A stretch of DNA of 64,000 bases from Euryarchaeota archaeon UBA86. Lineage in GTDB: Archaea > Thermoplasmatota > Poseidoniia > Poseidoniales > Thalassarchaeaceae. Both the position numbers and the translations under genes were made by a program. The notes below the pieces were generated by a model. That model had not been told where the DNA came from. It made no database searches and saw only the letters and a list, made by a program, of their open reading frames with translations. Shown in pieces: positions 1 through 64,000 of this stretch (positions are counted from its first letter, which is position 1; every line of letters starts with the position of its first letter). The stretch covers positions 459 through 64,458 of the forward strand of contig DAQX01000008.1 in the NCBI GenBank assembly GCA_002503055.1, written 5' to 3'.

Positions 1-1
1 G

Positions 2-1975
2 AAAATCGAGATCGAGAACGAAACAGTAGCGGACATTACAAGTCAAATTCAGAGGGGGGCTATGGCCTTCCTAGGCGCCGAATACAGGTATCTATCGGTA
101 TTCGTTGTGGTAGTTGCAGGGTTGCTGTACTACATCAACGACTTCGAGTACGAAACTCCAGCGGCCTTCCTCGCAGGTGCCCTGTGCAGCGTGGCAGCCG
201 GATATTCTGGAATGCGCGCTGCTACCAGTGCAAATGGTAGGACTGCCATGGCAGCTTCCTCGGGGGGCCAATCAGAGGCGCTAGAGGTCTCGTATAACGG
301 AGGAGCAGTCATGGGTCTGTCTGTAGGAGGCTTGGGCCTTCTAGGAATCTCTCTGATGGCTTACTGGCTAGGTACCGGACCTGAAGTCCAGAATGTTGCT
401 GGATTCGGAATGGGTGCCTCTTCCATCGCTCTGTTCGCCAGAGTCGGCGGTGGAATCTACACCAAGGCAGCCGATGTGGGTGCAGACTTGGTGGGTAAGG
501 TCGAGGCGGGAATCCCAGAGGATGATCCTCGCAACCCTGGTGTAATTGCAGACAATGTCGGTGACAATGTCGGTGATGTCGCTGGCATGGGCGCTGACAT
601 CTTCGAGTCATTCGTGGGCTCAATCATTGCAGCTATGGTAATCGCTCAGTCTGCAGATATGGGCGCTGACTACATCACACTTCCAATCATGCTGGGCCTG
701 GTCGGATACGCGGCTTCAATCATCGGTGTATTCAGCATGAAGCTACTCAAGGGTGGCGATCCTGCTGCTGCACTAAGGAATACAACTTTCATCGCAGCTG
801 CTCTATTTTGGGCCGCTGGCTGGTTCGGAATCGATTACTTCGGCCTAGAAACAGGCACTGAGCCCATGCTAGCCGTAATCGCTGGTTCAATAGTCGGCAT
901 ACTAATCGGACTAGTAACAGAGTACTACACAGGCATCGAGGATGTTTTCGGATTCAAGGTCAAGGCGATTCCTCACATCGGAAACATGTCGAAGACTGGC
1001 CCTGCCACCAATGCTATCGCTGGTCTTTCGGTAGGAATGATGTCGACTTTCCTGCCAATCCTGCTGATTGCTGCAGGAATATTTGTCGCTAACGATGTCA
1101 TGGTGTCACCGGACGGCGCTACAGAAACTCATGGGTTGTATGGAATCGCCATGGCTGCCATGGGAATGCTAGCAACTGTTGGAGTGACGATGACCGTCGA
1201 TGCATACGGCCCTGTAGCAGATAACGCCGGGGGAATAGCCGAGATGGGAGAGTTGGGCTCAGAGGTCAGAGAGATTACTGACAGCCTAGACTCAATCGGA
1301 AACACTACTGCGGCCATCGGCAAGGGATTCGCAATCGGTAGTGCCGCCCTTACTGCACTAGCTCTGTTCGCAGCATTCGGAACTGCAGCAGAACTCAATG
1401 CTGAGGATTTGGCATTGACCAACCCAAATGTCGTGATTGGTCTACTAATTGGTGGTGCTCTACCATTCGTTGTAGCAGCCATGACCATGACTTCAGTGGG
1501 TAAGGCGGCAAACGATATGGTAGTCGAGATTCGAAGGCAATTCGCAGAGATCGAGGGCCTCCTAGAGGGCAGAGAGGGTGTCAAGCCCGACAGTCAGAGG
1601 TGTGTTGAGATTTCAACAGAGGCTGCTCTGCGTGAGATGATAATGCCCGGTGTGGTTGCGGTTTCCGCACCAATCATCGTCGGAATGGCGATCGGACCAG
1701 AGGCTCTTGGCGGTCTGCTAGCAGGTTCTCTTGTAGCCGGAGTTCTGATGGCTCTATTCATGGCCAACGCCGGTGGCGCTTGGGATAATGCGAAGAAGGC
1801 AATCGAGCAAGGTCACATCGAGGGTGCCGTCAAGGGTGACGCATCTCACGATGCAGCAGTCATCGGAGATACCATTGGCGACCCATTCAAGGATACCAGC
1901 GGACCTTCGTTGAACATACTGATCAAACTGATGTCGATAGTGGCAGTAGTAGGTGCTTCGAGCGGCCTATTCTGA
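2..1975 (+). CDS. hppA: Membrane-bound pyrophosphate-energised cation pump (H+/Na+-PPase), 5' end cut by the window edge
   Basis: Motifs [49 protein letters not shown] and [21 protein letters not shown] are diagnostic of this family. The frame stays open upstream of the listed ATG back to nt 2 ([28 protein letters not shown]), which matches the conserved N-terminal EGAMAFL..EY region, so the gene starts outside the window. [10 protein letters not shown] (Ala rather than Lys) is the K+-dependent-type signature. Confidence 0.95.
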
Positions 1976-2023
1976 TTCACCCGACTGCGTCAGTCTCATG
2001 ACTGACGAGTCTCACGCGCAATC

Positions 2024-2977
2024 ATGCGTGGGGCCGTGGGCGCGTCATTGGCAGTGCTGTTATTCACTGCCTCGCTGTCTGGATGTACTGCAGTCACAGA
2101 CGCAATATCAGGCAATGACTCGGTTGATGTTCCCGTCTGGGAAGTCGGAGACTGGTGGCTTTACACCTTTTCTACACCTGAATACACTGATGATACTGCA
2201 CGGCTAGTAGTGGCTTCAGTGAGCGAAGAGGGAGGGACTGCCAATATGCTGGCGATATCCAGTCTAACCGAGGCGCGTAGACATGCTGTGCTCAATCACA
2301 ACCCATTCCTAGGCAGAATTACTCACGAAGATTTGGCAGCATTTGAGAACGGTGTTGCACAGCCTGTCATGGAATTCCCCTTGGAGAAGGGTAATTCATG
2401 GGGATTTATGTTGTTCTCTATTGAGTGGCAGGCATCAGTGATTGATCTATCAGGCGACTATGTAACGATGAGAGCGGACTCCGATGAAGGAGGGAGAATA
2501 GACTACGTCTTTGACAGAAGTGCCAACTTCTTTTCTTCCTTCATCTGGAAGGACTCTGCTGGAATAGAGCAGATGCGAATGATGCTAGCAGACAATGGCG
2601 AGGGACATACCGGTGATGTGTACTTCGTACGCGGAGGTGATCTATACTCAGATACATGGGAGGATACTGGCCCTGATATCGAGATTCGTGACACTTTCTT
2701 TGTCAGTGGACATCCTAGTGATGGAGAGTGGGATGAAATGATTTACTTCCTTGATGCTGAGTGCGGAACCGGTTCATCAAGCATCACATTGACTCTCAGA
2801 GACCATTTCTCCGTCTCGGCTTTAGAGAGAGTTTGGGGCCCAGGAGCCAGCGAATACGGGACTCTTGGAACAATACCTTACCCTTCCGAAGAATATACCT
2901 TAACTGCCACATTCACGGGAGACACCTATCTCAGAATCAGGATAGCGGGTGGGATTACCAGTTCCTGGACTCTCTAG
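2024..2977 (+). CDS. Hypothetical secreted lipoprotein
   Basis: 317-aa ORF with an N-terminal signal peptide and a lipobox-like LSGC. I recognise no family motif. Confidence 0.5.
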   Translation: MRGAVGASLAVLLFTASLSGCTAVTDAISGNDSVDVPVWEVGDWWLYTFSTPEYTDDTARLVVASVSEEGGTANMLAISSLTEARRHAVLNHNPFLGRITHEDLAAFENGVAQPVMEFPLEKGNSWGFMLFSIEWQASVIDLSGDYVTMRADSDEGGRIDYVFDRSANFFSSFIWKDSAGIEQMRMMLADNGEGHTGDVYFVRGGDLYSDTWEDTGPDIEIRDTFFVSGHPSDGEWDEMIYFLDAECGTGSSSITLTLRDHFSVSALERVWGPGASEYGTLGTIPYPSEEYTLTATFTGDTYLRIRIAGGITSSWTL

Positions 2978-3279
2978 AGGTACTCTAGCAAGTGATCGGA
3001 CCCGCCAACAAAGATTGGCTCATCACCTCTAAGGTCGAATAACACAGGCACGGTTCTGTGTCTTGTCTCTACTACCACTTGCTCCCTGAGTCCATCATAG
3101 AGATCGAGATTGACTTCTGTGTAAGTTAAACCGTGCGCTTCTAGGGTTCTTTCAGCCCTAGTACAATAGGGGCAGATTGTCTGAGAAAAGAATAGGAAGT
3201 CCGTATCTGCGGACTCGAGATGCTCACGCACCTGAGACAACTGGCTCCTCCTCCTCGTCGTCGCCGGACCACCATGCAC
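2974..3279 (-). CDS. Glutaredoxin-like thiol-disulfide oxidoreductase
   Basis: CPYC active site inside FFSQTICPYCTRAERTLE, followed by TVPVLF and the FVGGSDHLLEYL C-terminus typical of Grx. The listed GTG start (3279) overlaps the 3' end of the upstream gene by 56 nt. An in-frame GTG at 3231 would give only an 8-nt overlap. Confidence 0.8.
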   Translation of the reverse strand: MHGGPATTRRRSQLSQVREHLESADTDFLFFSQTICPYCTRAERTLEAHGLTYTEVNLDLYDGLREQVVVETRHRTVPVLFDLRGDEPIFVGGSDHLLEYL

Positions 3280-6200
3280 TCTCGCCTAGGTCGCCATCGA
3301 ACTCTTCCTCATCATCTCCAAAGCGCCCCTCGAGGACTCTGTCGACCTCGTCTGGGTCAATGAACCAGAGTAGTATCACTGTGAATAGAGTCAGGGCAGC
3401 ACCGATGTAGAGGCAGGTGATGTAATCGAACCTCTGAGTCATTGTACCTGTGAATAGATAGGCCATAATTGCGGAGAGGTTGAACATCGACATGTATGCT
3501 GTAAACTGAGAGCCTCCGGCCTTGGAGAAAGTTAGTCTCATGGCCACTGCGATGACGCATATCCACGCTACTCCATTGATGATGGCCCGAATACAAAGAT
3601 AAGTGACCATTAGATTGGTGTTAGTCCAGTAGTCGCTAATCAGAGCAAGAGTTGCGTTTGATAAGGCAAGCAAGGTGAAGCCAATCATCGAAATTTCTCT
3701 AACTCCGAATTTATCTCCTAGCATACCTCCTACAATCTGCCCAAACATCATGAAAGCGATTACTATGCCTCCCATGATGCCGTTATACTTGGTCTGAGAC
3801 CATCCTGCCTCGTTGATGAATATGTCAACAACAATCGGGTCTGTGAAGAGATACAGTTCAGATAGCAGACAGAGGAAGATCAGTATGAATGAAGAGCGTG
3901 TTGAGAATCCCTTCACGATGTTGTAAGCAGTTTGTGAGGCAAGCGCGGAAGCCGGAGCAGGATTGCGAATAGACGGGATGTTTGCTCCAAGCCATTCGGC
4001 AAACATTAGCAGTATCGAAAGCAGAAGTCCCCATCCTCCAATTGACTTCAATGGAGCGGCAATGTCTCCGAATGTTAGAGCCCAGTCACCGGTGTAAGTA
4101 TTGGTCAACTGGTGGATGATAGCGAATGCTCCCCAAAGCAGAAGTGAACCGATACTGAGCCACAAAATCAGCGCTACAGGGGAGATCCTATTCTCGTAGA
4201 GATTAGTAGCAACCCAGCGAGCCTGTGTGAATTCTTCGGGATGGTCGGCTTCCCAAGGCAGAACCTCTTCGGCTTCGATAATTTCCTCTTCAACTGGTTG
4301 AGAGTCGTCGGCACGGTCAGACTTCTTGCTCCATGGGAACAGACTGTTACTTGGCCTCTCACGTAGGAAGAGGGGGACCAGCATAATCAGTACCAGTAGT
4401 GGCAATTGGACCATGATTGCAGACTTGATTCCATACGGGACAACTAGCATCCCAAGTACTGCACCTCCGAAAATAACTCCTCCTCGCTTGGAAGCGAACA
4501 TCAGTCCATTGACCGTCGCAACCTCATCTGGCTCAAGAATATCCACGGCCAGAGCGTCTACGCTAACATCCTGTAATGATGAGAATAGGTTGTGGATAAA
4601 CAATAGAATTGTAGCAAGTTGAAGAGAAGCAACTAGGTCAGGTACCATCAATAAGGCTGCAAGAGAAATTATCATTCCAGTCTCTGCGAACAGTACCCAA
4701 GGTCTTCTAACTCCATACTTAGGGAAAGTGACCATGTCAATTACAGGTCCCCAAATGAACTTGAATGTCCAAGGCAGGTAGACAGTAGCGAACAGTAAGG
4801 CAATCTGCTCGACCTCTACACCATTGGTTACAAGGAAAGCTACGAATGCTACATTGGCGAAACCAGAAGGAAGGCCCTGTGCGACATAGAGGATACACAG
4901 AGCAATAGTTCTCGATGCCTTGTTCTCGGTTAGTGCCTCTCCGTTACGGAGACCGCGTATGAAAGAGCCAAATGTTCTGAAGAATCCTATTATTCCTGCA
5001 ATAACGACCGTTTGGAAAAGGACCACGATAGGGTTCCCATCAGTAGGTTTGATTTCTGTTGACTTGTCGATATCTTCTCTCACCGATTTTCTCACTGCGG
5101 TCAAGAACTTCCTGTCCCACCTCTCGGTTGTCATGATGAATCCTAGCAATGCTAATGCTAGAGCGAATGGAATGAAGAATATCCAAGACCCAATAGAAGT
5201 GAGTCCTTCAATTCCTCCTGAAGCCGATTGCCCATCAATCAAGATCACTCTTCGAGCATCAATCGGAGAGATGCTATCTTCTGAGATAACAAGTCTGGCA
5301 TAGACTGTTGAATTGCCAGACTCAGCGTGAGGGTCGAGTTTCACTCTCCAGTTTGCCCAGTCGCCATTCTTCGACAAATCCGCGGCGCCCTTCCATTCAC
5401 CTCCGCCGACCTTTACCTCGACAATACCCATTCCCGGGGCGCCGCCTGAAGCTGTTCCTGAGATGTAGCTCTCATTGCCGACTTCCTGTAGTGTCTCTAT
5501 GTCCATAGTGACATTGAGTGAGCGGTCTATACTACCTGCTGCCTCTACGAAAGCCACGGGGTCGGCTTGCCCATATCCAAACTCGTTATCGGGGCGGGTC
5601 TCGAGGAGACTGCAATCATTTAAGCCGGGATCATCTAGTAGTACGATTTCCCTTTCTATAGAGTGTGCAGCTATGATATCCTTGAACTCAGTTGGTGTGA
5701 TGTCTGGATTTGCCTGAACCATCAGTGCCGCTATGCCTGCCATAAGAGGAGTGGCCATACTGGTCCCTGACTTACTCGTGTAGCCGTCCTGAGTAGCAGC
5801 GTCGGGCGCCATAATGCTGGAACCTATGGTAGCAACATCCGGCTTGACTCGCATATCAGATGTGTAACCACGACTGCTGTAGATGGCCAGACCGAGATCC
5901 TTGTCTAGACTTGCAACGGTGACAGGTAACCTAGCATCGCCGGGGCTGTCGATTGTATTGCATCCGGCGAATGTTGCACCTCCAAACTCGTTGCCAGCAG
6001 ATAGCGTTGTGATGATTCCAGCCTCGACAACCATGTCCATCTGACGACTCCAAGCAGAGTTGCCATCGTTATCGAAGTGAATCTCAAACTGCTGCTCTCC
6101 GAGTGAAGAAGTCACGATGTCTATGTTGTGAACATCCTTGTTGTCAATAGCCCACTGGGCACCTTGCATGACATCCTCTATGTCGCCATCACAACAGGCT

Positions 6201-7081
6201 AGGATGTTGATTAACCAAGCCCCCGGGGCCGCTCCAACATACCTTAGTCCAGTGGTTGGGTCAGTCTGGCCGCCACCACTACCGGCTGCAATTCCCGCAA
6301 CATGGGTGCCGTGTGTTCCAGAATCGAATGATTCTGAGGGATCGTGTTCTTCATCGGTAAAGACTGCATCATAGAATGCGATAACCTTGGGGTCACAATC
6401 TGCAGGAATTGGTTGTGGATTAGGATCCAGAGGATCCGGAGGGTCATCAATGCAAGTGAATGGATCATCATCCATGTCATTGAGTCCTTCGTGGTCGCCT
6501 CGAACTCCTGTGTCAAGGATTGCAATTACAGAACCGGTACCGTCGAGACCGAGGTCTTGCCAAACTGCATCGACTCCCATGTTAGGGACTGCTTCGTGCA
6601 TATTTGGCTCAGCAAGACCTAGGTCTTCGACCATCACTACTCCAGGAAGTGAGCGGATAGCATTTGGATCCAGAATAGAGCTGAACGGGGCTGTGGCTGA
6701 GATTGTGTCAAGGTAAGTGAAACGGAAGGTTACCTCTACTCCCAATTCCTCCAGTGCTGCGATGTCAGCATCCGTCGGATGGTGATTGTAATCAACGAAG
6801 ATTCTTGCACTTCCGTGGGGAGCTCTCTTCCACCAGTCTTGCTGTATCTCGGCGGGTTGTTCAAGTAGCCACTCAAGCCTGTCGTCTAGCTCATTTCCAT
6901 CTTTATCACGACTCCAATAGAGCCACCAGTTAGGATGTACATCATGCTCAACAGAGGCTATCCAATTTCCATCGGCATCGAATCCTCCGGCCTCTCTCTC
7001 AGAGACGATTGTAGACGAAGCAAGAGGGATTAGGAATAACAGCGCGATTGCTGTTGCCAGTGCTGCTCGGCGTCCTACCAT
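3224..7081 (-). CDS. Fusion protein: secreted subtilisin-like S8 serine protease (N-terminal ~628 aa) + TM linker + MFS-type permease (AmpG/Acatn-like), with an acidic C-terminal tail
   Basis: Signal peptide and an I9-like propeptide region. S8 triad motifs AILDTGV (Asp190), HGTHVAGIAAG (His257) and SGTSMATPLMAGIAAL (Ser441). From about residue 630 there are many hydrophobic helices with MFS-like segments (LCILYVAQGLPSGFANVAFVAFL, GGMLGDKFGVRE). It is one uninterrupted 1285-codon ORF. Confidence 0.85.
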   Translation of the reverse strand: MVGRRAALATAIALLFLIPLASSTIVSEREAGGFDADGNWIASVEHDVHPNWWLYWSRDKDGNELDDRLEWLLEQPAEIQQDWWKRAPHGSARIFVDYNHHPTDADIAALEELGVEVTFRFTYLDTISATAPFSSILDPNAIRSLPGVVMVEDLGLAEPNMHEAVPNMGVDAVWQDLGLDGTGSVIAILDTGVRGDHEGLNDMDDDPFTCIDDPPDPLDPNPQPIPADCDPKVIAFYDAVFTDEEHDPSESFDSGTHGTHVAGIAAGSGGGQTDPTTGLRYVGAAPGAWLINILACCDGDIEDVMQGAQWAIDNKDVHNIDIVTSSLGEQQFEIHFDNDGNSAWSRQMDMVVEAGIITTLSAGNEFGGATFAGCNTIDSPGDARLPVTVASLDKDLGLAIYSSRGYTSDMRVKPDVATIGSSIMAPDAATQDGYTSKSGTSMATPLMAGIAALMVQANPDITPTEFKDIIAAHSIEREIVLLDDPGLNDCSLLETRPDNEFGYGQADPVAFVEAAGSIDRSLNVTMDIETLQEVGNESYISGTASGGAPGMGIVEVKVGGGEWKGAADLSKNGDWANWRVKLDPHAESGNSTVYARLVISEDSISPIDARRVILIDGQSASGGIEGLTSIGSWIFFIPFALALALLGFIMTTERWDRKFLTAVRKSVREDIDKSTEIKPTDGNPIVVLFQTVVIAGIIGFFRTFGSFIRGLRNGEALTENKASRTIALCILYVAQGLPSGFANVAFVAFLVTNGVEVEQIALLFATVYLPWTFKFIWGPVIDMVTFPKYGVRRPWVLFAETGMIISLAALLMVPDLVASLQLATILLFIHNLFSSLQDVSVDALAVDILEPDEVATVNGLMFASKRGGVIFGGAVLGMLVVPYGIKSAIMVQLPLLVLIMLVPLFLRERPSNSLFPWSKKSDRADDSQPVEEEIIEAEEVLPWEADHPEEFTQARWVATNLYENRISPVALILWLSIGSLLLWGAFAIIHQLTNTYTGDWALTFGDIAAPLKSIGGWGLLLSILLMFAEWLGANIPSIRNPAPASALASQTAYNIVKGFSTRSSFILIFLCLLSELYLFTDPIVVDIFINEAGWSQTKYNGIMGGIVIAFMMFGQIVGGMLGDKFGVREISMIGFTLLALSNATLALISDYWTNTNLMVTYLCIRAIINGVAWICVIAVAMRLTFSKAGGSQFTAYMSMFNLSAIMAYLFTGTMTQRFDYITCLYIGAALTLFTVILLWFIDPDEVDRVLEGRFGDDEEEFDGDLGESAWWSGDDEEEEPVVSGA

Positions 7082-7132
7082 GGGTAGGACGAAAGTGAGG
7101 GGGTGTTTGAGTCTTAGGTATGAGGGCGGTCT

Positions 7133-8002
7133 TCATTTTACTTGCATACCAATCTCGTCATAGTCCCATTCTATTACTTCCCAGCCCGCTTCTTCTACTG
7201 CGGAAATCGTATCGCTGCGACCCATTGGAGAGCAGAGAAGGCCAACAGAGCCGCCGCCTCCGGCCCCAAGTGCTTTCCATGCAACAACAGAGCCGGATTC
7301 CTTCAGGCCCTCGACAACTTCTCTGAATGGGTCATGAATGGTCCTGTCAATGAGATCGACTCCTTCACAAACATCGTTTAGAGCCTTGACGACTAGTTCT
7401 CTGCGATCTCTCTGCAGTCCGTCTGCCATGGTTCTGGCGGCACCTCGAATGATGTGCAAGCCAGAGCGGACTTTCTCATCGCCATTTTGGTATCTATCCC
7501 AGACTCTGGAATGGAGGTCTCCGGACTTGTGTCCAATACCGGTGTATGCTATCACAAAGTGCTTACGAAGCCAATTCCTAGAGGATTTCATCGGTTCGAA
7601 AGGTATCTCCTCAACTTCATCCCCTAGGAACAGAAGATGATTGAAGCCTCCTCTGGCCGCTGCCCACTGGTCTTGTCTACCTCCCTTATTCTCCAGTAGC
7701 GCCTCGAACTGGAAGGCTAGCTCAGCAATATCCTCTGGACTCTTTTTCTCGCCTGCTATGGTTGCAATTAGTCCGACATTCATGGCCCCGCTGGTACCTA
7801 GGCCTGAGCCTGTTGGCATGTCGCTACTGTACTCGACTCTGATTCTTCCATCTTCGTCCTTTTCCATGATGCTGCGGATGTATCTGTTAATGGCGAAATT
7901 GACGACCTCGCCTCCATGATCTCCCGAGTAAGGTTGGACATCGGTCCACCCTCCAGCGAGGTCAACTCTGACAGGCACGACGACCTCAATTCGCTCCGTC
8001 AT
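7133..8002 (-). CDS. GHMP-family sugar/small-molecule kinase (COG2605-like)
   Basis: VRVDLAGGWTD near the N-terminus, the GHMP ATP-binding motif PTGSGLGTSGAMNVGLI, and a C-terminal GAGGGGS motif. Confidence 0.7.
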   Translation of the reverse strand: MTERIEVVVPVRVDLAGGWTDVQPYSGDHGGEVVNFAINRYIRSIMEKDEDGRIRVEYSSDMPTGSGLGTSGAMNVGLIATIAGEKKSPEDIAELAFQFEALLENKGGRQDQWAAARGGFNHLLFLGDEVEEIPFEPMKSSRNWLRKHFVIAYTGIGHKSGDLHSRVWDRYQNGDEKVRSGLHIIRGAARTMADGLQRDRRELVVKALNDVCEGVDLIDRTIHDPFREVVEGLKESGSVVAWKALGAGGGGSVGLLCSPMGRSDTISAVEEAGWEVIEWDYDEIGMQVK

Positions 8003-8066
8003 CAGACATCGCGGTAGAGTGACGCATGAGAAGGATTCGGTCTACGACCGAAAAGAACGGGTATGA

Positions 8067-8798
8067 ATGGCCCCTCCGGTAAGCATGGGTTCGGCGGTCG
8101 AGCGAGCAATTGCTGCCTTCGCGGCAGGTGACCCGGTGATGGTTTTTGACTCTGATTTCAGAGAAAGAGAAACTGATCTTCTATGGCCGGCAGATGCAGC
8201 GACTCCCCTGGTCATGAGGACTTTACGCAACGATTGCGGTGGCTTGCTCTTCCTAGCGATTGGGAACGAAATCGGAGAGATGTTTGGTCTGCCTTGGCTA
8301 CAGGATATTCACACTCATCCGGCGTTAGTCGAAGAGAATCCTATTCTCGGGGAGTTGATTACTGATGACTTGCAATATGACAATCGATCGGCATTCACAC
8401 TCTCACTGAATCATCGGGAGACATACACAGGTATTACTGATAGAGATCGGGCCCTAACTACTAGGAGGTTTGGAAAGTTGGCTCAAGAGTTGCTTGCTAA
8501 GGGATCTGAAGGAGATTCTGCTCGTGCAGCCCTAGGGGCAGAGTTCCGGACACCCGGGCACATTCCCGTCTGCAGGGAGTCTCCTTTGGGACTGAAATCA
8601 CGTCAGGGACACACCGAACTCGCAGTAGCCATTGCTCGGCTTTCCGGACGACCTCCATGCACGATTGGGGCAGAAATGCTGGAGCCGGATGGAGATGGTG
8701 CGCTCTCAGTTGACGCAGCCAGAGAATATGCTGAGAAGCATGACATTCCCATGATTACAGGGGGAGAAATCCTCGAAGCGATGGGAATCGAAGAGTAG
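8067..8798 (+). CDS. ribB: 3,4-dihydroxy-2-butanone 4-phosphate synthase
   Basis: AIAAFAAGDPVMVFDSDFRERETDLLWPA, TPGHIPV and GHTELAVAIARLSG motifs. It sits at the head of a riboflavin cluster. Confidence 0.9.
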   Translation: MAPPVSMGSAVERAIAAFAAGDPVMVFDSDFRERETDLLWPADAATPLVMRTLRNDCGGLLFLAIGNEIGEMFGLPWLQDIHTHPALVEENPILGELITDDLQYDNRSAFTLSLNHRETYTGITDRDRALTTRRFGKLAQELLAKGSEGDSARAALGAEFRTPGHIPVCRESPLGLKSRQGHTELAVAIARLSGRPPCTIGAEMLEPDGDGALSVDAAREYAEKHDIPMITGGEILEAMGIEE

Positions 8799-8824
8799 AG
8801 AAGATAGGTCGGGACTGGTTGATT

Positions 8825-9283
8825 ATGGCACGAGTAATGGCAGTAGGTGTGTTCGATCTTCTACACGCCGGTCACTTGCACTATGTTGAGCAGGCAAAGA
8901 GCCTTGGAGACGAACTGGTGGTTGTCGTTGCTCACGACGATACCGTCAGGAAGCAGAAGCACGAACCAATCACCTCTCATGAACTCAGATGCAGGATGGT
9001 ATCCGGACTCAAGCCCGTTGATACAGCAATGGTGGGTAATCCTCCAACCTCACCGATATTCGATATTCTTGATGTGGTAAAGCCCGATATAATCGCCCTA
9101 GGCTATGATCAGAAGCACTCTGTAGATGCAATCAGAGAAGGATTGGATGGACATGGTCACTCTCACATCGAAGTTATCAGAGTTGAAGGGCTCTCAGATG
9201 ATCTCGACGGAACTCGCAAAATCATCGCTAGAATCCTAGACCTGTGGCCTAGTAACGAAGGTGGGCCTTACGAGGAGGATTAG
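8825..9283 (+). CDS. ribL: Archaeal FAD synthetase (FMN adenylyltransferase, cytidylyltransferase fold)
   Basis: N-terminal MARVMAVGVFDLLHAGHLHYVEQAK (the GxFDxxHxGH nucleotidyltransferase motif) and a size of about 150 aa. The ORF track starts at TTG 8819; ATG 8825 is preferred. Confidence 0.85.
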   Translation: MARVMAVGVFDLLHAGHLHYVEQAKSLGDELVVVVAHDDTVRKQKHEPITSHELRCRMVSGLKPVDTAMVGNPPTSPIFDILDVVKPDIIALGYDQKHSVDAIREGLDGHGHSHIEVIRVEGLSDDLDGTRKIIARILDLWPSNEGGPYEED

Positions 9284-9284
9284 G

Positions 9285-9890
9285 ATGTACACTGGTATTG
9301 TAGCCGGTAAGGTACCAATTGTCAGCATAGATGAGGGAGATGGAATTCGCTCTTTCACTATCGATTTGACCGGTTTTGAAGATGATTTAGAGATTGGTGC
9401 TAGTGTGGCATTGGATGGCGTATGCATGACTGTTGTCGAAATTGATTCGGGGCAGATTGGATTTGATGCCATCCAAGAGACTCTGGAGCGGACTACTCTG
9501 GTTGAAAGAACAACCGGAGATGTCCTCAATGTCGAGCGTTCTCTCAAGATGGGTGATGAGCTTGGAGGGCATCTGCTCTCAGGGCATGTGATGTGTACAG
9601 CCGATATTCTCGAAAGAACCGAAGTTGGAGAGGGAGTGGATTTGCGAATTTCCATGCCAGATGAAGCTCGCCCCTACATTCTTGAGAAGGGATATGTGGC
9701 GGTAGATGGAATGTCACTGACAGTGGGTCATGTGGATGAATATGGCTTCGGACTTCACATCATTCCCGAGACTCTCAGAGTCACTACGATAGGGCAGAAG
9801 AAAGTTGGACAGAGTGTGAACATAGAGGTTGACTCACAGACTCAGACCATCGTAGACACACTAGTTAGAAACATGGAGGTCAGGAGATGA
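9285..9890 (+). CDS. ribE: Riboflavin synthase (bacterial/eukaryotic-type alpha chain)
   Basis: Starts MYTGIV, and the lumazine-binding repeats GASVALDGVCMTVV and GYVAVDGMSLTV are present. ATG 9285 lies 2 nt after the ribL stop and follows a GGAGGA stretch. The ORF-track start at 9261 is an upstream extension overlapping ribL. Confidence 0.9.
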   Translation: MYTGIVAGKVPIVSIDEGDGIRSFTIDLTGFEDDLEIGASVALDGVCMTVVEIDSGQIGFDAIQETLERTTLVERTTGDVLNVERSLKMGDELGGHLLSGHVMCTADILERTEVGEGVDLRISMPDEARPYILEKGYVAVDGMSLTVGHVDEYGFGLHIIPETLRVTTIGQKKVGQSVNIEVDSQTQTIVDTLVRNMEVRR

Positions 9891-10282
9891 GGCTGGGTAT
9901 AGTATGCGGCTCATTCCACCGCGATGAGGTTGAGAGGATGCTCGAATATGCCCGAGATGAGGCGGCTTCAAAGAACTGGGAAGTCGCGGATGTGGCTTGG
10001 GTTCCCGGCTCGATGGAAGCGCCCTTAGCACTAGATCGGATGCTGCACCGAGATGAGATAGATGGCGCAGTTGTTCTGGGGATCATTGAGCGAGGTGAGA
10101 CTGATCATGGCTTAGTCATGGGCCAGTCGGTCACCAAGGCAGTGATCGAGCTTCAGATTACTCACAACAAACCTATTGGACTCGGTATAATCGGCCCCGG
10201 AGCAGAGCCGGAACATATCGAGCCGCGCCTAGAACCACATGCCCGCGCCGCTGTTGGTGCGGTTGCGGCGATGATTGGGTGA
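9887..10282 (+). CDS. ribH: 6,7-dimethyl-8-ribityllumazine synthase
   Basis: RLGIVCGSFHRDEVERML, WVPGSMEAPLAL and GVVLGIIERGETDH motifs. ATGA start/stop overlap with ribE. Confidence 0.85.
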   Translation: MRLGIVCGSFHRDEVERMLEYARDEAASKNWEVADVAWVPGSMEAPLALDRMLHRDEIDGAVVLGIIERGETDHGLVMGQSVTKAVIELQITHNKPIGLGIIGPGAEPEHIEPRLEPHARAAVGAVAAMIG

Positions 10283-10296
10283 AATTGAGATTAGAC

Positions 10297-10824
10297 TTAT
10301 TCCATGGACCATATTTTCTCATGTTCAGTGTTTCCAAAACCCTCTGGAACTCCCCATTTTTTGATATAATAATCAATAGGCACGGCGCCATTCCCTCTAT
10401 CTACGCCATAGTTTTCTCCGTATATATCCTCTACAATAGGTGCTGGCCCATTGTATGTAATGTACCAATCCTCAGGAACATCTGGACCGGATTCAGTTCC
10501 ATCTGGCCCTATCCAATTCTCTCCGGATAGTAATATTTGTTCGCCGCTATCGTTTTCAGATTCTTGCGATGAGTTTTCTATATTTTGGGACGCCCTATCC
10601 AAATTGTTGGCTATGATTTTGTATGTCACAACATCGGCAATCAAGGAGGCAATTGCAAACCCCGCAGAAATTGCAATTCTAATTGGCTGATCTTCGCTAA
10701 TGCTTGGCGAGACAAAGAAGTAAATTACCAGATTGATTACAACCCATCCAAAGCCGAGATAGTATGGTAGGATTTTCAATAATGGATTGTTGGCAGCGTT
10801 GGCGGAGGCTGCTCTATCTGACAT
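10297..10824 (-). CDS. Hypothetical membrane protein (2 predicted TM helices)
   Basis: 175-aa ORF with two hydrophobic helices near the N-terminus and an AT-rich composition. No recognisable motif. Confidence 0.4.
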   Translation of the reverse strand: MSDRAASANAANNPLLKILPYYLGFGWVVINLVIYFFVSPSISEDQPIRIAISAGFAIASLIADVVTYKIIANNLDRASQNIENSSQESENDSGEQILLSGENWIGPDGTESGPDVPEDWYITYNGPAPIVEDIYGENYGVDRGNGAVPIDYYIKKWGVPEGFGNTEHEKIWSME

Positions 10825-10845
10825 TAGTAGTACCTCAAATTGCTC

Positions 10846-12357
10846 TTACCAAGTTAGTCCTAATACTCTTCGAACCACACGCTTCGAACTCACTATCCCA
10901 TTATTGTGGTATTGTAATCCAGAACGACATGCTTGAGTCCAGAATACATCATCACACTGTGAGTCTATTTCCCGCCAAACTGTGTTCCTATCGATTGAAT
11001 TCTCCAAGGAGAAAATGGGTAACTTCGGCTCATACAATTTGACTATGGATGATTCATCCATTTGATTGGTACGAAAATCAAGATAGTTCTCAGTATTGTA
11101 AACGAATGTAATCAGATATTTGCCTTCCAAATCCCCCATCCTAGGTCTGATTGTATTTGTGATGTAATATTTCCCGGTTGTCTCGTTACTGTGTGTTTGG
11201 TGCAGCCAAGGCCTATTTCCAATATCAGAGAAATCGGTATGCAAAATGACGTAGCAATCCATTTGCTCCCATTTCTCAAGCTCATCAGTTAGTATCTTGG
11301 GTGCAACTTCTCTCATTATTGGAAGTGCCTGGATAGGTTGTGTAGCAACAATTACTGAATCGCAATTCCAAAATTTGCCACTCTCAGCAAATACTGACAT
11401 TTTTCCAGACTCGATTCGAGAGATTCCTGTTACATTTGTGTTCAGGCATTGTTCGAATCTATCATTGGAAAGCAATTGATCCCTCATTTTATGGATTAGT
11501 CGTCCATCGAGGACGCACCAGTGATCTTCCTTGTACTTCGCCGACTTGTCTCGGGTGTCAAAGGTTAATGCATACTCGAAAATGAATGAAGCGAAAACAT
11601 GTGCAGGCTGCCTATCCAAGTCATCAAATCTACACCATGTATTGATTCCAACCCAGGGCATATAGAAATGGGTGAATACAGAAGAATTGACTAAACGATC
11701 TCCAAGTACTTCTGCCACGCTCTTAGGAGACTCTGGTCGAATCTTGAATTGGCGATACAGCCTCCAAAATATGATGAAACCGTCTATTAGCTCCTTCAAA
11801 GTGGCTTCTCGATAGATAAATCTGAGGAATCCACCAACCCCTGCACCCATCTTTGTATTCAATTCCCTATTCTCCAATACGATAGCTCCTTTGAGATCTT
11901 CAAAGTCGTGAGGAGTTTGTTCGATTCCATATTCTCTACAGAGTTGCAAATAGTGAGGTTGCTGAGCAGGTAGAGTGACTATGACTGTTGTAGCATGATG
12001 TTCGCCATTTTCCAAGTATGGAGTGTTGTTGCCTCCGAGGATTGGATTGCGTTCCAAAAGGGTCACATCACAACCTGCCTGAATCAGGAATTTTGCAGCT
12101 GACAATCCACTAATTCCCCCTCCAACTACTACCACAGATTTTCCTTCTCCGCCCGAAATAGGCATGTCAATTAGAATTGCATCATCTGCCATAATTTTAG
12201 ATGTTGATTTTGGATGTTCGAATGTAATCAGAAGGTAGGTTATAATCACCAAAAGAAGCGCTAAAATTCCAAACTTCGTTATAGCAAAGAAAATTATTGC
12301 AGGTATTGTAATTAGATACATAAAACTAAACAAAAAGGAAGGCATAGAATTTCGCAT
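10846..12357 (-). CDS. FAD/NAD(P)-binding oxidoreductase (amine-oxidase-like, COG2907-like) with N-terminal membrane anchor
   Basis: Rossmann dinucleotide motif VVVVGGGISGLSAAKFLIQAGCDVTLLERNPILGGN, preceded by about 45 hydrophobic residues. Confidence 0.7.
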   Translation of the reverse strand: MRNSMPSFLFSFMYLITIPAIIFFAITKFGILALLLVIITYLLITFEHPKSTSKIMADDAILIDMPISGGEGKSVVVVGGGISGLSAAKFLIQAGCDVTLLERNPILGGNNTPYLENGEHHATTVIVTLPAQQPHYLQLCREYGIEQTPHDFEDLKGAIVLENRELNTKMGAGVGGFLRFIYREATLKELIDGFIIFWRLYRQFKIRPESPKSVAEVLGDRLVNSSVFTHFYMPWVGINTWCRFDDLDRQPAHVFASFIFEYALTFDTRDKSAKYKEDHWCVLDGRLIHKMRDQLLSNDRFEQCLNTNVTGISRIESGKMSVFAESGKFWNCDSVIVATQPIQALPIMREVAPKILTDELEKWEQMDCYVILHTDFSDIGNRPWLHQTHSNETTGKYYITNTIRPRMGDLEGKYLITFVYNTENYLDFRTNQMDESSIVKLYEPKLPIFSLENSIDRNTVWREIDSQCDDVFWTQACRSGLQYHNNGIVSSKRVVRRVLGLTW

Positions 12358-12380
12358 TAGAACACCTACCCAAGCAGCGA

Positions 12381-12752
12381 TTAAGCTGGTACAAGATCTC
12401 CAGAGATATACAATGCTGCTGCAATTAACAGTAGTTGCGCAAGTAAACGAAGAATATGTCCTTGTGTGCTGAATTTAGTTCCATTGAACGCGACATCGTG
12501 TGTCCACATGTACAGATTTGCTGGATAGACGCCAATCAAGAAAAGGGCTAGAAATCTCCCTGCAAGTACCTGCGTTTCAGGATAAATTATTGCTATTCCT
12601 CCCAATACTTCCATTGCTCCTGTAATGTAAACAAGAATAAGTGGGAAGGGGAGGAGGGGGGGAATGATCTCGACAAATTTACCGGGCTCTCTAAAGTGAG
12701 AGATGCCAATCTTGATGAAAACCAATCCGTATATGATTGCTAGTAGATTCAT
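12381..12752 (-). CDS. DoxX-like small integral membrane protein
   Basis: 123 aa with four hydrophobic helices. The general layout (ISHF...FPL...GAMEVLGGIAII) resembles the DoxX/DoxD-like family. Confidence 0.5.
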   Translation of the reverse strand: MNLLAIIYGLVFIKIGISHFREPGKFVEIIPPLLPFPLILVYITGAMEVLGGIAIIYPETQVLAGRFLALFLIGVYPANLYMWTHDVAFNGTKFSTQGHILRLLAQLLLIAAALYISGDLVPA

Positions 12753-12832
12753 CTAGTTAGAATCCACGCGATGGCGTTTCAATTACTTTGTCTTAGAGCA
12801 GGGTTGAAGGACGTCCCAGCGTTGGGTGGTCT

Positions 12833-13762
12833 GTGAGCGGCGAAGTTCGTAATGTCATCATTATTGGTTCAGGACCTGCGGGCTACACTGCTGGACTCTA
12901 CACTGCCCGCGCGATGCTTGAGCCACTGATGTTCGCGGGCTATATGTCTGGGGGGCAATTGATGCTCACATCTGATGTCGAGAATTTTCCTGGATATCCT
13001 AACGGGATAGGTGGTCCCGAGATGATGGTGCATATGCGTGAGCAAGCTGAACGTTTCGGCCTAGAGGTGCATGATAAGAATGTAGAGAAGGTTGACTTCT
13101 CCGAGCGCCCATTCAAAGTCTGGGTAGAAGGAGAGGAGCACAGGTCCGACGCAATAATCATCTGTACCGGAGCCGAGGCAATTTGGCTCGGCGCGGAGGG
13201 CGAGGATGCTCAGAAGGGCAGAGGAATCTCGACCTGTGCAACCTGTGACGGAGCGTTCTTCCGAGAGCAAGAGGTGATTGTGATTGGAGGTGGCGATTCG
13301 GCAATGGAAGAAGCGACCTTCCTTACCAGATTCGCGAACAAAGTGACCATCGTTCATCGCAGGGAAGTGTTCAAGGCATCCAAGGTGATGTATGAGAGAG
13401 CAGTGAATCACCCTAAGATACAGATTATGACTCATCGCAGAGTCAGAGGCTGGCTCTCCAATGAAGAAGGACTCAGTGGGGCTGTTTTGGAAGACCCTCG
13501 TGACGGCAGTGAGGAGGAGATTAGTTGTACAGGTGCTTTCATTGCGATTGGACATAAACCGATGACGGGTTTCCTTGAAGGCGAAGTGGAAATGGATGAG
13601 TCGGGCTACATCTTGCATTCAGAACACACGATGACTAGTGTACCGGGTGTTTTCGCAGCCGGTGATGTGGTCGATACACGATATCGGCAAGCCATTACAG
13701 CAGCAGGAATGGGTTGCCAAGCCGCTATCGATGCAGAGAAGTGGCTGGAGGATCAGCACTGA
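12833..13762 (+). CDS. trxB: Thioredoxin-disulfide reductase
   Basis: IIGSGPAGYTAGLY FAD motif, redox-active CATCDG, second dinucleotide fold VIGGGDSAMEEA, and a C-terminal GVFAAGDV motif. Confidence 0.92.
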   Translation: MSGEVRNVIIIGSGPAGYTAGLYTARAMLEPLMFAGYMSGGQLMLTSDVENFPGYPNGIGGPEMMVHMREQAERFGLEVHDKNVEKVDFSERPFKVWVEGEEHRSDAIIICTGAEAIWLGAEGEDAQKGRGISTCATCDGAFFREQEVIVIGGGDSAMEEATFLTRFANKVTIVHRREVFKASKVMYERAVNHPKIQIMTHRRVRGWLSNEEGLSGAVLEDPRDGSEEEISCTGAFIAIGHKPMTGFLEGEVEMDESGYILHSEHTMTSVPGVFAAGDVVDTRYRQAITAAGMGCQAAIDAEKWLEDQH

Positions 13763-13771
13763 GGTGCTTGC

Positions 13772-14149
13772 TTGGAATCCACAGAAGATACGGGCTGGCT
13801 GAACAACAGGATAGGGGACCTATTCTATCTGCTTCACATCTGGATAACTGTGTTCTGCGCATTCGCTTGGTTGGGTCCGATTGAGTGGATGTGGTGGGGC
13901 GTATTCATCCTCTATGGGGCTACAGAGGTGTTATGGCTACTCAGAGATGACTACTGTATCATCACTGATATCGAGCGTTACTTCAGAGGAATTCCAAGAC
14001 CAGAGACGCATTTAGAACAGAACTTCATCCGCAGGCTGATTGCAACGATTTTCAGGATTGATATGAGGCCCGAGAGTGCCAAAACCTTGACTCGAACTTG
14101 GGGCAGATTGGGGTGGTTGATTGCCACCCTCAGACTCTTCGTAATCTGA
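13772..14149 (+). CDS. Hypothetical small membrane protein (possibly DUF2784-like)
   Basis: 125 aa with two or three hydrophobic helices. The family assignment is only a guess. Confidence 0.35.
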   Translation: MESTEDTGWLNNRIGDLFYLLHIWITVFCAFAWLGPIEWMWWGVFILYGATEVLWLLRDDYCIITDIERYFRGIPRPETHLEQNFIRRLIATIFRIDMRPESAKTLTRTWGRLGWLIATLRLFVI

Positions 14150-14205
14150 GTTGATAGTTCAACTTCAGGGGAAGAGGCCATTTCTGTGAACATACTCGTA
14201 GAGGC

Positions 14206-15330
14206 ATGACGGTCGGCGGCGAGTCTCGTTATGCGAGACATCTGGTCCTGCCAGAAGTAGGTCCAGAAGGCCAATTAGCTTTGCAAGGAGCATCTGTCCT
14301 AGTAATCGGTGCGGGTGGCCTAGGCTCACCTGCGCTCCTCTATCTCGCCGCTGCTGGGATAGGTAGGATTGGCCTGATTGATGATGATACTGTGGATGTT
14401 ACAAATCTTCAGCGGCAGGTTCTCCACAGTACTTCAGAGGTCGGTGAATCGAAGGCGGCATCGGCTGAGAGGAGGATTTCGGACCTCAACCCGGAGATCA
14501 CAGTAGAAGCTATCCAAGGTCGTCTCGATGCAACTAATGCCGTCGACATAATCGGCCGATATGACATCGTAATCGACGGTACAGACAACTTTGAGACAAG
14601 ATATCTAATTGGAGATGCGTGTGAGATTCTGGACAAACCATGGATTTTCGGCAGCATCCACCGTTTCGAAGGGCAGGTTGCCACATTCAACCATCAAGGA
14701 GGACCAAATTACCGAGATTTATTTCCTGAGCCACCCGGAGATGGTTTGGCACCAAACTGTGCAGAAGCAGGGGTACTAGGTGTACTACCTGGAATTATAG
14801 GTTCAATTCAGGCGACTGAGGCGATTAAGACAATCCTAGGGATTGGCGACTTACTCGATGGGAAGTTGTTAGTCGTCGATGCACTGAGTATGAGATTTAG
14901 AACGCTGAGTTTCACTAAGGACGAGTCGCGAGAAGTGATTACAGAACTAAAGCAAGAGCCTGTAGAGTCTTGTTCAAGTGATTCCAGTTCGTCCAACGGC
15001 GTAATGCTCGTGATTAGTCCGACCGAATTCGTCGAGCGGCGAGATTCTGGCTGGGATGTATTCCTACTTGATGTTCGCAGAAGTGAGGAGGAAGCGATTG
15101 CTACCCTGCCCGGAACTGGCCTGAGGATAGAGCATAATCTGGTCCCTATGCGGATACCTGATATCCCCCTAGACAAAGACATCGTAGTTTACTGCAGAAG
15201 TGGTTCTCGATCAGCAGCTGTGGCTCGCTATCTGGTTTCTAGTGGACTCGCTAAGGGAGAAGTGTACAACCTACGAGGAGGCATTCATGAGTGGTCCGAC
15301 ACAGTCAATCAAAATATAATTAAATATTAA
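14206..15330 (+). CDS. MoeB/ThiF-family E1-like adenylyltransferase with C-terminal rhodanese domain
   Basis: RYARHLVLPEVG, VLVIGAGGLGSPALLYLAAAGIGRIGLIDDDTVDVTNLQRQ and GVLGVLPGIIGS. The C-terminal VVYCRSGSRSAAVARYL is a rhodanese active-site loop. Confidence 0.85.
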   Translation: MTVGGESRYARHLVLPEVGPEGQLALQGASVLVIGAGGLGSPALLYLAAAGIGRIGLIDDDTVDVTNLQRQVLHSTSEVGESKAASAERRISDLNPEITVEAIQGRLDATNAVDIIGRYDIVIDGTDNFETRYLIGDACEILDKPWIFGSIHRFEGQVATFNHQGGPNYRDLFPEPPGDGLAPNCAEAGVLGVLPGIIGSIQATEAIKTILGIGDLLDGKLLVVDALSMRFRTLSFTKDESREVITELKQEPVESCSSDSSSSNGVMLVISPTEFVERRDSGWDVFLLDVRRSEEEAIATLPGTGLRIEHNLVPMRIPDIPLDKDIVVYCRSGSRSAAVARYLVSSGLAKGEVYNLRGGIHEWSDTVNQNIIKY

Positions 15331-15468
15331 TGTGGTAGAATTATCTTTAGATTATCGTTTATTTGTGGTATTTAGTGGACATATGTGCACCCATATTGCC
15401 TATTTTGGATTAATTTACTATATTAGTGGTTAATCTAATCACAGTACATCGAAGATTTGTTGTACTAA

Positions 15469-18342
15469 GTGCTTGTGCGAGATATCATGCGTAGAGGAGT
15501 TTGGCAGTGCCCTCGGTGTAGCATCCACCAGATTTGGAAAGCAAAGGCAGGAACAGAGAGACTCGACAGGAGTTGCGAACATTGTGAGAAGAGGATTAGG
15601 GTAAAGCTTGACCGATCATCCTCTGGTCAAGGCAGAAGAAGGAGTGTTCGCATCTGGGAAAGAGGAGTGGGTGTGAGTGATTCTGAACTTCAGCAGGAAG
15701 TAGATAGGAGAAATTCTGCTGCATATACTTCTGAGCACACCCCCTCCGAGATATCTACAGATGTCACTTCACAATCCACTCTACCGAAAATATGGGGAAT
15801 AGGGTGGCAGCCAGATAGTGCCCTCGAATTCTCAAATCCTCTAAAGTCAGAGACTGCGCGGATTGAGTTTCTGAGATTCTTTGCTGAGAGGCATGATGGT
15901 CATTTGGAAGTGGCCTTGAGCATATGGGATGATTGTGAGCCACCTAATACATTTGATGGAGATTCATTTCATGCGTTCTCGTCAGATTTGATTACTGCGC
16001 TCAAGGAGACTCTGCATGATCGATTGATGACTCCCTCTCTAAGTACTGTGTATTCAGACGAAGTTATGCCAATGAGAACAGGGGAATTACATATAGAACG
16101 GCGTACTGCAAGACTGTTGATCGATATTACACTGTGTTTGAGAAGGATGGCTCATTACTCTTCAATTACACTTGATCAGCGACTAGAATGGCAGAGGATG
16201 ATGACGAGGACTAGAGTTGTTGATGAACATCTCAAAGAGTTGTTCTCTGAGGGACTCAAGACTCCCGATGGAGGTAGTTTCACCGGTAAGGGATTCCGAT
16301 CAACCTGGCAAGAAGGAATAGTTGCTTGTGCTTCAGCACTGCGACGAGCTGTCGATTTTTCCGATGATGTTGAGAGTGCAGATGTCGTAGCTCCTATGAT
16401 TCGAGATGTCGGGCTTGCAATAGCAATGGGTCAGACCCCTACCGAGGTATTTGCAGCCCAAATGGGCAAATCAGGATCATACATGGATGGGGGCCATGAT
16501 TCAGCCGGCGGAAGGGACTTACATATCGGCAATTGGGATAAAAGAGTACTTCCTCCTACTGCTCCTCTACCAATTGCAAGTGCGACTACTACAGGAGTTG
16601 CATTGGCTGCATCAAGACTTGGAGTCGATAGGTTCCATCTGGCTCCTGTCGGCGAGGGATGCAGTAGCAGCGGAGAATTTTGGGAAGCAATGAACCTCGC
16701 CGGGACTAGAGGGTTACCTATGGCGTTCATGATTCAAAATAACCAGATTGCTCTCGACACATATGTCATTGGCCAATCAGGAGCTGAGACCTTTGGAGAC
16801 AAAGGGCATGCTATGGGCATACCTTCGTGGACAATTGATGGTTCAGATCCCGGACTATTCTACGCCTCAACCGCGACTGCTAGAGAGTTCGCTTCAGGGG
16901 GCGGGGGTTCGACACTGATTCATGTCGAAACTATGCGAGGATGTGGTCACGCGCACCACCATGATGATCTCTATCTCGGCGCTTCATCTGGAAATCCTCC
17001 TGGATATGTAGATCGTGGACTACTGAGCTACTGGTCTGATAAGGATCCACTTCCAAACCATCGAGAACTACTGGTTCATCTTGGTTGTGATGAGTCTGTT
17101 CTGGAGCAGATGGAAGTCGAGGAGAACGCCCTAGCAGATGCGTCTAGGGAGGAGATGGAGAATATGCCGTGGCCTGAAGGTAATTCGGTTACCAAAGGGA
17201 TCACCAGTCTACATGATGCCAGTAGCCACTCGGAACAGTTCAGTAGATTCAGTGAGTCTCGAGAACCCATGGACGCCCCATTACCTCCTGGAGATGTTTC
17301 TCTGGAGTTCTCAGATGCTGCTAACTCGTCCAGTTATAGCCGGGCGATTCAGAATGCTATGGCATCAATCGCTGATGAGAGCGGTGACAGCGTCGTATTC
17401 ATGGGCGAGGACATGGAAGTGGCTGGAGCATTTGGAATGAATCTGCCACTCAAGGCCAAAGGTCATTCAGATAAGTTGCTAGACATGCCTCTTTCAGAGG
17501 CAGCCATCATCCATTCTGCGACCGGGGCCGCTCTTGGCGGCATGAGGCCGGTGGCAGAGATTCAATTCGGAGGATTTGCTGCTCTAGCCATGAATGCACT
17601 AATCAACAACGCCGCGCAACTGCGGTGGCGTTGGGGTGCTGATGTCCCCCTGACAGTACGAATTCCGCTTGGAGGGAAGACGCGTAGCGGCCCCTATCAT
17701 GCAAACATGATTGAATCGTGGTTCCTAAATGATCCTGGTTTGGTGATGGTGTTCCCGAGTACTCCTCAAGATGCCTACGATCTGCTGGTAGAGGCCCATG
17801 CTCTAGACGACCCGGTAATCTATCTGGAGCACATTGGACTGTATGGCCTGAGAGGAGGTTTGACTGGTTGGGGGGATTCAATCAGTCAGGTGGTCGATCG
17901 AGAATCTGTCCATGAACGAATTGCTAGAGGAGAGAGCTCAATTGGCAAGGCAGGGGTTGTTAGAGGAGGTAAAGACATTACAATCGTAACTTGGGGAGCT
18001 ATGGTGCATGTAGCCCTCAAAGCGGCTGCTGAGGTTTCAAAGAAGGGTGTTGAGGCCGAAGTTGTCGATCTCCGGACCATTGCTCCATTCGATGCTCAGA
18101 CATGTATAGACTCAGTGTTGCGGACTGGCAGACTGCTTGTACTGCAGGAGGCCCAGTGGACCGGAGGATTAGGCAATACAGTGAGTAGTAGAATTCTTGA
18201 GGAGGCTTTCTGGTGCCTTGAGGCACCTCCAACAGTAGTAGGAGCCCTAGACACTCCTGTACCCTTCTCCCCCACCCTTGAGGACCATACCATGCCCACG
18301 GCTGATTTGGTCATTCGACATATTGAGAGAATGTGCTTGTGA
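15469..18342 (+). CDS. Fused TPP-dependent 2-oxoacid dehydrogenase E1 alpha + beta components with ~230-aa N-terminal extension carrying a CxxC...CxxC zinc-ribbon
   Basis: The alpha part has a TPP motif GEG...NN (GEGCSSSGEFWEAMNLAGTRGLPMAFMIQNNQIAL). The beta part has FMGEDMEVAGAFG, PLSEAAIIHSATGAALGGMRP and FPSTPQDAYDLL. The N-terminus carries CPRCS...CEHCE. The listed start is GTG 15469; ATG 15487 is the likely start. Confidence 0.8.
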   Translation: MLVRDIMRRGVWQCPRCSIHQIWKAKAGTERLDRSCEHCEKRIRVKLDRSSSGQGRRRSVRIWERGVGVSDSELQQEVDRRNSAAYTSEHTPSEISTDVTSQSTLPKIWGIGWQPDSALEFSNPLKSETARIEFLRFFAERHDGHLEVALSIWDDCEPPNTFDGDSFHAFSSDLITALKETLHDRLMTPSLSTVYSDEVMPMRTGELHIERRTARLLIDITLCLRRMAHYSSITLDQRLEWQRMMTRTRVVDEHLKELFSEGLKTPDGGSFTGKGFRSTWQEGIVACASALRRAVDFSDDVESADVVAPMIRDVGLAIAMGQTPTEVFAAQMGKSGSYMDGGHDSAGGRDLHIGNWDKRVLPPTAPLPIASATTTGVALAASRLGVDRFHLAPVGEGCSSSGEFWEAMNLAGTRGLPMAFMIQNNQIALDTYVIGQSGAETFGDKGHAMGIPSWTIDGSDPGLFYASTATAREFASGGGGSTLIHVETMRGCGHAHHHDDLYLGASSGNPPGYVDRGLLSYWSDKDPLPNHRELLVHLGCDESVLEQMEVEENALADASREEMENMPWPEGNSVTKGITSLHDASSHSEQFSRFSESREPMDAPLPPGDVSLEFSDAANSSSYSRAIQNAMASIADESGDSVVFMGEDMEVAGAFGMNLPLKAKGHSDKLLDMPLSEAAIIHSATGAALGGMRPVAEIQFGGFAALAMNALINNAAQLRWRWGADVPLTVRIPLGGKTRSGPYHANMIESWFLNDPGLVMVFPSTPQDAYDLLVEAHALDDPVIYLEHIGLYGLRGGLTGWGDSISQVVDRESVHERIARGESSIGKAGVVRGGKDITIVTWGAMVHVALKAAAEVSKKGVEAEVVDLRTIAPFDAQTCIDSVLRTGRLLVLQEAQWTGGLGNTVSSRILEEAFWCLEAPPTVVGALDTPVPFSPTLEDHTMPTADLVIRHIERMCL

Positions 18343-18394
18343 GATTTACTGGTTAGCCAAACGGTCATGAGCGGGGCTTGTTCCGCTCGCAAAC

Positions 18395-19336
18395 ATGGAA
18401 GGCATCGGTGATGGCCCACTCATCATCATCGGATTTGCTCTATTGATGCTAGGAGGAGAGTTTGTTGTCCAAGGAGCCGTTACAATTGCAGGTAGGATGA
18501 GGGTACCCCCTCTACTGGTTGGATTTACTATAGTAGCAATTGGTACTTCTCTTCCCGAGTTGGCTGTTGCATTGGAAGCAGTGAGAACTGATGCCGATGA
18601 AATTGCTGTAGGAGGGGTATTAGGTTCTAATGTCGCTAATGTGATGCTAGTCTTAGGTACTGCGGCGATGATTGGGGCAGCGTCAGATACTGGAAAGGGA
18701 GTTAGACGAGATGCAGTGGCAGTTGCGGCGGCTACTGTCTTGCTCCTTATTGCAGTCATGACAGGGGAGTTAACTAGATCATTCGGAATCATCATGCTTC
18801 TCGCCCTAGTCGCATATTATGTCTACTCGTACCGACAATCGATATCCGAAGGGACTGATGTAGAGGATAGTGACACTTGGCTTCCGGATTATCTTTATCT
18901 TGCCATTCCAGCTACAATTCTAGGCGGTTGGATGATATGGAGTGGGGCAGAGATGCTGGTAGAAGGTGCTACTGGATTGGCTAGCGCATACGGAGTCTCA
19001 GAATCAGTTGTTGGCCTCTCTGTGGTGGCCCTAGGCACTTCACTTCCAGAGTTGGCAGTTACTCTTGTTGCGGGTCTGCGTGGACAAGGCGGAGTTGCTG
19101 TCGGCAATGTGCTAGGATCGAATGTAATGAATATCCTTGGTATCCTTGGTTTTGCAGCAACATACTCGGGTGGTTTGTTAGTTGCACCGGAGTTCGCTGA
19201 TCGCGACATCTGGGTAGTCATTCTGACATCAGGATTTGTTGTAGCAATGCTATATTACGAGCGTGAAATTGGAAAGAAACTCGGATTTGGAATGGTGTTA
19301 GGTTACTTATCTTACATGGCTTTGCTCTACATCTAG
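18395..19336 (+). CDS. Ca2+/cation antiporter (CaCA family, YrbG-like)
   Basis: Two alpha-repeats, GTSLPELAVAL and GTSLPELAVTL, within a roughly 10-TM protein. Confidence 0.85.
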   Translation: MEGIGDGPLIIIGFALLMLGGEFVVQGAVTIAGRMRVPPLLVGFTIVAIGTSLPELAVALEAVRTDADEIAVGGVLGSNVANVMLVLGTAAMIGAASDTGKGVRRDAVAVAAATVLLLIAVMTGELTRSFGIIMLLALVAYYVYSYRQSISEGTDVEDSDTWLPDYLYLAIPATILGGWMIWSGAEMLVEGATGLASAYGVSESVVGLSVVALGTSLPELAVTLVAGLRGQGGVAVGNVLGSNVMNILGILGFAATYSGGLLVAPEFADRDIWVVILTSGFVVAMLYYEREIGKKLGFGMVLGYLSYMALLYI

Positions 19337-19377
19337 CGTGTGCGAATCGCTAAGGGCAGAAGCCCGCTCCAGAGGTC

Positions 19378-20520
19378 ATGGTCGACTTCACGCTCTCAGA
19401 GGAGCAGCAGATGCTTCAGCAGATGGCCCGGGACTTCGCGGCATCTGAAATCAAACCCAACGCTGAGAGATGGGACCGTGAGAGTAGTTTCCCAAGAGAG
19501 GCCATCAGGAAGGCTCACGAACTGGGACTTCTGACTGTCAAGATACCCGAAGAGTTCGGTGGATTTGGGATGGGGTCATTCGAAGAGGTGCTCATTTGCG
19601 AGGAATTTGGATGGGGAGATCCAGGTTTCGCGACCGCTTGTGGCAGTACCATGCTGGCATCATATCCAGTAATCACTGGCGGCACTCATGACCAGAAACA
19701 GCGTTACCTGTCTAAGGTCGCAGATGGATGCATAGCCTCCTACTGCGTCACTGAGCCGGGTGCAGGAAGTGATGTTCAATCCATCACTACTCAGGCTGTG
19801 CGTGACGGTGATGAATACATCATCAACGGCAGCAAGATGTGGATTACAGGAGCCGGTCATGCTGACTGGTTCTTCGTTCTCGCCTATACTGACCCAAGTG
19901 CGGGCTACAAGGGAATGAGTGGTTTCATTGTCGATGCAGACAGTGCAGGAATTACTCTTGGAAAGAAAGAGGAAAACATGGGTCAGAGGTGTTCAGATAC
20001 TCGCTCAGTCGATTTCGTAGATGTGAGAGTTCCGGCTGAGAATCTAATCGGAGAGAAAGAGAACGATGGTTGGATGAACGCCATGCGAGCCTTTGACCTC
20101 TCGAGGCCAACAATATCAGCACATGCTGTTGGAAACGCTAGAGGGGCCATGGAGGAGTCTCTACAGTATGCCAACGAGAGGAGTACTTTCGGGCAACCAA
20201 TTTACAGACATCAAGGAGTTTCATTCATGATTGCAGATATGGCAACCAAAGTTGAAGCTGCCAGACTTCTAACTTGGCAGGCAGCGAAAAAAGCGGATGC
20301 TGGTGAGCGTAACACCCTCGAAGCAGCTCACGCTAAGCGCTTTGCTGCAGATATGGCGATGGAGGTTACTACGGATGCGGTCCAAGTCTTCGGAGGTTAT
20401 GGTTACTCTGAGGAATATCCGGTTGCTAGAAGGATGAGGGGTGCAAAGGTAGTGCAGATTTTCGAGGGTTCGAGTCAGATTCAGAGACTCATCATCAGCA
20501 GAGAGATGCTGAGGGACTAG
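19378..20520 (+). CDS. Acyl-CoA dehydrogenase (short/medium-chain type)
   Basis: [63 protein letters not shown]; 380 aa. Confidence 0.92.
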   Translation: [380 protein letters not shown]

Positions 20521-20583
20521 ATTCAGCCCATAGGGCTGAGTCATGTGACCGTTTGCTTGAAATTAGCCCATCCATGCCCGGAG

Positions 20584-22602
20584 ATGGTTATCATGCGAGC
20601 ATCACAGGATATGCGAAGCCGATTGACGGCAATTGCAATACTGGGGATGATGATTGTACCTGCATTAGCAGCAGCCGTTCCGACTGCCTCCAGCCCTACT
20701 CCAGTACTCACTTATTCGGAACAGATTGGCGATTGGTGGGAAGATACCAGCATGGATCGTGATGGCGATTACATTCATGATGCAATTTGGATTGCTGCAC
20801 AAAACAATCACTACGAATATCTCGATGATGATGGAAGGATTTCGGTAATCGTTGATTTCGATCATAAGCCAACTGAGGCCGACCAATCCATGCTTGAATT
20901 GGAGGTTGGCTTTCAAACACAATTCAGGTACTGGCTGATTGATTCGATTGCGGGGTCTGTCGAGTTAGCTCGTATACACGAACTACTCGAGTTACCAGGT
21001 GTAGTATTCGTCGAATTGGATGGTATTCTGGAGATTCGGATGGAAGATGTAGTTCCGGCTCACGGAGTGGATTTGGTCTGGCAAGATACTGGATATACCG
21101 GCGCTGGAGTAACAATGGCCATCATTGACACCGGCATAGATGCCAATCATTCGGGTTTGGACGATCTAGATGACGATAACAGCACAAATGACACTAAGGT
21201 CATCGCATTCTATGATGCAATCAACAATCCGGGAGCCAGAAACGGTAGTGAAATCTTCCCTTACGATGACAATGGACATGGAACTCATTGTGCTGGAATT
21301 ACTGCAGGAACTGGGGCACCTACATTCCAACACATTGGTGTTGCACCACATGCCAATTTAGTTGGTGTGAAAGTTCTGAGTGGAAGTGGAAGTGGCTCTT
21401 TTGCACAAGTTATGGCAGGCATGGAATGGACCGTGGAAAAGAGGCATGAGTTCAATATCAGGGCTGCCAGTATGAGTCTTGGAGGCCCTGGGGCAATTGA
21501 GTGGACTTCCGCAGAAGAAGAGTCTGTCAATAGAATGGCAAATGAAATGATGAGGGCAGGTGTGGCTCTTTTCATAGCAGCAGGAAATAGCGCCGGAACT
21601 GCAACTATCGGCACACCCGGTAGTGCTGAAGATGTGATTACAGTAGGTGCATTGGATAAGGATACGGCAATTGCAGTATACTCCAGTCAAGGGCCTACTG
21701 AAGAAGGCCGTATCAAGCCAAATCTGGCTTTTGTTGGAAGTAGTGTCAATGCTCCAGATGCAAATACCGGGGATGGATATGTAGCGCTGTCAGGAACGAG
21801 TATGGCTACTCCGGGTGCAGCTGGTGTTGGTGTATTGATGTTTCAAGCCAATCCGGATCTCAGTCCGTTTGATGTAAGGAACATAATGCAGGAGACTTCC
21901 ACCTACAGACAGTGCCACTACATGTTCGCCAACGAGCCTTGTGCCGAGGACCTGATACCTAAGAATCGTCAGAACAATGTGTACGGGCACGGGCATGTTA
22001 ACGCTCAGCCCGCAGTTGAAGAGGCGGCCAACTACTACTACGAACTCAGTCTTGCTCTCAATATCACTTTACAGAGTGAATATGGAGACGACAATCGTGT
22101 CTATATCAATCAAGATGATTCTGTTGTATTCAATCTAGAAGGTGGCATACAAAGAGTACAATGGAGAACTTGGGATATGCGAGATAACTGGATGGACTTA
22201 GCTGATTTCTCTGTTGGTGAAGAAACTTTCGAGGTCACACACGGATTACTAGTAGATCGTCTTCGCTTCTTACCAAACAATACGGTCGAAGGTGAACAAG
22301 TAATCCTAGTTCGCGGTATTGCTGGTGATGAAGCATCGACTAACCTTGCCGTTGGAATCTACATAATGGGAGATGAGAAAATCGCTCAATCGGATTCTGG
22401 AGGTTCGCTCATGGGGATTATCGTAGGCGTACTCACTTTACTTGTTCTAGTACTACTAGTTACATTGGTATTCGCTGGAATGCAATTACGCGACCGAGGA
22501 TTTTTCGATGGTGATGATGTGCTGGAAGATGAGGACGACTCAATGCCGCTCGATGACATGCTGGTGGGCGGAGGAGACGAGGTCGTTCCGGATGGGGACT
22601 AA
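20584..22602 (+). CDS. Secreted subtilisin-like S8 serine protease with C-terminal TM anchor and acidic tail
   Basis: AIIDTGIDANHSGL (Asp), HGTHCAGITAG (His), SGTSMATPGAAGVGVL (Ser). A C-terminal TM helix (IIVGVLTLLVLVLLVTLVFAG) is followed by a Asp/Glu-rich tail. The N-terminal half is paralogous to 3224..7081. Start is uncertain: ORF-track GTG 20545, ATG 20584 or ATG 20611. Confidence 0.88.
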   Translation: MVIMRASQDMRSRLTAIAILGMMIVPALAAAVPTASSPTPVLTYSEQIGDWWEDTSMDRDGDYIHDAIWIAAQNNHYEYLDDDGRISVIVDFDHKPTEADQSMLELEVGFQTQFRYWLIDSIAGSVELARIHELLELPGVVFVELDGILEIRMEDVVPAHGVDLVWQDTGYTGAGVTMAIIDTGIDANHSGLDDLDDDNSTNDTKVIAFYDAINNPGARNGSEIFPYDDNGHGTHCAGITAGTGAPTFQHIGVAPHANLVGVKVLSGSGSGSFAQVMAGMEWTVEKRHEFNIRAASMSLGGPGAIEWTSAEEESVNRMANEMMRAGVALFIAAGNSAGTATIGTPGSAEDVITVGALDKDTAIAVYSSQGPTEEGRIKPNLAFVGSSVNAPDANTGDGYVALSGTSMATPGAAGVGVLMFQANPDLSPFDVRNIMQETSTYRQCHYMFANEPCAEDLIPKNRQNNVYGHGHVNAQPAVEEAANYYYELSLALNITLQSEYGDDNRVYINQDDSVVFNLEGGIQRVQWRTWDMRDNWMDLADFSVGEETFEVTHGLLVDRLRFLPNNTVEGEQVILVRGIAGDEASTNLAVGIYIMGDEKIAQSDSGGSLMGIIVGVLTLLVLVLLVTLVFAGMQLRDRGFFDGDDVLEDEDDSMPLDDMLVGGGDEVVPDGD

Positions 22603-23149
22603 CAGAGCAATAATTCTCGCCGCTGGGGCCAGTAAGCGTCTTGGGGCGCATAAGGCATTGGTGGAAGTTGGAGGAATGACTCTAATTGAGTTGGTAGGAG
22701 AGAAGTTGCAACGGGCTAATCTCAAAGTAACTATAGTGACTAGGGGATCGCTTGAGGAATCGATTCGGACTCTACTGCCCGAGGCCGAAATAGTAGTCAA
22801 TCCGAATCCCGAAATGGGTAGAACTGGAACAGTTCAGTGCGGAATACATTCTATTGGAGTTGGCCCGGTACTAATCGTACCGGTAGATAGACCCGGATTC
22901 AGTATCTCCACAATAGATGCACTATGTAGAGCAGGCGTAACGGCCACTCCTGCATTTCAGGGAAGAGGGGGTCATCCGATTGCTCTGACATCAAATGATT
23001 GTGAAGTTATTCTGAAAGCCAAACCAGATATTCCTTTACGAGATTTGATTGATGCAACAAAGATTGAGGTTGGAGATTCTAATCTACACCTGAATATTGA
23101 CACTCCGGACGATGTTGAACAACTACTCAGGGTTGTAGATTCTCTGTGA
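22592..23149 (+). CDS. MobA-like NTP transferase (molybdenum cofactor cytidylyl/guanylyltransferase, MocA-like)
   Basis: MGTNRAIILAAGASKRLG...KALV N-terminus typical of the MobA-like NTP_transf_3 domain. The ORF-track start at 22508 is an extension overlapping the protease gene. Confidence 0.7.
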   Translation: MGTNRAIILAAGASKRLGAHKALVEVGGMTLIELVGEKLQRANLKVTIVTRGSLEESIRTLLPEAEIVVNPNPEMGRTGTVQCGIHSIGVGPVLIVPVDRPGFSISTIDALCRAGVTATPAFQGRGGHPIALTSNDCEVILKAKPDIPLRDLIDATKIEVGDSNLHLNIDTPDDVEQLLRVVDSL

Positions 23150-24371
23150 GAGACGGGTATTCTCCCATGATCCAGAGGAAAACCAATCCTACGATAATTG
23201 CTGGAAGGGTTGTGTGTATTGTAGCCCAGATTGAGGCTACTTTGTGCCTAACCAAAAGAGGGAATAGTGCATCGCCGTCTTGCGAGATTGCATTGGCGAC
23301 CAAGGCAGGGAAGGAAATTACTCCCTCAACATATGCAGATATTGCAATAATTTGAGGTCCGCAGCCAGGAATTAATCCGACGGTTGCGGCAAGAATAACC
23401 GCACCTACTCCGGCACCATGCTCGGCTAGGTCTGCCTCACTAATTCCAGAGACGATCATTCCGAGTTCGAAAGCAAGGTAAGCAATCAATACCCAAAATG
23501 TCACGAACGCTGTCTCCGAGGCCGCATGTACCAGAGTCTCATCTAGAGAATTCAACTTGTCCCCAATAGTAGCCTCTGTATCGTCTCTGAGAAAGTTTTT
23601 CGATGAAACATACAAGATGATAGATAGAGATGATCCAATGAATCCAACCCATGTCACTAGTCCATCTCTAGTAGTCGGATTCCAGACTAGCTCAGGAGCA
23701 TAATCTGGATCCTGAGCATACCAAATCAGCAGTAAGATTGCTAGACACAATCCAACTGCTGTGACCATCCACCAGACTCTGTAGCCCTGATGAATGATTC
23801 TGTAACCCAGCCCTTCCGGTACCTCTCTGGGCATATCCTCGATTACTGAATCATTGCCTTCCATCTCTCTGGCTGCTTCTTCACCGAGTGGCTCATCTGA
23901 TCCGAACTTCGGACCGAACTTACCCAATGGAGATGAGGGTGTCACTTCCAAAGAATCTACTCCATATCCCCACACCACTCCGACGATGAAAGAAGTGACA
24001 TGCACGGCAATCACAGGCGTGATGAAAGCAGAATTCTGGAATACTGCCCCAATAAGAACGAATGCTGCATCCCCGAGTGTTGCAATAAGAGTAGCAATGA
24101 CTGTCCCATATGTGACATAACCGCGTGCATACATCGGCATTACGATGATTGCTCCGCCGCAACCCGGAGTCAGGCCCATCATGGCTCCAATCACTGGTTG
24201 CAAACGCTTGTTCTCACGAATCCACGACACAAATTGACCTGCTGTGATGTATTGAAGCCAACTGAATAATAGTATCATGGCGGCAACGAAAACAGTCACT
24301 GCGAGGAATGCATCTCTCATCGAGACCACTACAATCTCGAGGATTTCTCCCCCGGTTACTCCCGAAGACAC
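23127..24371 (-). CDS. Polytopic membrane permease with duplicated PGCG motif (ArsP_2 / putative 10-TM metal-exporter-like)
   Basis: Two repeats, GLTPGCGGAIIVMPMY and GLIPGCGPQIIAISAY, in a roughly 10-TM protein. The family assignment is from memory of that motif and is tentative. Confidence 0.5.
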   Translation of the reverse strand: MSSGVTGGEILEIVVVSMRDAFLAVTVFVAAMILLFSWLQYITAGQFVSWIRENKRLQPVIGAMMGLTPGCGGAIIVMPMYARGYVTYGTVIATLIATLGDAAFVLIGAVFQNSAFITPVIAVHVTSFIVGVVWGYGVDSLEVTPSSPLGKFGPKFGSDEPLGEEAAREMEGNDSVIEDMPREVPEGLGYRIIHQGYRVWWMVTAVGLCLAILLLIWYAQDPDYAPELVWNPTTRDGLVTWVGFIGSSLSIILYVSSKNFLRDDTEATIGDKLNSLDETLVHAASETAFVTFWVLIAYLAFELGMIVSGISEADLAEHGAGVGAVILAATVGLIPGCGPQIIAISAYVEGVISFPALVANAISQDGDALFPLLVRHKVASIWATIHTTLPAIIVGLVFLWIMGEYPSLTENLQP

Positions 24372-24441
24372 GAGTATGGGCCGAACAGTTCGTCATATCA
24401 AAGTTAGTCGGATTATCATTGAGCGTAATCCCAAAGGCTCG

Positions 24442-25287
24442 ATGGCCACTCGCGATACTGTGACGAAGGCCGTGCTGACTTGGGTTCTCGACATGCTCGA
24501 GAGTGGTCAGAGCGTAGCAATGGCCTCTGTAATAGAGTCCAGTGGGAGTGTTCCTGGCAAGCCTGGTGCCCGAATGGCAGTGACCGAGAACGGTGCAAGG
24601 TTCGGAACTGTCGGAGGTGCAGGCCTAGAGATGAAAGTCGAAAATGCATTGAGAGGTATGCTCAACGGTGGACGAGTAGAAGTCCGTCAAAAGGGCGGCA
24701 AGGTCGAGACTTTCGTACTCTACAAGGATGCGAAGGAACAAGAGGCGACGCCTCTCGACAGCCTATGTGGAGGTAGAGTCACAGTGTCGATGGAAGTGAT
24801 AGATCCAGTCCCTCATATTCTGATTGCTGGCGGCGGCCATGTGGGCCGATCAGTTGCTTTGGTCTGCGATACTCTGGGTTGGTCTCACAGCGTCTTCGAT
24901 GTCAGAGAAGATTACGCCAACGAGGATACTTACCCCTATTCTTCCGAGTTGCATCCAATCTCTGTGAATGAGTTCCTTCAACAGGAAGATTCCGATTCTC
25001 TGAGCAGATTCTCCGATATTCTTCTTTTGGGCCATGACTGGTCTGTCGACCAAGATATGCTGCTTGGGTTGCTAGAGAAGTCGGGCGAGTCGGGTCGTCC
25101 GAGAATAGGTGCAATTGGCTCAAAGGTCAAGTGGAAGGCATTCAGAGAGGCTGCCATCTCTCAAGGGATTTCAGAAGCTGTAGTGGATTCAGTAAGGTGT
25201 CCGATTGGACTTGAGATTGGTGCTGAATCTCCTGAAGAGATTGCTGTCGCAGTTTGTGCAGAGATAATGGCTCTCGAGAAGGCCTGA
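24442..25287 (+). CDS. xdhC: XdhC/CoxI-family molybdenum-hydroxylase maturation factor
   Basis: N-terminal XdhC_CoxI-like segment (ESGQSVAMASVIESSGSVPGKPGARMAV) and a C-terminal Rossmann-like segment (ILIAGGGHVGRSVA). The ORF-track start at 24277 overlaps the divergent gene, so ATG 24442 (or 24376) is preferred. Confidence 0.8.
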   Translation: MATRDTVTKAVLTWVLDMLESGQSVAMASVIESSGSVPGKPGARMAVTENGARFGTVGGAGLEMKVENALRGMLNGGRVEVRQKGGKVETFVLYKDAKEQEATPLDSLCGGRVTVSMEVIDPVPHILIAGGGHVGRSVALVCDTLGWSHSVFDVREDYANEDTYPYSSELHPISVNEFLQQEDSDSLSRFSDILLLGHDWSVDQDMLLGLLEKSGESGRPRIGAIGSKVKWKAFREAAISQGISEAVVDSVRCPIGLEIGAESPEEIAVAVCAEIMALEKA

Positions 25288-25752
25288 TTACTCGACCAAT
25301 TCTGTCTCGTCTTCTTCGACAACCACTGAGTTTGACTCTACTTCGATAACTTTGGCCATTGATTCCTCTTTTGCGTGTACGACTGCCGGCTGTCTTTCTA
25401 GGCTGGGGATGAAAGTAGCGATGGAGACCCAAATTAGTACAAGTACAAGTATTGGAGTGAGAGAGTCCCTGAGAGCCATAGTTAGTTCCTGTTGCTCAAA
25501 GGACGATATGAATGCCCACAGAAAACCTATCAAGAAAGTGATCAGTAACAGAATGGAGCCAACAATTGCAAGACCCACTCTGACAGGCATCTTGCCAAAT
25601 GAGGCAAAGACGAAATTGATTATTGCAGACATGTTACGACTGCAAAATCGGAAGAATCTGGTAAAGATGGTCCGACCAAAGAAGCTCATTGCTATCGGTT
25701 GGGCGTCTCGAGTCGTATTGATGAACATGCCGAGAGAAGTAATCTCAGACAA
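25288..25752 (-). CDS. Hypothetical membrane protein with acidic C-terminal tail
   Basis: Two clear hydrophobic helices and a tail of VVVEEDETELVE. Chosen over the antisense ORF 25352..25756, which has no membrane or motif features. Confidence 0.35.
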   Translation of the reverse strand: MSEITSLGMFINTTRDAQPIAMSFFGRTIFTRFFRFCSRNMSAIINFVFASFGKMPVRVGLAIVGSILLLITFLIGFLWAFISSFEQQELTMALRDSLTPILVLVLIWVSIATFIPSLERQPAVVHAKEESMAKVIEVESNSVVVEEDETELVE

Positions 25753-25787
25753 CTAAGACTGAAATCTACCTGTCATCACGGACTGCC

Positions 25788-27008
25788 GTGCGGAGCGTTG
25801 CCCTGGTCATCTCATTACTCGTCATCGCGACTCCACTCAGTGGATGTTTGCTATGGGGTGAAGATGAGATTTCAGCAGAAATACCGGAAGAGGAAGAGGG
25901 ATTCGGGGCTTTCAGTGTGGTCGCCCCAATCGATACTGGAATCAATGTCTATCACAATCACTTCAGGATGAATGAATCTTATCCCCAGTGGCTTCTCGAT
26001 GGACTTGGTGTCAACAAAATCTGCGATGTAACCCTGAATGGAACTTGGCAGGAGCGATACGAGGCCGACAAGGAGTCTTGCTGGGACAACATCACCTCAG
26101 AGCATATTGTCTGGTTCCGAGGTACAAGAATCATCGGCACGACACCAGATGACAACACCGACATCCCAATTCTAGACGATCCTCAGGACGGGCATGGGAC
26201 AGCTGTAACTGGTTCAGTTCTTAATGCGAATCCGAATGCGGTGATATTCTTTGTAGAGGGTTTCAGTGATGCGGCTGTTCTAGCTGCTGCAAACCAACCT
26301 CTAGTCGACATTATCACAACCAGTTTCGGTCCGATAGGTTCCATCCCAGTACCTGGCATAGAAGACGCTACCAAGGTAGCGGTGGTTCAGAACAAGAAAA
26401 TCCACACAGGTGCCGCTGACAATACTCCTTCTCCGGCTGTGCAGGACCCTACAGCAGGACCTCCTTGGAGCATCGGTGTATCTGGCTATGCCGAAGAAGG
26501 CGATGACCAGAAAGAGACGATGAGTGGTTCCTATCCTGATGTGGCCGCAGATTGGACACAAGTACTGCCCAATCACGATGATATCGATGGTTACCACGAG
26601 ACCTCGGGAACTTCTTTTGCGACGCCTAGAACTGCTGGTCTTCTCTCAAAGGTCCTGATGTGGCTCAGACATGAATTCGAAGATATGTCATCGGGGGCTG
26701 ATCCTGAAGTCCGAGGTGGCCTGATGGTTAATGGAACTAATTTCTCCCTCACAAATGACGATATCAGAGATGCACTGAACCTATCTGGTTGGTATCCATC
26801 ATTCAGTACTTGGGATCCTCTTTCGGGAACTACTCCAATATCGCCCGTAGCTCCGTGTACTCAGGTTGGTTGGGGCGTTGTAAATGAGAGCAATGTTATT
26901 CCCATCATCGAGCATCTGAACAGTACTACTACTATGCCTTCGCGACCTAGTGATGTAGTGATGTGTATGGAAGCCAATCAGGCCATCAGAGAAGCATATT
27001 GGGGATAG
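25788..27008 (+). CDS. Secreted S8-family (subtilase-like) peptidase lipoprotein
   Basis: Signal peptide with lipobox LSGC. Asp/His/Ser in canonical order: APIDTGINVYH, DGHGTAVTGSV, SGTSFATPRTAGLL. Confidence 0.7.
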   Translation: MRSVALVISLLVIATPLSGCLLWGEDEISAEIPEEEEGFGAFSVVAPIDTGINVYHNHFRMNESYPQWLLDGLGVNKICDVTLNGTWQERYEADKESCWDNITSEHIVWFRGTRIIGTTPDDNTDIPILDDPQDGHGTAVTGSVLNANPNAVIFFVEGFSDAAVLAAANQPLVDIITTSFGPIGSIPVPGIEDATKVAVVQNKKIHTGAADNTPSPAVQDPTAGPPWSIGVSGYAEEGDDQKETMSGSYPDVAADWTQVLPNHDDIDGYHETSGTSFATPRTAGLLSKVLMWLRHEFEDMSSGADPEVRGGLMVNGTNFSLTNDDIRDALNLSGWYPSFSTWDPLSGTTPISPVAPCTQVGWGVVNESNVIPIIEHLNSTTTMPSRPSDVVMCMEANQAIREAYWG

Positions 27009-27048
27009 TCGCCCGAGGATTCAATACGAGTGATGTATTGGAATAAGT

Positions 27049-27696
27049 ATGAGGAAGGTCATTCTGAGATGGAAGATATCTTCCCTTACTGGTGCTAAGG
27101 AATTGTCAAAAATCCTCAATGTAGCTGAGCGGGTGGAAATCCTAGGACATCTCGCTGTTGGGCCCGGTAGCGTTACTCAGCTGGCTGAAATCAAGATGCG
27201 TGATGGGCACGCCATTGAGGAAATATCCGAGTTTGATAGTTTCGAGGTAATCGAGCAGCATGAGGAAGACGAGAATGGTGCCCTAGTAAGCCTACTTTGC
27301 ACTCACCCTCTGGCTGTATCGGCGATTGAGATGTCGAATATTCATGTTCAGCCCCCATACGGTATCGATGCCGCGCGAGGGATGGAGCTCAGGCTATCTG
27401 GCCATTCCAAGTCGATTAGTCGCTTCCTTGCTTTACTGAGGATGATTCTCCCCCCTGACAAAGTAAGTGTGCAATCCTTGAGAGGGAGGGAGAAGAATGA
27501 TTGGGCTAGCAACCTGACAAAGAGACAGCGCGAAGTAGTCTCACATGCTGTCAAGCGAGGATATTACAAGACTGATTCGGAAGTTACTCTTAGACAGTTG
27601 GCAGACGAGTTGGGGATGGCTAGAAGCACCCTTGGAGAGCATCTCCAGAGAGCTGAGGAAGAAATCATGAAAATGGCCGTAGAAGACATCAGTTGA
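27049..27696 (+). CDS. HTH_10 (bacterio-opsin-activator-type) DNA-binding transcriptional regulator
   Basis: C-terminal LTKRQREVVSHAVKRGYYKTDSEVTLRQLADELGMARSTLGEHLQRAEEEIM is the archaeal HTH_10 signature. It lies immediately upstream of the molybdenum-hydroxylase subunit genes. Confidence 0.75.
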   Translation: MRKVILRWKISSLTGAKELSKILNVAERVEILGHLAVGPGSVTQLAEIKMRDGHAIEEISEFDSFEVIEQHEEDENGALVSLLCTHPLAVSAIEMSNIHVQPPYGIDAARGMELRLSGHSKSISRFLALLRMILPPDKVSVQSLRGREKNDWASNLTKRQREVVSHAVKRGYYKTDSEVTLRQLADELGMARSTLGEHLQRAEEEIMKMAVEDIS

Positions 27697-27749
27697 CCCC
27701 AAGGGGGTCAAAGGAATGCTCAAAGGGCGTTGCTTACGCTGGCCTACTG

Positions 27750-28325
27750 ATGGTCCAGTTCAGACTGCCCATGCTGCCTCGCTCCGGGCAACTTCCTTGG
27801 GATGCCGAGGTTAACGGAGAAGAGGTATCCCTACACATCGATGGAAACTCGATTCTTCTCGATGTGTTACGTGATCAGGCTGGTAGTCTCGGGACCAAGC
27901 GCGGTTGCGATATGGGGACTTGTGGATGTTGTAGTGTCCTGATTGATGGAGAGCCTAGACTGTCCTGTCTAACTCTAGCCCAAGAGGCGTCTGGTTGTTC
28001 AATTACAACAGTCGAGGGTTTGTCTGATGGGCATCACCTACATCCAATCCAACAGACATTCGCAGAGTGTGGAGGGAGCCAATGTGGATTCTGCACACCC
28101 GGATTCCTCGTCGTCATATCGGCCTTATTGGAAGAAAACGACCAACCTAATGAGGACGAGATTAAGTGTGCCATAGAGGGTAATCTTTGCCGTTGTACTG
28201 GATATCAGCAGATTGTGGATTCTGTGAAGGCTGCATCTGACATTCTTGTATCTGGCGAGACTACTGAAGATTCCACTAGTGCCAAGAGCGATCCGAACCC
28301 GAGACTCTCCGAGGGAGGTGATTAG
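27750..28325 (+). CDS. Molybdenum hydroxylase small subunit, [2Fe-2S]-binding (CoxS/XdhC-small type)
   Basis: GCDMGTCGCCSV (plant-type 2Fe-2S cluster), CGFCTPGF and CRCTGYQQIV (second cluster). Start is ambiguous: TTG 27693 in the ORF track, ATG 27750 or ATG 27771. Confidence 0.92.
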   Translation: MVQFRLPMLPRSGQLPWDAEVNGEEVSLHIDGNSILLDVLRDQAGSLGTKRGCDMGTCGCCSVLIDGEPRLSCLTLAQEASGCSITTVEGLSDGHHLHPIQQTFAECGGSQCGFCTPGFLVVISALLEENDQPNEDEIKCAIEGNLCRCTGYQQIVDSVKAASDILVSGETTEDSTSAKSDPNPRLSEGGD

Positions 28326-31079
28326 TTGTCCGGCAAGAAGAAGGTCGAGGGTTATCGTCAGCAGAGCGGTAAACTTCCCTTCCCACGCCCCGGTTCGGGA
28401 GGAAGTCGCAGAACCAGTGAGCCTCGAGACGAAGAGGCAATTGCCGCTTCAAAGGCGGCTGATGGGCATCGTCACGATGATCTGATTACTGGCTCTACCA
28501 TTGGCAAGCCAACTGGCTTGATCGATAGTCGTTGGAAGGTCACCGGCCAAGCTCAGTATGGTGACGATATCCGACTACCGGGTGAATTGATTGGTAGAAT
28601 TGTTAGGTCGACGCGTCACTATGCCAGAGTCCTGTCAATCGATGCCTCGGCAGCCTTGGAACTCCCAGGGGTGGTTGCTATAGCAACCGGAGAAGATGCT
28701 CCAGCTAGATTTGGTGTCCTGCCAGTAACCAAGGACGAGCATGCTATGGCCGTAGAGAAGGCTCGTCATGTCGGTGACCCAATCGCTTGTGTGGCAGCTG
28801 TGGATGAAGATACTGCCAGGGAGGCCGTTCGTCTAATCGAGATAGAGTACGAGGATCTTGATGCGATTCACGATATGCGAAAAGGGCTCGAGGATTCTCC
28901 GGAACCAATTCATGACCGTGGAGACTACCATATAGGGTCCTCGAATGTTCAGAAACGAGTTTTCCAAGAGTTTGGAGACATCGGAGGGATGACTGAGAAT
29001 GCGATTGCTAGCCATACCTCTGATTGGCTCTTCGCTGGTGCAAATCACGGCTTCACTGAACCACATGCCGTCGTCGCCAATTGGGATCCATCTGGCAGGT
29101 TGACCCTATACACTCCTCAGCAAGTTCCACATTATGTTCACAGAGCCCTAGCTGATGTACTGGAAACACCGATGCATCAAATCAATGTCTTCAGGACATT
29201 CGTTGGCGGGGGATTCGGCGGTAAGTCCGATCCGTTTCCGCATGAGATGTGTGCCGCTATCTTATCTCGCAAGGCAGGTAGACCGGTCAGAATCAACTTC
29301 GATCGTGAAGAGGTGTTCTGGGTAAATCGGGGCCGGCATCCTTCTCGTATAGAGATGAATCTACACGCTGACTCTCAGGGCAGAATCTGTGGCATAGAGA
29401 CTGATGCTCTAATCGACGGTGGGGCATTTGCCTCCTTTGGTCATGTTACTACTTACTACAACGGAGTCCTACATACAGCTCCTTACGAAATCGGAGCGTT
29501 CCATTACACGGGTGCCAGAGTGTGGACGAACAAACCGGCCAGTGGGGCGATGAGGGGCCACGGAGCTGTGAACTCAAGGTGTGCGGTTGAAGTTGGAATG
29601 GATGATTTGGCTGAAAAATTAGGCGTGGATCCCATTACACTCAGACTGGCTAATCTTCTCCCCCCTCATTCTGCTACAATCACTGGATTCAGGGTCACAA
29701 GTATAGGGATGAGAGAATGTCTGGAGAGGGTCAAGGAGGCTTCGGGCTGGGATGAGAAGTTCCGCAAGTTGCCCGATGGCCATGGAATAGGGATAGGTTG
29801 TGGATTCTTCATCTCCGGCAGCGGGCTGCCTATTCACTGGGAGCCAAACAAGTTCCCTCACGCTACAGTCCATCTCAAGATAGACATGGATGGAGGAGTA
29901 ACCGTTCACACCGGGGCAGCAGATATCGGCCAGGGCTCAGATACCGTAGTTGCTCAATCGGTCGCCGAAGTTCTTGGGTTACCATTGGATATGATTCGAG
30001 TTCGTAGTCGAGAGACTGATACCTCTCCCGTCGACTTAGGCTCATATTCATCTCGTGTTACTTTCATGAATGCAAATGCTGCAATTTCGGCGGCTATGAA
30101 CATCCGAGAGAAGTTGCTTGAAGCCGCTTCCATAGTGACTGGTGTGTCATCTGACACGCTGGTCATTGGTGACAGGCGAATATATGACAAGAGAGACCCG
30201 GGAATCGGGATTTCTTATCTCGAAGCTTTACACAAGGCTCAGGAAGAGAAGGGTGCACTGGTCTCATCCGGGGCCTATCGCACCCCTCCAATGGGAAGAG
30301 TCCACAAGGGTGCTGGAGCAGGAATTGCCCCGGCATACTCGTTCTCAGCATATGTTGCCGAGGTCAAGGTAGATGCGGAAACAGGTCAAACAAAGGTGCT
30401 TAAGATCTGGGCAGCCCATGACTGTGGCAAGGCCCTGAATCCTCTATCCGTCAAAGGACAGATGATTGGCTCATGCCACATGGGCCTAGGGCAAGTCCTT
30501 AGTGAGGAAATGAAGTATGGGCGCAATGGACACCTGATGAATCCAGACCTGCTCGACTACAAGATTCCTAGCGTTCACGAGATGCCTGAGGTTGTGCCCA
30601 TAATCGTCGAGTCCAACGACTCAGAGGGTCCTTTCGGTGCTAAAGAGGCCGGAGAAGGTCCTCTTCTGCCAATACTCCCAGCCGTCTGTAACGCTGTATA
30701 TGATGCGATTGGGGTCAGAACTAGCGAGTTGCCAATCACCCCGGACAGAATGTATCGTCTAATCGAGAGAAGATGCAAGAAGGAGAGTGTTGAGCCTAGT
30801 GATCTCCATTCTCCTAGGCTCGAGCACTCTGAATTGCAAGGCGTCCTTGAGTCGCGGGCTGCCGAGCATGCTGCTAGAGATTCTGCCCGTGCATCAATGG
30901 AGGATGATTCTCCATATCATAACGGTGCTTTGTTTGGATTTGATCCGCTTGTTCCCGCAGATGAACAGGATGACAGATGGATTGTCAGCGTTACTCCAAG
31001 CGAGGAATATGTGGGCTCTCCGCGCTTGGCAGGAAGCGCTTGGAAGCATGCGGAGAGAAGGCACGGAGGTGGTATCTGA
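28326..31079 (+). CDS. Molybdenum hydroxylase large subunit (xanthine dehydrogenase/aldehyde oxidase family, molybdopterin-binding)
   Basis: RVTGQAQYGDDI N-terminal a/b-hammerhead start, GGGFGGK, GAMRGHGAV, TGAADIGQGSDT and GAKEAGEGPLLP motifs. There are extra N- and C-terminal extensions. TTG start directly after the small-subunit stop. Confidence 0.92.
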   Translation: MSGKKKVEGYRQQSGKLPFPRPGSGGSRRTSEPRDEEAIAASKAADGHRHDDLITGSTIGKPTGLIDSRWKVTGQAQYGDDIRLPGELIGRIVRSTRHYARVLSIDASAALELPGVVAIATGEDAPARFGVLPVTKDEHAMAVEKARHVGDPIACVAAVDEDTAREAVRLIEIEYEDLDAIHDMRKGLEDSPEPIHDRGDYHIGSSNVQKRVFQEFGDIGGMTENAIASHTSDWLFAGANHGFTEPHAVVANWDPSGRLTLYTPQQVPHYVHRALADVLETPMHQINVFRTFVGGGFGGKSDPFPHEMCAAILSRKAGRPVRINFDREEVFWVNRGRHPSRIEMNLHADSQGRICGIETDALIDGGAFASFGHVTTYYNGVLHTAPYEIGAFHYTGARVWTNKPASGAMRGHGAVNSRCAVEVGMDDLAEKLGVDPITLRLANLLPPHSATITGFRVTSIGMRECLERVKEASGWDEKFRKLPDGHGIGIGCGFFISGSGLPIHWEPNKFPHATVHLKIDMDGGVTVHTGAADIGQGSDTVVAQSVAEVLGLPLDMIRVRSRETDTSPVDLGSYSSRVTFMNANAAISAAMNIREKLLEAASIVTGVSSDTLVIGDRRIYDKRDPGIGISYLEALHKAQEEKGALVSSGAYRTPPMGRVHKGAGAGIAPAYSFSAYVAEVKVDAETGQTKVLKIWAAHDCGKALNPLSVKGQMIGSCHMGLGQVLSEEMKYGRNGHLMNPDLLDYKIPSVHEMPEVVPIIVESNDSEGPFGAKEAGEGPLLPILPAVCNAVYDAIGVRTSELPITPDRMYRLIERRCKKESVEPSDLHSPRLEHSELQGVLESRAAEHAARDSARASMEDDSPYHNGALFGFDPLVPADEQDDRWIVSVTPSEEYVGSPRLAGSAWKHAERRHGGGI

Positions 31080-32062
31080 TGCGTATGCCTCCGTTCAATC
31101 TACACACTCCGGAGACATTGGAGCAAGCAATATCGCTATCAAGTGAGTTGGGAGATTCGGGAGAAGAGTTTGACTGGGTCGCAGGTGGCACCGACTTGCT
31201 TCCAAACTACAAATGGCATCTCAATGTAAAGCCTCATGTGATTTCCTTAGCGAAAGTCTCTGAGTTGTCTAAGTTATCAGAAACTCACATCGGGGCAATG
31301 GTCAGGCTACATGAATTAGAGGATTCTGACGGAGTTCATCCTCTGCTATCCAAGGTGGCTGCGATGGTCGCTAGTGTGATGATTAGACGCTCGGGGACAG
31401 TAGGTGGAAACATCTGTCTCGATACTCGCTGCTTCTGGTTCAATCAAACAGAAGAATGGCGCGAGTCGATTGATTGGTGCTACAAGTGCGACTGTGGAAC
31501 TGGTGCGGACTGTCGGGTAATACCGAATCAGAATACCCTATGCGTTGCCACATACCAAGCAGATCTTGCTCCAGTACTAATGTGCCTAGGGGCGACTATT
31601 CATCTCGCAGGGCCTTCTGGTGCTAGATCGATGCCACTACACGAGTTCTTTGAGTTAGACGGGAAAACAAGGAATGTTCTGAAGACAGGAGAGTTGGTCA
31701 CTCACCTAACTTTGCCAGATGACTCCGGCGAATGGATGGGTGACTATCAGAAACTGCGCCAGAGAGACTCGTGGGACTTCCCAGAAGCGGGAGTTGCAGT
31801 GGCTTGGAAACTTGGCGAAGGAGGAGCTCCTGCCGAGCTCAGAGTCGCTACCACGGGATTAGAGTCGATTCCAGGATATCACGATGAAGAGGCTGCAACA
31901 ATACTTGGAGACTGGAAAGGTCGGGCTAGCCTCGAGGATTTGGCGGAGTCTGTTCGTACAGCAGTTAAGCCTGTGTTGAATACCTGGTATCCTCCATCCT
32001 ACAGACGCAAGATGGTCAAGGTCTTAACAAAACGCGCCGGAAGCGGACTAACGGAAGTCTAG
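31079..32062 (+). CDS. Molybdenum hydroxylase medium subunit, FAD-binding (CoxM-like)
   Basis: FNLHTPETLEQAISL...WVAGGTDLLPNYK and GTVGGNI motifs. The ATG overlaps the large-subunit TGA. The ORF-track start at 30977 is an in-gene extension. Confidence 0.88.
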   Translation: MRMPPFNLHTPETLEQAISLSSELGDSGEEFDWVAGGTDLLPNYKWHLNVKPHVISLAKVSELSKLSETHIGAMVRLHELEDSDGVHPLLSKVAAMVASVMIRRSGTVGGNICLDTRCFWFNQTEEWRESIDWCYKCDCGTGADCRVIPNQNTLCVATYQADLAPVLMCLGATIHLAGPSGARSMPLHEFFELDGKTRNVLKTGELVTHLTLPDDSGEWMGDYQKLRQRDSWDFPEAGVAVAWKLGEGGAPAELRVATTGLESIPGYHDEEAATILGDWKGRASLEDLAESVRTAVKPVLNTWYPPSYRRKMVKVLTKRAGSGLTEV

Positions 32063-32063
32063 C

Positions 32064-33005
32064 ATGAATGGAAAACTCATCCTCTGTGTTTCGCTAATGA
32101 TTGTCTGCTCTTTGACTACAGTAAATGCGCAAATTGGATCATGGGAGATGGGCATAGAATACCCACAGGATAACGAGGATGTTCCATTCAATGTCAAACA
32201 GGATGGTACAGCATCCGTAGAATTCTTCGTCAGCAACGATGAATTAGTGGATATAGTAGTCGAATTTGAGTACGAAATTCCATTCGAAGGAGAGGCCAAT
32301 GGCCCAGAGTCGGAGACCATCGGATCAGGAGAGAATAAGACATTCACTATGTCAATCTCCGGGATTGATGTCTGGAGTTTTGCTGCTGACTCGAAAGAGG
32401 AGTTTACAATCAGAGCCAATATGGTCTCGAGAGCTGGTTTGCCTGTTGGACTCCCGGGCGAGAATAGAGAAGCATCTGGAGAGTTGCGTATACCAACTAT
32501 CTACTCCCTGGAGATTGATATCTCAGACCCAGTAGGCCCTATGAACGCAGGGTCCGATGCCATACTCAGAGTTAGTGTGGTGAACCGCGGTAATGTTCAG
32601 GACAAGGTGGGAGATATCGAAGTCACTGACAATTGTCCACTACTAACAACAGACAACGGCTTAGATTCATTGATGACGAAGAATATCCCCTCTGGCCAGA
32701 CAGTTGAGGCGGACCTAGTTGCAACCGCATCGGAGAGTCATCCTCGCAGAAACTGTAAGGTCGAGGTTTCAATCTCTTCCAACGGTGCGATGAACTCTGG
32801 AGAGGCATCGGTTGTGAGTGATGATACAACTCTCACGGTTGAGCCTCCTTTACAGAATGAGGAGGGTAATTCCGGAAGTAATGAAGATGGAGATTCGGAG
32901 AGCGTAACTGAGGTAGTCAGCACTAGTCTTCCTTCGTTAGGTTTTGTCCATATTGTTGCAACTCTGGCAGTTGCTGCAGGGTACTCTAGACAGCGTTCTA
33001 ACTGA
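32064..33005 (+). CDS. Secreted cell-surface protein with CARDB-like domain and PGF-CTERM-like C-terminal anchor
   Basis: Signal peptide, a CARDB-like stretch (NAGSDAILRVSVVNRGNVQDKVGDIEV), a Ser/Glu/Asp-rich linker, and a terminal LPSLGFVHIVATLAVAAGYSRQRSN. Confidence 0.5.
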   Translation: MNGKLILCVSLMIVCSLTTVNAQIGSWEMGIEYPQDNEDVPFNVKQDGTASVEFFVSNDELVDIVVEFEYEIPFEGEANGPESETIGSGENKTFTMSISGIDVWSFAADSKEEFTIRANMVSRAGLPVGLPGENREASGELRIPTIYSLEIDISDPVGPMNAGSDAILRVSVVNRGNVQDKVGDIEVTDNCPLLTTDNGLDSLMTKNIPSGQTVEADLVATASESHPRRNCKVEVSISSNGAMNSGEASVVSDDTTLTVEPPLQNEEGNSGSNEDGDSESVTEVVSTSLPSLGFVHIVATLAVAAGYSRQRSN

Positions 33006-33171
33006 CTGTTATTTTCATTCCTGATTGGAGTGCCTGAGCGGGTGCAAAATTAGCACCGGGGGTACTCGATAACATGCTGGAGCGTAAACTTCTCTCAGCA
33101 ATCTATAACTGTGGAATTATACTCCCGCAAGCACCGTAGGTGCTGCCTTGCAGCAATAAAATCAGAAACAG

Positions 33172-34770
33172 GTGTTCACAATGGCTGAAGAAGGCGAAGG
33201 CGGTTTCGAATTCAGTACCTACATCATTGGAGCAATTGCCATAACAATCGTGATGCTCCTTCTCCTTCCAATGCTGTTCGTAATTGGCAAGTCCACAGCC
33301 TATTCGGCATATGAGCAAGAAGAATTGTATCAGATCTCAGACATGAGGGAATCTCTGGGCTCAGATGGAGAGGGTTACTTCATCGCAAACACCATGTCGA
33401 CCCCCATGTTGGTCAACGATTGGAAGGATCCTCACAGGACCATGTTACTCGTCATTGCCCCAGAGAAGCCAATTGATGAAACAGAGGCAGATGCAATCTA
33501 CGACTTTGTCACACAGAAGGGCGGTAAAGTGATTGTAGCCGCTGATGGAACTAATGCCAACCGATTAGCTGCCAAATTCGGAGTTACCTACTTTGGATTC
33601 CCTCTACAAGATGAGAATCAGCATTACCTCGAGTATGATCAGGATAATGTTCCATACTATCCGTCATGGCTCAATGTTTGGAGTGTGGCTGCAGTTTCAG
33701 AAGATGTGAATGATATGCAGGCCGGAGCCGCAAACCGGGGCTGCAGCGAATTCCAGATTATCAACAAGAATCCTAGTTCTTGCAGGATGCCAATAATGTT
33801 CCGTTCTCCGACTGGTATGAAATTTGAGCCTTCGGAAAGAGACACAACTCACCCCAATGAAAGGGATGTTAGTATTCTTGCCACGGCATCTTCTTCCGCC
33901 TTCATCGATTTAGAAGGAGATGGTGACGCGAGCAATCCAAAGAACCCTGCTCCGGGAGATCTGTCGCTAATCATTCGCTTGGACTACCACAACATCAGCG
34001 CATACGACCAAGTCAGAGAAGGTCAGTCTAGTATCGGTGGAGATGTCGGTGAGTTGGGAGTCACTGGTAGTATTGTGTTCGTGGCAGATGAGGAGGCTTT
34101 CTCAAACAGACTGTGGACTCTTGGAGAGGCAACTGGTGGCGAGCGGCGCCTTAGTGAGAGTTGTGAGGGTGTAGTTGGAAGTTGCTGGATGCAAGATGTT
34201 CACGACAACAACATGTGGCTTGGCAACGAAGTATACTACAACCTGCTTATTCATTCAATGATGGAACATGACAACATCCAACTCTCTGGTGAAATCAGAC
34301 TTGACAATTCTAACTTCCAAGTGGTCTTCGATGAAAGTCGGCATATTACAGGTGTCGTTTCGGCCCCATTTGTAGAGAGTATGGGTACTGTAGTTCTGCT
34401 CACCTCAAACAACTTCCTGAAGTGGTTAGTCGTACTCAATGTAGGTCTACTTCTGCTGGTCGCTATGATGGTAGTACCACAGAAAGAGAATTGGAGGCAT
34501 GTTTTTGATTTGACAAAATTCAATCAACGGCCAAACAAACTCGACCCCGGTACCTATCGTTTACGTGTCAAGCAGGCGCTGATTACCAAAATCAGAGTGC
34601 ACCATGATTTGACCAGAGATGAGATGGCATCTAAACAACCATCAGAGGTCCAAGCCATGATTGGAGACCCAAGGCTCGTAGAGCTAGTTTACAGCGAGAG
34701 CAAGACATATTCCCCCCAAGAGCTGCGCAAGATGATGCAAGCGATCAGACGATGGGGGAAGAGAAATTAA
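33172..34770 (+). CDS. Hypothetical bitopic membrane protein, first gene of the MoxR/DUF58 operon (DUF4350-like by context)
   Basis: N- and C-proximal TM helices flank a large extracytoplasmic domain. It sits directly upstream of MoxR. The family guess rests on context only. Confidence 0.45.
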   Translation: MFTMAEEGEGGFEFSTYIIGAIAITIVMLLLLPMLFVIGKSTAYSAYEQEELYQISDMRESLGSDGEGYFIANTMSTPMLVNDWKDPHRTMLLVIAPEKPIDETEADAIYDFVTQKGGKVIVAADGTNANRLAAKFGVTYFGFPLQDENQHYLEYDQDNVPYYPSWLNVWSVAAVSEDVNDMQAGAANRGCSEFQIINKNPSSCRMPIMFRSPTGMKFEPSERDTTHPNERDVSILATASSSAFIDLEGDGDASNPKNPAPGDLSLIIRLDYHNISAYDQVREGQSSIGGDVGELGVTGSIVFVADEEAFSNRLWTLGEATGGERRLSESCEGVVGSCWMQDVHDNNMWLGNEVYYNLLIHSMMEHDNIQLSGEIRLDNSNFQVVFDESRHITGVVSAPFVESMGTVVLLTSNNFLKWLVVLNVGLLLLVAMMVVPQKENWRHVFDLTKFNQRPNKLDPGTYRLRVKQALITKIRVHHDLTRDEMASKQPSEVQAMIGDPRLVELVYSESKTYSPQELRKMMQAIRRWGKRN

Positions 34771-34789
34771 AAATTGGAGAGAAGATAGA

Positions 34790-35842
34790 ATGAATGCAAC
34801 ACCACCAGCCAAGAAAGATGAGAGTCCGCCCGACGATGTCGAGGCGGGTTACGCGAAGAAGGCGGAAGCCGCTCGCGGAAAGAAAAAGATGAGTGAGAAG
34901 CTGACAGCGGTAGGGGCCATCTCCAGTGCGATTAGCACTGAGGTACAGAAGGTCATTATCGGTAAGTCACATGTAATTGACAATGTTCTAGTAAACATCA
35001 TGTCGAACGGCAACCTGCTGTTCGAGGATTATCCAGGACTTGCGAAGACATTGATGACTAACACCTTCGCTGATGCACTAGGATGCGACTTCAAGCGTGT
35101 CCAGTTCACTCCCGATCTGCTACCTGCAGATATTACGGGAACTAACATCTACGATGCCAAAAAGGGAGAGTTCAGCTTCAAGCCTGGGCCGATCTTCTGC
35201 AATCTACTACTTTCTGACGAGATTAACAGAGCACCCCCGAAGACACAGGCCGCACTACTGGAGGCCATGCAGGAGAAGCAAGTGACTGTAGGTGTGGTTA
35301 CCCACGTACTACCAGCACCGTTCCTGACCATGGCTACTCAGAACCCTGTGGAGCAAGAGGGTACCTACCCGCTACCTGAGGCTCAACTTGACCGTTTCAT
35401 GTTCAAGATGAGTGTCGGATACCCAGACCGCGCAGACGAGGTCGAGATTCTGAACCGAAGAATCGAGCGTAAGAAGGACGAGGTCGAAGTCGAAGTCATT
35501 ACTGACCCAGCTAGAGTGGTTGCAATGCAGCAGGCTATCGAGGATGTCTATGTAGACCCTGCAGTTAGACTTTACATGGTCGAAATCGTTGCGAAGACCC
35601 GCGAAGATCCAAGAGTCCTAGTCGGTTCCTCCCCAAGAGGTTCTCAGGCTCTGCTAAAGACCGGAAGGTCGGCAGCAGCTATGCGAGGTCGTGACTTCGT
35701 TACTCCGGACGACATTAAATCCGTGGCAGAACTAGCGATTGCACACAGACTCATCCTGAAACCTGAGCACCAAATCAAGGGCCTGGAGACCGGTGAGGTC
35801 GTCCAAGACATCCTGAGACAGGTTCAGGTTCCTACGGTCTGA
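34790..35842 (+). CDS. MoxR-family AAA+ ATPase
   Basis: LFEDYPGLAKTLMTNTFADALG (Walker A variant typical of MoxR), FTPDLLPADITG, LLSDEINRAPPKTQAALLEAMQE, ATQNPVEQEGTYPLPEAQLDRF. Confidence 0.92.
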   Translation: MNATPPAKKDESPPDDVEAGYAKKAEAARGKKKMSEKLTAVGAISSAISTEVQKVIIGKSHVIDNVLVNIMSNGNLLFEDYPGLAKTLMTNTFADALGCDFKRVQFTPDLLPADITGTNIYDAKKGEFSFKPGPIFCNLLLSDEINRAPPKTQAALLEAMQEKQVTVGVVTHVLPAPFLTMATQNPVEQEGTYPLPEAQLDRFMFKMSVGYPDRADEVEILNRRIERKKDEVEVEVITDPARVVAMQQAIEDVYVDPAVRLYMVEIVAKTREDPRVLVGSSPRGSQALLKTGRSAAAMRGRDFVTPDDIKSVAELAIAHRLILKPEHQIKGLETGEVVQDILRQVQVPTV

Positions 35843-35874
35843 GATATTCGGGACTGCCGCTAGGAGGTGAGATA

Positions 35875-37194
35875 TTGGCATGGAGTAGAAAGTCTGCAAT
35901 GTTCGCAGCCTTGGCCATAGCCTTGTACCTCCTAGGGCTGGTGCTCCGAAACTCACAACTCGTAACCGTAGCCGTGGTACTGCTCTCGTTCCTAACTTGG
36001 GCAGCCTTCCGGACGACTCATGCCGATGTAGCATCAACCGGCAGGAGGATGGAAGAGCCCGATTCGGACGAGGGTATTCAACTGCACAGCATAACTGCGA
36101 TGAGGAAGATTTCGTCTGCTCGAATTTTCGAGGACGGTGAAATCGATGTCACACTGAGAATTCAGAACCGCTCAAATCTCTCCAAGGTTCTGGAGGTCAG
36201 AGACAGAGTTCCCGATGTTATGCGCATTAAGAAGGGTGCCAACTATGTCCTGATGGAATTAGGCCCCAAGCGAGAAACCGAAATTTCGTATACTATCGAG
36301 ACCCCTCTGAGAGGTTTCTACACAATAGGTCCGGTATGCATCCGCGTTCAGGATCCATTCGGACTATTTCACAACGAGCGTGAGTTGAACCTGTACGATG
36401 ATTTCCTCGTCTTCCCGAAGATGGAGGACATAAAGGATGCAATGATCAAGAGTAGGGTGCCAAAAATCTTCACTGGTGCCGTGAACATACGCAATCCCGG
36501 TGAAGGTTCTAATTTCTACAATCTAAGAGAGTATGTTCCAGGAGACCCAATGAAGAAGGTCAACTGGAATGCTACGGCTAGAGCTGCTGGAAAGATGATG
36601 GTTAACGAGTATGAGAGGGATGCGGTAAGTGACATCATCTTGATTGTAGACAGTAGGGGGATTTCAGAAACTGGCCCGGTAAGTCGTAATTCTCTGGTCT
36701 ACAGTACTAGAGCTGCGGCAAGCCTGTCCCAGTACTTCCTATCGCGTAGAGATTCTGTGGGTTTGGTTACCTACGGTGATGAGATTGTGTCAGTCGACAG
36801 AGACACTGGAAAGAAGCAACTATTCGTGCTTCTGACCAAACTTGCAGGTGCAATGGCCAAGGGGAATACTCCTCTGAAGATTGTAACAGACCGAATCATG
36901 CCTCATATCAATAGAGGAAGTCCTGTCATCATACTAAGTCCACTGGAGGACGATCCTACTATTGTCAACGCAGTCAGAGATTTGCGCTCGAGGAATTTCG
37001 ATGTGACGATTCTCTCACCTAGTAGTCTTGAGTTCGAATTCGATGCCAGGAGACTGGACAGAACAGGATACGAGGTCCTCAAGACTGAGCGTGATATACT
37101 ACTCAGTGAGTTGCGAGGTCTTGGTGCATTCGTAATGGATTGGGAGCCCGATATGTTACTCAATACTGCACTTGCAGGAGCAAGAGGATTCTAG
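35875..37194 (+). CDS. DUF58-domain protein (vWA-like, MoxR partner)
   Basis: LREYVPGDPMKKVNWNATARAGKMMVNEYERD is the DUF58 signature. N-terminal TM pair. Confidence 0.88.
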   Translation: MAWSRKSAMFAALAIALYLLGLVLRNSQLVTVAVVLLSFLTWAAFRTTHADVASTGRRMEEPDSDEGIQLHSITAMRKISSARIFEDGEIDVTLRIQNRSNLSKVLEVRDRVPDVMRIKKGANYVLMELGPKRETEISYTIETPLRGFYTIGPVCIRVQDPFGLFHNERELNLYDDFLVFPKMEDIKDAMIKSRVPKIFTGAVNIRNPGEGSNFYNLREYVPGDPMKKVNWNATARAAGKMMVNEYERDAVSDIILIVDSRGISETGPVSRNSLVYSTRAAASLSQYFLSRRDSVGLVTYGDEIVSVDRDTGKKQLFVLLTKLAGAMAKGNTPLKIVTDRIMPHINRGSPVIILSPLEDDPTIVNAVRDLRSRNFDVTILSPSSLEFEFDARRLDRTGYEVLKTERDILLSELRGLGAFVMDWEPDMLLNTALAGARGF

Positions 37195-37205
37195 GAGTTG
37201 TTTGA

Positions 37206-38138
37206 ATGGCTGATGATGTTCAAAATGAAGAAGGCGGCGACACATCCCATCTGTACGAAGGAAAGACTGTTCGCTCGTCTGCACCTAGCAGGAAGAAGGC
37301 AGCAGGACGTCTTAAGTCAAGTACTGAGATCCCCAAGGACGCTATTCCTGAAGTTCATGTTCCAACTGTTATCGAGTCATTCTTTGGAGGTCCGATTGTC
37401 AGCAATACCAAATTCCTACCTCCAGACAGGATGGTCTCCAGTTTGCAACAGTTAGCCGCCGTCGCTCTGATAATGCTTGGATTCCTTACCTTCATGGTCA
37501 CTCCAGTAAGTGGAACAGCTTGGTTCTCTTTGGCAAATACCCTGGGCATGCCCGCATTGGGAGGAATTATCCATCTGATTCTGATGATTGGTGGCCTGAT
37601 TGCTGGTCTCTATGGAATTACGCAAAGAGATCAGAGGGCCATTATCGCTTCATATGGTATGCTGATTATAGTGACTCTGAGGTTTGCAGGAAGCAAGGTC
37701 GACTTCGGTCTTGACCTACTTCCCGAGGAGGAAATTTACCAGAAACTGCTGCTGCTTCTCTATGCTGTCTTCTTAGTAATGTACATTGAATTGACAAGCG
37801 GAATTATCAGATTCTCGATGCTCGATACATCAATCAGGACTGGAGAGGTCTATGTGATGCAGGTCAATAAAATCACCAACAAGTACTACAGGTCGCTCAT
37901 GATTACTCCAGCAATTGCTGGTTTGGTTGCTTTGCTGACTCTATTGATCAACCTGATTATTCCAGCTATTGTGGGCCTGTTTGATGAGGTATCTGCTCAT
38001 CGACTACGAGAAAGTGTAGAGTTGACTAGCGTTTACGGAGTCGCCCTGGGTACCGTGATGGTATTCACAATAATTGCTGCTATGTTCGCAATCAACCTGC
38101 CTCTGAGAATACAACAGATGCAGGAGAAGAACGCCTGA
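37206..38138 (+). CDS. Hypothetical polytopic membrane protein (last gene of the MoxR operon)
   Basis: 310 aa with at least 5 hydrophobic helices. No recognisable motif. Confidence 0.45.
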   Translation: MADDVQNEEGGDTSHLYEGKTVRSSAPSRKKAAGRLKSSTEIPKDAIPEVHVPTVIESFFGGPIVSNTKFLPPDRMVSSLQQLAAVALIMLGFLTFMVTPVSGTAWFSLANTLGMPALGGIIHLILMIGGLIAGLYGITQRDQRAIIASYGMLIIVTLRFAGSKVDFGLDLLPEEEIYQKLLLLLYAVFLVMYIELTSGIIRFSMLDTSIRTGEVYVMQVNKITNKYYRSLMITPAIAGLVALLTLLINLIIPAIVGLFDEVSAHRLRESVELTSVYGVALGTVMVFTIIAAMFAINLPLRIQQMQEKNA

Positions 38139-39242
38139 TTATGGCGGGCTGAGTAATTCTGCTGATATCCCCAAGTCTGCAAGCACTAGCATCGCTACTG
38201 CCTCAGCCACTGGCACAGCCCTTGGCCCGATGACAGGATCATGTCTGCCCCCTACCTTGAGAGGCATCACCTCGTTGCTTGGCAGATGAAGGGTCATCTG
38301 CTCACGGGGTATACTGCTAGGAGGCTTGAAGTGGACGATGATACTGATTGGGGCTCCTGTGGATATTCCTCCGATTGCTCCATCGGCGCTGGCCGATTCA
38401 GATCCTTCCAGTTTGGGCCCATCGGCACCTGGAATCCAGTTGTCATTGTGCTCTGATCCTCTCATCCTAGAAGCTTTAGCTCCGTGAGAGAATTCAACCG
38501 CACGTGCTCCCGGAATTGCCATCAGTCCACGTGCAAGTGCTGGCTCAATTCCGTCGAACCACGGCTCTCCTAGGCCGATTGGAAGTCCTGTAATCAATAT
38601 CTCAACACAAGAGCCGATTGAGTCGGTGTCCATACGAACTGATTCGATAATCTCTGACATATCTCTAGCAGCTTCTGGGTCTCTGCAATTTAGTCGGCCC
38701 ATGTCTGAAGAAGGATCTATCTCAATTTCCCTATTCAACTCAAATAGAGGTCTAGCGACGATTTCTCCAACACTATGCAAGTGGGCATGACAGGACCATC
38801 CAGCATCTTCTATCAGGGATTTGACTTGGCTTCCAGCAGTGACCAATCCATAGGTGAGGCGGGCCGAATGAGATCCTCCGCCGCGGGGGTCGTTTGAGCC
38901 GTTCGAGCGTATTCCCTCGACCATATCGGCATGACCGGGGCGTGGTTGGTTGGGAAGAAATGAGTAATCAGAGGGTTTTGCATCTGAGTTCCGAGTAAGC
39001 ATCAGAATGGGCCATCCAGTGGCTTTTCCCTCATACACCCCAGAGAGCAATTCGCATTGATCGTTTTCCGACCTAGCAGACATGCCCTTTCTGCCGGGGC
39101 GTCTTTTAGCAATAGCATGATTCAGTTCATCCTCATCGATAGGGGTTCCAGCCGGAATTCCCTCTACCAGAGCACCGACACAAGCACCGTGGCTTTCTCC
39201 AAATAATGTGACCTTGAGATTGTCACCTAGTGTCATTCCCAT
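38139..39242 (-). CDS. aroC: Chorismate synthase
   Basis: LKVTLFGESHGACVGALVEGIPAG, RPGHADM, GGRHDPV motifs. Confidence 0.93.
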   Translation of the reverse strand: MGMTLGDNLKVTLFGESHGACVGALVEGIPAGTPIDEDELNHAIAKRRPGRKGMSARSENDQCELLSGVYEGKATGWPILMLTRNSDAKPSDYSFLPNQPRPGHADMVEGIRSNGSNDPRGGGSHSARLTYGLVTAGSQVKSLIEDAGWSCHAHLHSVGEIVARPLFELNREIEIDPSSDMGRLNCRDPEAARDMSEIIESVRMDTDSIGSCVEILITGLPIGLGEPWFDGIEPALARGLMAIPGARAVEFSHGAKASRMRGSEHNDNWIPGADGPKLEGSESASADGAIGGISTGAPISIIVHFKPPSSIPREQMTLHLPSNEVMPLKVGGRHDPVIGPRAVPVAEAVAMLVLADLGISAELLSPP

Positions 39243-40093
39243 CTATCTACCTCTTCCTCCATACCTATAGATCTAGTAAATCGAGTTCTGATTACTTGCT
39301 CGCAAGAGTCTTCTAGAGTTTCAGCAACTCCAACAGTATCAGTATGACAGATTGCAGCAACAGCAGGGCCCGAGCCGCTAATTCCAGCTGCTAGAGCCCC
39401 CCTTACGATTAGAGAATTACAAAGTCTGAGTGACTCATCGTCCTTCATGGAGGCTGAGACTGCCATTCCATTTGTCGAAATAGCAGATAGTATAGAACCG
39501 CCTGAAAGAGAGGCTAATGCTCTCTCAAACAATTTGCTGTGAGAAACAAAGTCGAACGATTCAGTAGACAATACTCTGGGGCCCCTCAGTCCAATTAGTA
39601 CCTCTAGATTCTCTTCAATATCTCCTTCCATCAGGATAGATTCTCTGGATGGAACTGATGGATCTACTAGTTTCCAACCACTAGAGATGGCAGCCCATGC
39701 ATCATCCATACTGCCGGTAATCGTGCATCCTGCTCTTCTCTGTGCCTCAACGGCCATGTCGACTATCTCGAAATCTCCCAACCCTGTCCAAGACGCGTTA
39801 TCTAGTGCCCTGAAGGCTGCACATGCCACTGCTGCACTTGATTTGATTCCCTGTCCTATCGGAATATCGCTGTGTATTTCCCATCCGATATCATCGAATT
39901 GTGGATAGCCCGACTCTGTCCAGACTTGCATGACTGTTTCTAGCAATCCGTGTTCATCACTAGGAAATATTTCTCCTTTGACCAGTTTAACTTCACACTG
40001 TAGTTCAATACCTACTGAGCATCCTTTGCCTAAGCCTGCTGCATGGAGTACGGAAATTCCTCCATTCGCAGTACCAGTCCCCAATACACTCAT
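39233..40093 (-). CDS. aroK: Archaeal-type shikimate kinase (GHMP family)
   Basis: GHMP-like motif PIGQGIKSSAAVACAAFRAL, about 285 aa, located between DHQ synthase II and aroC. Confidence 0.8.
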   Translation of the reverse strand: MSVLGTGTANGGISVLHAAGLGKGCSVGIELQCEVKLVKGEIFPSDEHGLLETVMQVWTESGYPQFDDIGWEIHSDIPIGQGIKSSAAVACAAFRALDNASWTGLGDFEIVDMAVEAQRRAGCTITGSMDDAWAAISSGWKLVDPSVPSRESILMEGDIEENLEVLIGLRGPRVLSTESFDFVSHSKLFERALASLSGGSILSAISTNGMAVSASMKDDESLRLCNSLIVRGALAAGISGSGPAVAAICHTDTVGVAETLEDSCEQVIRTRFTRSIGMEEEVDRWE

Positions 40094-41037
40094 CTCTCAG
40101 CGACCTCCCCCGATACTGCCTGGCCGATATGTCGCATACTTGCCTCATTGAGGACTAAAATCTCAGATCCTTCTTCGATATGAGTGACCGGAACAGTCTC
40201 ACCAGTGGATGAAATTAGGCGAACGGTTTCTGCCTGTTGAAGCATGATTTGGCCTTCATTCATCGATGTCGAAAATCTGAGTACGATAAATGGTCTGCGC
40301 TCTACCTTGAGTCTGCCTATTACTGCCCCTCTGTTTGAGCCATCATTAGACAGGACTGTGACCTCATCGCCGGCTTGGAGTTCACTGAGATATCTTGTGG
40401 AGCCGTCGGCCATCAGGACATAGCCGTGAATGGCCCCTGCGTTGACCCTAAACGGTCGTGATGGCACATACTCAGAGGGGATTGTTTCTCCATGCACTAG
40501 ACATAGTGAACTGGCGGATGATCCTATTGCCAATCCTTCTCCGGGCGAAAGTCGCTCAATCAGGTCAACACATACTCTCTCGCCGATTCCTGCAGGCTCA
40601 ACTGAAAGAATTGAAGCGGTTACAAGACTGGGGCCTATGACTGGTTCAGTGGGTTCATCAATCTCAGTAGTCAAATTCCTTGCTGTTTCCCAAAGCGACT
40701 CGTTACCCTGCTCAGGAGGAAGTAGAACTGCATCTACTCCGTGCTGCAAAGAGAAAACGGCTCCATTGAGATCAATTTCACTTGAAATAGCCGAGGCTAC
40801 TCTTGTTCCACTACCAGAGGCAGTTGCGACAATGTTCTCGAGAGGTATCATCTTCCAATCTGAGCATCTGACCAATATCCAAGATACGGATCCAATCAGT
40901 GATATTGCCTCGTCTTGGCCGCGAAAGTCATCCAAAGCAACCTCGGCGACATCCGGGGCACTTCCAGACCAGAGTCTGCTTACGCCTTCGGGTAGGTCCA
41001 GCGAATCGGCCCCAGATGCATCGAGCCAGATTTCCAT
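40090..41037 (-). CDS. aroB': 3-dehydroquinate synthase II (archaeal, ADH-dependent)
   Basis: Strong similarity from memory to the Methanocaldococcus enzyme: DWKMIPLENIVA, GERVCVD, RPFRVNAGAIHGYV, TRYLSELQAGDEV, IGRLKVERRPF. Confidence 0.9.
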   Translation of the reverse strand: MEIWLDASGADSLDLPEGVSRLWSGSAPDVAEVALDDFRGQDEAISLIGSVSWILVRCSDWKMIPLENIVATASGSGTRVASAISSEIDLNGAVFSLQHGVDAVLLPPEQGNESLWETARNLTTEIDEPTEPVIGPSLVTASILSVEPAGIGERVCVDLIERLSPGEGLAIGSSASSLCLVHGETIPSEYVPSRPFRVNAGAIHGYVLMADGSTRYLSELQAGDEVTVLSNDGSNRGAVIGRLKVERRPFIVLRFSTSMNEGQIMLQQAETVRLISSTGETVPVTHIEEGSEILVLNEASMRHIGQAVSGEVAER

Positions 41038-41837
41038 TACTTGCCCCCAAGTCGCTCTGATGCCTCTGCCGCAGTGACTCCATCATGGATTACCGCTCGA
41101 AGGGCCGAAACACGAGATTTTGGGTCATCACTAGAGAAAACCTGTCTACCCATACAAACTCCTGCTCCTCCGGCAGCGATTGAGTCCTCTACAGTCTGTA
41201 GAATCTCAAGGAATGTACCGCCTGATGGTCCACCTGCAATCAAAACGGGAATTGGGACTGCCTGAGTAACTTCTCTGAATGACTCTATCGAGCCTGTCCA
41301 AGGCACTTTGACAACATCACACCCAAGTTCCCAAGCTATGCGTGCTGCATGGGCTACTCCATTTGTTGGATCTTCATCAGAAATCTTGAGATTTGGACCA
41401 CGCGGATACACCATCCCTAGAACTGGCATTGCGAGAGGAAACGCCTCGGAAGTCAGCCGACCTAGTGATTCAATCATCTCTGTCTCTGCATCATCGCCGA
41501 GATTGACTTGTCCAGAGACTCCCATGGCACCACGCTGCCAACACTCTTCTGCAGTTGCGACATTGATCTTGTGTTGACCTCTGTCTCCACCATGGATAGT
41601 AGATGCTGAAACATGACAAACAAAACCGTGCCACCCAGTAGCATCTGCGTGATAGGTAAGAGGTCCTTTTTGCATCACAATAGCATCGGCGCCGCCTGCA
41701 ATTATGCTCTCAATTAGGGAGTTCATGTTCTGAAGACCTTGCTCAGGATAGTTGGAAGTCCCATGATCCATGGGTATCCAGACCCCCCTCCCTCCGGGCA
41801 GGATTCTAGCCAGTCTGTCTTCCAGAGTATCGGACAT
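41037..41837 (-). CDS. aroA': 2-amino-3,7-dideoxy-D-threo-hept-6-ulosonate synthase (class I aldolase fold)
   Basis: DeoC/LacD-type aldolase features (IPMDHG, GADAIVMQKG, VKVPWTG, AGGAGVCMGRQVF) and a position directly upstream of DHQ synthase II. Confidence 0.8.
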   Translation of the reverse strand: MSDTLEDRLARILPGGRGVWIPMDHGTSNYPEQGLQNMNSLIESIIAGGADAIVMQKGPLTYHADATGWHGFVCHVSASTIHGGDRGQHKINVATAEECWQRGAMGVSGQVNLGDDAETEMIESLGRLTSEAFPLAMPVLGMVYPRGPNLKISDEDPTNGVAHAARIAWELGCDVVKVPWTGSIESFREVTQAVPIPVLIAGGPSGGTFLEILQTVEDSIAAGGAGVCMGRQVFSSDDPKSRVSALRAVIHDGVTAAEASERLGGK

Positions 41838-41916
41838 GCGGTCTCGCGACTACTTCATCACTTGAAAGGTGGTGTATTCAGGCATTTCAGACAAAATCGC
41901 TCCCGTAGGGAGCGGA

Positions 41917-42699
41917 TTACAATTCAAGATCAACAATTAGGGGCGCGTGATCTGACACAACCAAGCCTCCTTCTCTGAGAACTTCGGCTGACTTGAATAG
42001 GGATCTTGCAGCATCATTTGCGAGAACATAATCTATTCTCCAGCCGCGGTCCAACTCTCTGGCCCTACCACGATTAGACCACCATGTGTAGGGTCCTTTC
42101 TGCTGCCCCACGTGAATCCTCAGCAGGTCATGCCAACCGAAGTCGAGAAGCCGGGTGAACCACTCTCTCTCATGGTCGAGGAACCCGGATGTCTTGCGAT
42201 TACCAGATGGATTCCAGATGTCGTCTTCCTGATGGGCAATGTTGAGGTCTCCGCAAAGTAAAGCCGGCTCGTCTGAATCTATGAATTGCTTCGACCAGAC
42301 TAGCATGTCTTCGATCCACCTGTCCTTGTATGTCTGACGCTCAGAGTTGGATGAGCCATTCGGCAGGTACATGTTGACGCAGTGAAGATTGCCGTGCTTG
42401 GTGTGCAATACTCTCCCATCAGGATCACGGATGTCGTCAAGTTCGGTATCTATGCCTCGGCCAATCTCGCTGAGACCTACTCTAGAGCAAGTCATCACAC
42501 CCGAGTAACCCTTCTTCTGAGCTGGGTGCCAGATTACATCGTGCCCTTCTGGGGGTTGCCACTCTTCGGGCATTTGCTCGGGCAGTGCTCTGACTTCTTG
42601 GAACAGCCATACATCTGCGTCGATGCGTTTGGTGAAGTCGCTCAGACCCTTGCGGTGCGCGGCTCTGATGCCGTTGAGGTTCCAAGTTACGACTCTCAC
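41917..42699 (-). CDS. xth: Exodeoxyribonuclease III (AP endonuclease)
   Basis: MRVVTWNLNGIRAA, LFQEV, CGDLNIAH, and a SDHAPL C-terminal motif. Confidence 0.92.
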   Translation of the reverse strand: MRVVTWNLNGIRAAHRKGLSDFTKRIDADVWLFQEVRALPEQMPEEWQPPEGHDVIWHPAQKKGYSGVMTCSRVGLSEIGRGIDTELDDIRDPDGRVLHTKHGNLHCVNMYLPNGSSNSERQTYKDRWIEDMLVWSKQFIDSDEPALLCGDLNIAHQEDDIWNPSGNRKTSGFLDHEREWFTRLLDFGWHDLLRIHVGQQKGPYTWWSNRGRARELDRGWRIDYVLANDAARSLFKSAEVLREGGLVVSDHAPLIVDLEL

Positions 42700-42708
42700 A
42701 GACTAGCG

Positions 42709-45144
42709 CTACTGTGAGAGGTCTTTGACCTTCTCCACTAGGTCCATCTTACTGATTCGCGATGTTCCGATTGGTGTCGAGAGCACGGATATGACCACTA
42801 CGATCAGAATTAGTTGGAGTGTGCTAGCAAAATTCGGCTGTAGGGAGAAGTAGAACGCCCATTGGACGAGTTGCGAAATCAGATACTGTGCCATCACTAT
42901 GGTGAATGCGGCTGAGAGAATTCCTCCAATTAGTCCGATTGCGAAGTGCTCACCTAGGATCATCATCCTGATTCTGGATATCGGAGCGCCTAGTACTCTG
43001 AGGGTCGCCAACTCAGAATCACGCTCGCTGAGATTCATCAGCAGGGTGATTGAGAGTACTGCAACGGCAATGAGAATGCCAAGTCCTAGAATGGCGTTGT
43101 AGATGCCTTGCTGCTGCTCTAGCAAGGATTCGAACGAGTCGATTAAGTCCTGTCTCTGAGTGATTCCGACAGACATCTCCCCTATCTCATCATCCAACTC
43201 AATTCCCTCTGGCAGAGTGAGAAGGACGGAAGTAGCTTCCAATCCGATGGCATCTGACAAATCAGAGCGGTGGAAGTAAATCGTCCGAGAGATCTCTCCA
43301 CTGGTCACTCCGCTTATCTCGACCTCGAGAGAAAATGGGCCGAACATGACGGTCTGTTTCTGACCTACCTCCCATTCGAGGAACAGCATGGTTCCCTCAT
43401 CCACCAGTACATTGGGAGTATCGGCGTCTAGTGTGGGAAGTTGGCCCTCGGACAGATCTATCGGAATCATCGCATCATCCTCAGTGGAGATTACATCTAG
43501 TCCGTAAGCTAGGAACTGTCTAGTGTCGCCCTCTGCATTTCCCGGGAAAACCAGCATAGACTCAAAATCTGCTCCGTTTTCTTCAGCCCACTCTATGACT
43601 TCCCCCTCGCCTCCGAAGGGCACATTCACCTGTGCATCCCAGTTTTGGTTGGCTCCGGTGACTAGATTGTCCATAGAGTCCATCATCATCGACATGGTTC
43701 CGAAGATGAGCATAGACAGACCCACAGCGAAGAAGGTGAATACCAGTCTCATCGGCTTCCTGACGCTTGATCTAACAGTCAGACCGACCGTTGTAGGTAG
43801 GCGCGATGTCAGCCTCTGAATTCCACGCGAAGATAGTCTGACCTCATTTTGTCCCCTCAGTATATCGAGTGGTTGAATCGTTGATGCCTCGTAAGCGGGC
43901 TTAATTCCGGCAATCAGAACTACAACCATAGCGATACCCAGATTCTGCAGAATTAGCGATGGCTCGGTGCTGAAGCCGATTGCTGGAATGCCGATGATTT
44001 CCTCATACATCGCCACCATCGCAGGCCCACCGAAGGCAGCACCTAGGATGATGCCAATCGTAGAGCCGATTAGGCCGATGGCTACAGGTGCGAGGATGAA
44101 TCCAGGCATAATTGCAGATCTAGGAATTCCAAGAGTTCGAAGTATTGCAATTTCTCTGGCTTGAGATTGAATCAGTCTCTGTAGGCTAAGGAAGATTGTG
44201 ATTCCAGCGACCATAGCAATCATTCCCGTAATTACTGGATAACTCAGGCTGGCCCCCTCGGCATCAGCGCGCAGGAATTCGACTGATTGGACTCCGGACC
44301 TATCGTAAGCAGTAAATGAAGAGTCGTCGGCATCCATCACCGTCTGTCTGACATAAGAGATGGCTTGGCTCAGACTCTCGCCTTCAACCTCCTCTGTAGA
44401 CTGAAGGTCAAACTCAGGTGTACCTTCGACATCTAGGAGCAATAGATTGGCAGAACCCGCACTCAGGTTGGCTAGACGCTCAATTCCCGAATCGGACAAG
44501 TAACCGGTAGCAAAGGTACCTGGCTCGGCAGGAAGGATGGAGCCTTCCAAAGCATAGTAGAGGTGATATGGGTGGTAACCGATTCCTACTACCGTGAAGT
44601 CCATGCTGCCATGGCCTGCGCCAATGGAGACTATGTCTCCAACTTCGATACCCATCCCAGACGCCGCATGCTCGTCGAGAACTAACTCATCATCTGCCGC
44701 TGCTAATCTGCCAGAACAGCATTCGTGTTCAGGCATCCAGACCTTGTCTATCCTGCCCTCATCGATACCATGCCAAACAGCAGGAACAAGTTTCTCATCA
44801 CCTTCTTCGGAATGAAACATCAGGCCATCCACTACCACTCTTGGCTCACATGAAACCAGAGGTAAATCAGGGTCGGGCCAGTTCTGCGCTATCTCGGAGC
44901 AAAGTGAGTTGGCGATTTCCCCGTCCCAAGTTGAAGCTGTGTTCTCGACCCAGACATCTGCAAGGTTGGTGCCCTCCTCATCATCAGAGTAGATGTTGTC
45001 GTACAGATTGTGGACTGAGTTAGCGTACGTTCCAAACGAGATTCCTGCAAACAAACCGACGGCAACCATGCTGACCACCGCGAATAGCATCAGCCTCCTC
45101 TTCATCAGGCTCCTTGCGAGGCGTTTGGTCAGTAGACTGGACAC
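42709..45144 (-). CDS. ABC transporter permease, MacB/FtsX-type with two FtsX domains and large extracytoplasmic loops
   Basis: 811 aa with two 4-TM FtsX-like modules (REIAILRTLG and ELATLRVLG signatures). It lies directly downstream of an ABC ATPase gene. Confidence 0.8.
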   Translation of the reverse strand: MSSLLTKRLARSLMKRRLMLFAVVSMVAVGLFAGISFGTYANSVHNLYDNIYSDDEEGTNLADVWVENTASTWDGEIANSLCSEIAQNWPDPDLPLVSCEPRVVVDGLMFHSEEGDEKLVPAVWHGIDEGRIDKVWMPEHECCSGRLAAADDELVLDEHAASGMGIEVGDIVSIGAGHGSMDFTVVGIGYHPYHLYYALEGSILPAEPGTFATGYLSDSGIERLANLSAGSANLLLLDVEGTPEFDLQSTEEVEGESLSQAISYVRQTVMDADDSSFTAYDRSGVQSVEFLRADAEGASLSYPVITGMIAMVAGITIFLSLQRLIQSQAREIAILRTLGIPRSAIMPGFILAPVAIGLIGSTIGIILGAAFGGPAMVAMYEEIIGIPAIGFSTEPSLILQNLGIAMVVVLIAGIKPAYEASTIQPLDILRGQNEVRLSSRGIQRLTSRLPTTVGLTVRSSVRKPMRLVFTFFAVGLSMLIFGTMSMMMDSMDNLVTGANQNWDAQVNVPFGGEGEVIEWAEENGADFESMLVFPGNAEGDTRQFLAYGLDVISTEDDAMIPIDLSEGQLPTLDADTPNVLVDEGTMLFLEWEVGQKQTVMFGPFSLEVEISGVTSGEISRTIYFHRSDLSDAIGLEATSVLLTLPEGIELDDEIGEMSVGITQRQDLIDSFESLLEQQQGIYNAILGLGILIAVAVLSITLLMNLSERDSELATLRVLGAPISRIRMMILGEHFAIGLIGGILSAAFTIVMAQYLISQLVQWAFYFSLQPNFASTLQLILIVVVISVLSTPIGTSRISKMDLVEKVKDLSQ

Positions 45145-45153
45145 TCAATCACC

Positions 45154-45972
45154 TCATCCAATGCGGTCATCTGAGAGAATTTTGCCGCTATCGAGTCTGA
45201 CTGCTCTTGTTGAGTACTCGACAAGAGACTCGTCGTGAGTCACGAAGACGCAGGTAATACCCTCGGCCTGGCAAGCCTTCACCAAGACTTCCATGACCAT
45301 GCCCGAGGTCTTGGAATCTAAATTTCCAGTCAGTTCGTCTCCGAGGAGTAGGCGTGGCTTCTTAGCCAGGCTCCTCGCAATCGCGACTCTCTGCTGTTGC
45401 CCGCCGCTAATCTCAGCGGGAAATCTGTCAACTTCCTCGCTCAGCCCAACTAGGTCGAGCAGGTGACGTGCACGGGCCTCATCACGGCCTCCTGCCAACT
45501 CCTGAATCAGAGTGATGTTCTCAAGCACTGTGAGATCCTGTAGGAGATTGAAAAATTGGAAGACATATCCAATATTTTCTCTCCTGAATGAAGTGGCTTC
45601 CTCACTAGCCTTTGCCATAGGTCGAGAGTAAGAGAAGTAATGCAAGGGATAGAGTAGGAGACGTAAGAGGGGTCGCAAGGGATCGAACCAAGCAGTGCGA
45701 CTCTCGGTAGTGATTCGATTCCACCACCTAAGTGGGATTTCAGGGGCCCTAGGTACTTCCCCACCTGCAAACCTGTACGTACCAGCAGTTGGACTGTCCA
45801 GTGCTGAAATGCAGTTCAGCAGGGTCGTCTTCCCGGAGCCTGATGGCCCTAGTAAGATAATCCTCTCACCTTCGCTTATCTCCAAATCGATTCCATCTAG
45901 GGCTCTGACTGTACCTGAGGCCATGTGATAGTGCCTCTCCAGTCCTTTCATACTCACCAGTGGCATAGACAT
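45154..45972 (-). CDS. ABC transporter ATP-binding protein (MacB/LolD-like) with ~50-aa insertion after Walker A
   Basis: Walker A GPSGSGKTT, Q-loop IGYVFQFFNLL, signature ISGGQQQRVAIAR, Walker B LLLGDE. An unusual W/L/P/R-rich insert lies between Walker A and the Q-loop. Confidence 0.9.
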   Translation of the reverse strand: MSMPLVSMKGLERHYHMASGTVRALDGIDLEISEGERIILLGPSGSGKTTLLNCISALDSPTAGTYRFAGGEVPRAPEIPLRWWNRITTESRTAWFDPLRPLLRLLLYPLHYFSYSRPMAKASEEATSFRRENIGYVFQFFNLLQDLTVLENITLIQELAGGRDEARARHLLDLVGLSEEVDRFPAEISGGQQQRVAIARSLAKKPRLLLGDELTGNLDSKTSGMVMEVLVKACQAEGITCVFVTHDESLVEYSTRAVRLDSGKILSDDRIG

Positions 45973-46015
45973 TCGAACTACTCCGTAGTTTGTGCAAGCA
46001 GAACCAACTAATCAA

Positions 46016-48094
46016 CTACTCGGATGTGCCCGAAAAGAATGCCATCGAGTCTCTAAACAACTCTTCTCGGCGCCTGATTCTGTTATCTCTAATCTTCAAC
46101 CAGGTGAAGGCGATTGCGATAAGAAGAATGACTGGAATAATTGCTTCAGCATGATATCTCTCCATGAATTCGATAATTCCTCTCGCAGTATATGCCCAAG
46201 TTAGAGAAGCTGCAGACCCTCCAATTAAGCAGGCTGCGAGTACCCTCTCGAATGGCATTCTAGCTACTAGTCCAAGCATTGCTCCAACAAGGACTCCACT
46301 AGCCATGAAAGGAATCCAGACGAATACAATCAAGCCCCAATAACCATATTTGTCAATGCGATCTTGATTTTTGTGAGCAACATACTCCACGGAGGACAGG
46401 ATATCTCCCATGAATGGATTCTGAAGTAGAGCACCGGCAATTCCTCCACGCTTGGCTACCATGGCCTCTCCGGTGAAATCTTTGATGCCCTGCTCAACCC
46501 TACCGGCCTCTGCCCTGTCTGCTAAAGTTAACTTCTCGTTTCGTGCACTCACTACTAGAGAACGGTCGCTGAGGTGTTGGGCTAGTTCGGTCCTGAGATG
46601 CCCCTCCAAGTCATCTTGCAGATCTTTGTATGTGGGCTTGAATAGGAAATAAGCAAAACGCTGTACGGGGCGATAGATTACTCTGATGAAGACTGCTTCC
46701 TCATCGGCCATTACTGCGGAGCCGAAGTCTACTAAATCGTGCTTACGGAACCAGCGAGCGAGGCTCTCGTGCGCGGCGGTATCAAGACGTCCAAAGGCAC
46801 CGATACCAGAGAAGAAGGGGCCATAATCCTCGGCGAGAGGGGCGGAAGAAGAGTCACTGTAGAAGAGCTCGGGACCAAGTGAAGTTAGGTCCGGCGAGGT
46901 GGTTGAGTCTGTGCAGACGACTTTGAGTTGCAGTGGTCGCATCTCGCCGAAGACGGCAAACTCTTCGAGAAGTTCCTTGGTTATCTCGGCGCGTACATCA
47001 ATCGGTGAGGCTATGGTCTTTCCAGTAGTCGTGTATGGGACAATAACATCGATTGAAATTGGTCTATCCTGCAACCTCATTTGTTCAAAGTCAACTTTGC
47101 ATCGCAATTCTTTCTGGACTGAAGCAATGGTACGCTCAATCAGCCTCTTAGTCTGAGCCTTGCTCAGAAGATCTTCTACATCCCTGTGATACAATCTGTG
47201 CATAAGTGGATATTGCACGCAAAGGAAGAAAATCGACATACCTAGCGATACAAGGGCCAACCACCAAGCAGGAGCTCCTTCATCCGAGCCGAAGAGCATT
47301 GCAGTCTCACGGCCTCCGACCCATTCGGCGCCCATTAGGAGCCATCCCATGGTGCCAAAATCCTGTATTGACAGGCAAGTTCTAGGCTCATCATCCGTGA
47401 CTACTACTTCAACGGATTCTTCACTGCTGAACAGGCCTCCTTTCTTGACTGTCTTGACCTCAACAGGGAGTTGTTTCGAATTTAGGCTGGTCAAAGACTC
47501 TGAAACCAATAGAAATGAGCTCTCATTGTCAATGTGTTCAAACGAATCCTCAGATTCTGAGAAAAACAGTGTTGCAGACATTAGGTAGTTCCCTTCAGAA
47601 ATGGAATCACCGATTTCTATCTCTGAGCGTATATCTTCTATTCCACCTTGATATGAAGAAATCAATGGATCGGAGTCCTCATCAAGAGTCAGAAGAACAA
47701 CTAAAATTGTTGCAGATGAAGGAGCATTGTTCGATTTGACAACGAGATTATCGTGGTCGCCATATGCTCTAATCCAAACCTCTCCCTTCTGATCTTGGCA
47801 CTCTCCTCCAGGATCGATGGGAGTTTTGGAGAGTGTTTGGTCCAGTACTATTGAATCGGCAGCAATTATTCCCGAAGACAATACCATCATGCCTCCGAAG
47901 AATACTATTCCCGAGATTACTCCGACAACTAAAGTCCAGTCATCGAAAGTTCCTCTGAAGAATCTCCTCTGACCAGTTCTACGCTGGCGTATTCGATCCA
48001 ACTCCCTATCGAGGGGGTCTTCTTCGACTTCTACCTCAGCGGCTTCTGCAACTTGCTCTGGCGTCACGGTATAGCCACGCAGAAGGAGACTCAT
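46016..48094 (-). CDS. Hypothetical large membrane protein; C-terminal region resembles the small multidrug-export (COG2426/PF06695-like) membrane domain
   Basis: 692 aa. TM helix near residue 55, a large middle region, and C-terminal helices (WGLIVFVWIPFMASGVLVGAMLGLVA...). The family resemblance is tentative. Confidence 0.5.
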   Translation of the reverse strand: MSLLLRGYTVTPEQVAEAAEVEVEEDPLDRELDRIRQRRTGQRRFFRGTFDDWTLVVGVISGIVFFGGMMVLSSGIIAADSIVLDQTLSKTPIDPGGECQDQKGEVWIRAYGDHDNLVVKSNNAPSSATILVVLLTLDEDSDPLISSYQGGIEDIRSEIEIGDSISEGNYLMSATLFFSESEDSFEHIDNESSFLLVSESLTSLNSKQLPVEVKTVKKGGLFSSEESVEVVVTDDEPRTCLSIQDFGTMGWLLMGAEWVGGRETAMLFGSDEGAPAWWLALVSLGMSIFFLCVQYPLMHRLYHRDVEDLLSKAQTKRLIERTIASVQKELRCKVDFEQMRLQDRPISIDVIVPYTTTGKTIASPIDVRAEITKELLEEFAVFGEMRPLQLKVVCTDSTTSPDLTSLGPELFYSDSSSAPLAEDYGPFFSGIGAFGRLDTAAHESLARWFRKHDLVDFGSAVMADEEAVFIRVIYRPVQRFAYFLFKPTYKDLQDDLEGHLRTELAQHLSDRSLVVSARNEKLTLADRAEAGRVEQGIKDFTGEAMVAKRGGIAGALLQNPFMGDILSSVEYVAHKNQDRIDKYGYWGLIVFVWIPFMASGVLVGAMLGLVARMPFERVLAACLIGGSAASLTWAYTARGIIEFMERYHAEAIIPVILLIAIAFTWLKIRDNRIRRREELFRDSMAFFSGTSE

Positions 48095-48096
48095 AG

Positions 48097-48120
48097 CCCT
48101 GTCCCCTACAGGGGACAGGG
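48097..48120 (-). other. GC-rich hairpin (10-bp perfect stem CCCTGTCCCC/GGGGACAGGG, 4-nt loop) between two co-directional genes
   Basis: Read directly from the sequence. It lies between the stop of 48141..50660 and the ATG (48094) of 46016..48094. Confidence 0.5.
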
Positions 48121-48140
48121 GCTACCGAGTTTTCGTATAT

Positions 48141-50660
48141 TCAGTCACGACGAGTCGCGAATGCTGCACCAAGTAGTACAGTCAATGCCATCAGTGCGCC
48201 GAAGCCGGGTAGAGCTGGTGGGTTTGCTAGTGAGTCAGATGAATACTCGGATGCCCAAGTGTCATACATTTCCATTCTAGTTTGGCCATCCCATCCTTCG
48301 AGAGTTAGCATATCGCCCGGCGAAACTAATCCATCGCCGTCAAGATCGGTGTAAGTGTGAGTTACTCCATTAGCTTCTCCTCCAGCTAGTGGGATGCTGA
48401 ATTCAACTGTACATTCATTCAGATCTGGTTCAACCATCTCGCCCGTTTCTTCGTCGTATTCCTCATGACAGTCGCTAAGGAAGCGAGTCTCGAAGTCGGA
48501 AATTGGTGCGTTAAGAGTCTGGTTCTTGGCAATATATCCAATGAGTATCGCAGGCATTTCTTGCTGATTATCATCGTCCCCATCGTCAAACTCGTCAGAG
48601 CCGTCCTCGCAGTCCTCCTCTCCATCATTGACCCAGTCCATCGGGATCTCGTCGCCGTTGTCGCATGTGAACCACTCTTCGCCATCATCATCGTCAGCAC
48701 AGCAATCATTCCAGGCGTCTTGGAACTCGTCCCAATCCAATCCCCCGCTATCATCGTAATCGTACATACCAATGAAGACAGAGAGGCCTTCGAAGTCTTC
48801 TTCTGACATCTCTTCGCCAGTTGAATTGACAAAAGCGGCCCACTCAGAGGGTGTGACATGTTCGTCCATGTCTTCAAGCCAGCCGTCGATGAGATGGAAT
48901 GCACACTCTGCATCACATTCGCCACCGCCATCAGGCAACATGTCCACAATGCCATCGATGAAGCACTGCATCTCGTCGATGTCGATTAGGTCGCTTCCAT
49001 CGTAGTCGCAATCATCGAACAGGATTGAGACCTCGTCGTAATCCAGTTCGGGGTTTGTTGGATCGGAATCCCAGGAATCCTGGAACTCTTGGAAACTCAT
49101 GTATCCATCGTCATTCGCATCTACAGATTCCATAGCCTCTTCTGGAGTTGGGGCGCCATCGCCATCATCGTCTGAACCTGACCACTCGTCCCAGTCCGCA
49201 GAGTGCTCGAATTCCTCGCTCTGTCCGAAGTCGTCAGTGCAGTGCCAGTCTGAGTCATGGTGCTCGCAGTAATACCACCATGTGCCCCAGTACTCATCGT
49301 CCTGAGATTCCTTACACCACCAAACAGTATCATCACCATCTGGGTTGCCTTCCCATTCGCAGTAGCCGTCATAATAGTCCGCCCAACCAATATCATCGCC
49401 GCCATCGTCGTCATCATCGAACATCTCAGAATCTACCCACATGAATGTGGTGCATTCCTCCTCGGACATTCCCTCTATCTGAGCATGGGTGTGAGTATTG
49501 TAGCAACCTGTGAATGGCTCCCCATTAGGGTCATGCTGAGATGTGTAGTTCTCTAGATACATCCACGAGTAGCAAGTGTCCTGGTCCGCATCTGTGATGT
49601 AATCTCCGTAGGAATTCCAGCAGACCATCTCTGGTTCTGGTTCATCGGAGCCGTCGCCGCAGTCGTCCCATCCATCGTCAACATAGTCCATCGGGATCTC
49701 ATTGCCGTTGTCGCAGTAGAATGTATCATCTTCGTCGGCGTCATCATCACCCCATGATTCGATATCGACCCAGACAGGTATAGATGTCTTTGGCAGAGTC
49801 TCATCGACCTCTATGACTACAGCATCTCCCCACATCATCTGGTACTCGATGTTCGTAGTTGCAGAGCCATTGTCGCTGGCCATATTGAAGGACATCAAGT
49901 CCTCATTCTGATTAATGTGAATGGTCATAGTGATTTCAGCGCCATCTTCGGTATACTCCATTGTCATAGTCTGAGATTCCATATCGTCGCTCATAGTGAT
50001 TGTAATTACTGCGTCTTCTGGGATTTCATCCACATCTGAATCTGGCGTTTCGACTAGCATCCCTTCGTCCCCTTCTTCGCCAGAGAAAAGACCGACCTGA
50101 TCTGCGAGTACTTCCAAAACATTGGGGGTTGCGTCTCGGGTCTGGTAAGATTCGGATTCGCCTCCTTCTGCTATCATTCCGCCTGCTGTGTAATGGATAT
50201 TGACCACCTCTCCAATCTGAGCATGGGTGTATGACATGGTCATCAAAGGCGCTATCGAGATGAAGTTATGCACATGCACAGCATCATTATCGAGATCGGC
50301 CATTACTGTCTCGATAATCATGACATCCATCTGCATACCCAATTCATCATTCCATTCGTTCACATTCATCGACTGAGAATATCCAGCCTTGGGAGTGTCC
50401 TCTAGCATCTCTTCGATAGTTCTGACATCGGACATGGCATCCATGAAAGTATCCATGGTGGCCATATAGATGCAGTCGCCGACCAACTCAGAGGTAGCAT
50501 TCTCTTCGTAGTTGGCAGCATTCTCATCCATACATCCGATGATGTCGTCGACTAGTTCCTCCAGATCGTCACCAGAAAGGCAACCAGCAAGAGGTGCGGC
50601 AATCAAAATTAAGCATGCAAACAAAGCATGTGCTCGTGTCATTGCACCGGGCGTCTTCAC
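48141..50660 (-). CDS. Extremely acidic secreted lipoprotein with LDL-receptor-class-A-like repeats, EF-hand-like loops and PGF-CTERM archaeal sorting signal
   Basis: Signal peptide plus lipobox LAGC. Two repeats: F(Y/T)CDNG(N/D)EIPMD(Y/W)V(D/N)DG..DC.DGSDE. Calcium-loop-like DANDDGYMSFQE, DYDDSGGLDWDE and DLDGDGLVSPGD. C-terminal PALPGFGALMALTVLLGAAFATRRD. Confidence 0.8.
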   Translation of the reverse strand: MKTPGAMTRAHALFACLILIAAPLAGCLSGDDLEELVDDIIGCMDENAANYEENATSELVGDCIYMATMDTFMDAMSDVRTIEEMLEDTPKAGYSQSMNVNEWNDELGMQMDVMIIETVMADLDNDAVHVHNFISIAPLMTMSYTHAQIGEVVNIHYTAGGMIAEGGESESYQTRDATPNVLEVLADQVGLFSGEEGDEGMLVETPDSDVDEIPEDAVITITMSDDMESQTMTMEYTEDGAEITMTIHINQNEDLMSFNMASDNGSATTNIEYQMMWGDAVVIEVDETLPKTSIPVWVDIESWGDDDADEDDTFYCDNGNEIPMDYVDDGWDDCGDGSDEPEPEMVCWNSYGDYITDADQDTCYSWMYLENYTSQHDPNGEPFTGCYNTHTHAQIEGMSEEECTTFMWVDSEMFDDDDDGGDDIGWADYYDGYCEWEGNPDGDDTVWWCKESQDDEYWGTWWYYCEHHDSDWHCTDDFGQSEEFEHSADWDEWSGSDDDGDGAPTPEEAMESVDANDDGYMSFQEFQDSWDSDPTNPELDYDEVSILFDDCDYDGSDLIDIDEMQCFIDGIVDMLPDGGGECDAECAFHLIDGWLEDMDEHVTPSEWAAFVNSTGEEMSEEDFEGLSVFIGMYDYDDSGGLDWDEFQDAWNDCCADDDDGEEWFTCDNGDEIPMDWVNDGEEDCEDGSDEFDDGDDDNQQEMPAILIGYIAKNQTLNAPISDFETRFLSDCHEEYDEETGEMVEPDLNECTVEFSIPLAGGEANGVTHTYTDLDGDGLVSPGDMLTLEGWDGQTRMEMYDTWASEYSSDSLANPPALPGFGALMALTVLLGAAFATRRD

Positions 50661-50756
50661 ATCCGTTATGAACTATAGGGCTGCAATAGTCTGGAAAAAT
50701 GATGCAGCGAGCAAGAGGTGGGCTCTTTAGTGAGGCCACAGGCTATGGATGAATAG

Positions 50757-50841
50757 TGGTGCAGGGAGTAGGATTCGAACCTACGAAGCACTACGCACTG
50801 GGACCTAAACCCAGCCCCTTTGACCACTCGGGTACCCCTGC
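50757..50841 (-). tRNA. tRNA-Leu (anticodon UAG), class II with long variable arm, CCA encoded
   Basis: Hand folding of the reverse complement GCAGGGGTACCCGAGTGGTCAAAGGGGCTGGGTTTAGGTCCCAGTGCGTAGTGCTTCGTAGGTTCGAATCCTACTCCCTGCACCA. Acceptor stem is 7 bp (one G-U). Anticodon stem CTGGG/CCCAG with loop TTTAGGT. T arm GTAGG-TTCGAAT-CCTAC. Variable region is 13 nt. Confidence 0.93.
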
Positions 50842-50934
50842 TCTTTACCGCGCGGGGGATTTTACATCAATAAGGCAACGCCTCAGTTGGTCAACCCCCA
50901 TAGGGTCATAACGGGCAGGTTGGGCCCCTTGTAT

Positions 50935-51942
50935 ATGGCACGGATTGGAGTGGTTGGACTTGGCAACTGGGGCACAGCGCTCGGATACGCCTGGTGCGAA
51001 GATGGACACAATGTGCTTGGCTGGACAGTTGAGCAGGAAGTCTACGAGACGATGATGACCAATGGTGAGAACAGCAAGTATCTACCGGGCTATCCTATTC
51101 CAAAGATGCAGGCCACTATGGAGCTTTCCGATATTACATCAGGGTGCGAAATAATCGTACTCGCATTACCAAGTGGAGTTATTCTTTCAGTAGTAGACGA
51201 TTTGATTCCTCACCTCAGACCTTCTCATGTCCTAGTCGATCTAGCCAAAGGACTAGCTCCTTCTGAGGAAGGCGGTTCGGGGATGATTTCAGATGCTATC
51301 GAGAGGCGTCTGCAGGATGCTGGAAAGTCCAATCCTGTTGTTGTGATGACTGGGCCAACAATTGCACCTGAGGTCGCCAGGGGCGTGATGACCACTGCTC
51401 TGGTAGCATGTCATGACCGCAGTGTGGCAGACAGGATTGCAGAGCGTCTGTCGACTGGAAATTTGATTCTCAAGGCTGCTGATGACCCAATTGGCGCAGA
51501 ACTTTGGGGCGCGTTCAAGAACACGGTAGCGCTTGCATGTGGACTTGTCGATGGCCTGCACCCTGAAGGCGGCGATAACCTCAAGGCCGCTCTTGTTCTA
51601 TCTGGATTTAGCGAGGGAATCATGCTGCTGGAAGCGATGGGTGCAGAGTCCGGTACTGCATTCGGCCCTGCTGGAATCGGTGACTTGTATGTGACTTCGA
51701 CCAGTCCGCGTAGTAGGAACCGGACTCTAGGCGAGAAGTTGGGTTCCGGGCTCTCTCTGGAACAGTCTCAAGGAGAGATGCACATGGTAGCCGAGGGAGT
51801 TCGGGCATGTAGGATGTTCAACAATAGGGCGCGTAGGATGGGGCTTCAAGTTCCATTTATCTCAGCCTTAGAAGGACTACTGGATGGCGAATTAGCTGTG
51901 GAAGAGGCTGTCCGCGCTATGGTCGACTCATATCAAGGCTGA
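50935..51942 (+). CDS. gpsA: NAD(P)H-dependent sn-glycerol-3-phosphate dehydrogenase
   Basis: MARIGVVGLGNWGTALG Rossmann start, GPTIAPEVARG, WGAFKNTVALACG, GDLYVTSTSPRSRNRTLG and GEMHMVAEG motifs. The ORF-track start at 50887 is an upstream extension. Confidence 0.85.
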   Translation: MARIGVVGLGNWGTALGYAWCEDGHNVLGWTVEQEVYETMMTNGENSKYLPGYPIPKMQATMELSDITSGCEIIVLALPSGVILSVVDDLIPHLRPSHVLVDLAKGLAPSEEGGSGMISDAIERRLQDAGKSNPVVVMTGPTIAPEVARGVMTTALVACHDRSVADRIAERLSTGNLILKAADDPIGAELWGAFKNTVALACGLVDGLHPEGGDNLKAALVLSGFSEGIMLLEAMGAESGTAFGPAGIGDLYVTSTSPRSRNRTLGEKLGSGLSLEQSQGEMHMVAEGVRACRMFNNRARRMGLQVPFISALEGLLDGELAVEEAVRAMVDSYQG

Positions 51943-51944
51943 TT

Positions 51945-52223
51945 TTGGCAAGGATTGATTGCCTCTTTACAATCTCAGGAGTTGAGCAAATGGCGTTTGA
52001 GGACCTCACCGAGTTCGAATTACGACTGCTGAAGTGGATTTCAGCATCCGACTTTGTCGGGGTTGCTTGGTCCACAAAGCGTGCAGCTGATGCGTTCAAG
52101 GTTGATGAAAAGGAGGTCTACGAGGCACTAGCATCCTTGACTGCCAAAGTTCGAGATAACATTCACATCTACTATGACGAAGGTGCAATCAGGATTGTCG
52201 CTGACGACTCACTGCCATCTTAG
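51945..52223 (+). CDS. Small hypothetical protein
   Basis: 92-aa ORF immediately after gpsA with no motif. The internal ATG (MAFEDLTEFEL...) may be the true start. It overlaps the convergent phnE-like gene end by 15 nt. Confidence 0.3.
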   Translation: MARIDCLFTISGVEQMAFEDLTEFELRLLKWISASDFVGVAWSTKRAADAFKVDEKEVYEALASLTAKVRDNIHIYYDEGAIRIVADDSLPS

Positions 52224-53090
52224 TATATCGGGAAGAATTACTCCCCACCAAGAAGGTCTATTCACATTGTCTTCTTCATTGAAGAATGATCGTGCATATA
52301 TTGAGAGGAAATCAATCAGTAGAACGGTGATGAAGATAATTATCAAGTAAGCCATGACTTTGTCATATTGCAGGAACTTGAGATATAGATTGATGTAATA
52401 TCCAATTCCACCGGCCCCTACTATTCCGATTACTGTACCGTGCCTTACATTGTACTCAAACATGAAAATAGCCTGTGAAATCAAATGATTTGCAGACTCC
52501 GGTATCACCACTCCAAGAGATTTCTCAAATTTCGATAACCCCATTGAATTCGCCGCATCTAGAGGGGCTTTGTCCATACCCTCGATAGCCTCGTACTGCA
52601 GTTTTCCTAAGTAACCGACCGTGTAAATTGTCATGGCAAAAATTCCCGATAGAGGTCCGAGTCCAATCAGAATTACGAAGAAAATTGCCCAGATTAGGCT
52701 TGGTAGACTTCTGCCAGCGGCTAAGATGAATCTGGCCAGGTATGAGATTCTTGGAGAGTTCAGATTTCTAGCCGCTAGAAGTGCTATTGGTAGAGATATA
52801 ATCATTCCAAGAATTGTTGAGACAAATGCTATCTTTATTGTCTCAATCATTCCAATCCAAGCAGTAGAGCAAGTAAAACTGAATGGTTCTGGAGTTGTAC
52901 ACACCGGATATGCCTGTGCCTCCAGAACCGTCCAATCTGGTGGCCACAAAGATTGATGGAAGAAGTCTATGAGGTTTTGAAAACTACCTGATAATCGGCC
53001 CCAATCGTCAATCATCCCGTTTAGAACAACAAAACCCGAAATGAATAGTGCGAGTAGGGCGAAAGAGTTCTTTCCGAAACCTGTAATCAT
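52209..53090 (-). CDS. phnE: ABC transporter permease, PhnE-like (phosphonate-type importer family)
   Basis: EAIEGMDKAPLDAANSMG, FEYNVRHGTVIGIVGAGGIGYYI and a terminal D..S...R pattern typical of PhnE. ATGA overlap with the ATPase gene. Confidence 0.8.
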   Translation of the reverse strand: MITGFGKNSFALLALFISGFVVLNGMIDDWGRLSGSFQNLIDFFHQSLWPPDWTVLEAQAYPVCTTPEPFSFTCSTAWIGMIETIKIAFVSTILGMIISLPIALLAARNLNSPRISYLARFILAAGRSLPSLIWAIFFVILIGLGPLSGIFAMTIYTVGYLGKLQYEAIEGMDKAPLDAANSMGLSKFEKSLGVVIPESANHLISQAIFMFEYNVRHGTVIGIVGAGGIGYYINLYLKFLQYDKVMAYLIIIFITVLLIDFLSIYARSFFNEEDNVNRPSWWGVILPDILRWQ

Positions 53091-53815
53091 AGGTTAACCT
53101 CCAGTGCTGTAGTTTCGGAAAGGAATGGATTTACCCTTCCGTCATCAATGACTAGCATCCTATCTGCCATCGATTTAGCACGAGATACATCATGCTCCAC
53201 TACGATTAGAGCTGCTTGAGTTGAACGAACATATTCAGTAACCTCGAATAATACACTATTCAATGTCTCTTCATCTAACTCACTGAGGAATTCATCTGCC
53301 ATAATCAGCCTAGGTGATTGTGCCAGAGAACGTGCAGTTGCAACTCTTCTCTGTTGCCCACCCGAGAGTCTGCGAATTGGTTCGTCAATCTTGTCTGTAA
53401 GGCCCATTCTTTCAATCGCATCTTCGGTCCTGGACAGTGACTCTGCCGACGGAGTAATTGTATGAGGATTGGTGTGGCCGGCTCTAGCCCCCATCATCAC
53501 ATTGTGCTTCACACTAGCATGACGAACCAGTCCCAATCTCTGAGGGATGTATCCTACGGATCCACGAGGCGGAAGTTTCGGAAGTATTGAATTGCAAACT
53601 TCCAATGTTCCTGTAATTGGACTTACTAATCCGGCAATTGTACGGAGAAGTGTTGTCTTGCCGACCCCTGAAGCTCCGGTGATAGCAACGATTTCTCCAG
53701 GGTATATTTTCAAATCTGGAACCTGTACTAGAGGATTTTTTGAATCAAATCCGATGGTCAAACCGCTCAATGAGACGATTGGTTTCGAATTCTGATTTTC
53801 ATTATTTCCTGTCAT
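53087..53815 (-). CDS. phnC: ABC transporter ATP-binding protein, PhnC-like
   Basis: Walker A GASGVGKTT, Q-loop GYIPQRLGL, signature LSGGQQRRVATARSL, Walker B LIMADEF. The PhnC assignment comes from translational coupling to the PhnE-like permease. ATG 53815 is preferred over TTG 53818. Confidence 0.8.
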   Translation of the reverse strand: MTGNNENQNSKPIVSLSGLTIGFDSKNPLVQVPDLKIYPGEIVAITGASGVGKTTLLRTIAGLVSPITGTLEVCNSILPKLPPRGSVGYIPQRLGLVRHASVKHNVMMGARAGHTNPHTITPSAESLSRTEDAIERMGLTDKIDEPIRRLSGGQQRRVATARSLAQSPRLIMADEFLSELDEETLNSVLFEVTEYVRSTQAALIVVEHDVSRAKSMADRMLVIDDGRVNPFLSETTALEVNL

Positions 53816-53966
53816 CAAATCGCCTTCCTTTATTCGTTGGATGCTTGATAATGTTAGACATAAATGAAATTCTGCTCATCTGCGATGCAAGATGGAATGG
53901 GTTTGCCCTTGCCGCGGATTGCACAGCAATCCGTGGACGACCAACATTTGAATGATTGTGTTAGAG

Positions 53967-53989
53967 AATTTTTCCCTTAGGGAAAAATT
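53967..53989. other. 23-nt perfect palindrome AATTTTTCCCT-T-AGGGAAAAATT in the 256-nt spacer between the lipoprotein gene and phnC
   Basis: Read directly from the sequence. The arms of 11 nt are exact reverse complements. It could be a terminator/attenuator hairpin or a protein-binding site. Confidence 0.45.
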
Positions 53990-54074
53990 GGGTTGACGGG
54001 GAGAAATCCAATTCTGAATTTCATAATTGTATGGGGTGTAACCTAAGATCTCCCCGCCAACTTTTCTATGATGC

Positions 54075-55334
54075 TTATTGGAGTGTGCCAATGTCATCAG
54101 CAGTGATGCCGAAAGCATCCCATGCAGGTTGTAAGTACATGCGAACATGTGCCTCGTAATCTGCTGTTGTGTCGCCATCATTGCTTAGATCGAATATGTC
54201 CACAATCTGAGCTGCTCCGTAGTCTGCGTAGTAGCCTGGCATTCCGCTTCCGGGGAACACAGAGGCGAATCCATTGCAGATTTCCTCGGTTGTTGCTGCT
54301 GCATATACGATGTGTCCTGCTCCCATGTTATAGCAGACCATCTCACCAGAACTTGGAGATTCGACCCAAGAGAATCCATCACAGTGTGCTGCTTCGCCTG
54401 CACCAATGTATGCCATTCCGTGAGTCTGGTTGTTGTAGCATGCATCTGTGTAGTCGGCCACATAAGCCTCGATTACTCTGAAGAATGCATGACCCTCGGC
54501 TTGGTGCTTATCGTAGTCGCCGTTTGCCTCGTCGAGATCAACAGTCATCTTTGATGCATACCTTACGGAAGCCTGTGAATAGACGATGACAATTTGCTTG
54601 AGAACCGCATCTCGAGCGTCAATCACGCCCTGCATGTCTTCATTCTCTAGTGCGGTTAGTCCGGCGTTCATTGCCGCGAGTGTGGCTACATTGGTTGCGT
54701 CGCCTGTTCCGAAGTTACCTCCTCTCTTAGCTGCAGTTGCGAAAGGTCCGCATCCGTCGTAGTCGTGGTCAGAATCATCAGGACCGTGATAGAATGCCCA
54801 TCCTTCGTCCCAAGCGTGCTGTGCATCGTCAGGGCCCCAGTTTCCTGCCTCGGCCTTGATTATGGCAGCATTGAGCTCGTGGATTGCATATGCGGTCATT
54901 ACACCGTTCTGAATTCCCTTCTCAACAGCTTGGTCTCTTACTGTGTCAGACTCGCCTGCGAATGCACCGGTGCCATCGATTGCCGCAGATACGAAGGAGT
55001 CCCATGATCCATCAACGCCATAATATGCGTCGTAGGCATGGTTCTTGCCAGAAGCGGATGCAAAGCCTTCCAAAGTCCTGAAGGATCCGTCGGACTTCTC
55101 AGCGTACTTTCCGTCCCCATAGATATCCGAAACTTCGTCCCAATCGTATGCTCCAGATAGATCCTTGATGTCACAAACATCACCCATCAGCATGCGATGG
55201 TTATCGACATTGGATGCGTACTCGTAGCCACCATCTTCGCCATCTAGTTCAATTTCATCATCACTTGTGCAACCTGCCAAAACAGATGCACAGAGAAGCA
55301 GTGTAATCAACATTGTAATTGTCTTTTTAGTCAT
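54075..55334 (-). CDS. Secreted acidic lipoprotein of unknown family, upstream of phnC/phnE-like genes; candidate metal-responsive binding protein
   Basis: Signal peptide MTKKTITMLITLLLCASVLAGC (lipobox). Conserved-looking segments FRTLEGFASASGKNHAYDAYYG, AWDEGWAFYHG and AEGHAFFRVIEAY. Two copies of the TTTAGG-N4-CCTAAA palindrome lie upstream. Confidence 0.6.
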   Translation of the reverse strand: MTKKTITMLITLLLCASVLAGCTSDDEIELDGEDGGYEYASNVDNHRMLMGDVCDIKDLSGAYDWDEVSDIYGDGKYAEKSDGSFRTLEGFASASGKNHAYDAYYGVDGSWDSFVSAAIDGTGAFAGESDTVRDQAVEKGIQNGVMTAYAIHELNAAIIKAEAGNWGPDDAQHAWDEGWAFYHGPDDSDHDYDGCGPFATAAKRGGNFGTGDATNVATLAAMNAGLTALENEDMQGVIDARDAVLKQIVIVYSQASVRYASKMTVDLDEANGDYDKHQAEGHAFFRVIEAYVADYTDACYNNQTHGMAYIGAGEAAHCDGFSWVESPSSGEMVCYNMGAGHIVYAAATTEEICNGFASVFPGSGMPGYYADYGAAQIVDIFDLSNDGDTTADYEAHVRMYLQPAWDAFGITADDIGTLQ

Positions 55335-55335
55335 T

Positions 55336-55351
55336 TTTAGGTCTCCCTAAA
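55336..55351. promoter_or_regulatory. Palindromic operator-like site TTTAGGTCTCCCTAAA (copy 1 of 4)
   Basis: TTTAGG-N4-CCTAAA inverted repeat, 2 nt upstream of the ATG of the 54075..55334 lipoprotein gene. Confidence 0.45.
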
Positions 55352-55379
55352 CCTTCGGACAGATATTCTATTTATCAAG

Positions 55380-55395
55380 TTTAGGTGGCCCTAAA
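55380..55395. promoter_or_regulatory. Palindromic operator-like site TTTAGGTGGCCCTAAA (copy 2 of 4)
   Basis: Same inverted repeat in the divergent intergenic region, 46 nt from the lipoprotein ATG and 75 nt from the DUF454 ATG. It is followed by ACTGTAAAAAAAAA, similar to the flank of copy 4. Confidence 0.5.
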
Positions 55396-55469
55396 CTGTA
55401 AAAAAAAATCTCTTTTTTACGAATAGGTCAGTTACATTAGATTATATTTGAAAGTACATCTCCATTGGC

Positions 55470-55877
55470 ATGAACGGTGTTCATGAAGCTAAACTCAGCG
55501 AGAATAAACTGAGTAGAGTATTTTGGTTTTCTTTAGGAGTAATATTCACGGGTATTGGACTGATAGGGATTGTAGTTCCGGGTTTACCAACGACTCCCTT
55601 GATGATTCTAGCTGCTGCGTGTTTTGCAAAGTCCAGTCAGAGATTCTATGATTGGATTATCAATAACAGAATGTTTGGAGAACATGTGAAGAATTACCGA
55701 GAAGGTAATGGAATTCCTAAGAGAAGTAAGCCGGTAATTTTGGGAACAATGTGGACATTTGTGTTGTTTGCTGTTTTCATTGCAATCCCAGACAGTGCTC
55801 CCGAAATTTCGCGAAACGCAACAGTGATTTTGGCCGTGATTGGGACCATTTTTATCCTTAGAATTCCTAATTTCTAG
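55470..55877 (+). CDS. DUF454 (YbaN-like) inner-membrane protein
   Basis: IGIVVPGLPTTPLMILAAACFAKSSQRFYDWIINNRMFGEHVKNYREG matches the YbaN/DUF454 N-terminal signature. 135 aa. Confidence 0.75.
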   Translation: MNGVHEAKLSENKLSRVFWFSLGVIFTGIGLIGIVVPGLPTTPLMILAAACFAKSSQRFYDWIINNRMFGEHVKNYREGNGIPKRSKPVILGTMWTFVLFAVFIAIPDSAPEISRNATVILAVIGTIFILRIPNF

Positions 55878-56901
55878 GTAAAGGATGCAAAAATGCATTC
55901 TTTACAAGTTGTCCCAATCCTTGAATCCAACTCGGATCATCATTCAGACAACTGACGACGGTCAATTCTTTTCCGCCATGTTCCAAGAAATGTTCGCGGA
56001 TTTCGATATCTAGCTCTTCCAATGTTTCCAGGCCATCGGCGAGAAATGCGGGGGAGACAATGACGATCTTAGATTTCCCATTTTTAGCCAAATGCTCAAC
56101 CATTTTTGTGGTTGATGGTTGTAGCCATTTTGCGGGACCAAGACGACTTTGGTAACTCATCGACCAGTCTGATTCAGCAATCCCCAGAGCTCCGACTACA
56201 GACAATGTTGTGAGCATGCAGTGGTGAGCATAGCACATGGAATTACCCTCTACTTTGAGTTCGCAGCAATGTTCAACCTTCTGGCAGTGTTTACCACTTG
56301 AGTCGGCGCGTTTCACATGAGAAACTGGGAGGCCGTGATAGGAGAACAATAAGTGCGCTCCATCCGTCAAATGTGGATGAATTGATTTTGCCAATGGATC
56401 GATGAATTCTGGGTTGGTTGGAAAATGTGGCAATTGAGTAATAGAAGGATTCCAATTCATCTCTTTGAGTTGAAAATATGCATGTTTCAGCGAAGATTCG
56501 GTTGTCGCCTGTGCATGATGAGGAAACATTGGAGCGAGTAATAGTTCGTCGATTCCTGATTGTTTCAATTTCTCTAATCCTGAACGAATACTAGGATTCC
56601 CATAGCGCATTCCGACTTCACAACGAATATCTCCCAAACTAGATTCTAATGCGTCAGTCATTCTTTGAGTGTAGACACGGAGAGGCGAACCTTCTTGCAT
56701 CCATATACTCTCATATCTAGGTGCAATTTTCTTTGGGCGTGTTCTGAGGATTATTCCATGTACCAAAAGGTGTCGAAGAGGAGTAGGGATATCGATAACA
56801 TCGGGGTCGAGTAGAAATTCTCGAAGATATGTGCGAACAGAGGGTACCGTAGGTTCATCGGGCGTACCGATGTTCATTATCAGAACGCCTCTCTTAACCA
56901 C
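55867..56901 (-). CDS. hemH: Ferrochelatase
   Basis: GVLIMNIGTPDEP, VRTYLREFLLDPDVIDIP, RPKKIAPRYESIW..GSPL, FSYHGLPV and YQSRLGP..WLQPST motifs. GTG start. Confidence 0.9.
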   Translation of the reverse strand: MVKRGVLIMNIGTPDEPTVPSVRTYLREFLLDPDVIDIPTPLRHLLVHGIILRTRPKKIAPRYESIWMQEGSPLRVYTQRMTDALESSLGDIRCEVGMRYGNPSIRSGLEKLKQSGIDELLLAPMFPHHAQATTESSLKHAYFQLKEMNWNPSITQLPHFPTNPEFIDPLAKSIHPHLTDGAHLLFSYHGLPVSHVKRADSSGKHCQKVEHCCELKVEGNSMCYAHHCMLTTLSVVGALGIAESDWSMSYQSRLGPAKWLQPSTTKMVEHLAKNGKSKIVIVSPAFLADGLETLEELDIEIREHFLEHGGKELTVVSCLNDDPSWIQGLGQLVKNAFLHPLPRN

Positions 56902-56946
56902 GCCTCTCGGAATAGTTCAGAGTATTAATTGGTTAGTTTTCAGTCG

Positions 56947-58158
56947 CTACAATTCTGAATTGACTTCAGCTAGTTGGATTATCGATCCATCCCATCCAAA
57001 AACAATCAATTGATTGGCATGACCCTTACCAAAACCAACTATCATTTTCCCTGCCGTACCTATGAGATTATTCTCCCAAGTTCCACTAGAATTACTAATT
57101 GCCCAAATCGATCCGGAGCAAAAGTCACCATAGATATACGAGTCTCGCAGAGAAGATGGCCCCCAGTCCATCCAGAAACCTCCTGTGATTGAGCAGTTTC
57201 CATTGGTGTGTGGATATGTATGAATTATCTCTGGAGTTGAAATTGAACTATTGAAATTACATTCCCCTCCAGCTACGAAATTTTGTGGACCTTCCATTTC
57301 AGACCAACCGAAGTTGGTTGATTGCAGCATAGGAACTAAATTCACTTCTTCCCAACAATTCTGACCTACATCTGAGATCCAGAGACGGTTATCGGTGTCC
57401 ATGTCGAATCTCCAAGGATTCCTCAATCCATAGTGTAGAATGTATGGATCTTCGCCTGGTGATGAGATTGATGTAGAAGGAGAAATTTGGTAACCATCAA
57501 AGGAAAAGAGCAGGATTGAACCTAGTTTTGTTGATTCGTTCTGGCCGTGCCCTTCCGGATCATTAGCACTTCCTCCGTCCCCTATACCCCAGAGAAATTC
57601 TCCATTTCCAATTGAAACTAGATGGCCTCCGTTGTGATTGCGGTAGGGTTGCTCGATTTCCATTAAAACGGTAATTGATTCTAAATTCAGATTGTTCTGA
57701 GCATCAATTTCAGCATATGCCAAAATTAGATTGGATTGGTTTGGGCCGTCACATGGCCCAGACTCTATGTATGAGAGAAGGACTTTGTTTGAGTTCTCAA
57801 AATCGTCATCGAAGGCAAATCCCAGCAGTCCTTGCTCCATGTGGCATCTTCCAATCAAGGAGCTCAAATCTGCTACATTTGTTCCTGGGTTATTTGCATC
57901 AAAATTGGATTCAGTTGGCCAAGAAATGATAAAACCGTTCAGATCAATAATCCATAACTCATCAGAATATGGATGTTCTAAAGATAGAATTGGATTCATT
58001 AGTCCGTTGAGATATTCTAAACATTCCAATTCATATTCTTCGACAATGTTGCAATCAGATGCAATGACATCTGGCCATTCGTATTCATCTGAATCATCAG
58101 AAAGGCATCCGCATAAGACGGGAACCACCAACAATAGGGAAATGGCCAGAACTCGCAT
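56947..58158 (-). CDS. Secreted lipoprotein, PQQ-dependent glucose/sorbosone dehydrogenase-like beta-propeller (GSDH/YliI family)
   Basis: Signal peptide MRVLAISLLLVVPVLCGC. NHNGGHL, GDGGSANDPEGHGQN, LGSILL, GLRNPWRF, DVGQNCWEEVN and NFGW motifs. ATG 58158 lies 2 nt after the stop of the upstream transferrin-like gene. Confidence 0.8.
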   Translation of the reverse strand: MRVLAISLLLVVPVLCGCLSDDSDEYEWPDVIASDCNIVEEYELECLEYLNGLMNPILSLEHPYSDELWIIDLNGFIISWPTESNFDANNPGTNVADLSSLIGRCHMEQGLLGFAFDDDFENSNKVLLSYIESGPCDGPNQSNLILAYAEIDAQNNLNLESITVLMEIEQPYRNHNGGHLVSIGNGEFLWGIGDGGSANDPEGHGQNESTKLGSILLFSFDGYQISPSTSISSPGEDPYILHYGLRNPWRFDMDTDNRLWISDVGQNCWEEVNLVPMLQSTNFGWSEMEGPQNFVAGGECNFNSSISTPEIIHTYPHTNGNCSITGGFWMDWGPSSLRDSYIYGDFCSGSIWAISNSSGTWENNLIGTAGKMIVGFGKGHANQLIVFGWDGSIIQLAEVNSEL

Positions 58159-58160
58159 AC

Positions 58161-59210
58161 TCAAGAGAAGTAAGCCTGTATTCCTGGTACATTGGACACC
58201 GCGGCTGCGTATGTCCCCAAGTGGTCTTCAGCGTTTGCAGGTGACATTCCTTCGGTGTTTAGCAAATCTTTCAGGATTTGTCTCCCCTCTTCATCATCAT
58301 CAAGTGCAATCACTGCATTTTGAACTGCTAGAACTGTATCTTCATCCATATATTCTGGATTGTAGAGAACTGGGTGACTTGGCGCTTGACCAAATGCAGG
58401 TAGCATCACCACATCGTCCCTATCCAAGCACCAATCATTAGCGTCTGAACCAGTACAATAGCTATCGTAAACAGTATCCTTGGCAAGGGTAATGTCTCCT
58501 GTTCCGTCCATCATGCACCTTAGGGCTCCCTTGTAGCCAGAGTAAGGTGTGCCGCCCTCAGGGATACTCGAGTCTTCTGAGAAGAAGTTGGTCACGGTGG
58601 CCCTGAGTGAATCAATATCATTGGGGTCTCCGATTACTTCCGCGTATTCATTACCGATTAGATAGCCCATTGGGATTAGCATACCAGCACTCTTGAGCCA
58701 ACCGGTGTGGCACGAAGTCTTGCCCTCCATAAGAGCAAAGGGGTCTGTTTCAGGATCATCATCGAGATAAGCTGCTGCCATGTCCGAATCTGCCCTTACC
58801 CAAGCTGCGGCATTGTAGTAAGTCCTCCCATCTGACTTATGCTCGGCTGCTAGCACATCTAGCCCATACACTTCCCAAGCTAACCAAGCTGCGGCTCCAT
58901 CCACGAACCCGATATCGGCGTTACCCTTGTCGATTGCCTCGATGGTTGCAGCCTCATCGGCTACTGCATAAATCTCCACATCCATGTCTAATAGTTCACT
59001 TAGTCTATCTGCAAGATGTTGTGGATTATTATCCCAGATGAGGTAAGTATCCTTAACCTCGTAAGCTACTACTAGGCAGTTTTCATCGTCATCACACTGA
59101 TCATAGTTCACATCAAAAATGAAGTACAGAGTAGATGCTATGATTACCATCCCTGCTGCAATATAAGTCCAATTTTCCTTTGCTGATAGGAACTCTCTTA
59201 CTCGGTTCAT
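58161..59210 (-). CDS. Membrane-anchored single-lobe transferrin-family / PhnD-fold iron-binding protein homologue
   Basis: N-terminal signal-anchor helix. Block-wise match by eye to the human serotransferrin N-lobe. NADIGFVDGAAAW matches EADAVTLDAGLVY. RTYYNAAAWVRADS matches TFYYAVAVVKKDS. GKTSCHTGWLKSAGMLIPMGYL matches [28 protein letters not shown] matches VANFFS. YSGYKGALRCMMDGTGDI matches YFGYSGAFKCLKDGAGDV. QAPSHPV matches QVPSHTV. ATG 59210 is preferred over ORF-track TTG 59222. Confidence 0.85.
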   Translation of the reverse strand: MNRVREFLSAKENWTYIAAGMVIIASTLYFIFDVNYDQCDDDENCLVVAYEVKDTYLIWDNNPQHLADRLSELLDMDVEIYAVADEAATIEAIDKGNADIGFVDGAAAWLAWEVYGLDVLAAEHKSDGRTYYNAAAWVRADSDMAAAYLDDDPETDPFALMEGKTSCHTGWLKSAGMLIPMGYLIGNEYAEVIGDPNDIDSLRATVTNFFSEDSSIPEGGTPYSGYKGALRCMMDGTGDITLAKDTVYDSYCTGSDANDWCLDRDDVVMLPAFGQAPSHPVLYNPEYMDEDTVLAVQNAVIALDDDEEGRQILKDLLNTEGMSPANAEDHLGTYAAAVSNVPGIQAYFS

Positions 59211-59240
59211 GGGGGTGCGCAAACGATATCAAATAAAATG

Positions 59241-59256
59241 TTTAGGGGGCCCTAAA
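59241..59256. promoter_or_regulatory. Palindromic operator-like site TTTAGGGGGCCCTAAA (copy 3 of 4)
   Basis: Same inverted repeat, 31 nt upstream of ATG 59210 of the transferrin-like gene. Confidence 0.5.
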
Positions 59257-59294
59257 TTAGAAAGAGATGTCTAATTTTATTCTAAATTAGGTAG

Positions 59295-61616
59295 CTAATC
59301 CAGTAATAGAAGACTTAGTTGCATTAGTGCAGCTCCGAAAGTCATTCCCACAATCATGAATCTGGGTCTTTCTTGGATCAACGCCTGGGGTATTAATTCC
59401 TTGAAACTGACTACTGCCATAATTCCTCCAACAAATGCCAATGACAACCCTACAATAAAGGGAGACAAAATTGATCCGAGAATAAGTAACGCGAACAATG
59501 CTCCAATTGGCTCGGTCAGGCCGGTTGCCAATGCAATCATTACAGCCTTAAATTTCCCTCCGCCACCGGCCTGAATGGGAGCTGCTACAGCTATTCCTTC
59601 TGGGATATTGTGCAGTCCGATAGCGACCATCAGAACGATCCCATATTGGGCTGATTCAAGTACGGCAACACCTATCGCAAGACCTTCGGGGAAGTTATGA
59701 ATTCCCAGAGCAATCGCCGTGAAAATTCCAGACATGTACATTTTCTTCTTCTCTGTCATTTCCTCGTCAATGTTGTTTTTTCTAAGTAGAATATTTGCTA
59801 GAAAAACTATAGATGCCCCGATTGCAAAAGAAATTGAAATCCCGATAAAGCCGAATTCCATTGCTTGCCCTAGCCATAAATCAAATATGGAAATGAGGAG
59901 CATTACGCCGGCAGCCATCCCAAGCATGAATGACATCATTTCTCTGCTTATTTCTTTAATTAAAATTACAATTAGGCCCCCTATGCCTGTCGCTAACCCA
60001 GCCATTAGAGCTATCATAAATGGGAAAACCCATGATTCGGAATTCCCTTCTAGACTTTTAATCTCAATTATTGGGCTATCTTCGGCTATTAGGTTCAAGG
60101 ATTGAACCATCTCAAGAACAAAATTAGTGACCAATTCAGCACCCTCTTTGTCGATTAATTCACCTTGTGAATCAATATCGAGATTATTGCTAAAGTCTGT
60201 ACAAAATGGCCAAATCTCTGAGGAGGTTGCATCCAATCTCTGGAAGCCTATGCCAACTGTGTCGATGCCTGCGTGATTGAAACTCCTATGGCTGCTACAG
60301 CCTTGAATAGAGTCAATGGAAGGATTGTTAGCGATAACATTAGCAGAATATTGACCGGCCCCTCCAAAAGTAGTCTTGGCAGAAGATTTGGCTTTAGAAA
60401 CAAGAACATTGTTGGATGCCTCTACTGTAATTGAGTCAATGCCCATGGCTTCATTGAGAATTGCTGAATCGATGTTGATGTATAACTCCGGCTTTTGACT
60501 TTCTTCGATCTGATCAAGGAAAGCTTGACTACTGAGCCATCCAAGTTCCTCACCGCCCCATGAAACAAATTTCACAGTTCTATCTAGTTCTCTACCATTC
60601 AATTGTCTAGCGATTTCGACAAGTTGTGCCACGCCTATCGAATTGTCTACTTGACCTTCGCTCAAGTAAGAAGTGTCGTGATTGGCGCCAATCATTACTG
60701 ATTTGGAGGATTTTCCGGGCAATTCTCCAGTTACAATCTGTACATTAGTGACGCCGGTCTGGGCCGCTTCCCAATTGCCGTCAAGAATCGCATACTTTGA
60801 TCCATCCGATTCTGCCTCATCGATGAACTCTATGAAAGTCTGAGCAGTTTCATGTGTGATGAATATGAATGGTATCAAATCGTAATCTGGGAAAGCTTCG
60901 GGGAATGAGATTAGCCTATCATCATCAGTCAGAACTACTATCGGTTCAAAGTATGTCGATTCCAGTTCCTCCTCGTAAATCATCAGAACTGATGCTCCCG
61001 CTTCTATTGCTTCTCTGTAATAATCAGAAAGGCTTCTGCCAGTATTCTCTATTTCATGGTGAATCAGAATTGCCTTATCCGTAAGATCTCCCGAGTTGGT
61101 AAAATCTTCCGAGGTCCCACTTCCTAGATTTACCATCTCGCTATCATGTTTGTGAGAACCTCCAGAATAACCAAGAAAAGTGAATGCATCCCTGTGCTCC
61201 AAGTCGCCTGTAGAAGAAATCTGAACTCTGCCTGTCCCTGCCGAACCATCTGGAAGTCCGGGGATATTGCCGATACCCTGCTCTATTTGCGCATGCATAT
61301 GGATTGGTTCATCACCTTCATCGGGCTCTACAAGCCATGAGCCCCAAATCTCAAATTCTGTAATTTGTACATCAGATAGTCCTGCATCTTCAAACATCTC
61401 TGAGATAATAATTGATGCTTCCATCTCCGAGTTAGAACCAGGAACTCTGGGCCCAAGGGAACTTAGATTACTTGACTCCTCTAGAATTTTATCTCCATCT
61501 GAATGAAACTCAATAGATGGCTCGTGAAGAATGAAACCAGCTGCAAATGAAGAAATGAGTACGACGGCGGAAATTATTCCAAGAGTGTTTATTCTCCTAT
61601 AGGGGTCGTATTCCAT
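59295..61616 (-). CDS. Fusion protein: N-terminal TM anchor + extracytoplasmic PA-domain-containing M28-family metallopeptidase-like domain + C-terminal ZIP (ZupT-like) metal transporter
   Basis: M28 features: LGPRVPGS, VTGELPGK..VMIGANHDT, GQVDNSIGVAQLVEIAR, FVSWGGEELGW, YINIDS, SSHRSF. A PA-like insert (GDLTDKAILIHH...AIEAGASVLMIY). The ZIP part (about the last 245 aa) has GIHNFPEGLAIGVA and GLHNIPEGIAVAAP. Confidence 0.85.
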   Translation of the reverse strand: MEYDPYRRINTLGIISAVVLISSFAAGFILHEPSIEFHSDGDKILEESSNLSSLGPRVPGSNSEMEASIIISEMFEDAGLSDVQITEFEIWGSWLVEPDEGDEPIHMHAQIEQGIGNIPGLPDGSAGTGRVQISSTGDLEHRDAFTFLGYSGGSHKHDSEMVNLGSGTSEDFTNSGDLTDKAILIHHEIENTGRSLSDYYREAIEAGASVLMIYEEELESTYFEPIVVLTDDDRLISFPEAFPDYDLIPFIFITHETAQTFIEFIDEAESDGSKYAILDGNWEAAQTGVTNVQIVTGELPGKSSKSVMIGANHDTSYLSEGQVDNSIGVAQLVEIARQLNGRELDRTVKFVSWGGEELGWLSSQAFLDQIEESQKPELYINIDSAILNEAMGIDSITVEASNNVLVSKAKSSAKTTFGGAGQYSANVIANNPSIDSIQGCSSHRSFNHAGIDTVGIGFQRLDATSSEIWPFCTDFSNNLDIDSQGELIDKEGAELVTNFVLEMVQSLNLIAEDSPIIEIKSLEGNSESWVFPFMIALMAGLATGIGGLIVILIKEISREMMSFMLGMAAGVMLLISIFDLWLGQAMEFGFIGISISFAIGASIVFLANILLRKNNIDEEMTEKKKMYMSGIFTAIALGIHNFPEGLAIGVAVLESAQYGIVLMVAIGLHNIPEGIAVAAPIQAGGGGKFKAVMIALATGLTEPIGALFALLILGSILSPFIVGLSLAFVGGIMAVVSFKELIPQALIQERPRFMIVGMTFGAALMQLSLLLLD

Positions 61617-61645
61617 GGCTTCCGCAAGAGAAGTGGTTCTAATAA

Positions 61646-61661
61646 TTTAGGTAGCCCTAAA
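61646..61661. promoter_or_regulatory. Palindromic operator-like site TTTAGGTAGCCCTAAA (copy 4 of 4)
   Basis: Same inverted repeat, 30 nt upstream of ATG 61616 of the M28-ZIP fusion gene, followed by ACTACAAAAAAAA. Confidence 0.5.
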
Positions 61662-62276
61662 CTACAAAAAAAATAGCCATTTTGGCTTGGAAAGTAACCA
61701 AAGCAATTTTGATTTTGAAGCATTAAACAAGTCTACCCGGTGTCTTCTGACCCTAACCAACTTAGTATTCGATTTTCGGAGTCTCTCATGCCAATATTCT
61801 CTGGAGTTCTTTGGGAAGGATTTCTCAAATCTAGCCGGAGACGCCATTAGAGTAAAGTTTTGATTTCTTCTGACATTTTCCACTACCTTTTCTCTACCTT
61901 CTTCAGTAAGCAGGCTTTTCACCTCGATCATTACTTTCTCTGGTCTTTCATTGAGTATTTCTAGAACTTCACTTAGAGTTGGAATAGAAATTCCTAGTGT
62001 CCTTCCGAGTTCTTGGATTTGGACTAAAGTGAGATGATTTAGAATGTGTGATTTACCATCTATGTGAATCTCATCATCATGGAATACGAATATCTCAGAA
62101 TCTGAAGATTCGTGAATATCAAACTCCCAATATCTGAAATTTCGAAGATTGAAGATGGTATTTTCAATTGAATCTTTTAGAGATTGGATTGTATTCTCGA
62201 GTGGAGTTCCAGAACCTCCTAATCTGTGACCAAGATTCTTCAATAATTCACCTATATATCGCGAAGATATCGACAT
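61662..62276 (-). CDS. Glycerophosphodiester phosphodiesterase-family (GDPD) protein, short form
   Basis: GHRLGGSG..LENT and WEFDIHESSDSEIFVFHDDE match the GDPD HR...EN / E.D...D...v.HD pattern. AT-rich gene. Confidence 0.6.
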   Translation of the reverse strand: MSISSRYIGELLKNLGHRLGGSGTPLENTIQSLKDSIENTIFNLRNFRYWEFDIHESSDSEIFVFHDDEIHIDGKSHILNHLTLVQIQELGRTLGISIPTLSEVLEILNERPEKVMIEVKSLLTEEGREKVVENVRRNQNFTLMASPARFEKSFPKNSREYWHERLRKSNTKLVRVRRHRVDLFNASKSKLLWLLSKPKWLFFL

Positions 62277-62318
62277 TAATGAGTTTGTTTTCGATTGCTA
62301 GCCTGAGACGATAGTATC

Positions 62319-64000
62319 ATGATGCTAACCTGCGCTAGAACACTCATGAAGATGGCACAGGTTGTCGTTGCCCTCTCGCTCGTCTTTGTCCTGGTGATGA
62401 GTTTAGTTTGTCCCTACAGTCATTCGGACAGCAACCTCACAGAGGAGTCTCTGCGAATGGAGCAATTCGGTGGCGGAGGTTCTCTAGAGGATCAGTGCGG
62501 CTCGATAACATTCGAAGATATGTTCGAGTATACCAATGCGGAGTTTGTTTTCAATGTCAATCCGAATTGGCAAACCGCTGAAGTACAGGCAGTTGCTTGG
62601 ATTAACGAATCTTTGGCAGATGACATCAGGACTACTATGGACGAGTTCATGGCCGAGATTGATCCGAATGACGGAGGCGATGGTTGGTTGTCGACCGATG
62701 AGCGCGAAATCTTCAGAGCGTTGGCCAGCGAGTGTATAGAGCACACTCTTACTCGGATAGGAATTAGAGATGGCGACTATCACAGAGGTGGCGAGGGAGT
62801 CAGTTGGAAGAATACAAGTTGGGAAGAAGACGGAGTCGAAATTCAAGAATTCAACATTGTACCACCTAGGCACTCAGAGATTAGAGAATGCACATCCGCT
62901 TTCGGGAACGAATGTGAGGAAATCCCGGTTATACCCGACGATAATCGAGACTGTGATACCGACATTTCTTCCTCTGATGGAATTGATGAATGCCGTGTCC
63001 AGCTTTGGTTGAATGCCACAATGACCATCCCGGGTGTGACTGATGGAAATCAATTTACTCTGGCCCTCAATGCTTCGAATATGACTCGATCAAGTCTAGA
63101 GTTCAACTTCCCGGTTACACCTGATTTACGCCTAGATATGTGGGAGGAGTGTGAGGGTAGAGATGTAAGCTTCGATGAGGAGTCGTCAATTCCCGCTCCA
63201 ATTCGTGGAACCTGTTTAGGCGATGGTTCCTCATCGTATACTCTCGAAGAACTAGAAACACTCACGGGTGAAGAAAGACTTCGATTCACTATTATGCCAG
63301 ATGCAGAAATCGATGACTGGCCACTAGGTGAGGACTTATTCGCTGATTTCACTACCGCCCCTATTCCCGTAGATGAGCATCCAGAATGGACCGTGGATGC
63401 TCCAGTCGACGGTGCATGGTTCCCGTCCCCGAGCGGTGGTCAGCACATATGGGCAGACTGGGATGACATATCTTCTTGGTTCTCAGATGAGGGTAGTGTG
63501 ACTCAATTGGATATTCGTTGCACTGGTGCAGATTCTCTACAATTGAGCGAGGGTGCTGACCGTTCATTATGGGCCGAGATTCCTAGAGGAAGTCCCGGAG
63601 AAGTCACATGCGAAGCAGTGGATTCTGCGGGCCAGAGTTCTGGTCAGAGAACCTGGAATCTTGGAGTTCCATTCTCTATTGGCACATCTCAAGCGACTTT
63701 GGCTGAACCGCATCCGATTTCTATCACGCCTACTTCACAATGGCCTGCATTGCAACTTGAATTGGCTTTGATTCAGGACGGTCAGGCATCCACACCGACA
63801 TCCATCACCTTCGAAGAAGAAGTTGTGGTAGATTTGACGGCATCGAACATGGTGCCGGGAGAAGTTGATGTCTGGATAAGAATACAAGGAAGTTCGAATG
63901 TGTACTCAATGGAACATATCTATGATATTGATCTGACTAAAGAGAGTTCTCCGCCAATGCTGACTATCACCAATTCAGATTGGGATGGAGCAGAATGGTC
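62319..64000 (+). CDS. Large acidic, Cys-containing secreted protein, 3' end beyond window (absent from the ORF track because no stop codon lies in the window)
   Basis: I translated the + frame starting at ATG 62319 (an in-frame TGA lies at 62304). It is open to nt 64000. It begins MMLTCARTLMKMAQVVVALSLVFVLVMSLV (signal-like) and is followed by acidic, N-glycosylation-sequon-rich sequence. ATG 62346 is an alternative start. Confidence 0.6.
   Translation, partial: MMLTCARTLMKMAQVVVALSLVFVLVMSLVCPYSHSDSNLTEESLRMEQFGGGGSLEDQCGSITFEDMFEYTNAEFVFNVNPNWQTAEVQAVAWINESLADDIRTTMDEFMAEIDPNDGGDGWLSTDEREIFRALASECIEHTLTRIGIRDGDYHRGGEGVSWKNTSWEEDGVEIQEFNIVPPRHSEIRECTSAFGNECEEIPVIPDDNRDCDTDISSSDGIDECRVQLWLNATMTIPGVTDGNQFTLALNASNMTRSSLEFNFPVTPDLRLDMWEECEGRDVSFDEESSIPAPIRGTCLGDGSSSYTLEELETLTGEERLRFTIMPDAEIDDWPLGEDLFADFTTAPIPVDEHPEWTVDAPVDGAWFPSPSGGQHIWADWDDISSWFSDEGSVTQLDIRCTGADSLQLSEGADRSLWAEIPRGSPGEVTCEAVDSAGQSSGQRTWNLGVPFSIGTSQATLAEPHPISITPTSQWPALQLELALIQDGQASTPTSITFEEEVVVDLTASNMVPGEVDVWIRIQGSSNVYSMEHIYDIDLTKESSPPMLTITNSDWDGAEW

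What the first reader, a model, noticed from the sequence alone, without database searches (positions are those of the whole stretch)
3224..7081. Extracellular subtilase covalently fused to an MFS permease
One 1285-codon ORF joins four parts: a signal peptide, propeptide and S8 catalytic domain (Asp190/His257/Ser441); a beta-rich domain of about 100 aa; a TM helix (about residues 630-652); and a polytopic MFS-like permease with an acidic cytoplasmic tail. The topology is coherent: protease outside, then one TM, then the MFS N-terminus inside. A paralogue at 20584..22602 has the same ectodomain architecture but ends after the single TM anchor. This argues that the fusion is a genuine evolutionary event rather than a missed stop codon. 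Physical coupling of extracellular proteolysis to a peptide or amino-acid permease would suit a protein-degrading planktonic heterotroph. I do not know of it as a characterised architecture.
Basis: partly seen in the sequence, partly recalled or inferred. Interest (0 to 1): 0.7.

Follow-up and report, generated by a model that had tools for sequence, protein, structure and literature searches.

The report
Surface protease fused to membrane importer
Abundant ocean archaea (Marine Group II/III) make one long protein in which an active protein-cutting enzyme on the cell surface is joined to a membrane transporter, a design that has apparently not been described and could let the cell take up the products of digestion before they drift away.

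Summary
A 1285-codon ORF (window 3224..7081, minus strand) encodes a signal peptide, an I9-like propeptide, an S8 subtilase (Asp190/His257/Asn364/Ser441), a β-sandwich domain, a short Ser/Gly stalk, one conserved TM anchor, a variable cytoplasmic linker, and a 14-helix AmpG/PAT-type MFS permease with an acidic tail. It is not a missed stop. The uninterrupted fusion is in 36 species-level genomes of MGIIb (Thalassarchaeaceae) and in a 47%-identical Marine Group III cluster. Catalytic and transporter signature residues are invariant, and dN/dS is about 0.003-0.035 in both halves.

New here:
- The permease belongs to an archaeal clade whose sampled members all carry an ectodomain plus the anchor.
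- At the same syntenic locus, other MGII lineages carry an intact M28 metallopeptidase or an unknown β-domain instead of S8. A blue-copper variant also exists; its locus was not examined.
- A close free S8+TM relative nests among the fused forms.
- The in-window paralogue is a different S8 clade, not the donor.

The permease keeps AmpG's Lys/Asp cavity signature but replaces essential Tyr152 with Lys, and it falls below the AmpG cut-offs. The substrate is therefore unknown. Coupled surface proteolysis and peptide import is the best-supported inference, not a shown function. No paper describing the architecture was found.

The parts
7004..7081 (-). Signal peptide / N-terminal hydrophobic segment (residues 1-26; n-region MVGRR, h-region 8-26)
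   Evidence: Hydropathy peak 2.22 at residues 8-26. The same kind of N-terminus is present in homologues.
6587..7003 (-). Pro-region (residues 27-165) with an I9-like beta-alpha-beta-beta-alpha-beta fold at about 91-153
   Evidence: AF2 secondary structure. Foldseek top hit is ProN-Tk-SP 3afg, 601 aligned columns. Pfam Inhibitor_I9 was not detected. dN/dS is 0.04 against L001.
5567..6586 (-). S8 subtilase catalytic domain (residues 166-505): Asp190, His257, Asn364, Ser441. It contains a 22-aa Cys-bracketed Pro/Asp-rich insert at 207-231.
   Evidence: Pfam PF00082 E 1e-42. PDB Tk-SP E 1e-32. Catalytic residues invariant 37/37. dN/dS 0.003-0.013. The insert is shared only with MGIIb fused forms and P0122.
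5192..5566 (-). Beta-sandwich domain (strands at 523-615) plus a 12-16-residue Ser/Gly-rich stalk (residues 506-630)
   Evidence: Seven strands in the AF2 model. Weak CBM_6 hit, E 0.049. Tk-SP has the same domain order. Stalk alignment.
5126..5191 (-). TM-A, the conserved single membrane anchor (residues 631-652, FFIPF motif, followed by ERWDRKF)
   Evidence: Hydropathy 2.31. AF2 helix at 632-652. The motif is shared with the M28, cupredoxin and unknown-domain variants.
4919..5125 (-). Variable cytoplasmic linker (residues 653-721), including the non-conserved hydrophobic helix 'TM-B' at 683-708
   Evidence: Conservation 0.07-0.42. Length 18-80 aa, hydrophobic only in the window protein, L018 and L021, and partly in L004. 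dN/dS 0.2-0.43.
4337..4918 (-). MFS N-bundle, TM1-6 (residues 722-915), with motif A (D782, R792, R793) and the AmpG-type cavity signature K774, D838, D842, D847
   Evidence: Pfam MFS_1 and Acatn. TIGR00901. AmpG PDB hits E 4e-12. Residue mapping to E. coli AmpG. Invariant 37/37, D847 36/37. dN/dS 0-0.023.
3926..4336 (-). Central insert (residues 916-1052): an acidic disordered loop plus two extra membrane helices (about 968-993 and 1004-1030)
   Evidence: Hydropathy. AF2 helices. Present at 100-171 aa in all S8 forms and in P0124. Only 9-45 aa in the M28, cupredoxin and other archaeal variants and in the other relatives sampled.
3341..3925 (-). MFS C-bundle, TM7-12 (residues 1053-1247)
   Evidence: TIGR00901 alignment extends to residue 1240. 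AF2 helices. dN/dS 0.013-0.035.
3227..3340 (-). Acidic cytoplasmic tail (residues 1248-1285); stop codon at 3224-3226
   Evidence: 16 D/E against 2 K/R. A similar tail is present in homologues.
2974..3279 (-). Glutaredoxin gene immediately downstream on the same strand. The ORF as listed overlaps the 3' end of the fusion gene. It is a conserved neighbour.
   Evidence: Pfam Glutaredoxin E 1e-11. Conserved next to the gene in L024, L048, L051, L079 and L094.
20584..22602 (+). Paralogous TM-anchored S8 subtilase without a permease (the ORF can also start at GTG 20545)
   Evidence: 35% identity over residues 51-540. It falls in a different S8 clade in the tree.

Best explanation
The gene encodes one polypeptide that is both a cell-surface protease and a secondary transporter.

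Shown:
- The domain order is a Sec-type signal peptide, an I9-like propeptide, an intact S8 subtilase of the Tk-SP type, a beta-sandwich domain, a 12-16-residue stalk, one conserved TM anchor, a poorly conserved cytoplasmic linker (18-80 aa), and a 14-helix MFS of the AmpG/PAT branch with an acidic tail.
- The fusion is old (MGIIb plus MGIII), and both halves are under strong purifying selection.
- The permease clade always carries an ectodomain. Other lineages carry an intact M28 metallopeptidase in the same gene at the same locus.

Inferred:
- After export and autocatalytic removal of the propeptide, the mature subtilase stays tethered a few nanometres above the outward-facing mouth of its own permease.
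- It cuts dissolved or particulate protein at the cell surface.
- The products (oligopeptides or peptide conjugates) are taken up at once by proton-coupled symport. This limits diffusive loss in dilute seawater.
- The two extra helices in the central loop may widen or flank the cavity for bulky substrates, as proposed for the helical insertion of AmpG.
For: Architecture.

The fusion is real and widespread:
- More than 120 full-length clusters from four sources.
- 36 uninterrupted ORFs in species-level genomes, nearly all labelled Poseidoniales, Thalassarchaeaceae or Ca. Thalassarchaeum.
- An MGIII cluster at 47% identity.

Both halves are functional:
- Triad, oxyanion Asn, motif A and cavity Lys/Asp are invariant 37/37.
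- dN/dS is 0.003-0.035 in S8 and both MFS bundles, against 0.2-0.43 in the linker.

Coupling:
- A second, unrelated peptidase (M28, all metal-ligand motifs intact) is fused to the orthologous permease in the same H+-PPase / p317 / glutaredoxin / GHMP-kinase neighbourhood.
- The stalk is only 12-16 residues and the cytoplasmic linker can be 18 residues, so the protease cannot be far from the permease.
- The S8 and MFS trees are congruent for MGIII and MGIIb, which fits one ancient fusion kept since.
- The central two-helix insert tracks the S8-type subclade. It resembles the internal helical insertion of some AmpG orthologues, which is proposed to extend the cavity for large substrates (PMC11568325).

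Ecology: MGII are described as protein/peptide-degrading photoheterotrophs with S8 and M28 as extracellular peptidases (PMC6864105).
Against: - No transport or protease assay exists, so the substrate is unknown.
- The permease is not a member of a known peptide-transporter family. There is no PTR2/POT hit.
- It is below the curated cut-offs for AmpG (118 against 350 bits, and 53 against 756 for the equivalog).
- AmpG's essential Tyr152 is Lys here.
- Sister variants carry ectodomains that are not peptidases: a plastocyanin-like domain with a complete type-1 copper site, and unknown beta domains. The permease may therefore carry something unrelated to proteolysis.
- Gene contexts of the stand-alone relatives examined gave no substrate clue.
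- I could not read model coordinates, so the distance and orientation between Ser441 and the cavity are unmeasured. pTM is only 0.54.
- The extra hydrophobic helix at 683-708 in this particular protein is unexplained.
Confidence: 0.5

Rival explanations
1. Co-localisation without substrate channelling. The permease transports a solute unrelated to proteolysis, and it is the same solute whichever ectodomain is attached. A type-I (N-out, C-in) anchored exoprotein is topologically compatible with the N-in start of an MFS, so fusions to this permease are tolerated and kept for anchoring, stoichiometry or co-expression only.
For: - The ectodomain is modular. S8, M28, a plastocyanin-like domain with intact copper ligands, and two unknown beta domains all sit on the same permease clade.
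- Other relatives outside this archaeal clade carry C-terminal FG-GAP or 3-keto-disaccharide-hydrolase-like domains.
- The S8+TM module also exists free (P0122).
- The linker is poorly conserved.
- The nearest characterised relatives carry muropeptides, acetyl-CoA, siderophores or folate/biopterin, not plain peptides.
Against: - The fusion has been kept across MGIIb and MGIII with no split gene in about 50 genomes.
- Two of the recognisable ectodomains are peptidases with intact active sites.
- Every sampled archaeal member of the clade has an ectodomain, which suggests the ectodomain is needed and not incidental.
- TM-A is conserved across ectodomain types.
- The central insert co-varies with ectodomain type.
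Confidence: 0.27
2. Envelope turnover and recycling, by analogy with AmpG. The tethered subtilase trims the cell's own surface (S-layer or other glycoproteins), and the AmpG-like permease re-imports the released glycopeptides.
For: - AmpG is the closest solved relative.
- AmpG's cavity Lys62/Asp125/Asp129/Asp134 signature is conserved.
- AmpG's role is recycling of cell-wall fragments (PMC11568325).
- The locus is a conserved housekeeping-type neighbourhood, not a nutrient-regulated island.
Against: - AmpG's disaccharide-contacting Tyr152 is replaced.
- Scores are far below the AmpG cut-offs.
- No envelope-biogenesis genes lie next to it.
- The M28 and cupredoxin variants are hard to fit.
- Nothing is known of MGII envelope turnover.
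Confidence: 0.1
3. Export plus extracellular maturation. The MFS exports a precursor peptide or other metabolite that the tethered subtilase processes outside the cell, as NisP does after NisT. It would be the outside-acting counterpart of peptidase-containing ABC exporters.
For: - MFS proteins include many exporters.
- Surface-anchored S8 leader peptidases exist (my own knowledge of NisP and other LanP proteases).
- Weak NCBIfam hits to PatA/G-type and other processing subtilases.
Against: - No precursor-peptide or modification genes lie in the conserved neighbourhood.
- The closest characterised transporters are importers or organellar importers.
- An M28 aminopeptidase-type domain occupies the same position in other lineages.
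- The S8 domain is most like the broad-specificity Tk-SP.
Confidence: 0.05
4. Artefact: a missed stop codon, a frameshift or a chimeric assembly joins two separate genes.
For: None found. The only S8-only close relative (P0122) is a complete gene at another locus.
Against: - Independent assemblies from ENA, JGI, NCBI, Tara and Logan give the same full-length ORF.
- 36 uninterrupted ORFs at 58-95% identity.
- All truncated hits end at contig ends.
- Purifying selection acts across the junction region, including TM-A.
Confidence: 0.01

Closest known systems
Tk-SP, subtilisin-like serine protease of Thermococcus kodakarensis (PDB 3afg, 9ues)
   Same: Best sequence match (E 1e-32) and best fold match for the ectodomain. 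It has the same order of propeptide, S8 catalytic domain and C-terminal beta-jelly-roll-type domain.
   Different: Tk-SP is a soluble secreted enzyme. Here the beta domain is followed by a stalk, a TM anchor and a whole permease. The MGIIb forms also have a Cys-bracketed Pro/Asp-rich insert between the catalytic Asp and His.
AmpG anhydromuropeptide:H+ symporter (PAT family; PDB 9c3f, 8zgz, 9j9z)
   Same: Closest solved transporter by sequence and by fold. Motif A and the cavity residues Lys62, Asp125, Asp129 and Asp134 are conserved. Both have 14 helices. Some AmpG orthologues also place the two extra helices between the N and C bundles (PMC11568325).
   Different: Scores are far below the curated AmpG cut-offs. 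Essential Tyr152 is Lys. The organism has no murein. AmpG has no ectodomain and no N-terminal anchor. The nearest 12-helix relatives lack the insert, so the insert here may be an independent gain.
SLC33A1 / AT-1 acetyl-CoA transporter and BT1 folate-biopterin transporters (same MFS branch)
   Same: Pfam Acatn hit on TM1-2 (28 bits, cut-off 23.7). PDB AT-1 hits at E 2e-8. Several homologues also hit BT1.
   Different: Only the N-terminal part matches. These are eukaryotic organellar or folate carriers with no protease domain.
Peptidase-containing ABC transporters (PCAT; C39 peptidase fused to an ABC exporter)
   Same: The established example of a protease covalently fused to a transporter, so that cleavage and translocation are coupled (my own knowledge).
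   Different: Different protease family (cysteine C39), different transporter class (primary ABC exporter), a cytoplasmic protease, and export instead of import. No sequence relationship.
Mycosin (MycP) of type VII secretion: a TM-anchored subtilase docked on a translocon
   Same: An S8 protease held at the outer face of the membrane by a C-terminal TM helix next to a transport machine. There are weak NCBIfam hits (59 bits for the fusion, 90 bits for the paralogue).
   Different: Below the cut-off of 279 bits. Mycosin associates non-covalently with a secretion complex. It is not fused to a permease.

Membership tests
Peptidase S8 (subtilase) | Pfam PF00082 above the gathering score | tested here: met
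   146.9 bits against a cut-off of 21.8, full-length profile match 1-288.
Peptidase S8 (subtilase) | Catalytic triad in the order Asp-His-Ser, plus the oxyanion-hole Asn | tested here: met
   D190 (DTG), H257 (HGTH), N364 (AGN) and S441 (GTSMA), invariant in 37/37 full-length sequences.
Peptidase S8 (subtilase) | N-terminal I9-type propeptide (intramolecular chaperone) | tested here: inconclusive
   No Pfam Inhibitor_I9 hit at E<=1. AF2 gives a beta-alpha-beta-beta-alpha-beta unit at about 91-153, and the best Foldseek hit is the propeptide-containing ProN-Tk-SP.
Major facilitator superfamily | Pfam MFS_1 above the gathering score; two six-helix bundles; motif A between TM2 and TM3 | tested here: met
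   97.2 bits against 33.4. 12 core helices plus 2 inserted helices in the hydropathy profile and the AF2 model. D782...R792-R793 are invariant.
AmpG muropeptide permease (TIGR00901 subfamily; NF008238 equivalog) | Score above NCBIfam's curated cut-off | tested here: not met
   TIGR00901 118.4 against 350. NF008238 52.9 against 756. NF008867 67.6 against 656.
AmpG muropeptide permease (TIGR00901 subfamily; NF008238 equivalog) | Cavity residues Lys62, Asp125, Asp129, Asp134 (E. coli numbering, PMC11568325) | tested here: met
   They map to K774, D838, D842 and D847. Conserved in 21/21 archaeal ecto-MFS for the first three and 19/21 (2 Glu) for D847. Among the 37 S8 fusions they are 37/37, D847 36/37.
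AmpG muropeptide permease (TIGR00901 subfamily; NF008238 equivalog) | Tyr152, a binding-pocket residue whose mutation abolishes activity (PMC11568325) | tested here: not met
   It aligns to K865. Lys in 20/21 archaeal members and in 13/20 of the other relatives sampled.
AmpG muropeptide permease (TIGR00901 subfamily; NF008238 equivalog) | Transports GlcNAc-anhydroMurNAc(-peptide) | not testable with these tools
   Needs a transport assay. The host is an archaeon without murein (inference from taxonomy).
POT/PTR2 proton-dependent oligopeptide transporters | Pfam PTR2 (PF00854) match | tested here: not met
   No PTR2 hit at E<=1 in the Pfam scan.
SLC33A1/Acatn acetyl-CoA transporter | Pfam PF13000 over the length of the protein | tested here: inconclusive
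   28.2 bits (cut-off 23.7), but only profile positions 5-86 of 546 are matched.
Mycosin (T7SS-associated subtilase) | TIGR03921 above the cut-off, with ESX genes in the neighbourhood | tested here: not met
   59 bits against 278.75. No ESX-type genes among the neighbours scanned.
Peptidase-containing ABC transporter (PCAT) | C39 peptidase domain plus ABC transporter domains | tested here: not met
   Neither domain is present in the Pfam scan. The comparison is by principle only.

The most novel reading that the evidence does not exclude
Poseidoniia (MGII/MGIII) have a modular class of ectoenzyme-bearing permeases. A conserved AmpG/PAT-type MFS with its own N-terminal anchor helix serves as a platform. 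Different extracellular catalytic or binding domains (S8 endopeptidase, M28 exopeptidase, blue-copper domain, unknown beta domains) have been exchanged on it at one conserved locus. The S8 and M28 forms act as single-polypeptide digest-and-import machines. This would be an archaeal, protein-directed counterpart of 'selfish' polymer uptake, and it would explain how free-living planktonic cells profit from extracellular proteolysis.
Probability: 0.35. Interest if true: 0.85.

Novelty: new variant of a known kind. Interest (0 to 1): 0.68.

Why it matters
MGII archaea are among the most abundant heterotrophs of the surface ocean. They are uncultured and are thought to live on protein and peptides. 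How a free-living cell gets a return on an extracellular protease in dilute water is a long-standing question.

A protease tethered directly to an importer would be a simple physical answer, and it gives a concrete, expressible target for testing. Genome surveys that count 'extracellular S8' and 'MFS transporters' as separate items (for example PMC6864105) miss that in MGIIb one copy of each is the same protein. That affects how 'secreted' peptidase inventories are read.

The ectodomain swapping (S8, M28, unknown domains at one conserved locus, plus a cupredoxin form in the same clade) is also a clean natural experiment in domain-transporter modularity. Finally, it extends the AmpG/PAT branch of the MFS, medically important in bacteria, to a new substrate context. 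The essential Tyr is replaced while the Lys/Asp signature is kept.

Tried and rejected
1. Missed stop, frameshift or chimera: rejected.
2. P0122 as a split version of the fusion: rejected. It is a complete S8+TM gene at another locus with no MFS gene beside it.
3. Two-TM linker (which would invert the MFS): rejected as a conserved feature. 'TM-B' is hydrophobic only in the window protein, L018 and L021, and partly in L004. It is absent or amphipathic elsewhere, and five genomes have an 18-residue linker. Its state in this particular protein remains unexplained.
4. The in-window paralogue as donor of the ectodomain: rejected by the S8 tree.
5. The unknown ectodomain (unkA) as a degenerate S8 or beta domain: no profile-profile similarity (hhalign probability about 0.1%). 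AF2 gives an all-beta domain at only moderate confidence, so I ran no fold search on it.
6. Gene context of stand-alone relatives as a substrate clue: uninformative. P0130, which looked like a stand-alone member inside the archaeal clade, starts 17 nt from a contig end and is probably truncated.
7. Other S8-MFS fusions among long S8 representatives: none. They carry PKD, Ig or CARDB tails.
8. Literature: eight full-text searches and four papers checked found no description of the fusion. The library lacks most subscription-journal papers, so absence is not proof.
9. Peptide ABC transporter genes elsewhere in the window: not found among the ORFs scanned.
10. Geometry of the active site relative to the cavity: not possible, because model coordinates are not exposed.

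Full report
**1. The observation**

The window holds a 1285-codon ORF at 3224..7081 on the minus strand, with an ATG start. Pfam finds Peptidase_S8 at residues 181-504 (E 1e-42) and MFS_1 at 728-1049 plus a second stretch (E 1e-27). There is also an Acatn hit on the first two MFS helices. NCBIfam aligns the AmpG-family model TIGR00901 over residues 723-1240, but at 118 bits against a cut-off of 350.

Hydropathy gives an N-terminal hydrophobic segment (8-26), a long polar acidic stretch (27-633), a strong anchor (634-652), and a polytopic C-terminal half. The protein ends in a tail with 16 D/E and 2 K/R. The paralogue at 20545/20584..22602 is an S8 protease with one TM helix and an acidic tail. 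It is 35% identical over residues 51-540.

**2. Anatomy**

An AlphaFold2 model of residues 50-1249 was built on a 62-sequence alignment (mean pLDDT 81, pTM 0.54). In window numbering it shows:
- a beta-alpha-beta-beta-alpha-beta unit at about 91-153, which is I9-propeptide-like although Pfam Inhibitor_I9 is not detected;
- the subtilase core;
- a seven-strand beta domain at 523-615;
- helix 632-652 (TM-A);
- two linker helices (655-674 and 684-713);
- six MFS helices, then a disordered acidic loop (about 906-941), two extra long helices (968-993 and 1004-1030), then six more MFS helices.

Foldseek against the PDB puts pro-Tk-SP of Thermococcus (3afg: propeptide, S8 and beta-jelly-roll) first. 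AmpG (9j9z, 8zbb) is the best transporter match. No entry covers both halves. Sequence searches of the PDB agree: Tk-SP at E 1e-32 for the ectodomain, and AmpG at E 4e-12 then SLC33A1 at 2e-8 for the permease.

**3. A topology wrinkle**

This protein has a second strongly hydrophobic helix (683-708, Kyte-Doolittle 2.04). Two crossings would invert the MFS.

Comparison resolves most of this. The 653-721 linker is the least conserved part of the protein (0.07-0.42 identity; dN/dS 0.2-0.43). Its length ranges from 18 to 80 residues. It is hydrophobic only in the window protein, L018 and L021, and partly in L004. In the 95%-identical L001/P0001 it is amphipathic. So there is one conserved anchor, followed by the positive ERWDRKF, and the out/one-TM/in topology holds for the family. 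What helix 683-708 does in this subclade is unexplained. An interfacial or re-entrant position is my inference.

**4. Is the fusion real?**

Yes.
- The full-length architecture recurs in the best 120 90%-identity clusters (74-95% identity, 1265-1317 aa for the full-length ones). They come from ENA, JGI, NCBI, Tara and Logan assemblies, and JGI names them 'subtilisin family serine protease/MFS family permease'.
- A scan of one genome per species found it in 50 loci. 36 are uninterrupted ORFs of 1234-1343 aa at 58-95% identity. The rest are cut by contig ends, never by a stop.
- Nearly all are labelled Poseidoniales, Thalassarchaeaceae or Ca. Thalassarchaeum (MGIIb). One 'Neomarinimicrobiota' contig at 84% identity is probably mis-binned.
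- At 50% clustering, the whole 1.8-billion-protein library holds two full-fusion clusters among the best 150 representatives: P0121, and P0123 at 47% identity. The P0123 cluster is labelled Marine Group III / Poseidoniia (UniRef100_A0A7J4GW02, HIF37121.1, RZD34797.1).
- Other long S8 representatives carry PKD, Ig or CARDB tails, not a permease.

**5. Are both halves functional?**

D190, H257, N364 and S441 are invariant in 37/37 sequences. So are the MFS residues K774, D782, R792, R793, D838, D842 and K865; D847 is Asp in 36 and Glu in one. Nei-Gojobori dN/dS against close relatives is:
- 0.003-0.013 for S8;
- 0-0.023 for the N bundle;
- 0.013-0.035 for the C bundle;
- 0.035-0.057 for the beta domain;
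- 0.06-0.15 for the central insert.

**6. What kind of permease?**

I mapped the residues that the AmpG cryo-EM paper names in the binding cavity (PMC11568325) onto E. coli AmpG fetched from MG1655. Lys62, Asp125, Asp129, Asp134 and motif A are conserved. Tyr152, whose mutation abolishes AmpG activity, is Lys in 20 of 21 archaeal members.

Together with the sub-threshold HMM scores, this says the protein is on the AmpG/PAT branch but is not AmpG. There is no POT/PTR2 signal. The closest stand-alone relatives (37-45% identity, 430-475 aa, 12 helices) are in marine Verrucomicrobiota, Planctomycetota and Gammaproteobacteria. The gene contexts of the stand-alone relatives I examined gave no substrate clue.

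The central two-helix insert (100-171 aa) is present in all S8 forms and in P0124. The corresponding loop is only 9-45 aa everywhere else. The AmpG paper reports that some AmpG orthologues have such an internal insertion. It is predicted to form a hydrophobic vestibule at the TM2/TM11 opening and is proposed to give room for large substrates.

**7. The wider family: the main new result**

The permease belongs to an archaeal clade in which every sampled member has a signal peptide, an ectodomain and TM-A ahead of the MFS. The anchor motif is usually FF(I/L)P(F/W)F. The ectodomain differs between members:
- S8 (MGIIb, MGIII).
- Peptidase_M28 (P0128, a 134-member cluster, 844-870 aa). All five metal-ligand motifs are intact: AHHD, DDGTG, YEEW, NLDM, SDHYNF.
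- A plastocyanin-like domain with a complete type-1 copper site, HN...CEPHEAMGM (P0132).
- A Cys-rich all-beta domain of unknown function (P0124, P0125/L051, P0131).
- Another unknown domain (P0129).

The M28 form, the unknown-domain forms and the S8 forms sit in the same neighbourhood: H+-PPase, a conserved ~320-aa lipoprotein-like protein, glutaredoxin, the ecto-MFS gene, and GHMP kinase. This was confirmed by tblastn. The locus of the cupredoxin form was not examined.

In a rough NJ tree of the MFS core, the MGIII S8 form is near the base. The MGIIb S8 forms make one subclade with two unknown-domain variants nested inside it. The M28, cupredoxin and other forms make the sister subclade. The unknown domain shows no similarity to the S8 ectodomain.

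In the S8 tree, the fused MGIIb and MGIII domains are sisters. A complete free S8+TM protein (P0122; 68% identical, at another locus, with no MFS beside it) nests inside the fused MGIIb clade and shares its Cys-bracketed Pro/Asp insert. The window's own paralogue lies in a different S8 clade.

The simplest history, by inference from distance trees, is one old S8-MFS fusion, later ectodomain replacements at the same locus, and at least one release of the S8+TM module.

**8. Mechanism**

The shown facts are the anatomy, the conservation, the intact catalytic sites and the very short tethers. The stalk is 12-16 residues and the cytoplasmic linker can be 18.

The best-supported inference is a tethered digest-and-import device. 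The mature subtilase sits just above its own permease and supplies it with peptides (confidence about 0.5). The independent presence of an intact M28 exopeptidase on the orthologous permease is the strongest comparative argument.

The blue-copper and unknown ectodomains are the strongest counter-argument. They keep alive the rival that the permease carries something unrelated and the fusion only co-localises two surface functions (about 0.27). AmpG-like recycling of the cell's own envelope fragments (about 0.1) and export plus outside maturation (about 0.05) are less likely. An artefact is excluded (about 0.01).

**9. Novelty**

Both modules are known families. MGII papers list S8 and M28 among extracellular peptidases (PMC6864105). 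The papers I checked and eight full-text searches do not mention that one S8 copy, or the M28, is part of a permease. Databases annotate it automatically, as 'MFS transporter' or as the IMG double name.

A protease fused to a transporter is known in another form: the C39-ABC exporters, with the protease inside the cell. An extracellular serine or metallo-peptidase fused to a secondary importer appears uncharacterised. I class it as a new variant of a known kind. It has real ecological interest because of the abundance of the hosts.

Noticed in passing
window 4958-5035 (residues 683-708 of the fusion protein): There is a second strongly hydrophobic 26-30-residue helix between the anchor and MFS TM1. 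It is present only in the window protein, L018 and L021, and partly in L004. If it crossed the membrane it would invert the permease, yet the permease is under strong purifying selection in these same genomes. Its position (interfacial or re-entrant) is unexplained.
   Followed up: partly
L079-L082 (protein P0128) and its 134-member cluster: A Peptidase_M28 ectodomain with all metal-ligand motifs intact is fused through the same type of anchor to the orthologous MFS. It sits in the same H+-PPase / p317 / glutaredoxin / GHMP-kinase neighbourhood as the window's gene. The lineage within MGII was not determined.
   Followed up: partly
protein P0132 and cluster (660 aa): A plastocyanin-like domain with a complete type-1 copper ligand set (His...Cys-x2-His-x4-Met) is fused to the same archaeal MFS clade. 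What a blue-copper domain does on an AmpG-like permease is unknown. Its locus was not examined.
   Followed up: no
L051/L052 (UBA36), L094-L096 (P0124), P0131 (TMED99): The syntenic gene carries a ~200-240-aa Cys-rich all-beta ectodomain of unknown function (motif FWG..ECWN..GYGEIEFPEG) in place of S8. There is no Pfam hit and no similarity to the S8 ectodomain. P0124 keeps the central two-helix insert and L051/P0125 has lost it.
   Followed up: partly
L090-L093 (protein P0122): A free S8+TM protein is 68% identical to the fused ectodomains and shares the Cys-bracketed Pro/Asp insert. It lies at an unrelated locus of about 40% GC, close to the 37% GC of the UBA36 contigs. It could be the released protease of lineages whose permease now carries the unknown domain. 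This was not tested.
   Followed up: partly
window 2974-3279 (minus strand): A glutaredoxin gene lies immediately downstream of the fusion gene on the same strand. The ORF as listed overlaps the fusion gene's last 56 nt, and the true start is probably further in. It is a conserved neighbour in S8, unknown-domain and M28 loci (inverted in the M28 locus). Co-transcription with the fusion gene is possible, and the meaning is unknown.
   Followed up: partly
window 2024-2977 (plus strand): A 317-aa protein with a lipobox-like N-terminus (LSGC) and no Pfam hit is conserved (59-69% identity) between the H+-PPase and the ecto-MFS gene in all locus variants examined.
   Followed up: partly
L013 (NZWI01000049.1, labelled Candidatus Neomarinimicrobiota bacterium NAT51): This contig carries the archaeal fusion gene at 84% identity, cut by the contig end, in a bin labelled as a bacterium. 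It is most likely a mis-binned MGIIb contig.
   Followed up: no
window 48141-50660 (minus strand): An 839-aa protein has weak EF-hand pair and LDL-receptor class A hits, an unusual pair for an archaeon. Next to it are an FtsX-like permease, an ABC ATPase and a 692-aa protein with a small-multidrug-export domain.
   Followed up: no
window 15469-18342 (plus strand): A 957-aa single polypeptide combines E1_dh, Transket_pyr and Transketolase_C (fused alpha and beta subunits of a 2-oxoacid dehydrogenase E1) behind an N-terminal extension of about 300 aa with no domain hit.
   Followed up: no
proteins P0148 and P0243 (relatives of the permease outside the archaeal clade): Relatives of the same MFS branch carry C-terminal extracytoplasmic-type domains (3-keto-disaccharide hydrolase-like; FG-GAP repeats). 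Fusion to outside-facing domains may be a general habit of this MFS branch.
   Followed up: no

What the first reader, a model, noticed from the sequence alone, without database searches (positions are those of the whole stretch)
48141..50660. Hyper-acidic PGF-CTERM surface protein carrying degenerate LDL-receptor class A repeats and EF-hand-like calcium loops
The 839-aa protein has a lipobox signal peptide and a textbook PGF-CTERM end (PALPGFGALMALTVLLGAAFATRRD), implying archaeosortase processing. Two repeats, similar at the DNA level as well (nt 49641-49721 and 48591-48671), read F.CDNG.EIPMD.V.DG..DC.DGSDE. This is the calcium-binding half of the eukaryote-typical LDLa module (W.CDG..DC.DGSDE), but with only two of the six cysteines. 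At least four EF-hand-like 12-residue loops follow (DANDDGYMSFQE, DYDGSDLIDIDE, DYDDSGGLDWDE, DLDGDGLVSPGD). A Trp/Cys/Asp-rich block (WWCKESQDDEYWGTWWYYCEHHDSDWHC) is also unusual. The gene heads a co-directional string: a hairpin, a 692-aa membrane protein and a MacB-type ABC pair.
Basis: partly seen in the sequence, partly recalled or inferred. Interest (0 to 1): 0.65.

Follow-up and report, generated by a model that had tools for sequence, protein, structure and literature searches.

The report
Calcium-binding, doubly anchored archaeal surface protein
A marine planktonic archaeon (Marine Group II) encodes a very acidic cell-surface protein that appears to be tied to the membrane at both ends and carries calcium-binding modules otherwise typical of animal LDL receptors and calmodulin; the family is real, uncharacterised, limited to this lineage and unusually variable in its middle.

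Summary
ORF 48141-50660 (-) encodes an 839-aa protein (probable true start M7). D+E is 26.7% against 13.4±2.5% for the window's other ORFs.

- **LDLa modules:** the two repeats clear Pfam's gathering score. A family profile retrieves only LDLa modules from the PDB. Zero of 5,000 composition-preserving shuffles reach the observed score. Each repeat spans almost the whole module and keeps only Cys C2 and C5 plus all four acidic Ca2+ ligands.
- **EF-hands:** residues 506-654 form a calmodulin-like four-EF-hand domain. The fifth "EF-like" loop lies in a beta context.
- **Anchors:** the lipobox and an invariant LPGFGA…RRD tail persist across the whole family. The PGF-CTERM models score below cut-off here. 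Archaeosortase could not be tested.
- **New findings:** the family is restricted to MGIIb archaea. The constant ends flank a swappable centre with 0-5 LDLa modules. 22 of 48 MAG contigs break inside the gene. The N-domain is lineage-private with a tentatively LolA-like fold. A positionally conserved hairpin and a LolD/FtsX-type ABC pair follow the gene.

Best reading: a Ca2+-rigidified, doubly lipid-anchored ligand-capture or adhesion protein under diversifying selection. This is a new variant of known kinds.

The parts
48141..50660 (-). Coding sequence of the 839-aa acidic surface protein (stop included). The probable true start is M7 at nt 50642.
50580..50660 (-). Signal peptide ending in the lipobox L-A-G-C. 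Cys27 is Cys21 when counted from M7.
   Evidence: Sequence. The lipobox Cys is present in 29/30 homologs and at the same position in relatives with 28-69% N-domain identity. The core motif matches the archaeal lipobox definition in PMC12462473 and PMC6098224.
50472..50534 (-). Cys-bounded mini-motif CMDENAANYEENATSELVGDC (Cys43-Cys63).
   Evidence: Both Cys are conserved in 29-30 of 30 homologs. The same motif occurs in 3-12 tandem copies in unrelated proteins. It has no Pfam family.
49746..50573 (-). Conserved N-terminal domain (residues 30-305): three helices plus an 11-stranded antiparallel beta sheet. Candidate LolA-like fold.
   Evidence: Occupancy is about 1.0 in the family. Only 60 relatives exist among 1.84 billion representatives. 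AF2 gives pTM 0.63 with core pLDDT 80-88. Foldseek finds LolA, EPD-BCP1, VioE and EPDR1 at E = 1e-4 to 1e-3 and prob 0.96-1.0, but TM is only 0.2-0.33.
49641..49721 (-). LDLa-type calcium-cage module 1 (residues 314-340, FYCDNGNEIPMDYVDDGWDDCGDGSDE).
49401..49640 (-). Variable four-Cys insert (residues 341-420). Present in about half of the homologs and replaced by other cassettes in near-identical strains.
   Evidence: Occupancy 0.53-0.70. Cys347, 363, 386 and 403 are gained or lost as a set. Cassette swap seen against P0005 and P0006.
49221..49400 (-). Trp/Cys/Asp-rich block (residues 421-480, four Cys).
   Evidence: There is no sequence relative in the PDB. Present in about 76% of homologs. 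The model is low-confidence here.
48699..49145 (-). Calmodulin-like four-EF-hand domain (residues 506-654). Canonical loops are at 514-525, 552-563 and 634-645. EF3 (about 590-607) is degenerate in this protein.
   Evidence: EF-hand_7 scores 35.2 bits against a gathering score of 30. It is found in 30/30 family members, best E = 7e-38. pLDDT is about 80 with four helix-loop-helix units. Foldseek finds calmodulin, troponin C and centrin at prob 1.0.
48591..48671 (-). LDLa-type calcium-cage module 2 (residues 664-690, FTCDNGDEIPMDWVNDGEEDCEDGSDE).
   Evidence: It is 16/27 identical to a VLDLR module without gaps.
48243..48554 (-). Conserved C-terminal beta domain (residues 703-806) with invariant Cys731 and Cys750. 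It carries a DxDxDG-type loop, DLDGDGLVSPGD (nt 48312-48347), in a beta-loop-beta context.
   Evidence: Conservation 0.8 or higher. Both Cys are present in 30/30. pLDDT is 64-79 and all-beta.
48144..48218 (-). PGF-CTERM-type tripartite tail PALPGFGALMALTVLLGAAFATRRD.
   Evidence: TIGR04126 19.2 bits (cut-off 24.5) and PF18204 15.6 bits (cut-off 18.8). LPGFGA and LLGAA-A-[TS]-RRD are invariant in 30/30. 15/30 members match TIGR04126 at E <= 0.01.
48089..48130 (-). GC-rich hairpin just after the stop codon. Its 3' arm covers the ATG of the next gene.
   Evidence: -32.2 kcal/mol, z = -5.6. A strong hairpin occupies this position in all 23 loci examined, in at least four unrelated sequence types.
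46016..48094 (-). 692-aa membrane protein with a C-terminal Sm_multidrug_ex domain. An optional neighbour.
   Evidence: PF06695, 50.3 bits. Absent from L002, L005, L012, L033, L035, L043 and L047.
45154..45972 (-). ABC ATPase of the LolD/DevA/FtsE/MacB group.
   Evidence: ABC_tran E = 1.6e-31. The best NCBIfam models are LolD, DevA, FtsE and MacB, all below their cut-offs. It follows the target in every locus with enough flank.
42709..45144 (-). 811-aa permease with two FtsX domains (type VII ABC, MacB/LolCE/YbbP-like).
   Evidence: FtsX with 2 stretches. Partial LolC/E, ADOP and YbbP matches, all below cut-off. Syntenic.

Best explanation
This is a lineage-specific (Marine Group IIb, Thalassarchaeaceae) extracellular protein held on the cell membrane at both ends. 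Its ectodomain is a string of calcium-stabilised modules.

**Steps shown by sequence or computation**
- A signal peptide with a canonical L-A-G-C lipobox.
- A small disulfide loop (CMD...NY).
- A conserved, lineage-private N-terminal beta domain.
- Two LDL-receptor class A type modules. Each keeps the full set of acidic Ca2+ ligands and the aromatic residue, but only the C2-C5 cysteine pair.
- A Trp/Cys-rich block.
- A calmodulin-like four-EF-hand domain.
- A C-terminal beta domain with a DxDxDG loop.
- A PGF-type tripartite tail.

**Steps inferred from established pathways**
- The lipobox Cys is linked to archaeol by an AliA-type enzyme and the signal peptide is removed.
- The PGF tail is cleaved and replaced by a lipid through an archaeosortase A-type enzyme. 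The mature protein is then a loop tethered at both termini.
- In seawater (about 10 mM Ca2+) the LDLa cages and EF-hands are permanently occupied. Calcium therefore acts structurally, stiffening an otherwise strongly repulsive polyanionic chain. It is not acting as a signal.
- The LDLa modules display the acidic and aromatic face that eukaryotic receptors use to clasp Lys/Arg side chains of ligands.

**Function and evolution**
- The most likely job is calcium-dependent capture of ligands or adhesion at the cell surface.
- The constant ends act as scaffold and anchor. The central cassettes (0-5 LDLa modules, 0-10 EF loops, or other Cys-rich inserts) are exchanged rapidly between strains. This is probably driven by diversifying selection from ligands or viruses.
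- The gene is probably the highly expressed first gene of a unit that continues, past a hairpin, into a LolD/FtsX-type ABC transporter.
For: **LDLa identity**
- Pfam score is above the gathering score.
- The module profile hits only LDLa-type chains in the PDB. Single modules score 1e-7 to 1e-10, gapless over positions 2-28.
- Modules are 14-16 of 27 residues identical to VLDLR and LRP2 modules, and 16-17 of 28-29 to glucosidase II beta module 1.
- Shuffle control gives z = 8.5-12.7.
- C4, G7, D17, D21, C22, D24, S26, D27 and E28 are invariant across 31 distinct modules.

**EF-hand domain:**

**Anchors:** the lipobox and PGF tail are kept in all full-length relatives down to 28-40% N-domain identity.

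**Extracellular state:** Cys residues are conserved or lost in matched pairs or sets.

**Lineage restriction**
- 53 loci, all from Poseidoniales MAGs.
- The N-domain has 60 relatives among 1.84 billion representatives.

**Rapid and modular evolution**
- N-domain identity is 36-83% while neighbours are 57-92% identical.
- Cassette indels and mosaic identity appear between close homologs.
- Tandem paralogs carry different centres.
- 22 of 48 MAG contigs end inside the gene, at the junction of the N-domain and the variable region.
- All 64 LDLa modules in about 760 kb of MGIIb DNA lie in this gene.

**Operon-like layout:** fixed order with ABC and FtsX, and a positionally conserved hairpin.

**Pathway background:** PMC12462473 (AliA/AliB, thioether archaeol) and PMC6098224 (ArtA cleavage and lipidation; LAGC lipobox).
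Against: - No ligand, expression or localisation data exist.
- The PGF-CTERM HMM scores are below the trusted cut-offs for this sequence. No archaeosortase was found in the window, and none could be searched for in the rest of the genome.
- AF2 confidence over the LDLa modules themselves is low (pLDDT 39-49), so their fold is inferred from sequence only.
- Four of six LDLa cysteines are missing, so stability and Ca2+ affinity are untested.
- The link to the ABC pair rests on synteny within one family, where unrelated housekeeping genes (xth, DeoC, G3P dehydrogenase) are equally syntenic.
- Contig breaks could partly reflect assembly trouble with internal repeats and not true population variation.
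Confidence: 0.6

Rival explanations
1. It is the extracytoplasmic partner of the adjacent LolD/FtsX-type (type VII) ABC transporter. The transporter would extract a lipid, pigment or lipoprotein from the membrane and hand it to the LolA-like N-terminal domain. Known analogies are LolCDE-LolA and the mycobacterial lipoprotein LprG with its transporter. The calcium modules would act only as a rigid stalk.
For: - The N-domain model (pTM 0.63) has 11 antiparallel strands plus helices.
- Its best matches are LolA, the carotenoid-binding EPD-BCP1, VioE, EPDR1, DUF1329 and MucB, at prob 0.96-1.0. The full-length model gave the same set.
- The ABC ATPase's best model is LolD and the permease's best is LolC/E.
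- Gene order is fixed in all loci, even where the 692-aa gene is absent.
- A hairpin after the first gene resembles binding-protein/transporter operons.
Against: - TM-scores are only 0.2-0.33 and rmsd is 10-14 Å. No sequence profile supports LolA.
- All ABC and permease matches are far below family cut-offs.
- Synteny extends equally to unrelated genes.
- A single-membrane archaeon has no obvious need for a Lol-type shuttle.
Confidence: 0.15
2. It is the main envelope (S-layer-type) glycoprotein of MGIIb cells. It would be a calcium-bridged acidic lattice protein anchored like the Haloferax S-layer glycoprotein.
For: - A PGF-type tail, size of about 800 aa, extreme acidity, five N-x-S/T sequons and fast evolution.
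- A downstream hairpin of the kind found after highly expressed genes.
- ArtA's best-known substrate is an S-layer glycoprotein (PMC6098224).
Against: - No Ig-like or other known lattice domains were found.
- The extra N-terminal lipid anchor and the strain-variable centre fit a lattice protein poorly.
- The gene is not mentioned among highly transcribed Thalassarchaeaceae genes in PMC9723583 (text search only).
- The family was found only in MGIIb, not across Poseidoniales.
Confidence: 0.12
3. It is a polyanionic calcium sink on the surface. It would buffer or sequester Ca2+, or inhibit carbonate nucleation at the cell surface, in the manner of Asp-rich biomineralisation proteins or calsequestrin. 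It would have no specific ligand.
For: - 26.7% D+E, long Asp runs and several kinds of Ca2+ site.
- A Ca2+/Na+ antiporter is encoded in the same window.
Against: - Strict conservation of discrete folded modules, a private N-domain and paired cysteines argues for specific structure, not bulk charge.
- Cassette turnover is not expected for a buffer.
- The antiporter is 30 kb away and unlinked.
Confidence: 0.06
4. The LDLa and EF-hand resemblances are artefacts of Asp/Gly-rich low-complexity sequence, and the protein is simply a disordered acidic linker.
For: The protein is extremely Asp-rich, and more than half of the full-length model has pLDDT below 50.
Against: - 0 of 5,000 shuffles reach the observed scores.
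- The only high-scoring 29-mers in the protein are the two modules.
- Hydrophobic signature positions (F, I-P, W/Y-V) and both Cys are conserved.
- The profile finds only LDLa chains in the PDB.
- The EF-hand domain folds with pLDDT of about 80 and matches calmodulin.
Confidence: 0.02

Closest known systems
LDL-receptor class A (LDLa / complement-type) modules of LDLR, VLDLR and LRP2 (Pfam PF00057)
   Same: - Gapless alignment over about 27 residues at 14-16 identities.
- Same F-x-C-x-x-G-x-x-[IV]-P-x-x-[WY] and D-G-x-x-D-C-x-D-G-S-D-E signature.
- All four acidic Ca2+-ligand positions and the aromatic position are retained.
- Score is above Pfam's gathering threshold.
   Different: - Only 2 of 6 cysteines remain. 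By alignment these are C2 and C5, which form one native disulfide in LDLa (textbook connectivity C1-C3, C2-C5, C4-C6).
- The C3 position is Glu and the C4 position is Asp or Asn. C1 and C6 are absent.
- The host is an archaeon, and the modules sit in a lipobox/PGF-tail protein.
Glucosidase II beta subunit (PRKCSH) N-terminal LDLa-like modules (PDB 8d43_B, 5f0e_B)
   Same: - Also lacks Cys at the C3 and C4 positions. It has I-P-x-D-x-V-N-D, as the archaeal modules do.
- It gives the best single-stretch scores to the archaeal profile: 42.8-44.2 bits, E = 1e-10.
- 16-17 of 28-29 residues are identical. The comparator sequence was verified against the PDB.
- From established knowledge of PRKCSH, it also combines LDLa-like modules with an EF-hand pair and a long acidic stretch.
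   Different: - GIIbeta keeps an extra Cys pair and C6, and needs a one-residue gap.
- It is a soluble ER-lumen enzyme subunit with an MRH domain.
- There is no similarity outside the modules.
Calmodulin / troponin C / centrin four-EF-hand domains
   Same: Two pairs of helix-loop-helix Ca2+ sites over about 150 residues. Foldseek prob 1.0, E = 6e-5 to 1e-3, 21-24% identity. Pfam EF-hand_7 is above threshold.
   Different: - Extracellular, and embedded in a larger protein.
- A conserved disulfide pair (Cys551 and Cys566) brackets EF2.
- EF3 is degenerate in this copy.
- In seawater calcium it cannot act as a Ca2+ switch.
[quoted passage not shown]
   Same: C-terminal P-G-F motif, hydrophobic helix and basic cluster at the extreme C-terminus. 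Acidic secreted protein of about 800 aa (PMC6098224).
   Different: - HMM scores are sub-threshold.
- The organism is a Thermoplasmatota MGII archaeon for which ArtA is undocumented in the searched literature.
- There is an additional N-terminal lipobox anchor.
- There are no Ig-like lattice domains.
LolA-like fold proteins (LolA, VioE, ependymin/EPDR1, EPD-BCP1, MucB/RseB) with LolCDE/MacB type VII ABC transporters
   Same: An 11-stranded open antiparallel sheet with helices. Top Foldseek hits all belong to this fold class. The adjacent ATPase and FtsX permease are nearest to LolD and LolC/E models.
   Different: - TM-scores are 0.2-0.33 and there is no sequence-level signal.
- The domain is lineage-private.
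- The organism has a single membrane.

Membership tests
LDL-receptor class A module (PF00057 / PROSITE LDLRA) | Profile score at or above the curated threshold | tested here: met
   26.1 bits against a gathering score of 24.1, two stretches, profile positions 6-35 of 37. 19 of 30 family members match, best E = 1.2e-19.
LDL-receptor class A module (PF00057 / PROSITE LDLRA) | Six conserved cysteines forming three disulfides (C1-C3, C2-C5, C4-C6) | tested here: not met
   Only two Cys per module, aligned to C2 and C5. The C3 position is E and the C4 position is D or N in 31 distinct modules.
LDL-receptor class A module (PF00057 / PROSITE LDLRA) | Acidic Ca2+ cage: D after C4, D before C5, the D-E of the SDE motif, and an aromatic residue three positions before | tested here: met
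   D17, D21, D27 and E28 are invariant, and W or Y occupies the aromatic position in nearly all of the 31 distinct modules. This is sequence level only; Ca2+ binding was not measured.
LDL-receptor class A module (PF00057 / PROSITE LDLRA) | The compact LDLa fold (beta hairpin plus 3-10 turn around the Ca2+ ion) | tested here: inconclusive
   AF2 pLDDT is 39-49 over both modules. Short strands are predicted at 307-309/315-317 and 657-659/665-667. No ion-aware prediction was available.
EF-hand (PF13499 / PF00036) | Profile score above threshold, and 12-residue loops (D-x-[DNS]-x-[DNS]-G-x-[ILV]-x-x-x-E) flanked by helices and paired | tested here: met
   EF-hand_7 scores 35.2 against 30. There are three canonical loops and one degenerate loop. 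Four helix-loop-helix units have pLDDT of about 80. Calmodulin and troponin C match at prob 1.0. 30/30 members match.
PGF-CTERM / archaeosortase A sorting signal (TIGR04126, PF18204) | Tripartite tail at the extreme C-terminus: PGF motif, hydrophobic helix, basic cluster | tested here: met
   PALPGFG-ALMALTVLLGAAFA-TRRD forms the last 25 residues. LPGFGA and RRD are invariant in 30/30.
PGF-CTERM / archaeosortase A sorting signal (TIGR04126, PF18204) | HMM score at or above the curated cut-off | tested here: not met
   TIGR04126 scores 19.2 against 24.5. PF18204 scores 15.6 against 18.8. 15/30 homologs match at E <= 0.01, best 2e-5. One homolog (P0119) is named a PGF-CTERM protein by NCBI.
PGF-CTERM / archaeosortase A sorting signal (TIGR04126, PF18204) | An archaeosortase A gene in the same genome | not testable with these tools
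   None of the 22 window ORFs scanned against NCBIfam, or the 20 scanned against Pfam (20 more, minus 4 scanned in both), matched an archaeosortase; the membrane-rich ones were all covered. No seed sequence was available. No paper links ArtA to MGII.
Archaeal lipobox lipoprotein (AliA/AliB pathway) | Signal peptide with [LVI][ASTVI][GAS]C at the end of the hydrophobic region | tested here: met
   MTRAHALFACLILIAAPLAGC. The Cys is conserved in 29/30 and at position 21 in distant relatives. Three other window proteins also have lipoboxes. The motif definition comes from PMC12462473.
Archaeal lipobox lipoprotein (AliA/AliB pathway) | AliA (arCOG02177) homolog in the genome | not tested
   No seed sequence was available, and none was recognised in the window.
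LolA-like fold superfamily | Open 11-stranded antiparallel beta barrel with a helical lid enclosing a hydrophobic cavity | tested here: inconclusive
   The strand count and the top Foldseek hits fit: LolA 2w7q E = 1.2e-4; VioE, EPDR1 and EPD-BCP1 at prob 0.96-1.0. But TM is 0.2-0.33 and rmsd is above 10 Å. The cavity was not examined.
Type VII (MacB/LolCDE/FtsEX) ABC transporter, for the neighbouring pair | FtsX-domain permease with a separate LolD/MacB-group ATPase | tested here: met
   FtsX has 2 stretches, E = 1.4e-26. ABC_tran has E = 1.6e-31. The top NCBIfam models are LolD, DevA, FtsE and MacB for the ATPase and LolC/E, ADOP and YbbP for the permease. All are below equivalog cut-offs, so membership holds at superfamily level only.

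The most novel reading that the evidence does not exclude
Marine Group IIb archaea use a eukaryote-type LDL-receptor calcium cage, stripped to a single disulfide, on a protein lipid-anchored at both ends. That protein would be both the cell's hypervariable receptor (the target of its viruses or its means of capturing basic proteins) and the LolA-like extracytoplasmic partner of a Lol/MacB-type ABC machine. This would be an archaeal counterpart of a Lol-style hand-off system. It would also be a prokaryotic relative or source of the LDLa/glucosidase II beta module, instead of a recent transfer from eukaryotes.
Probability: 0.12. Interest if true: 0.85.

Novelty: new variant of a known kind. Interest (0 to 1): 0.55.

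Why it matters
- **Uncultured, abundant organisms.** Marine Group II archaea are among the most abundant planktonic archaea and remain uncultured. Almost nothing is known about their cell surface.
- **Concrete candidate.** This family is conserved in its lineage and is a candidate for how MGIIb cells meet ligands, particles or viruses.
- **Module evolution.** The LDLa calcium cage, usually treated as a eukaryotic and largely animal module, exists in archaea in a minimal one-disulfide form. That form is closest in cysteine pattern to glucosidase II beta. This bears on the origin and the minimal stability requirements of the module.
- **Dual anchoring.** A lipobox combined with a PGF tail predicts a protein lipid-anchored at both termini, an arrangement I did not find described in the literature searched.
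- **Population genomics.** The strain-level cassette turnover makes the gene a natural marker for population and virus-host studies.
- **Limits.** None of this is shown experimentally, and the domain hits are already present in automated annotations. The advance is interpretive, not a new principle.

Tried and rejected
1. **Archaeosortase.**
   - 38 of the 52 window ORFs of 150 aa or more, including every membrane-rich one, were scanned against Pfam and/or NCBIfam, with no hit.
   - Four literature searches found nothing linking ArtA or PGF-CTERM to MGII.
   - I had no seed sequence and no remaining genome-collection scan, so this stays untested.
2. **Full-length AF2 model.** Mean pLDDT was 50.8. 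It was usable only for the EF-hand block and partly for the C-domain. The LDLa modules and the Trp-rich block stayed unresolved.
3. **Trp/Cys-rich block (residues 341-500).** No hit against PDB sequences at E <= 1.
4. **Dockerin, thrombospondin type 3 or other Ca2+ repeat families.** None appeared in the Pfam scan at E <= 1, so these were rejected.
5. **XopAW (NF041410).** It matches 29/30 members but at 22 bits against a cut-off of 120. This is generic EF-hand similarity, not membership.
6. **Viral contigs.** One marginal 17-residue hit for the module, so there is no evidence that viruses carry it.
7. **CMD...NY repeat proteins.** No Pfam family.
8. **Literature.** Nothing on LDLa in archaea, or on EF-hand plus PGF-CTERM. 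The main MGII genome papers mention thrombospondin and flotillin but not this family. The Thalassoarchaea 'metagenomic islands' paper is not in the library.
9. **Distribution of 2-Cys LDLa modules outside MGII.** Not attempted with the protein-search tools. The listed top hits would be saturated by multi-module eukaryotic LRPs.
10. **Compositional artefact.** Rejected by the shuffle test.

Full report
**The observation**

The minus-strand ORF 48141-50660 encodes 839 aa from a GTG. Nearly all homologs begin at the internal Met7, 'MTRAHALF' (nt 50642).

The protein has pI 4.05, 224 Asp+Glu against 12 Lys+Arg, 24 Cys and 27 Trp. The whole window encodes acidic proteins, but this one is still an outlier. 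D+E is 26.7% against 13.4±2.5% (max 18.1%) for 39 other ORFs, and K+R is 1.4% against 7.7%.

The two repeats are at the stated coordinates. They share 78% nucleotide and 20/27 amino-acid identity.

**LDLa modules**

Pfam Ldl_recept_a scores 26.1 bits, above the gathering score of 24.1, over profile positions 6-35 of 37. The repeat is therefore a near-complete module, not only its calcium half.

I collected 31 distinct core sequences of this module (46 with flanks) from 120 homologs. The consensus is F-x-C-D-N-G-N-E-I-P-M-D-W-V-D-D-G-x-D-D-C-G-D-G-S-D-E. C4, G7, D17, D21, C22, D24, S26, D27 and E28 are invariant.

- A profile of these modules searched against all PDB sequences returns only LDLa-type chains: LRP2, VLDLR, LDLR, LRP1/4/8, glucosidase II beta, complement factor I, enteropeptidase, CD320 and LRAD3.
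- Single-module chains score E = 1e-7 to 1e-10, with gapless alignments over positions 2-28.
- In those alignments the two archaeal cysteines fall on LDLa C2 and C5. Glu replaces C3 and Asp or Asn replaces C4.
- By textbook LDLa connectivity (C1-C3, C2-C5, C4-C6), the archaeal module keeps exactly one native disulfide. It also keeps all four acidic side-chain Ca2+ ligands and the aromatic residue.
- Identity to VLDLR and LRP2 modules is 14-16 of 27.
- None of 5,000 composition-preserving shuffles reaches the observed scores (z = 8.5-12.7). The only high-scoring 29-mers in the protein are the two modules. The low-complexity explanation is rejected.
- Glucosidase II beta gives the best single-stretch scores (42.8-44.2 bits). 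Its sequence was verified against PDB 8d43_B.
- GIIbeta also lacks Cys at C3 and C4 and shares I-P-x-D-x-V-N-D. From established knowledge, it also combines such modules with an EF-hand pair and an acidic stretch.

**EF-hands**

EF-hand_7 scores 35.2 bits against 30, and all 30 aligned family members match (best E = 7e-38).

In the full-length AF2 model only residues 500-650 are confident (pLDDT about 80). They form four helix-loop-helix units. Foldseek matches them to calmodulin, troponin C and centrin at probability 1.0.

- The loops at 514, 552 and 634 are canonical or nearly so.
- The third EF-hand is degenerate in this protein but canonical in the family consensus.
It is a DxDxDG-type loop, not an EF-hand.

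**Anchors**

The N-terminus, MTRAHALFACLILIAAPLAGC, carries the canonical LAGC lipobox. The lipobox Cys is present in 29/30 homologs. It sits at the same position in relatives with only 28-40% N-domain identity. Archaeal lipobox cysteines receive thioether-linked archaeol through AliA/AliB (PMC12462473).

The C-terminal PALPGFGALMALTVLLGAAFATRRD has the tripartite PGF-CTERM layout. It scores below the curated cut-offs.

- LPGFGA and LLGAA-A-[TS]-RRD are invariant in 30/30 while the hydrophobic core between them varies.
- 15/30 members match TIGR04126 at E <= 0.01.
- NCBI names one homolog a PGF-CTERM protein.
- That pattern is what an enzyme-recognised sorting signal should look like. ArtA-type processing is described in PMC6098224.
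- I could not test for an archaeosortase. None is in the window, and no tool route to the rest of the genome remained.

If both signals are used, the mature protein is lipid-tethered at both ends.

Cysteines in the ectodomain are conserved or lost in matched sets: 43/63, 316/334, 347-403, 434-474, 551/566, 666/684 and 731/750. This fits disulfides in an exported protein.

**Family and evolution**

A search of 5.8 billion proteins gives 941 hits, essentially all unnamed. A scan of one genome per GTDB species gives 53 loci, all from Poseidoniales MAGs; those named more precisely are Thalassarchaeum, Thalassarchaeaceae or MGIIb-O1.

An exhaustive HMMER pass of the N-terminal domain (residues 30-305) over 1.84 billion representatives finds only 60 relatives. 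The domain is private to this lineage.

Conservation mapping shows constant ends and a variable centre.

- Homologs carry 0-5 LDLa modules and 0-10 EF-type loops.
- Near-identical strains differ by whole cassettes. One homolog has a divergent N-domain but a 82-95% identical centre.
- One genome has two tandem paralogs, the second with a completely different Cys-rich centre.
- The N-domain diverges to 36-50% identity where neighbouring genes stay at 57-92%.
- In 22 of 48 loci the MAG contig ends inside the gene, at a median of 1,060 nt from the start. That is the boundary between the N-domain and the variable region.
- All 64 LDLa-type modules found in about 760 kb of MGIIb DNA lie within this gene.

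Together these results indicate a fast-evolving, recombining surface protein.

**N-terminal domain**

Modelled alone with a more diverse alignment, it reaches pTM 0.63, with core pLDDT of 80-88. It has three helices and then 11 antiparallel strands.

Foldseek's best PDB matches are LolA, the carotenoid-binding ependymin EPD-BCP1, VioE, EPDR1, DUF1329 and MucB, at probabilities 0.96-1.0. To my knowledge these all share the LolA-like fold. TM-scores are only 0.2-0.33. I treat this as a fold-class lead, not an assignment.

The first about 35 residues after the lipobox are a separate Cys-bounded CMDxxAxNY...C loop. It occurs as tandem arrays in unrelated proteins and in another MGII lipoprotein. 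It has no Pfam family.

**Context**

The gene order is fixed in every locus with enough flank:

1. G3P dehydrogenase on the opposite strand.
2. tRNA-Leu.
3. This gene.
4. Optionally, the 692-aa Sm_multidrug_ex protein.
5. A LolD/MacB-group ABC ATPase.
6. A double-FtsX permease.
7. xth.
8. DeoC and shikimate-pathway genes.

The ATPase and permease are type VII ABC components at superfamily level only.

A strong hairpin follows the stop codon. A hairpin is present at that position in all 23 loci examined, in at least four unrelated sequences. The structure, not the sequence, is conserved. This is typical of a terminator or stabiliser after an abundantly expressed first gene.

Because unrelated housekeeping genes are equally syntenic, the functional link to the ABC pair remains an inference.

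**Interpretation**

The best-supported reading is a doubly anchored, Ca2+-rigidified modular ectoprotein. It would act in ligand capture or adhesion and be subject to diversifying selection.

- Calcium is probably structural, because seawater calcium would saturate the sites.
- LDLa modules in eukaryotes bind Lys/Arg of ligands through the same acidic and aromatic face, which is retained here.
- The rivals are a Lol-like hand-off partner of the ABC machine, an S-layer-type envelope protein, and a polyanionic calcium sink. None is excluded.

The domain hits already exist in automated annotation. No paper in the searchable library discusses LDLa modules in archaea, EF-hand proteins with PGF tails, or this family.

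I rate it a new variant of known kinds, of moderate interest.

Noticed in passing
window 50472-50534 (-); also L052 9992-12085 and proteins P0163, P0169-P0177: A roughly 20-residue Cys-bounded motif, C-M-D-x-x-A-x-N-Y-[ND]-x-x-A-T-x-x-x-G-x-C, follows the lipobox here and in another MGII lipoprotein. It occurs as 3-12 tandem copies in unrelated, mostly bacterial, surface proteins. No Pfam family matches it.
   Followed up: partly
loci L004-L050: In 22 of 48 species-representative MAGs the contig ends inside this gene, at a median of 1,060 nt from its start. This suggests population-level hypervariability, or repeats that break assemblies.
   Followed up: partly
L032 8444-10939 and 10952-13156: Two tandem paralogs of the family sit in one genome (UBA58). 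The second lacks EF-hands and carries a different Cys-rich centre. Each is followed by its own hairpin, and the two hairpins are of different sequence types.
   Followed up: partly
window 48089-48130 (-) and the equivalent position in 22 loci: The hairpin after the stop codon is conserved in position but comes in at least four unrelated sequence types. In the window's type, the 3' arm contains the start codon of the downstream gene.
   Followed up: partly
window 18395-19336 (+): A calcium/sodium antiporter gene (TIGR00367, 195.5 bits, above cut-off). It lies 30 kb from the calcium-binding surface protein, with no evident linkage.
   Followed up: no
window 32064-33005 (+): A secreted 313-aa protein with a weak 'choice-of-anchor T' match (43 bits against 70). 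Its PGF-like tail is LPSLGFVHIVATLAVAAGYSRQRSN, a possible second substrate of the same sorting system.
   Followed up: no
window 3224-7081 (-) and 59295-61616 (-): Two unusual fusion proteins. One is a 1,285-aa subtilisin-like protease fused to a 14-TM AmpG/MFS-type transporter. The other is a 773-aa aminopeptidase-like domain fused to a ZupT zinc transporter.
   Followed up: no
window 52209-59222 (-): A cluster that looks like an iron or phosphonate uptake locus. It holds a Fea1-like lipoprotein, a transferrin/phosphonate-binding protein, an ABC ATPase with its permease, and a GSDH-like lipoprotein. Several members carry lipoboxes.
   Followed up: no
window 2024-2977, 48141-50642, 54075-55334, 56947-58158: At least four secreted proteins in the window have L-x-G-C lipoboxes. 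Two subtilase ORFs also show L-S-G-C near their N-termini. Lipoprotein anchoring therefore appears to be the default for this organism's exoproteins.
   Followed up: partly
window 50757-50841 (-): tRNA-Leu (anticodon TAG, 85 nt) lies about 100 nt upstream of the gene on the same strand. The position is part of the conserved synteny, not an integration scar.
   Followed up: no

What the first reader, a model, noticed from the sequence alone, without database searches (positions are those of the whole stretch)
52209..61661. Candidate composite iron-acquisition locus: PhnCE-like ABC importer without PhnD + orphan lipoprotein + ferrochelatase + beta-propeller + transferrin-like protein + M28-ZIP
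Within about 9.5 kb, almost entirely on the minus strand, the order of transcription is as follows. First the M28-ZIP fusion (operator). Then the transferrin-like gene (operator), the GSDH-like beta-propeller after a 2-nt spacer, and hemH after a 45-nt spacer. Then the divergent DUF454 gene. Then the orphan lipoprotein (two operators), a 256-nt spacer containing a perfect palindrome, and phnC-phnE with an ATGA overlap. No canonical PhnD binding-protein gene accompanies phnCE. Either the transferrin-like protein (PhnD fold) or the lipoprotein could therefore be its cognate substrate-binding component. That would make this an Fe(III)-binding-protein-dependent ABC importer running in parallel with a ZIP route, with ferrochelatase as an iron sink. 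I do not know of this combination as a described system.
Basis: inference. Interest (0 to 1): 0.85.

Follow-up and report, generated by a model that had tools for sequence, protein, structure and literature searches.

The report
Archaeal transferrin-based iron uptake regulon
This stretch of a marine Group II archaeon (Poseidoniales) is a real, operator-marked set of probable iron-uptake genes built around a true transferrin relative, and the transporter that databases call a "phosphonate" importer here probably brings in iron.

Summary
All nine genes, their spacings and the ATGA overlap are as described. A 16-bp palindrome, TTTAGG-N4-CCTAAA, occurs exactly four times in 64 kb (0.07 expected). 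All four copies lie at the starts of the lipoprotein, transferrin-like and M28-ZIP genes.

- The "orphan lipoprotein" is a FEA1/phytotransferrin-family lipoprotein. Its model is all-helical, so it is unlikely to be the ABC binding protein.
- The transferrin-like protein has the full transferrin iron site (D108, Y136, Y230, H283), an anion site with Lys for Arg, and a conserved transferrin disulfide.
- In 39 related Poseidoniales loci with phnC and phnE, a transferrin-like gene lies within 300 bp in 26. It is often a two-lobed lipoprotein that this genome lacks.
- The operator is conserved: 190 sites in 1.18 Mb of relatives, about 1 expected.
- M28-ZIP homologues at 53-63% identity carry the operator, and five are divergent from the transferrin/propeller pair.
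- hemH shares the operator in five lineages.

No phosphonate-breakdown genes appear among the called genes examined. The regulator, the propeller's role and iron binding itself are untested.

The parts
52209..53090 (-). PhnE-type ABC permease (293 aa)
   Evidence: TIGR01097 PhnE scores 227 bits against a cutoff of 216.7; Pfam BPD_transp_1. Public records name it PhnE. It overlaps the ATPase gene by 4 nt.
53087..53818 (-). ABC ATPase, PhnC-like (242-243 aa)
   Evidence: Pfam ABC_tran 6.3e-28. The PhnC model TIGR02315 scores 128 bits, below its cutoff of 266. No operator lies upstream in this genome. Relatives have one about 30-40 nt upstream.
53967..53989 (.). Perfect 11+11 palindrome AATTTTTCCCT-A-AGGGAAAAATT in the FEA1-phnC spacer
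   Evidence: It is not seen in the corresponding spacers of L005, L050, L070 or L080. Function unknown; its T-run may be part of the terminator.
53992..54061 (-). Long GC-rich hairpin followed by a T-run, just after the FEA1 stop; probable terminator or stabiliser
   Evidence: Arms 53992-54004 and 54049-54061. RNA fold -27.8 kcal/mol, z-score -3.5. Equivalent arms are present in L005 and L050.
54075..55334 (-). FEA1-related (phytotransferrin/ISIP2a family) lipoprotein, 419 aa, lipobox LAGC
   Evidence: NF038033 scores 345.7 bits (cutoff 250); Pfam Fea1 4.6e-19. The AF2 model is all-alpha, pLDDT 84, with no PDB fold match. Present in all 80 related loci.
55336..55351 (.). Operator copy 1 (TTTAGGTCTCCCTAAA), 1 nt upstream of the FEA1 ATG
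55380..55395 (.). Operator copy 2 (TTTAGGTGGCCCTAAA), upstream of a TATA-like GATAAATAG, in the FEA1/DUF454 divergent region
55470..55877 (+). DUF454 (YbaN-like) small membrane protein, divergent from FEA1
   Evidence: Pfam DUF454 3.3e-35. The DUF454-hemH pair lies next to FEA1 in 5 related loci.
55867..56901 (-). Ferrochelatase HemH (336-344 aa)
   Evidence: Pfam Ferrochelatase 9e-99; TIGR00109 scores 252 bits (cutoff 124.6). In 5 relatives it is divergent from FEA1 and shares the operators.
56947..58164 (-). GSDH/HHIP-like beta-propeller lipoprotein (403-405 aa, lipobox LCGC), 2 nt after the transferrin-like gene
   Evidence: Pfam GSDH 2e-20. Nearest PDB sequences are HHIP and soluble glucose dehydrogenases, E about 1e-8. 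The transferrin/propeller gene pair is adjacent in 29 of 80 loci and in 5 M28-ZIP loci.
58161..59222 (-). Single-lobe transferrin-family protein with an N-terminal membrane anchor (349 aa from the ATG at 59210)
   Evidence: Pfam Transferrin 2.6e-16 and Phosphonate-bd 3.4e-23. Best PDB sequence hits are lactoferrin and ovotransferrin, 6e-22. D108, Y136, T173, K177, A179, G180, Y230 and H283 align with human transferrin D63, Y95, T120, R124, A126, G127, Y188 and H249. The C118-C194 disulfide is conserved. The AF2 model (pLDDT 83.6) matches transferrin lobes and PtxB/AioX about equally.
59241..59256 (.). Operator copy 3 (TTTAGGGGGCCCTAAA), just upstream of a TATA-like TTTTATTT before the transferrin-like gene
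59295..61616 (-). M28 peptidase-like ectodomain fused to a ZIP (ZupT-like) metal permease, 773 aa
   Evidence: Pfam Peptidase_M28 4.9e-20 and Zip 3.7e-26; ZupT model 189.7 bits, below its cutoff of 252. Homologues at 53-63% identity carry the operator in 10 of 10 loci that include upstream sequence. Five of them are divergent from the transferrin/propeller pair.
61646..61661 (.). Operator copy 4 (TTTAGGTAGCCCTAAA), abutting the GDPD stop, upstream of M28-ZIP
61662..62276 (-). Short GDPD-like protein (204 aa), a conserved upstream neighbour of the transferrin-like gene
   Evidence: Pfam GDPD 3.8e-07, 30.9 bits (cutoff 23.6). The order GDPD, transferrin-like, propeller recurs in relatives.

Best explanation
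This is part of an iron-acquisition regulon of Marine Group II archaea. An unidentified transcription factor recognises the palindrome TTTAGG-N4-CCTAAA. The sites abut the TATA box or the start of leaderless genes.

The conserved core is a membrane-anchored, single-lobe transferrin-family protein. It would bind Fe(III) through Asp, two Tyr and His, together with a synergistic (bi)carbonate. It is made together with a GSDH/HHIP-like beta-propeller lipoprotein.

Transferrin-like proteins, not the FEA1 lipoprotein, serve as the substrate-binding proteins of the PhnC/PhnE-type ABC importer. In this genome that is the single-lobe form. In most relatives there is also a two-lobed lipoprotein encoded directly upstream of phnC. 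The transporter therefore takes up iron, not phosphonate.

The FEA1-related lipoprotein is an accessory surface iron-binding or iron-concentrating protein, as in algae. The M28-ZIP permease is a second, probably Fe(II) or divalent-metal, route tied to the same transferrin/propeller pair. Ferrochelatase is an occasional member.

Shown: gene content, the operator and its conservation, synteny, the ligand set and the predicted folds.

Inferred: iron as the signal and substrate, the pairing of binding protein with permease, and the direction of regulation.
For: Operator:
- 4 sites in the window against 0.07 expected.
- 190 sites in 1.18 Mb of 80 Poseidoniales loci against about 1 in shuffles. 171 of them lie at the 5' ends of FEA1, phnC, the single-lobe transferrin-like gene, hemH or GDPD.
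- The flanking T and A, which the search did not require, are 95% and 93% conserved.
- The operator precedes M28-ZIP homologues in 10 of 10 loci.

Iron:
- FEA1 family membership.
- The transferrin ligand set D-Y-Y-H is kept in 28-30 of 30 orthologues, and the transferrin disulfide is kept.
- Best PDB sequence hits are transferrins, at 6e-22.
- Relatives place Peripla_BP_2, FecCD, an ATPase and a HugZ-like heme oxygenase between FEA1 and phnC.
- hemH shares the operator.
- Bacterial FEA1 lipoproteins sit beside FbpA/PhnS-superfamily binding proteins with fused permeases, with ferritin nearby.

Pairing of binding protein and permease:
- A transferrin-like gene lies within 300 bp of phnCE in 26 of 39 loci and within 3 kb in 31. 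The 7 loci with no transferrin-like gene detected all end less than 1.7 kb beyond phnCE.
- The transferrin-like model has a periplasmic-binding-protein fold.
- The FEA1 model is all-alpha with no significant PDB match, binding proteins included.

Not phosphonate:
- The PhnD and PhnC equivalog models are far below their cutoffs.
- No C-P lyase or phosphonatase families appear among the genes called for the parts of the window examined or among the proteins of relatives that were scanned.
Against: - There is no direct evidence of iron binding, iron-responsive expression or transport.
- PhnE does pass the curated PhnE cutoff (227 against 216.7 bits).
- The GDPD-like gene and GpsA are conserved neighbours and could point to phosphorus metabolism.
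- The anion-site Arg is replaced by Lys.
- In this genome phnCE lacks the operator and lies 4.3 kb from the transferrin-like gene, behind a probable terminator. Its membership in the regulon here rests on relatives.
- The transferrin/propeller pair is also found divergent from M28-ZIP with a shared operator. It might feed ZIP rather than PhnCE, or both.
- The regulator is unknown. No DtxR, Fur or MntR homologue was seen nearby (this is a weak test).
- A PhnE-type permease carrying Fe(III) has no precedent that I know of.
Confidence: 0.6

Rival explanations
1. The transferrin-like protein and the propeller work with the M28-ZIP permease, not with PhnCE. The transferrin-like protein captures Fe(III) at the surface. 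The GSDH-like quinoprotein-type propeller helps to reduce or release it. ZIP imports Fe(II). PhnCE is an unrelated anion importer that merely sits nearby.
For: - In five metagenomic loci at 53-55% identity, M28-ZIP is divergent from the transferrin/propeller pair and shares a single operator with it. In the window they are in tandem.
- The propeller is always coupled to the single-lobe transferrin-like gene.
- phnCE in the window has no operator.
- M28 metal-ligand positions vary between lineages (NHD for HHD in the window; PTES/PAES for VDN in one group). That is compatible with a non-catalytic docking role.
Against: - None of the 80 FEA1-anchored loci has M28-ZIP within about 10 kb, yet 33 have the single-lobe transferrin-like gene and 34 the propeller. 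ZIP therefore cannot be the general partner.
- phnC carries the operator in relatives. It is divergent from the single-lobe gene with a shared operator in 9 loci, and directly downstream of the two-lobed form in 21.
- PQQ binding or reductase activity of the propeller is untested.
Confidence: 0.17
2. The annotation is right. This is a phosphorus-scavenging system: a PhnCDE-type importer of phosphonate, phosphite or another oxyanion, with a divergent PhnD-family binding protein, next to a glycerophosphodiesterase and G3P dehydrogenase. The operator belongs to a phosphate-responsive or general nutrient regulator.
For: - PhnE passes TIGR01097.
- PF12974 scores higher than PF00405 on the binding protein (82.7 against 60.2 bits).
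- The fold search finds PtxB, AioX and ArrX as strongly as transferrin.
- The GDPD-like gene and GpsA are conserved neighbours.
- Tully 2019 lists phosphonate transport as a core trait of Marine Group II.
Against: - A complete, conserved Fe(III) ligand set and a transferrin disulfide.
- The operator is shared with FEA1, ZIP and ferrochelatase, and the cluster includes Fec-type and HugZ-like genes in relatives.
- PhnD scores 31 bits against a cutoff of 261, and PhnC 128 against 266.
- No phosphonate catabolic families appear among the called genes examined.
Confidence: 0.1
3. The regulon responds to, and transports, another metal such as zinc or manganese, or metals in general, rather than iron specifically.
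For: - The ZIP domain is ZupT-like, and ZupT carries several divalent metals by established knowledge.
- The M28 domain is a zinc-enzyme fold.
- A review notes that expression of the Ostreococcus Fea1 protein is modulated by zinc.
Against: - The Asp/Tyr/Tyr/His plus anion site is the Fe(III) site of transferrins.
- The heme oxygenase-like, FecCD and ferrochelatase associations point to iron.
Confidence: 0.08

Closest known systems
FbpABC / FutABC / HitABC Fe(III) ABC importers (FbpA, the so-called 'bacterial transferrin')
   Same: The proposed working principle is the same. A two-domain binding protein with tyrosinate ligands and a synergistic anion hands Fe(III) to an ABC permease and ATPase, and the genes are co-regulated with other iron genes. 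Bacterial FEA1 lipoproteins sit next to binding proteins and permeases of this FbpA/PhnS superfamily.
   Different: Here the binding protein belongs to the transferrin (PF00405) and PhnD (PF12974) families, not SBP_bac_1/6/11. The permease is a single 293-aa PhnE-type protein, not the fused double-domain FbpB. The proteins are anchored to an archaeal membrane. A two-lobed form exists in relatives.
Eukaryotic transferrins (serum transferrin, lactoferrin, ovotransferrin, melanotransferrin; single-lobe forms)
   Same: It passes the PF00405 threshold. PDB sequence hits reach 6e-22. The D-Y-Y-H ligands, the Thr/Ala-Gly anion site and the C118-C194 disulfide are conserved. Identity to transferrin lobes in the structural alignment is 21-24%. 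Two-lobed paralogues exist.
   Different: It is archaeal and membrane-anchored. Lys replaces the anion-binding Arg. It is genetically linked to an ABC importer or a ZIP permease rather than to receptor-mediated endocytosis. The C-lobe of the two-lobed form has lost the ligands.
PhnCDE phosphonate ABC transporter
   Same: PhnE meets its equivalog cutoff. The ATPase resembles PhnC. The binding protein hits PF12974. The gene order of ATPase then permease, with an ATGA overlap, is the same.
   Different: The PhnD and PhnC equivalog models are not met. The binding protein carries an Fe(III) site. No C-P lyase or phosphonatase genes are nearby. The operator is shared with iron genes.
Algal FEA1 / diatom ISIP2a phytotransferrin
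   Same: Same protein family (PF07692, NF038033), cell-surface location and association with iron uptake. A ZIP/IRT-like route runs in parallel, as described for Ostreococcus and diatoms in PMC7676907.
   Different: It is a prokaryotic lipoprotein with an extra C-terminal domain (residues about 296-419). It is encoded beside ABC importers rather than used with endocytosis. Its model is all-alpha. That does not resemble the phosphonate-binding-protein origin cited for ISIP2a in that review.
DtxR/IdeR iron boxes of bacteria and archaea
   Same: A palindromic operator at the promoters of iron-uptake genes. By recollection, the terminal pentamers TTAGG...CCTAA are the same as in the 19-bp IdeR/DtxR consensus TTAGGTTAGCCTAACCTAA.
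   Different: The pentamers are separated by 4 nt, not 9. No DtxR-family gene was found in the window or in 1.2 Mb of related loci, so the regulator is unassigned.

Membership tests
Transferrin family (PF00405) | Passes the family's curated sequence threshold | tested here: met
   60.2 bits against a gathering score of 20.3. Lactoferrin and ovotransferrin are the top PDB sequence hits, at 6e-22.
Transferrin family (PF00405) | Fe(III) ligands Asp, Tyr, Tyr, His at the human transferrin 63/95/188/249 positions | tested here: met
   D108, Y136, Y230 and H283. Conserved in 28-30 of 30 Poseidoniales single-lobe orthologues. The reference sequence was recalled from memory and checked for the right residues at the canonical positions.
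Transferrin family (PF00405) | Synergistic-anion site Thr120 / Arg124 / Ala126-Gly127 | tested here: inconclusive
   T173, A179 and G180 are present. Arg is replaced by Lys (K177) in 28 of 30 orthologues.
Transferrin family (PF00405) | Two-domain lobe fold and a conserved intralobe disulfide (human transferrin C118-C194) | tested here: met
   The AF2 model (pLDDT 83.6) matches transferrin N- and C-lobes at E about 1e-14. C171 and C236 are conserved in all lobes.
Transferrin family (PF00405) | Reversible, carbonate-dependent Fe(III) binding | not testable with these tools
   Needs purified protein.
PhnCDE phosphonate ABC transporter | PhnE permease equivalog (TIGR01097) | tested here: met
   227 bits against a cutoff of 216.7, which is marginal.
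PhnCDE phosphonate ABC transporter | PhnC ATPase equivalog (TIGR02315) | tested here: not met
   128.3 bits against a cutoff of 266.1. PotA scores slightly higher.
PhnCDE phosphonate ABC transporter | PhnD binding-protein equivalog (TIGR03431) | tested here: not met
   31.2 bits against a cutoff of 261.1 for the window protein, and 62.7 bits for the two-lobed relative.
PhnCDE phosphonate ABC transporter | Genomic link to phosphonate catabolism (C-P lyase, phosphonatase) | tested here: not met
   No such Pfam families appear among the genes called for the parts of the window examined or among the proteins of relatives that were scanned. The rest of the genome was not examined.
FbpABC-type Fe(III) ABC importer | FbpA-family binding protein (SBP_bac_1/6/11) and fused double-domain FbpB permease | tested here: not met
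   The binding protein hits PF12974 and PF00405 only. The permease is a single 293-aa BPD_transp_1 domain.
FEA1 / ISIP2a family | Passes the Pfam Fea1 and NCBIfam FEA1-related lipoprotein thresholds; has a lipobox | tested here: met
   69.2 bits against 25, and 345.7 bits against 250. The N-terminus reads ...VLAGC.
ABC substrate-binding protein (role proposed for the lipoprotein) | Two-lobe alpha/beta periplasmic-binding-protein fold | tested here: not met
   The model is helices plus a small sheet, pLDDT 84 and pTM 0.81. No PDB match has E below 0.001.
ZIP / ZupT metal permease | ZIP domain threshold; ZupT equivalog | tested here: inconclusive
   Pfam Zip 92.5 bits against 35.1 is met. ZupT NF003243 at 189.7 bits against 252 is not met.
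Iron-responsive regulon | Expression changes with iron supply; identified iron-sensing regulator | not testable with these tools
   Only the shared operator is shown. No regulator was found.

The most novel reading that the evidence does not exclude
Marine Group II archaea, the most abundant archaea of the surface ocean, possess genuine transferrins in single-lobe and two-lobed forms. These act as the binding proteins of a PhnCE-type ABC importer and are also linked to a ZIP permease. The 'phosphonate transport' counted as a core trait of the group would then be carbonate-dependent Fe(III) uptake. These proteins would be the prokaryotic link between PhnD-type anion-binding proteins and eukaryotic transferrins.
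Probability: 0.4. Interest if true: 0.85.

Novelty: new variant of a known kind. Interest (0 to 1): 0.72.

Why it matters
Iron limits much of the ocean, yet I found no paper in the searchable library that describes how Marine Group II archaea obtain it. Ten searches found none linking FEA1, ISIP2a or transferrin to this group.

If the reading is right, four things follow:
- A core trait reported for the group, phosphonate transport (PMC6336850), is mis-assigned.
- Transferrin-type, carbonate-dependent iron capture is not confined to eukaryotes. Archaeal iron uptake might then share the carbonate sensitivity described for diatom phytotransferrin.
- The single-lobe and two-lobed archaeal proteins give a concrete, testable intermediate for the proposed descent of transferrins from PhnD-type binding proteins.
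- The 16-bp operator gives a handle to define an archaeal metal regulon and to find its unknown regulator.

Surveys of marine binding-protein transcripts that leave out PF00405 (PMC11485210) would have missed these proteins.

Tried and rejected
- **FEA1 lipoprotein as the ABC binding protein.** Rejected on fold and on adjacency, which holds in only 6 of 39 loci.
- **A remnant of the two-lobed transferrin gene in the 256-nt spacer, or a copy elsewhere in the window.** tblastn finds only the single-lobe gene.
- **A degenerate operator upstream of phnC in the window.** None with 3 or fewer mismatches.
- **The spacer palindrome as a conserved element.** Not seen in the four relatives' spacers I read.
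- **A regulator nearby.** DtxR, Fur and MntR queries, recalled from memory, found nothing in the window or in 1.2 Mb of loci. The 18 operator sites away from known genes (as re-listed; one search's tally gave 19) pointed to no regulator.
- **The M28 ectodomain as a transferrin-receptor-like domain.** Its nearest solved relatives are ordinary M28 aminopeptidases, and the transferrin receptor is not among the hits. Ligand positions do vary between lineages, so this stays a speculation only.
- **Rfam.** Only a tRNA in the window.
- **PDB sequence search with FEA1.** No hit.
- **Literature.** McQuaid 2018 could not be read, so I could not check whether it already included these archaeal sequences.
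Full report
**1. Observation**

Their families are clear:
- a PhnE-type permease (TIGR01097, 227 bits against a cutoff of 216.7);
- an ABC ATPase (PhnC model 128 bits, below its cutoff of 266);
- a 419-aa lipoprotein;
- DUF454;
- ferrochelatase;
- a GSDH-like beta-propeller;
- a protein that hits both Phosphonate-bd (3.4e-23) and Transferrin (2.6e-16);
- an M28-ZIP fusion;
- a short GDPD-like protein.

The stated spacings hold: the ATGA overlap, 256 nt, 2 nt and 45 nt. The 'operators' are one motif, TTTAGG-N4-CCTAAA. It occurs four times in 64 kb, at 55336, 55380, 59241 and 61646. The expectation is 0.07, and none of 100 shuffles reached four. No copy with 3 or fewer mismatches lies elsewhere in the locus. 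Reading the promoters, each site lies just upstream of a TATA-like element about 25-30 nt before the ATG. At the lipoprotein gene a second site lies 1 nt from the ATG.

**2. The 'orphan lipoprotein'**

It is a FEA1-related lipoprotein (NF038033, 345.7 bits against a cutoff of 250; Pfam Fea1 4.6e-19). This is the family of algal FEA1 and diatom ISIP2a phytotransferrin (background from PMC7676907). The family has 498 clusters at E of 0.001 or better in 1.8 billion representatives. An AlphaFold2 model built on 20 diverse members is confident (pLDDT 84, pTM 0.81) and almost entirely helical. Foldseek finds no solved structure at E below 0.001, and a PDB sequence search finds nothing. It therefore does not have the two-lobe alpha/beta fold of ABC binding proteins.

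**3. The transferrin-like protein**

Its best PDB sequence matches are lactoferrin and ovotransferrin, at 6e-22. I aligned it to the human transferrin N-lobe. That reference was recalled from memory, and I verified that it carries D63, Y95, T120, R124, A126, G127, Y188 and H249. The window protein has D108, Y136, T173, K177, A179, G180, Y230 and H283. These residues are kept in 28-30 of 30 Poseidoniales orthologues, with Lys in place of the anion-binding Arg. The transferrin disulfide C118-C194 is conserved in every lobe. Its AF2 model (pLDDT 83.6) has an N-terminal membrane helix and a binding-protein fold. The fold matches transferrin lobes (21-24% identity) and PhnD-family proteins PtxB, AioX and ArrX (14-18% identity) with equal significance. 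Public records name orthologues 'PhnD/SsuA/transferrin family substrate-binding protein', 'ABC-type phosphate/phosphonate transport system substrate-binding protein' or even 'melanoma-associated antigen p97'.

**4. Relatives**

A scan of one genome per GTDB species returned 80 loci with FEA1 identity of 43-84% (best aligned segment). Nearly all are labelled Poseidoniales or Marine Group II archaea, of both families. I annotated them with the window's proteins.

The commonest layout is: propeller, single-lobe transferrin and GDPD on one strand, then FEA1, a two-lobed transferrin, PhnC and PhnE on the other, followed by GpsA.

The two-lobed gene encodes a roughly 680-720-aa lipoprotein with two transferrin-like lobes. 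Its N-lobe partly keeps the ligands and its C-lobe has lost them. This genome has no such gene and no remnant of it.

Of 39 loci with both phnC and phnE, a transferrin-like gene lies within 300 bp in 26 and within 3 kb in 31. The seven loci with no transferrin-like gene detected all end less than 1.7 kb beyond phnCE. FEA1 directly abuts phnC in only 6.

Another group of relatives places six genes before PhnE: FEA1, a large surface protein, Peripla_BP_2, FecCD, an ATPase and a HugZ-like heme oxygenase, then PhnC and PhnE. hemH with DUF454 lies divergent from FEA1, sharing its operators, in five loci.

**5. Operator conservation**

The core TTAGG-N4-CCTAA occurs 190 times in the 1.18 Mb of these loci, against about 1 in shuffles. 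Of these, 171 lie at the 5' ends of FEA1, phnC, the single-lobe transferrin gene, hemH or GDPD. The outer T and A, which the search did not require, are 95% and 93% conserved. In relatives phnC has its own operator. In this genome it does not. Here a stable hairpin (-27.8 kcal/mol, z-score -3.5) plus a T-run follows FEA1, so co-regulation of phnCE in this genome is not shown.

**6. M28-ZIP**

None of the 80 FEA1-anchored loci has it within about 10 kb. A metagenome scan found 11 homologues at 53-63% identity. All ten that include upstream sequence carry the operator immediately upstream. In five, M28-ZIP is divergent from the transferrin/propeller pair with a single shared operator, and GDPD lies on its other side. 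The fusion is therefore a recurrent member of the regulon, tied to the transferrin/propeller pair in two different arrangements. Its M28 metal-ligand positions are not uniformly kept: the window has NHD for HHD, and one group has PTES or PAES for VDN. Its nearest solved relatives are ordinary M28 aminopeptidases.

**7. Outside the archaea**

FEA1-related lipoproteins of Acidimicrobiia and Chloroflexi lie beside binding proteins of the FbpA/PhnS superfamily. In one case a fused double permease and ferritin are nearby. This fits an accessory role for FEA1 next to an importer that has its own binding protein. The family assignments of those neighbours are all below their curated cutoffs.

**8. 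Phosphonate reading**

PhnE marginally passes its model. PhnC and PhnD do not. The genes called for the parts of the window examined encode H+-pyrophosphatase, proteases, riboflavin and shikimate enzymes, a xanthine-dehydrogenase-type complex and MoxR/DUF58. No phosphonate catabolism family appears among them. Tully 2019 lists 'the transport of phosphonates' among core traits of Marine Group II (PMC6336850). Rinke 2018 does not mention iron. No paper in the library links FEA1, ISIP2a or transferrin with this group. One study of marine binding-protein transcripts excluded PF00405 (PMC11485210).

**9. Conclusion**

The locus is a real, conserved regulon that is most simply read as iron acquisition. 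Its core is the transferrin-like protein with its coupled propeller.
- The best-supported mechanism is that transferrin-like proteins are the binding proteins of the PhnCE importer, with FEA1 as an accessory and M28-ZIP as a second route. I put confidence in this at 0.6.
- The main rival is that the transferrin/propeller pair serves ZIP rather than PhnCE (0.17).
- The annotated phosphonate role is less likely (0.1), and another metal less likely still (0.08).
- Still unknown are the regulator, the roles of the propeller and GDPD, actual iron binding, and whether the archaeal transferrins are ancestral to the eukaryotic ones or acquired from them.

Noticed in passing
L054:11874-13970; L023:11261-13579; L010:11383-13554; L022:3718-5859: Relatives encode a two-lobed transferrin-like lipoprotein of about 680-720 aa directly upstream of phnC. 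Its N-lobe partly keeps the iron ligands and its C-lobe has lost them. The window's genome lacks the gene.
   Followed up: partly
window 53992-54061: A long GC-rich hairpin followed by a T-run lies right after the FEA1 stop (-27.8 kcal/mol, z-score -3.5). Equivalent arms are present in L005 and L050. It is probably a terminator or a transcript-stabilising element.
   Followed up: partly
L049:11364-17622 (also L013, L042, L047-48, L060, L068, L073, L078): In some Poseidoniales, FEA1 is followed by a roughly 780-aa surface protein, then Peripla_BP_2, FecCD, an ABC ATPase and a HugZ-like heme oxygenase, before phnC and phnE. This looks like a heme or siderophore uptake module inside the same island.
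   Followed up: partly
window about 62320-64000 (+), runs off the end; L001:983-3016; L023:7881-9911: A 676-677-aa secreted or membrane protein with no Pfam hit lies beside the GDPD-like gene. In L023 it is divergent from FEA1 and shares the operator region.
   Followed up: no
window 59295-61616 and L092-L102: Metal-ligand positions of the M28 domain vary among M28-ZIP homologues: the window has NHD for HHD, and L092-L096 have PTES or PAES for VDN. The peptidase site may not be essential in all lineages.
   Followed up: partly
window 48141-50660 (-): An 839-aa, extremely acidic secreted protein with faint EF-hand and LDL-receptor-A matches. It is a conserved neighbour beyond GpsA in many relatives.
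   Followed up: no
window 3224-7081 (-): A 1285-aa fusion of an S8 subtilisin-like peptidase with an MFS transporter, going by the Pfam labels of the identical public gene.
   Followed up: no
window 50760-50841 (-): A tRNA gene. It is the only Rfam match above threshold in the window.
   Followed up: no
P0319, P0321, P0323 and others: Many bacterial FEA1-related proteins carry an extra N-terminal PF26580 domain. One is named 'cupredoxin-like copper-binding protein' by JGI.
   Followed up: no
L062:4930, L069:13360, L076:19208, L082:19222, L083:13369: A few operator copies lie between a sugar-nucleotidyltransferase-like gene and a small multi-pass membrane protein of unknown function. These may be further regulon members.
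   Followed up: no
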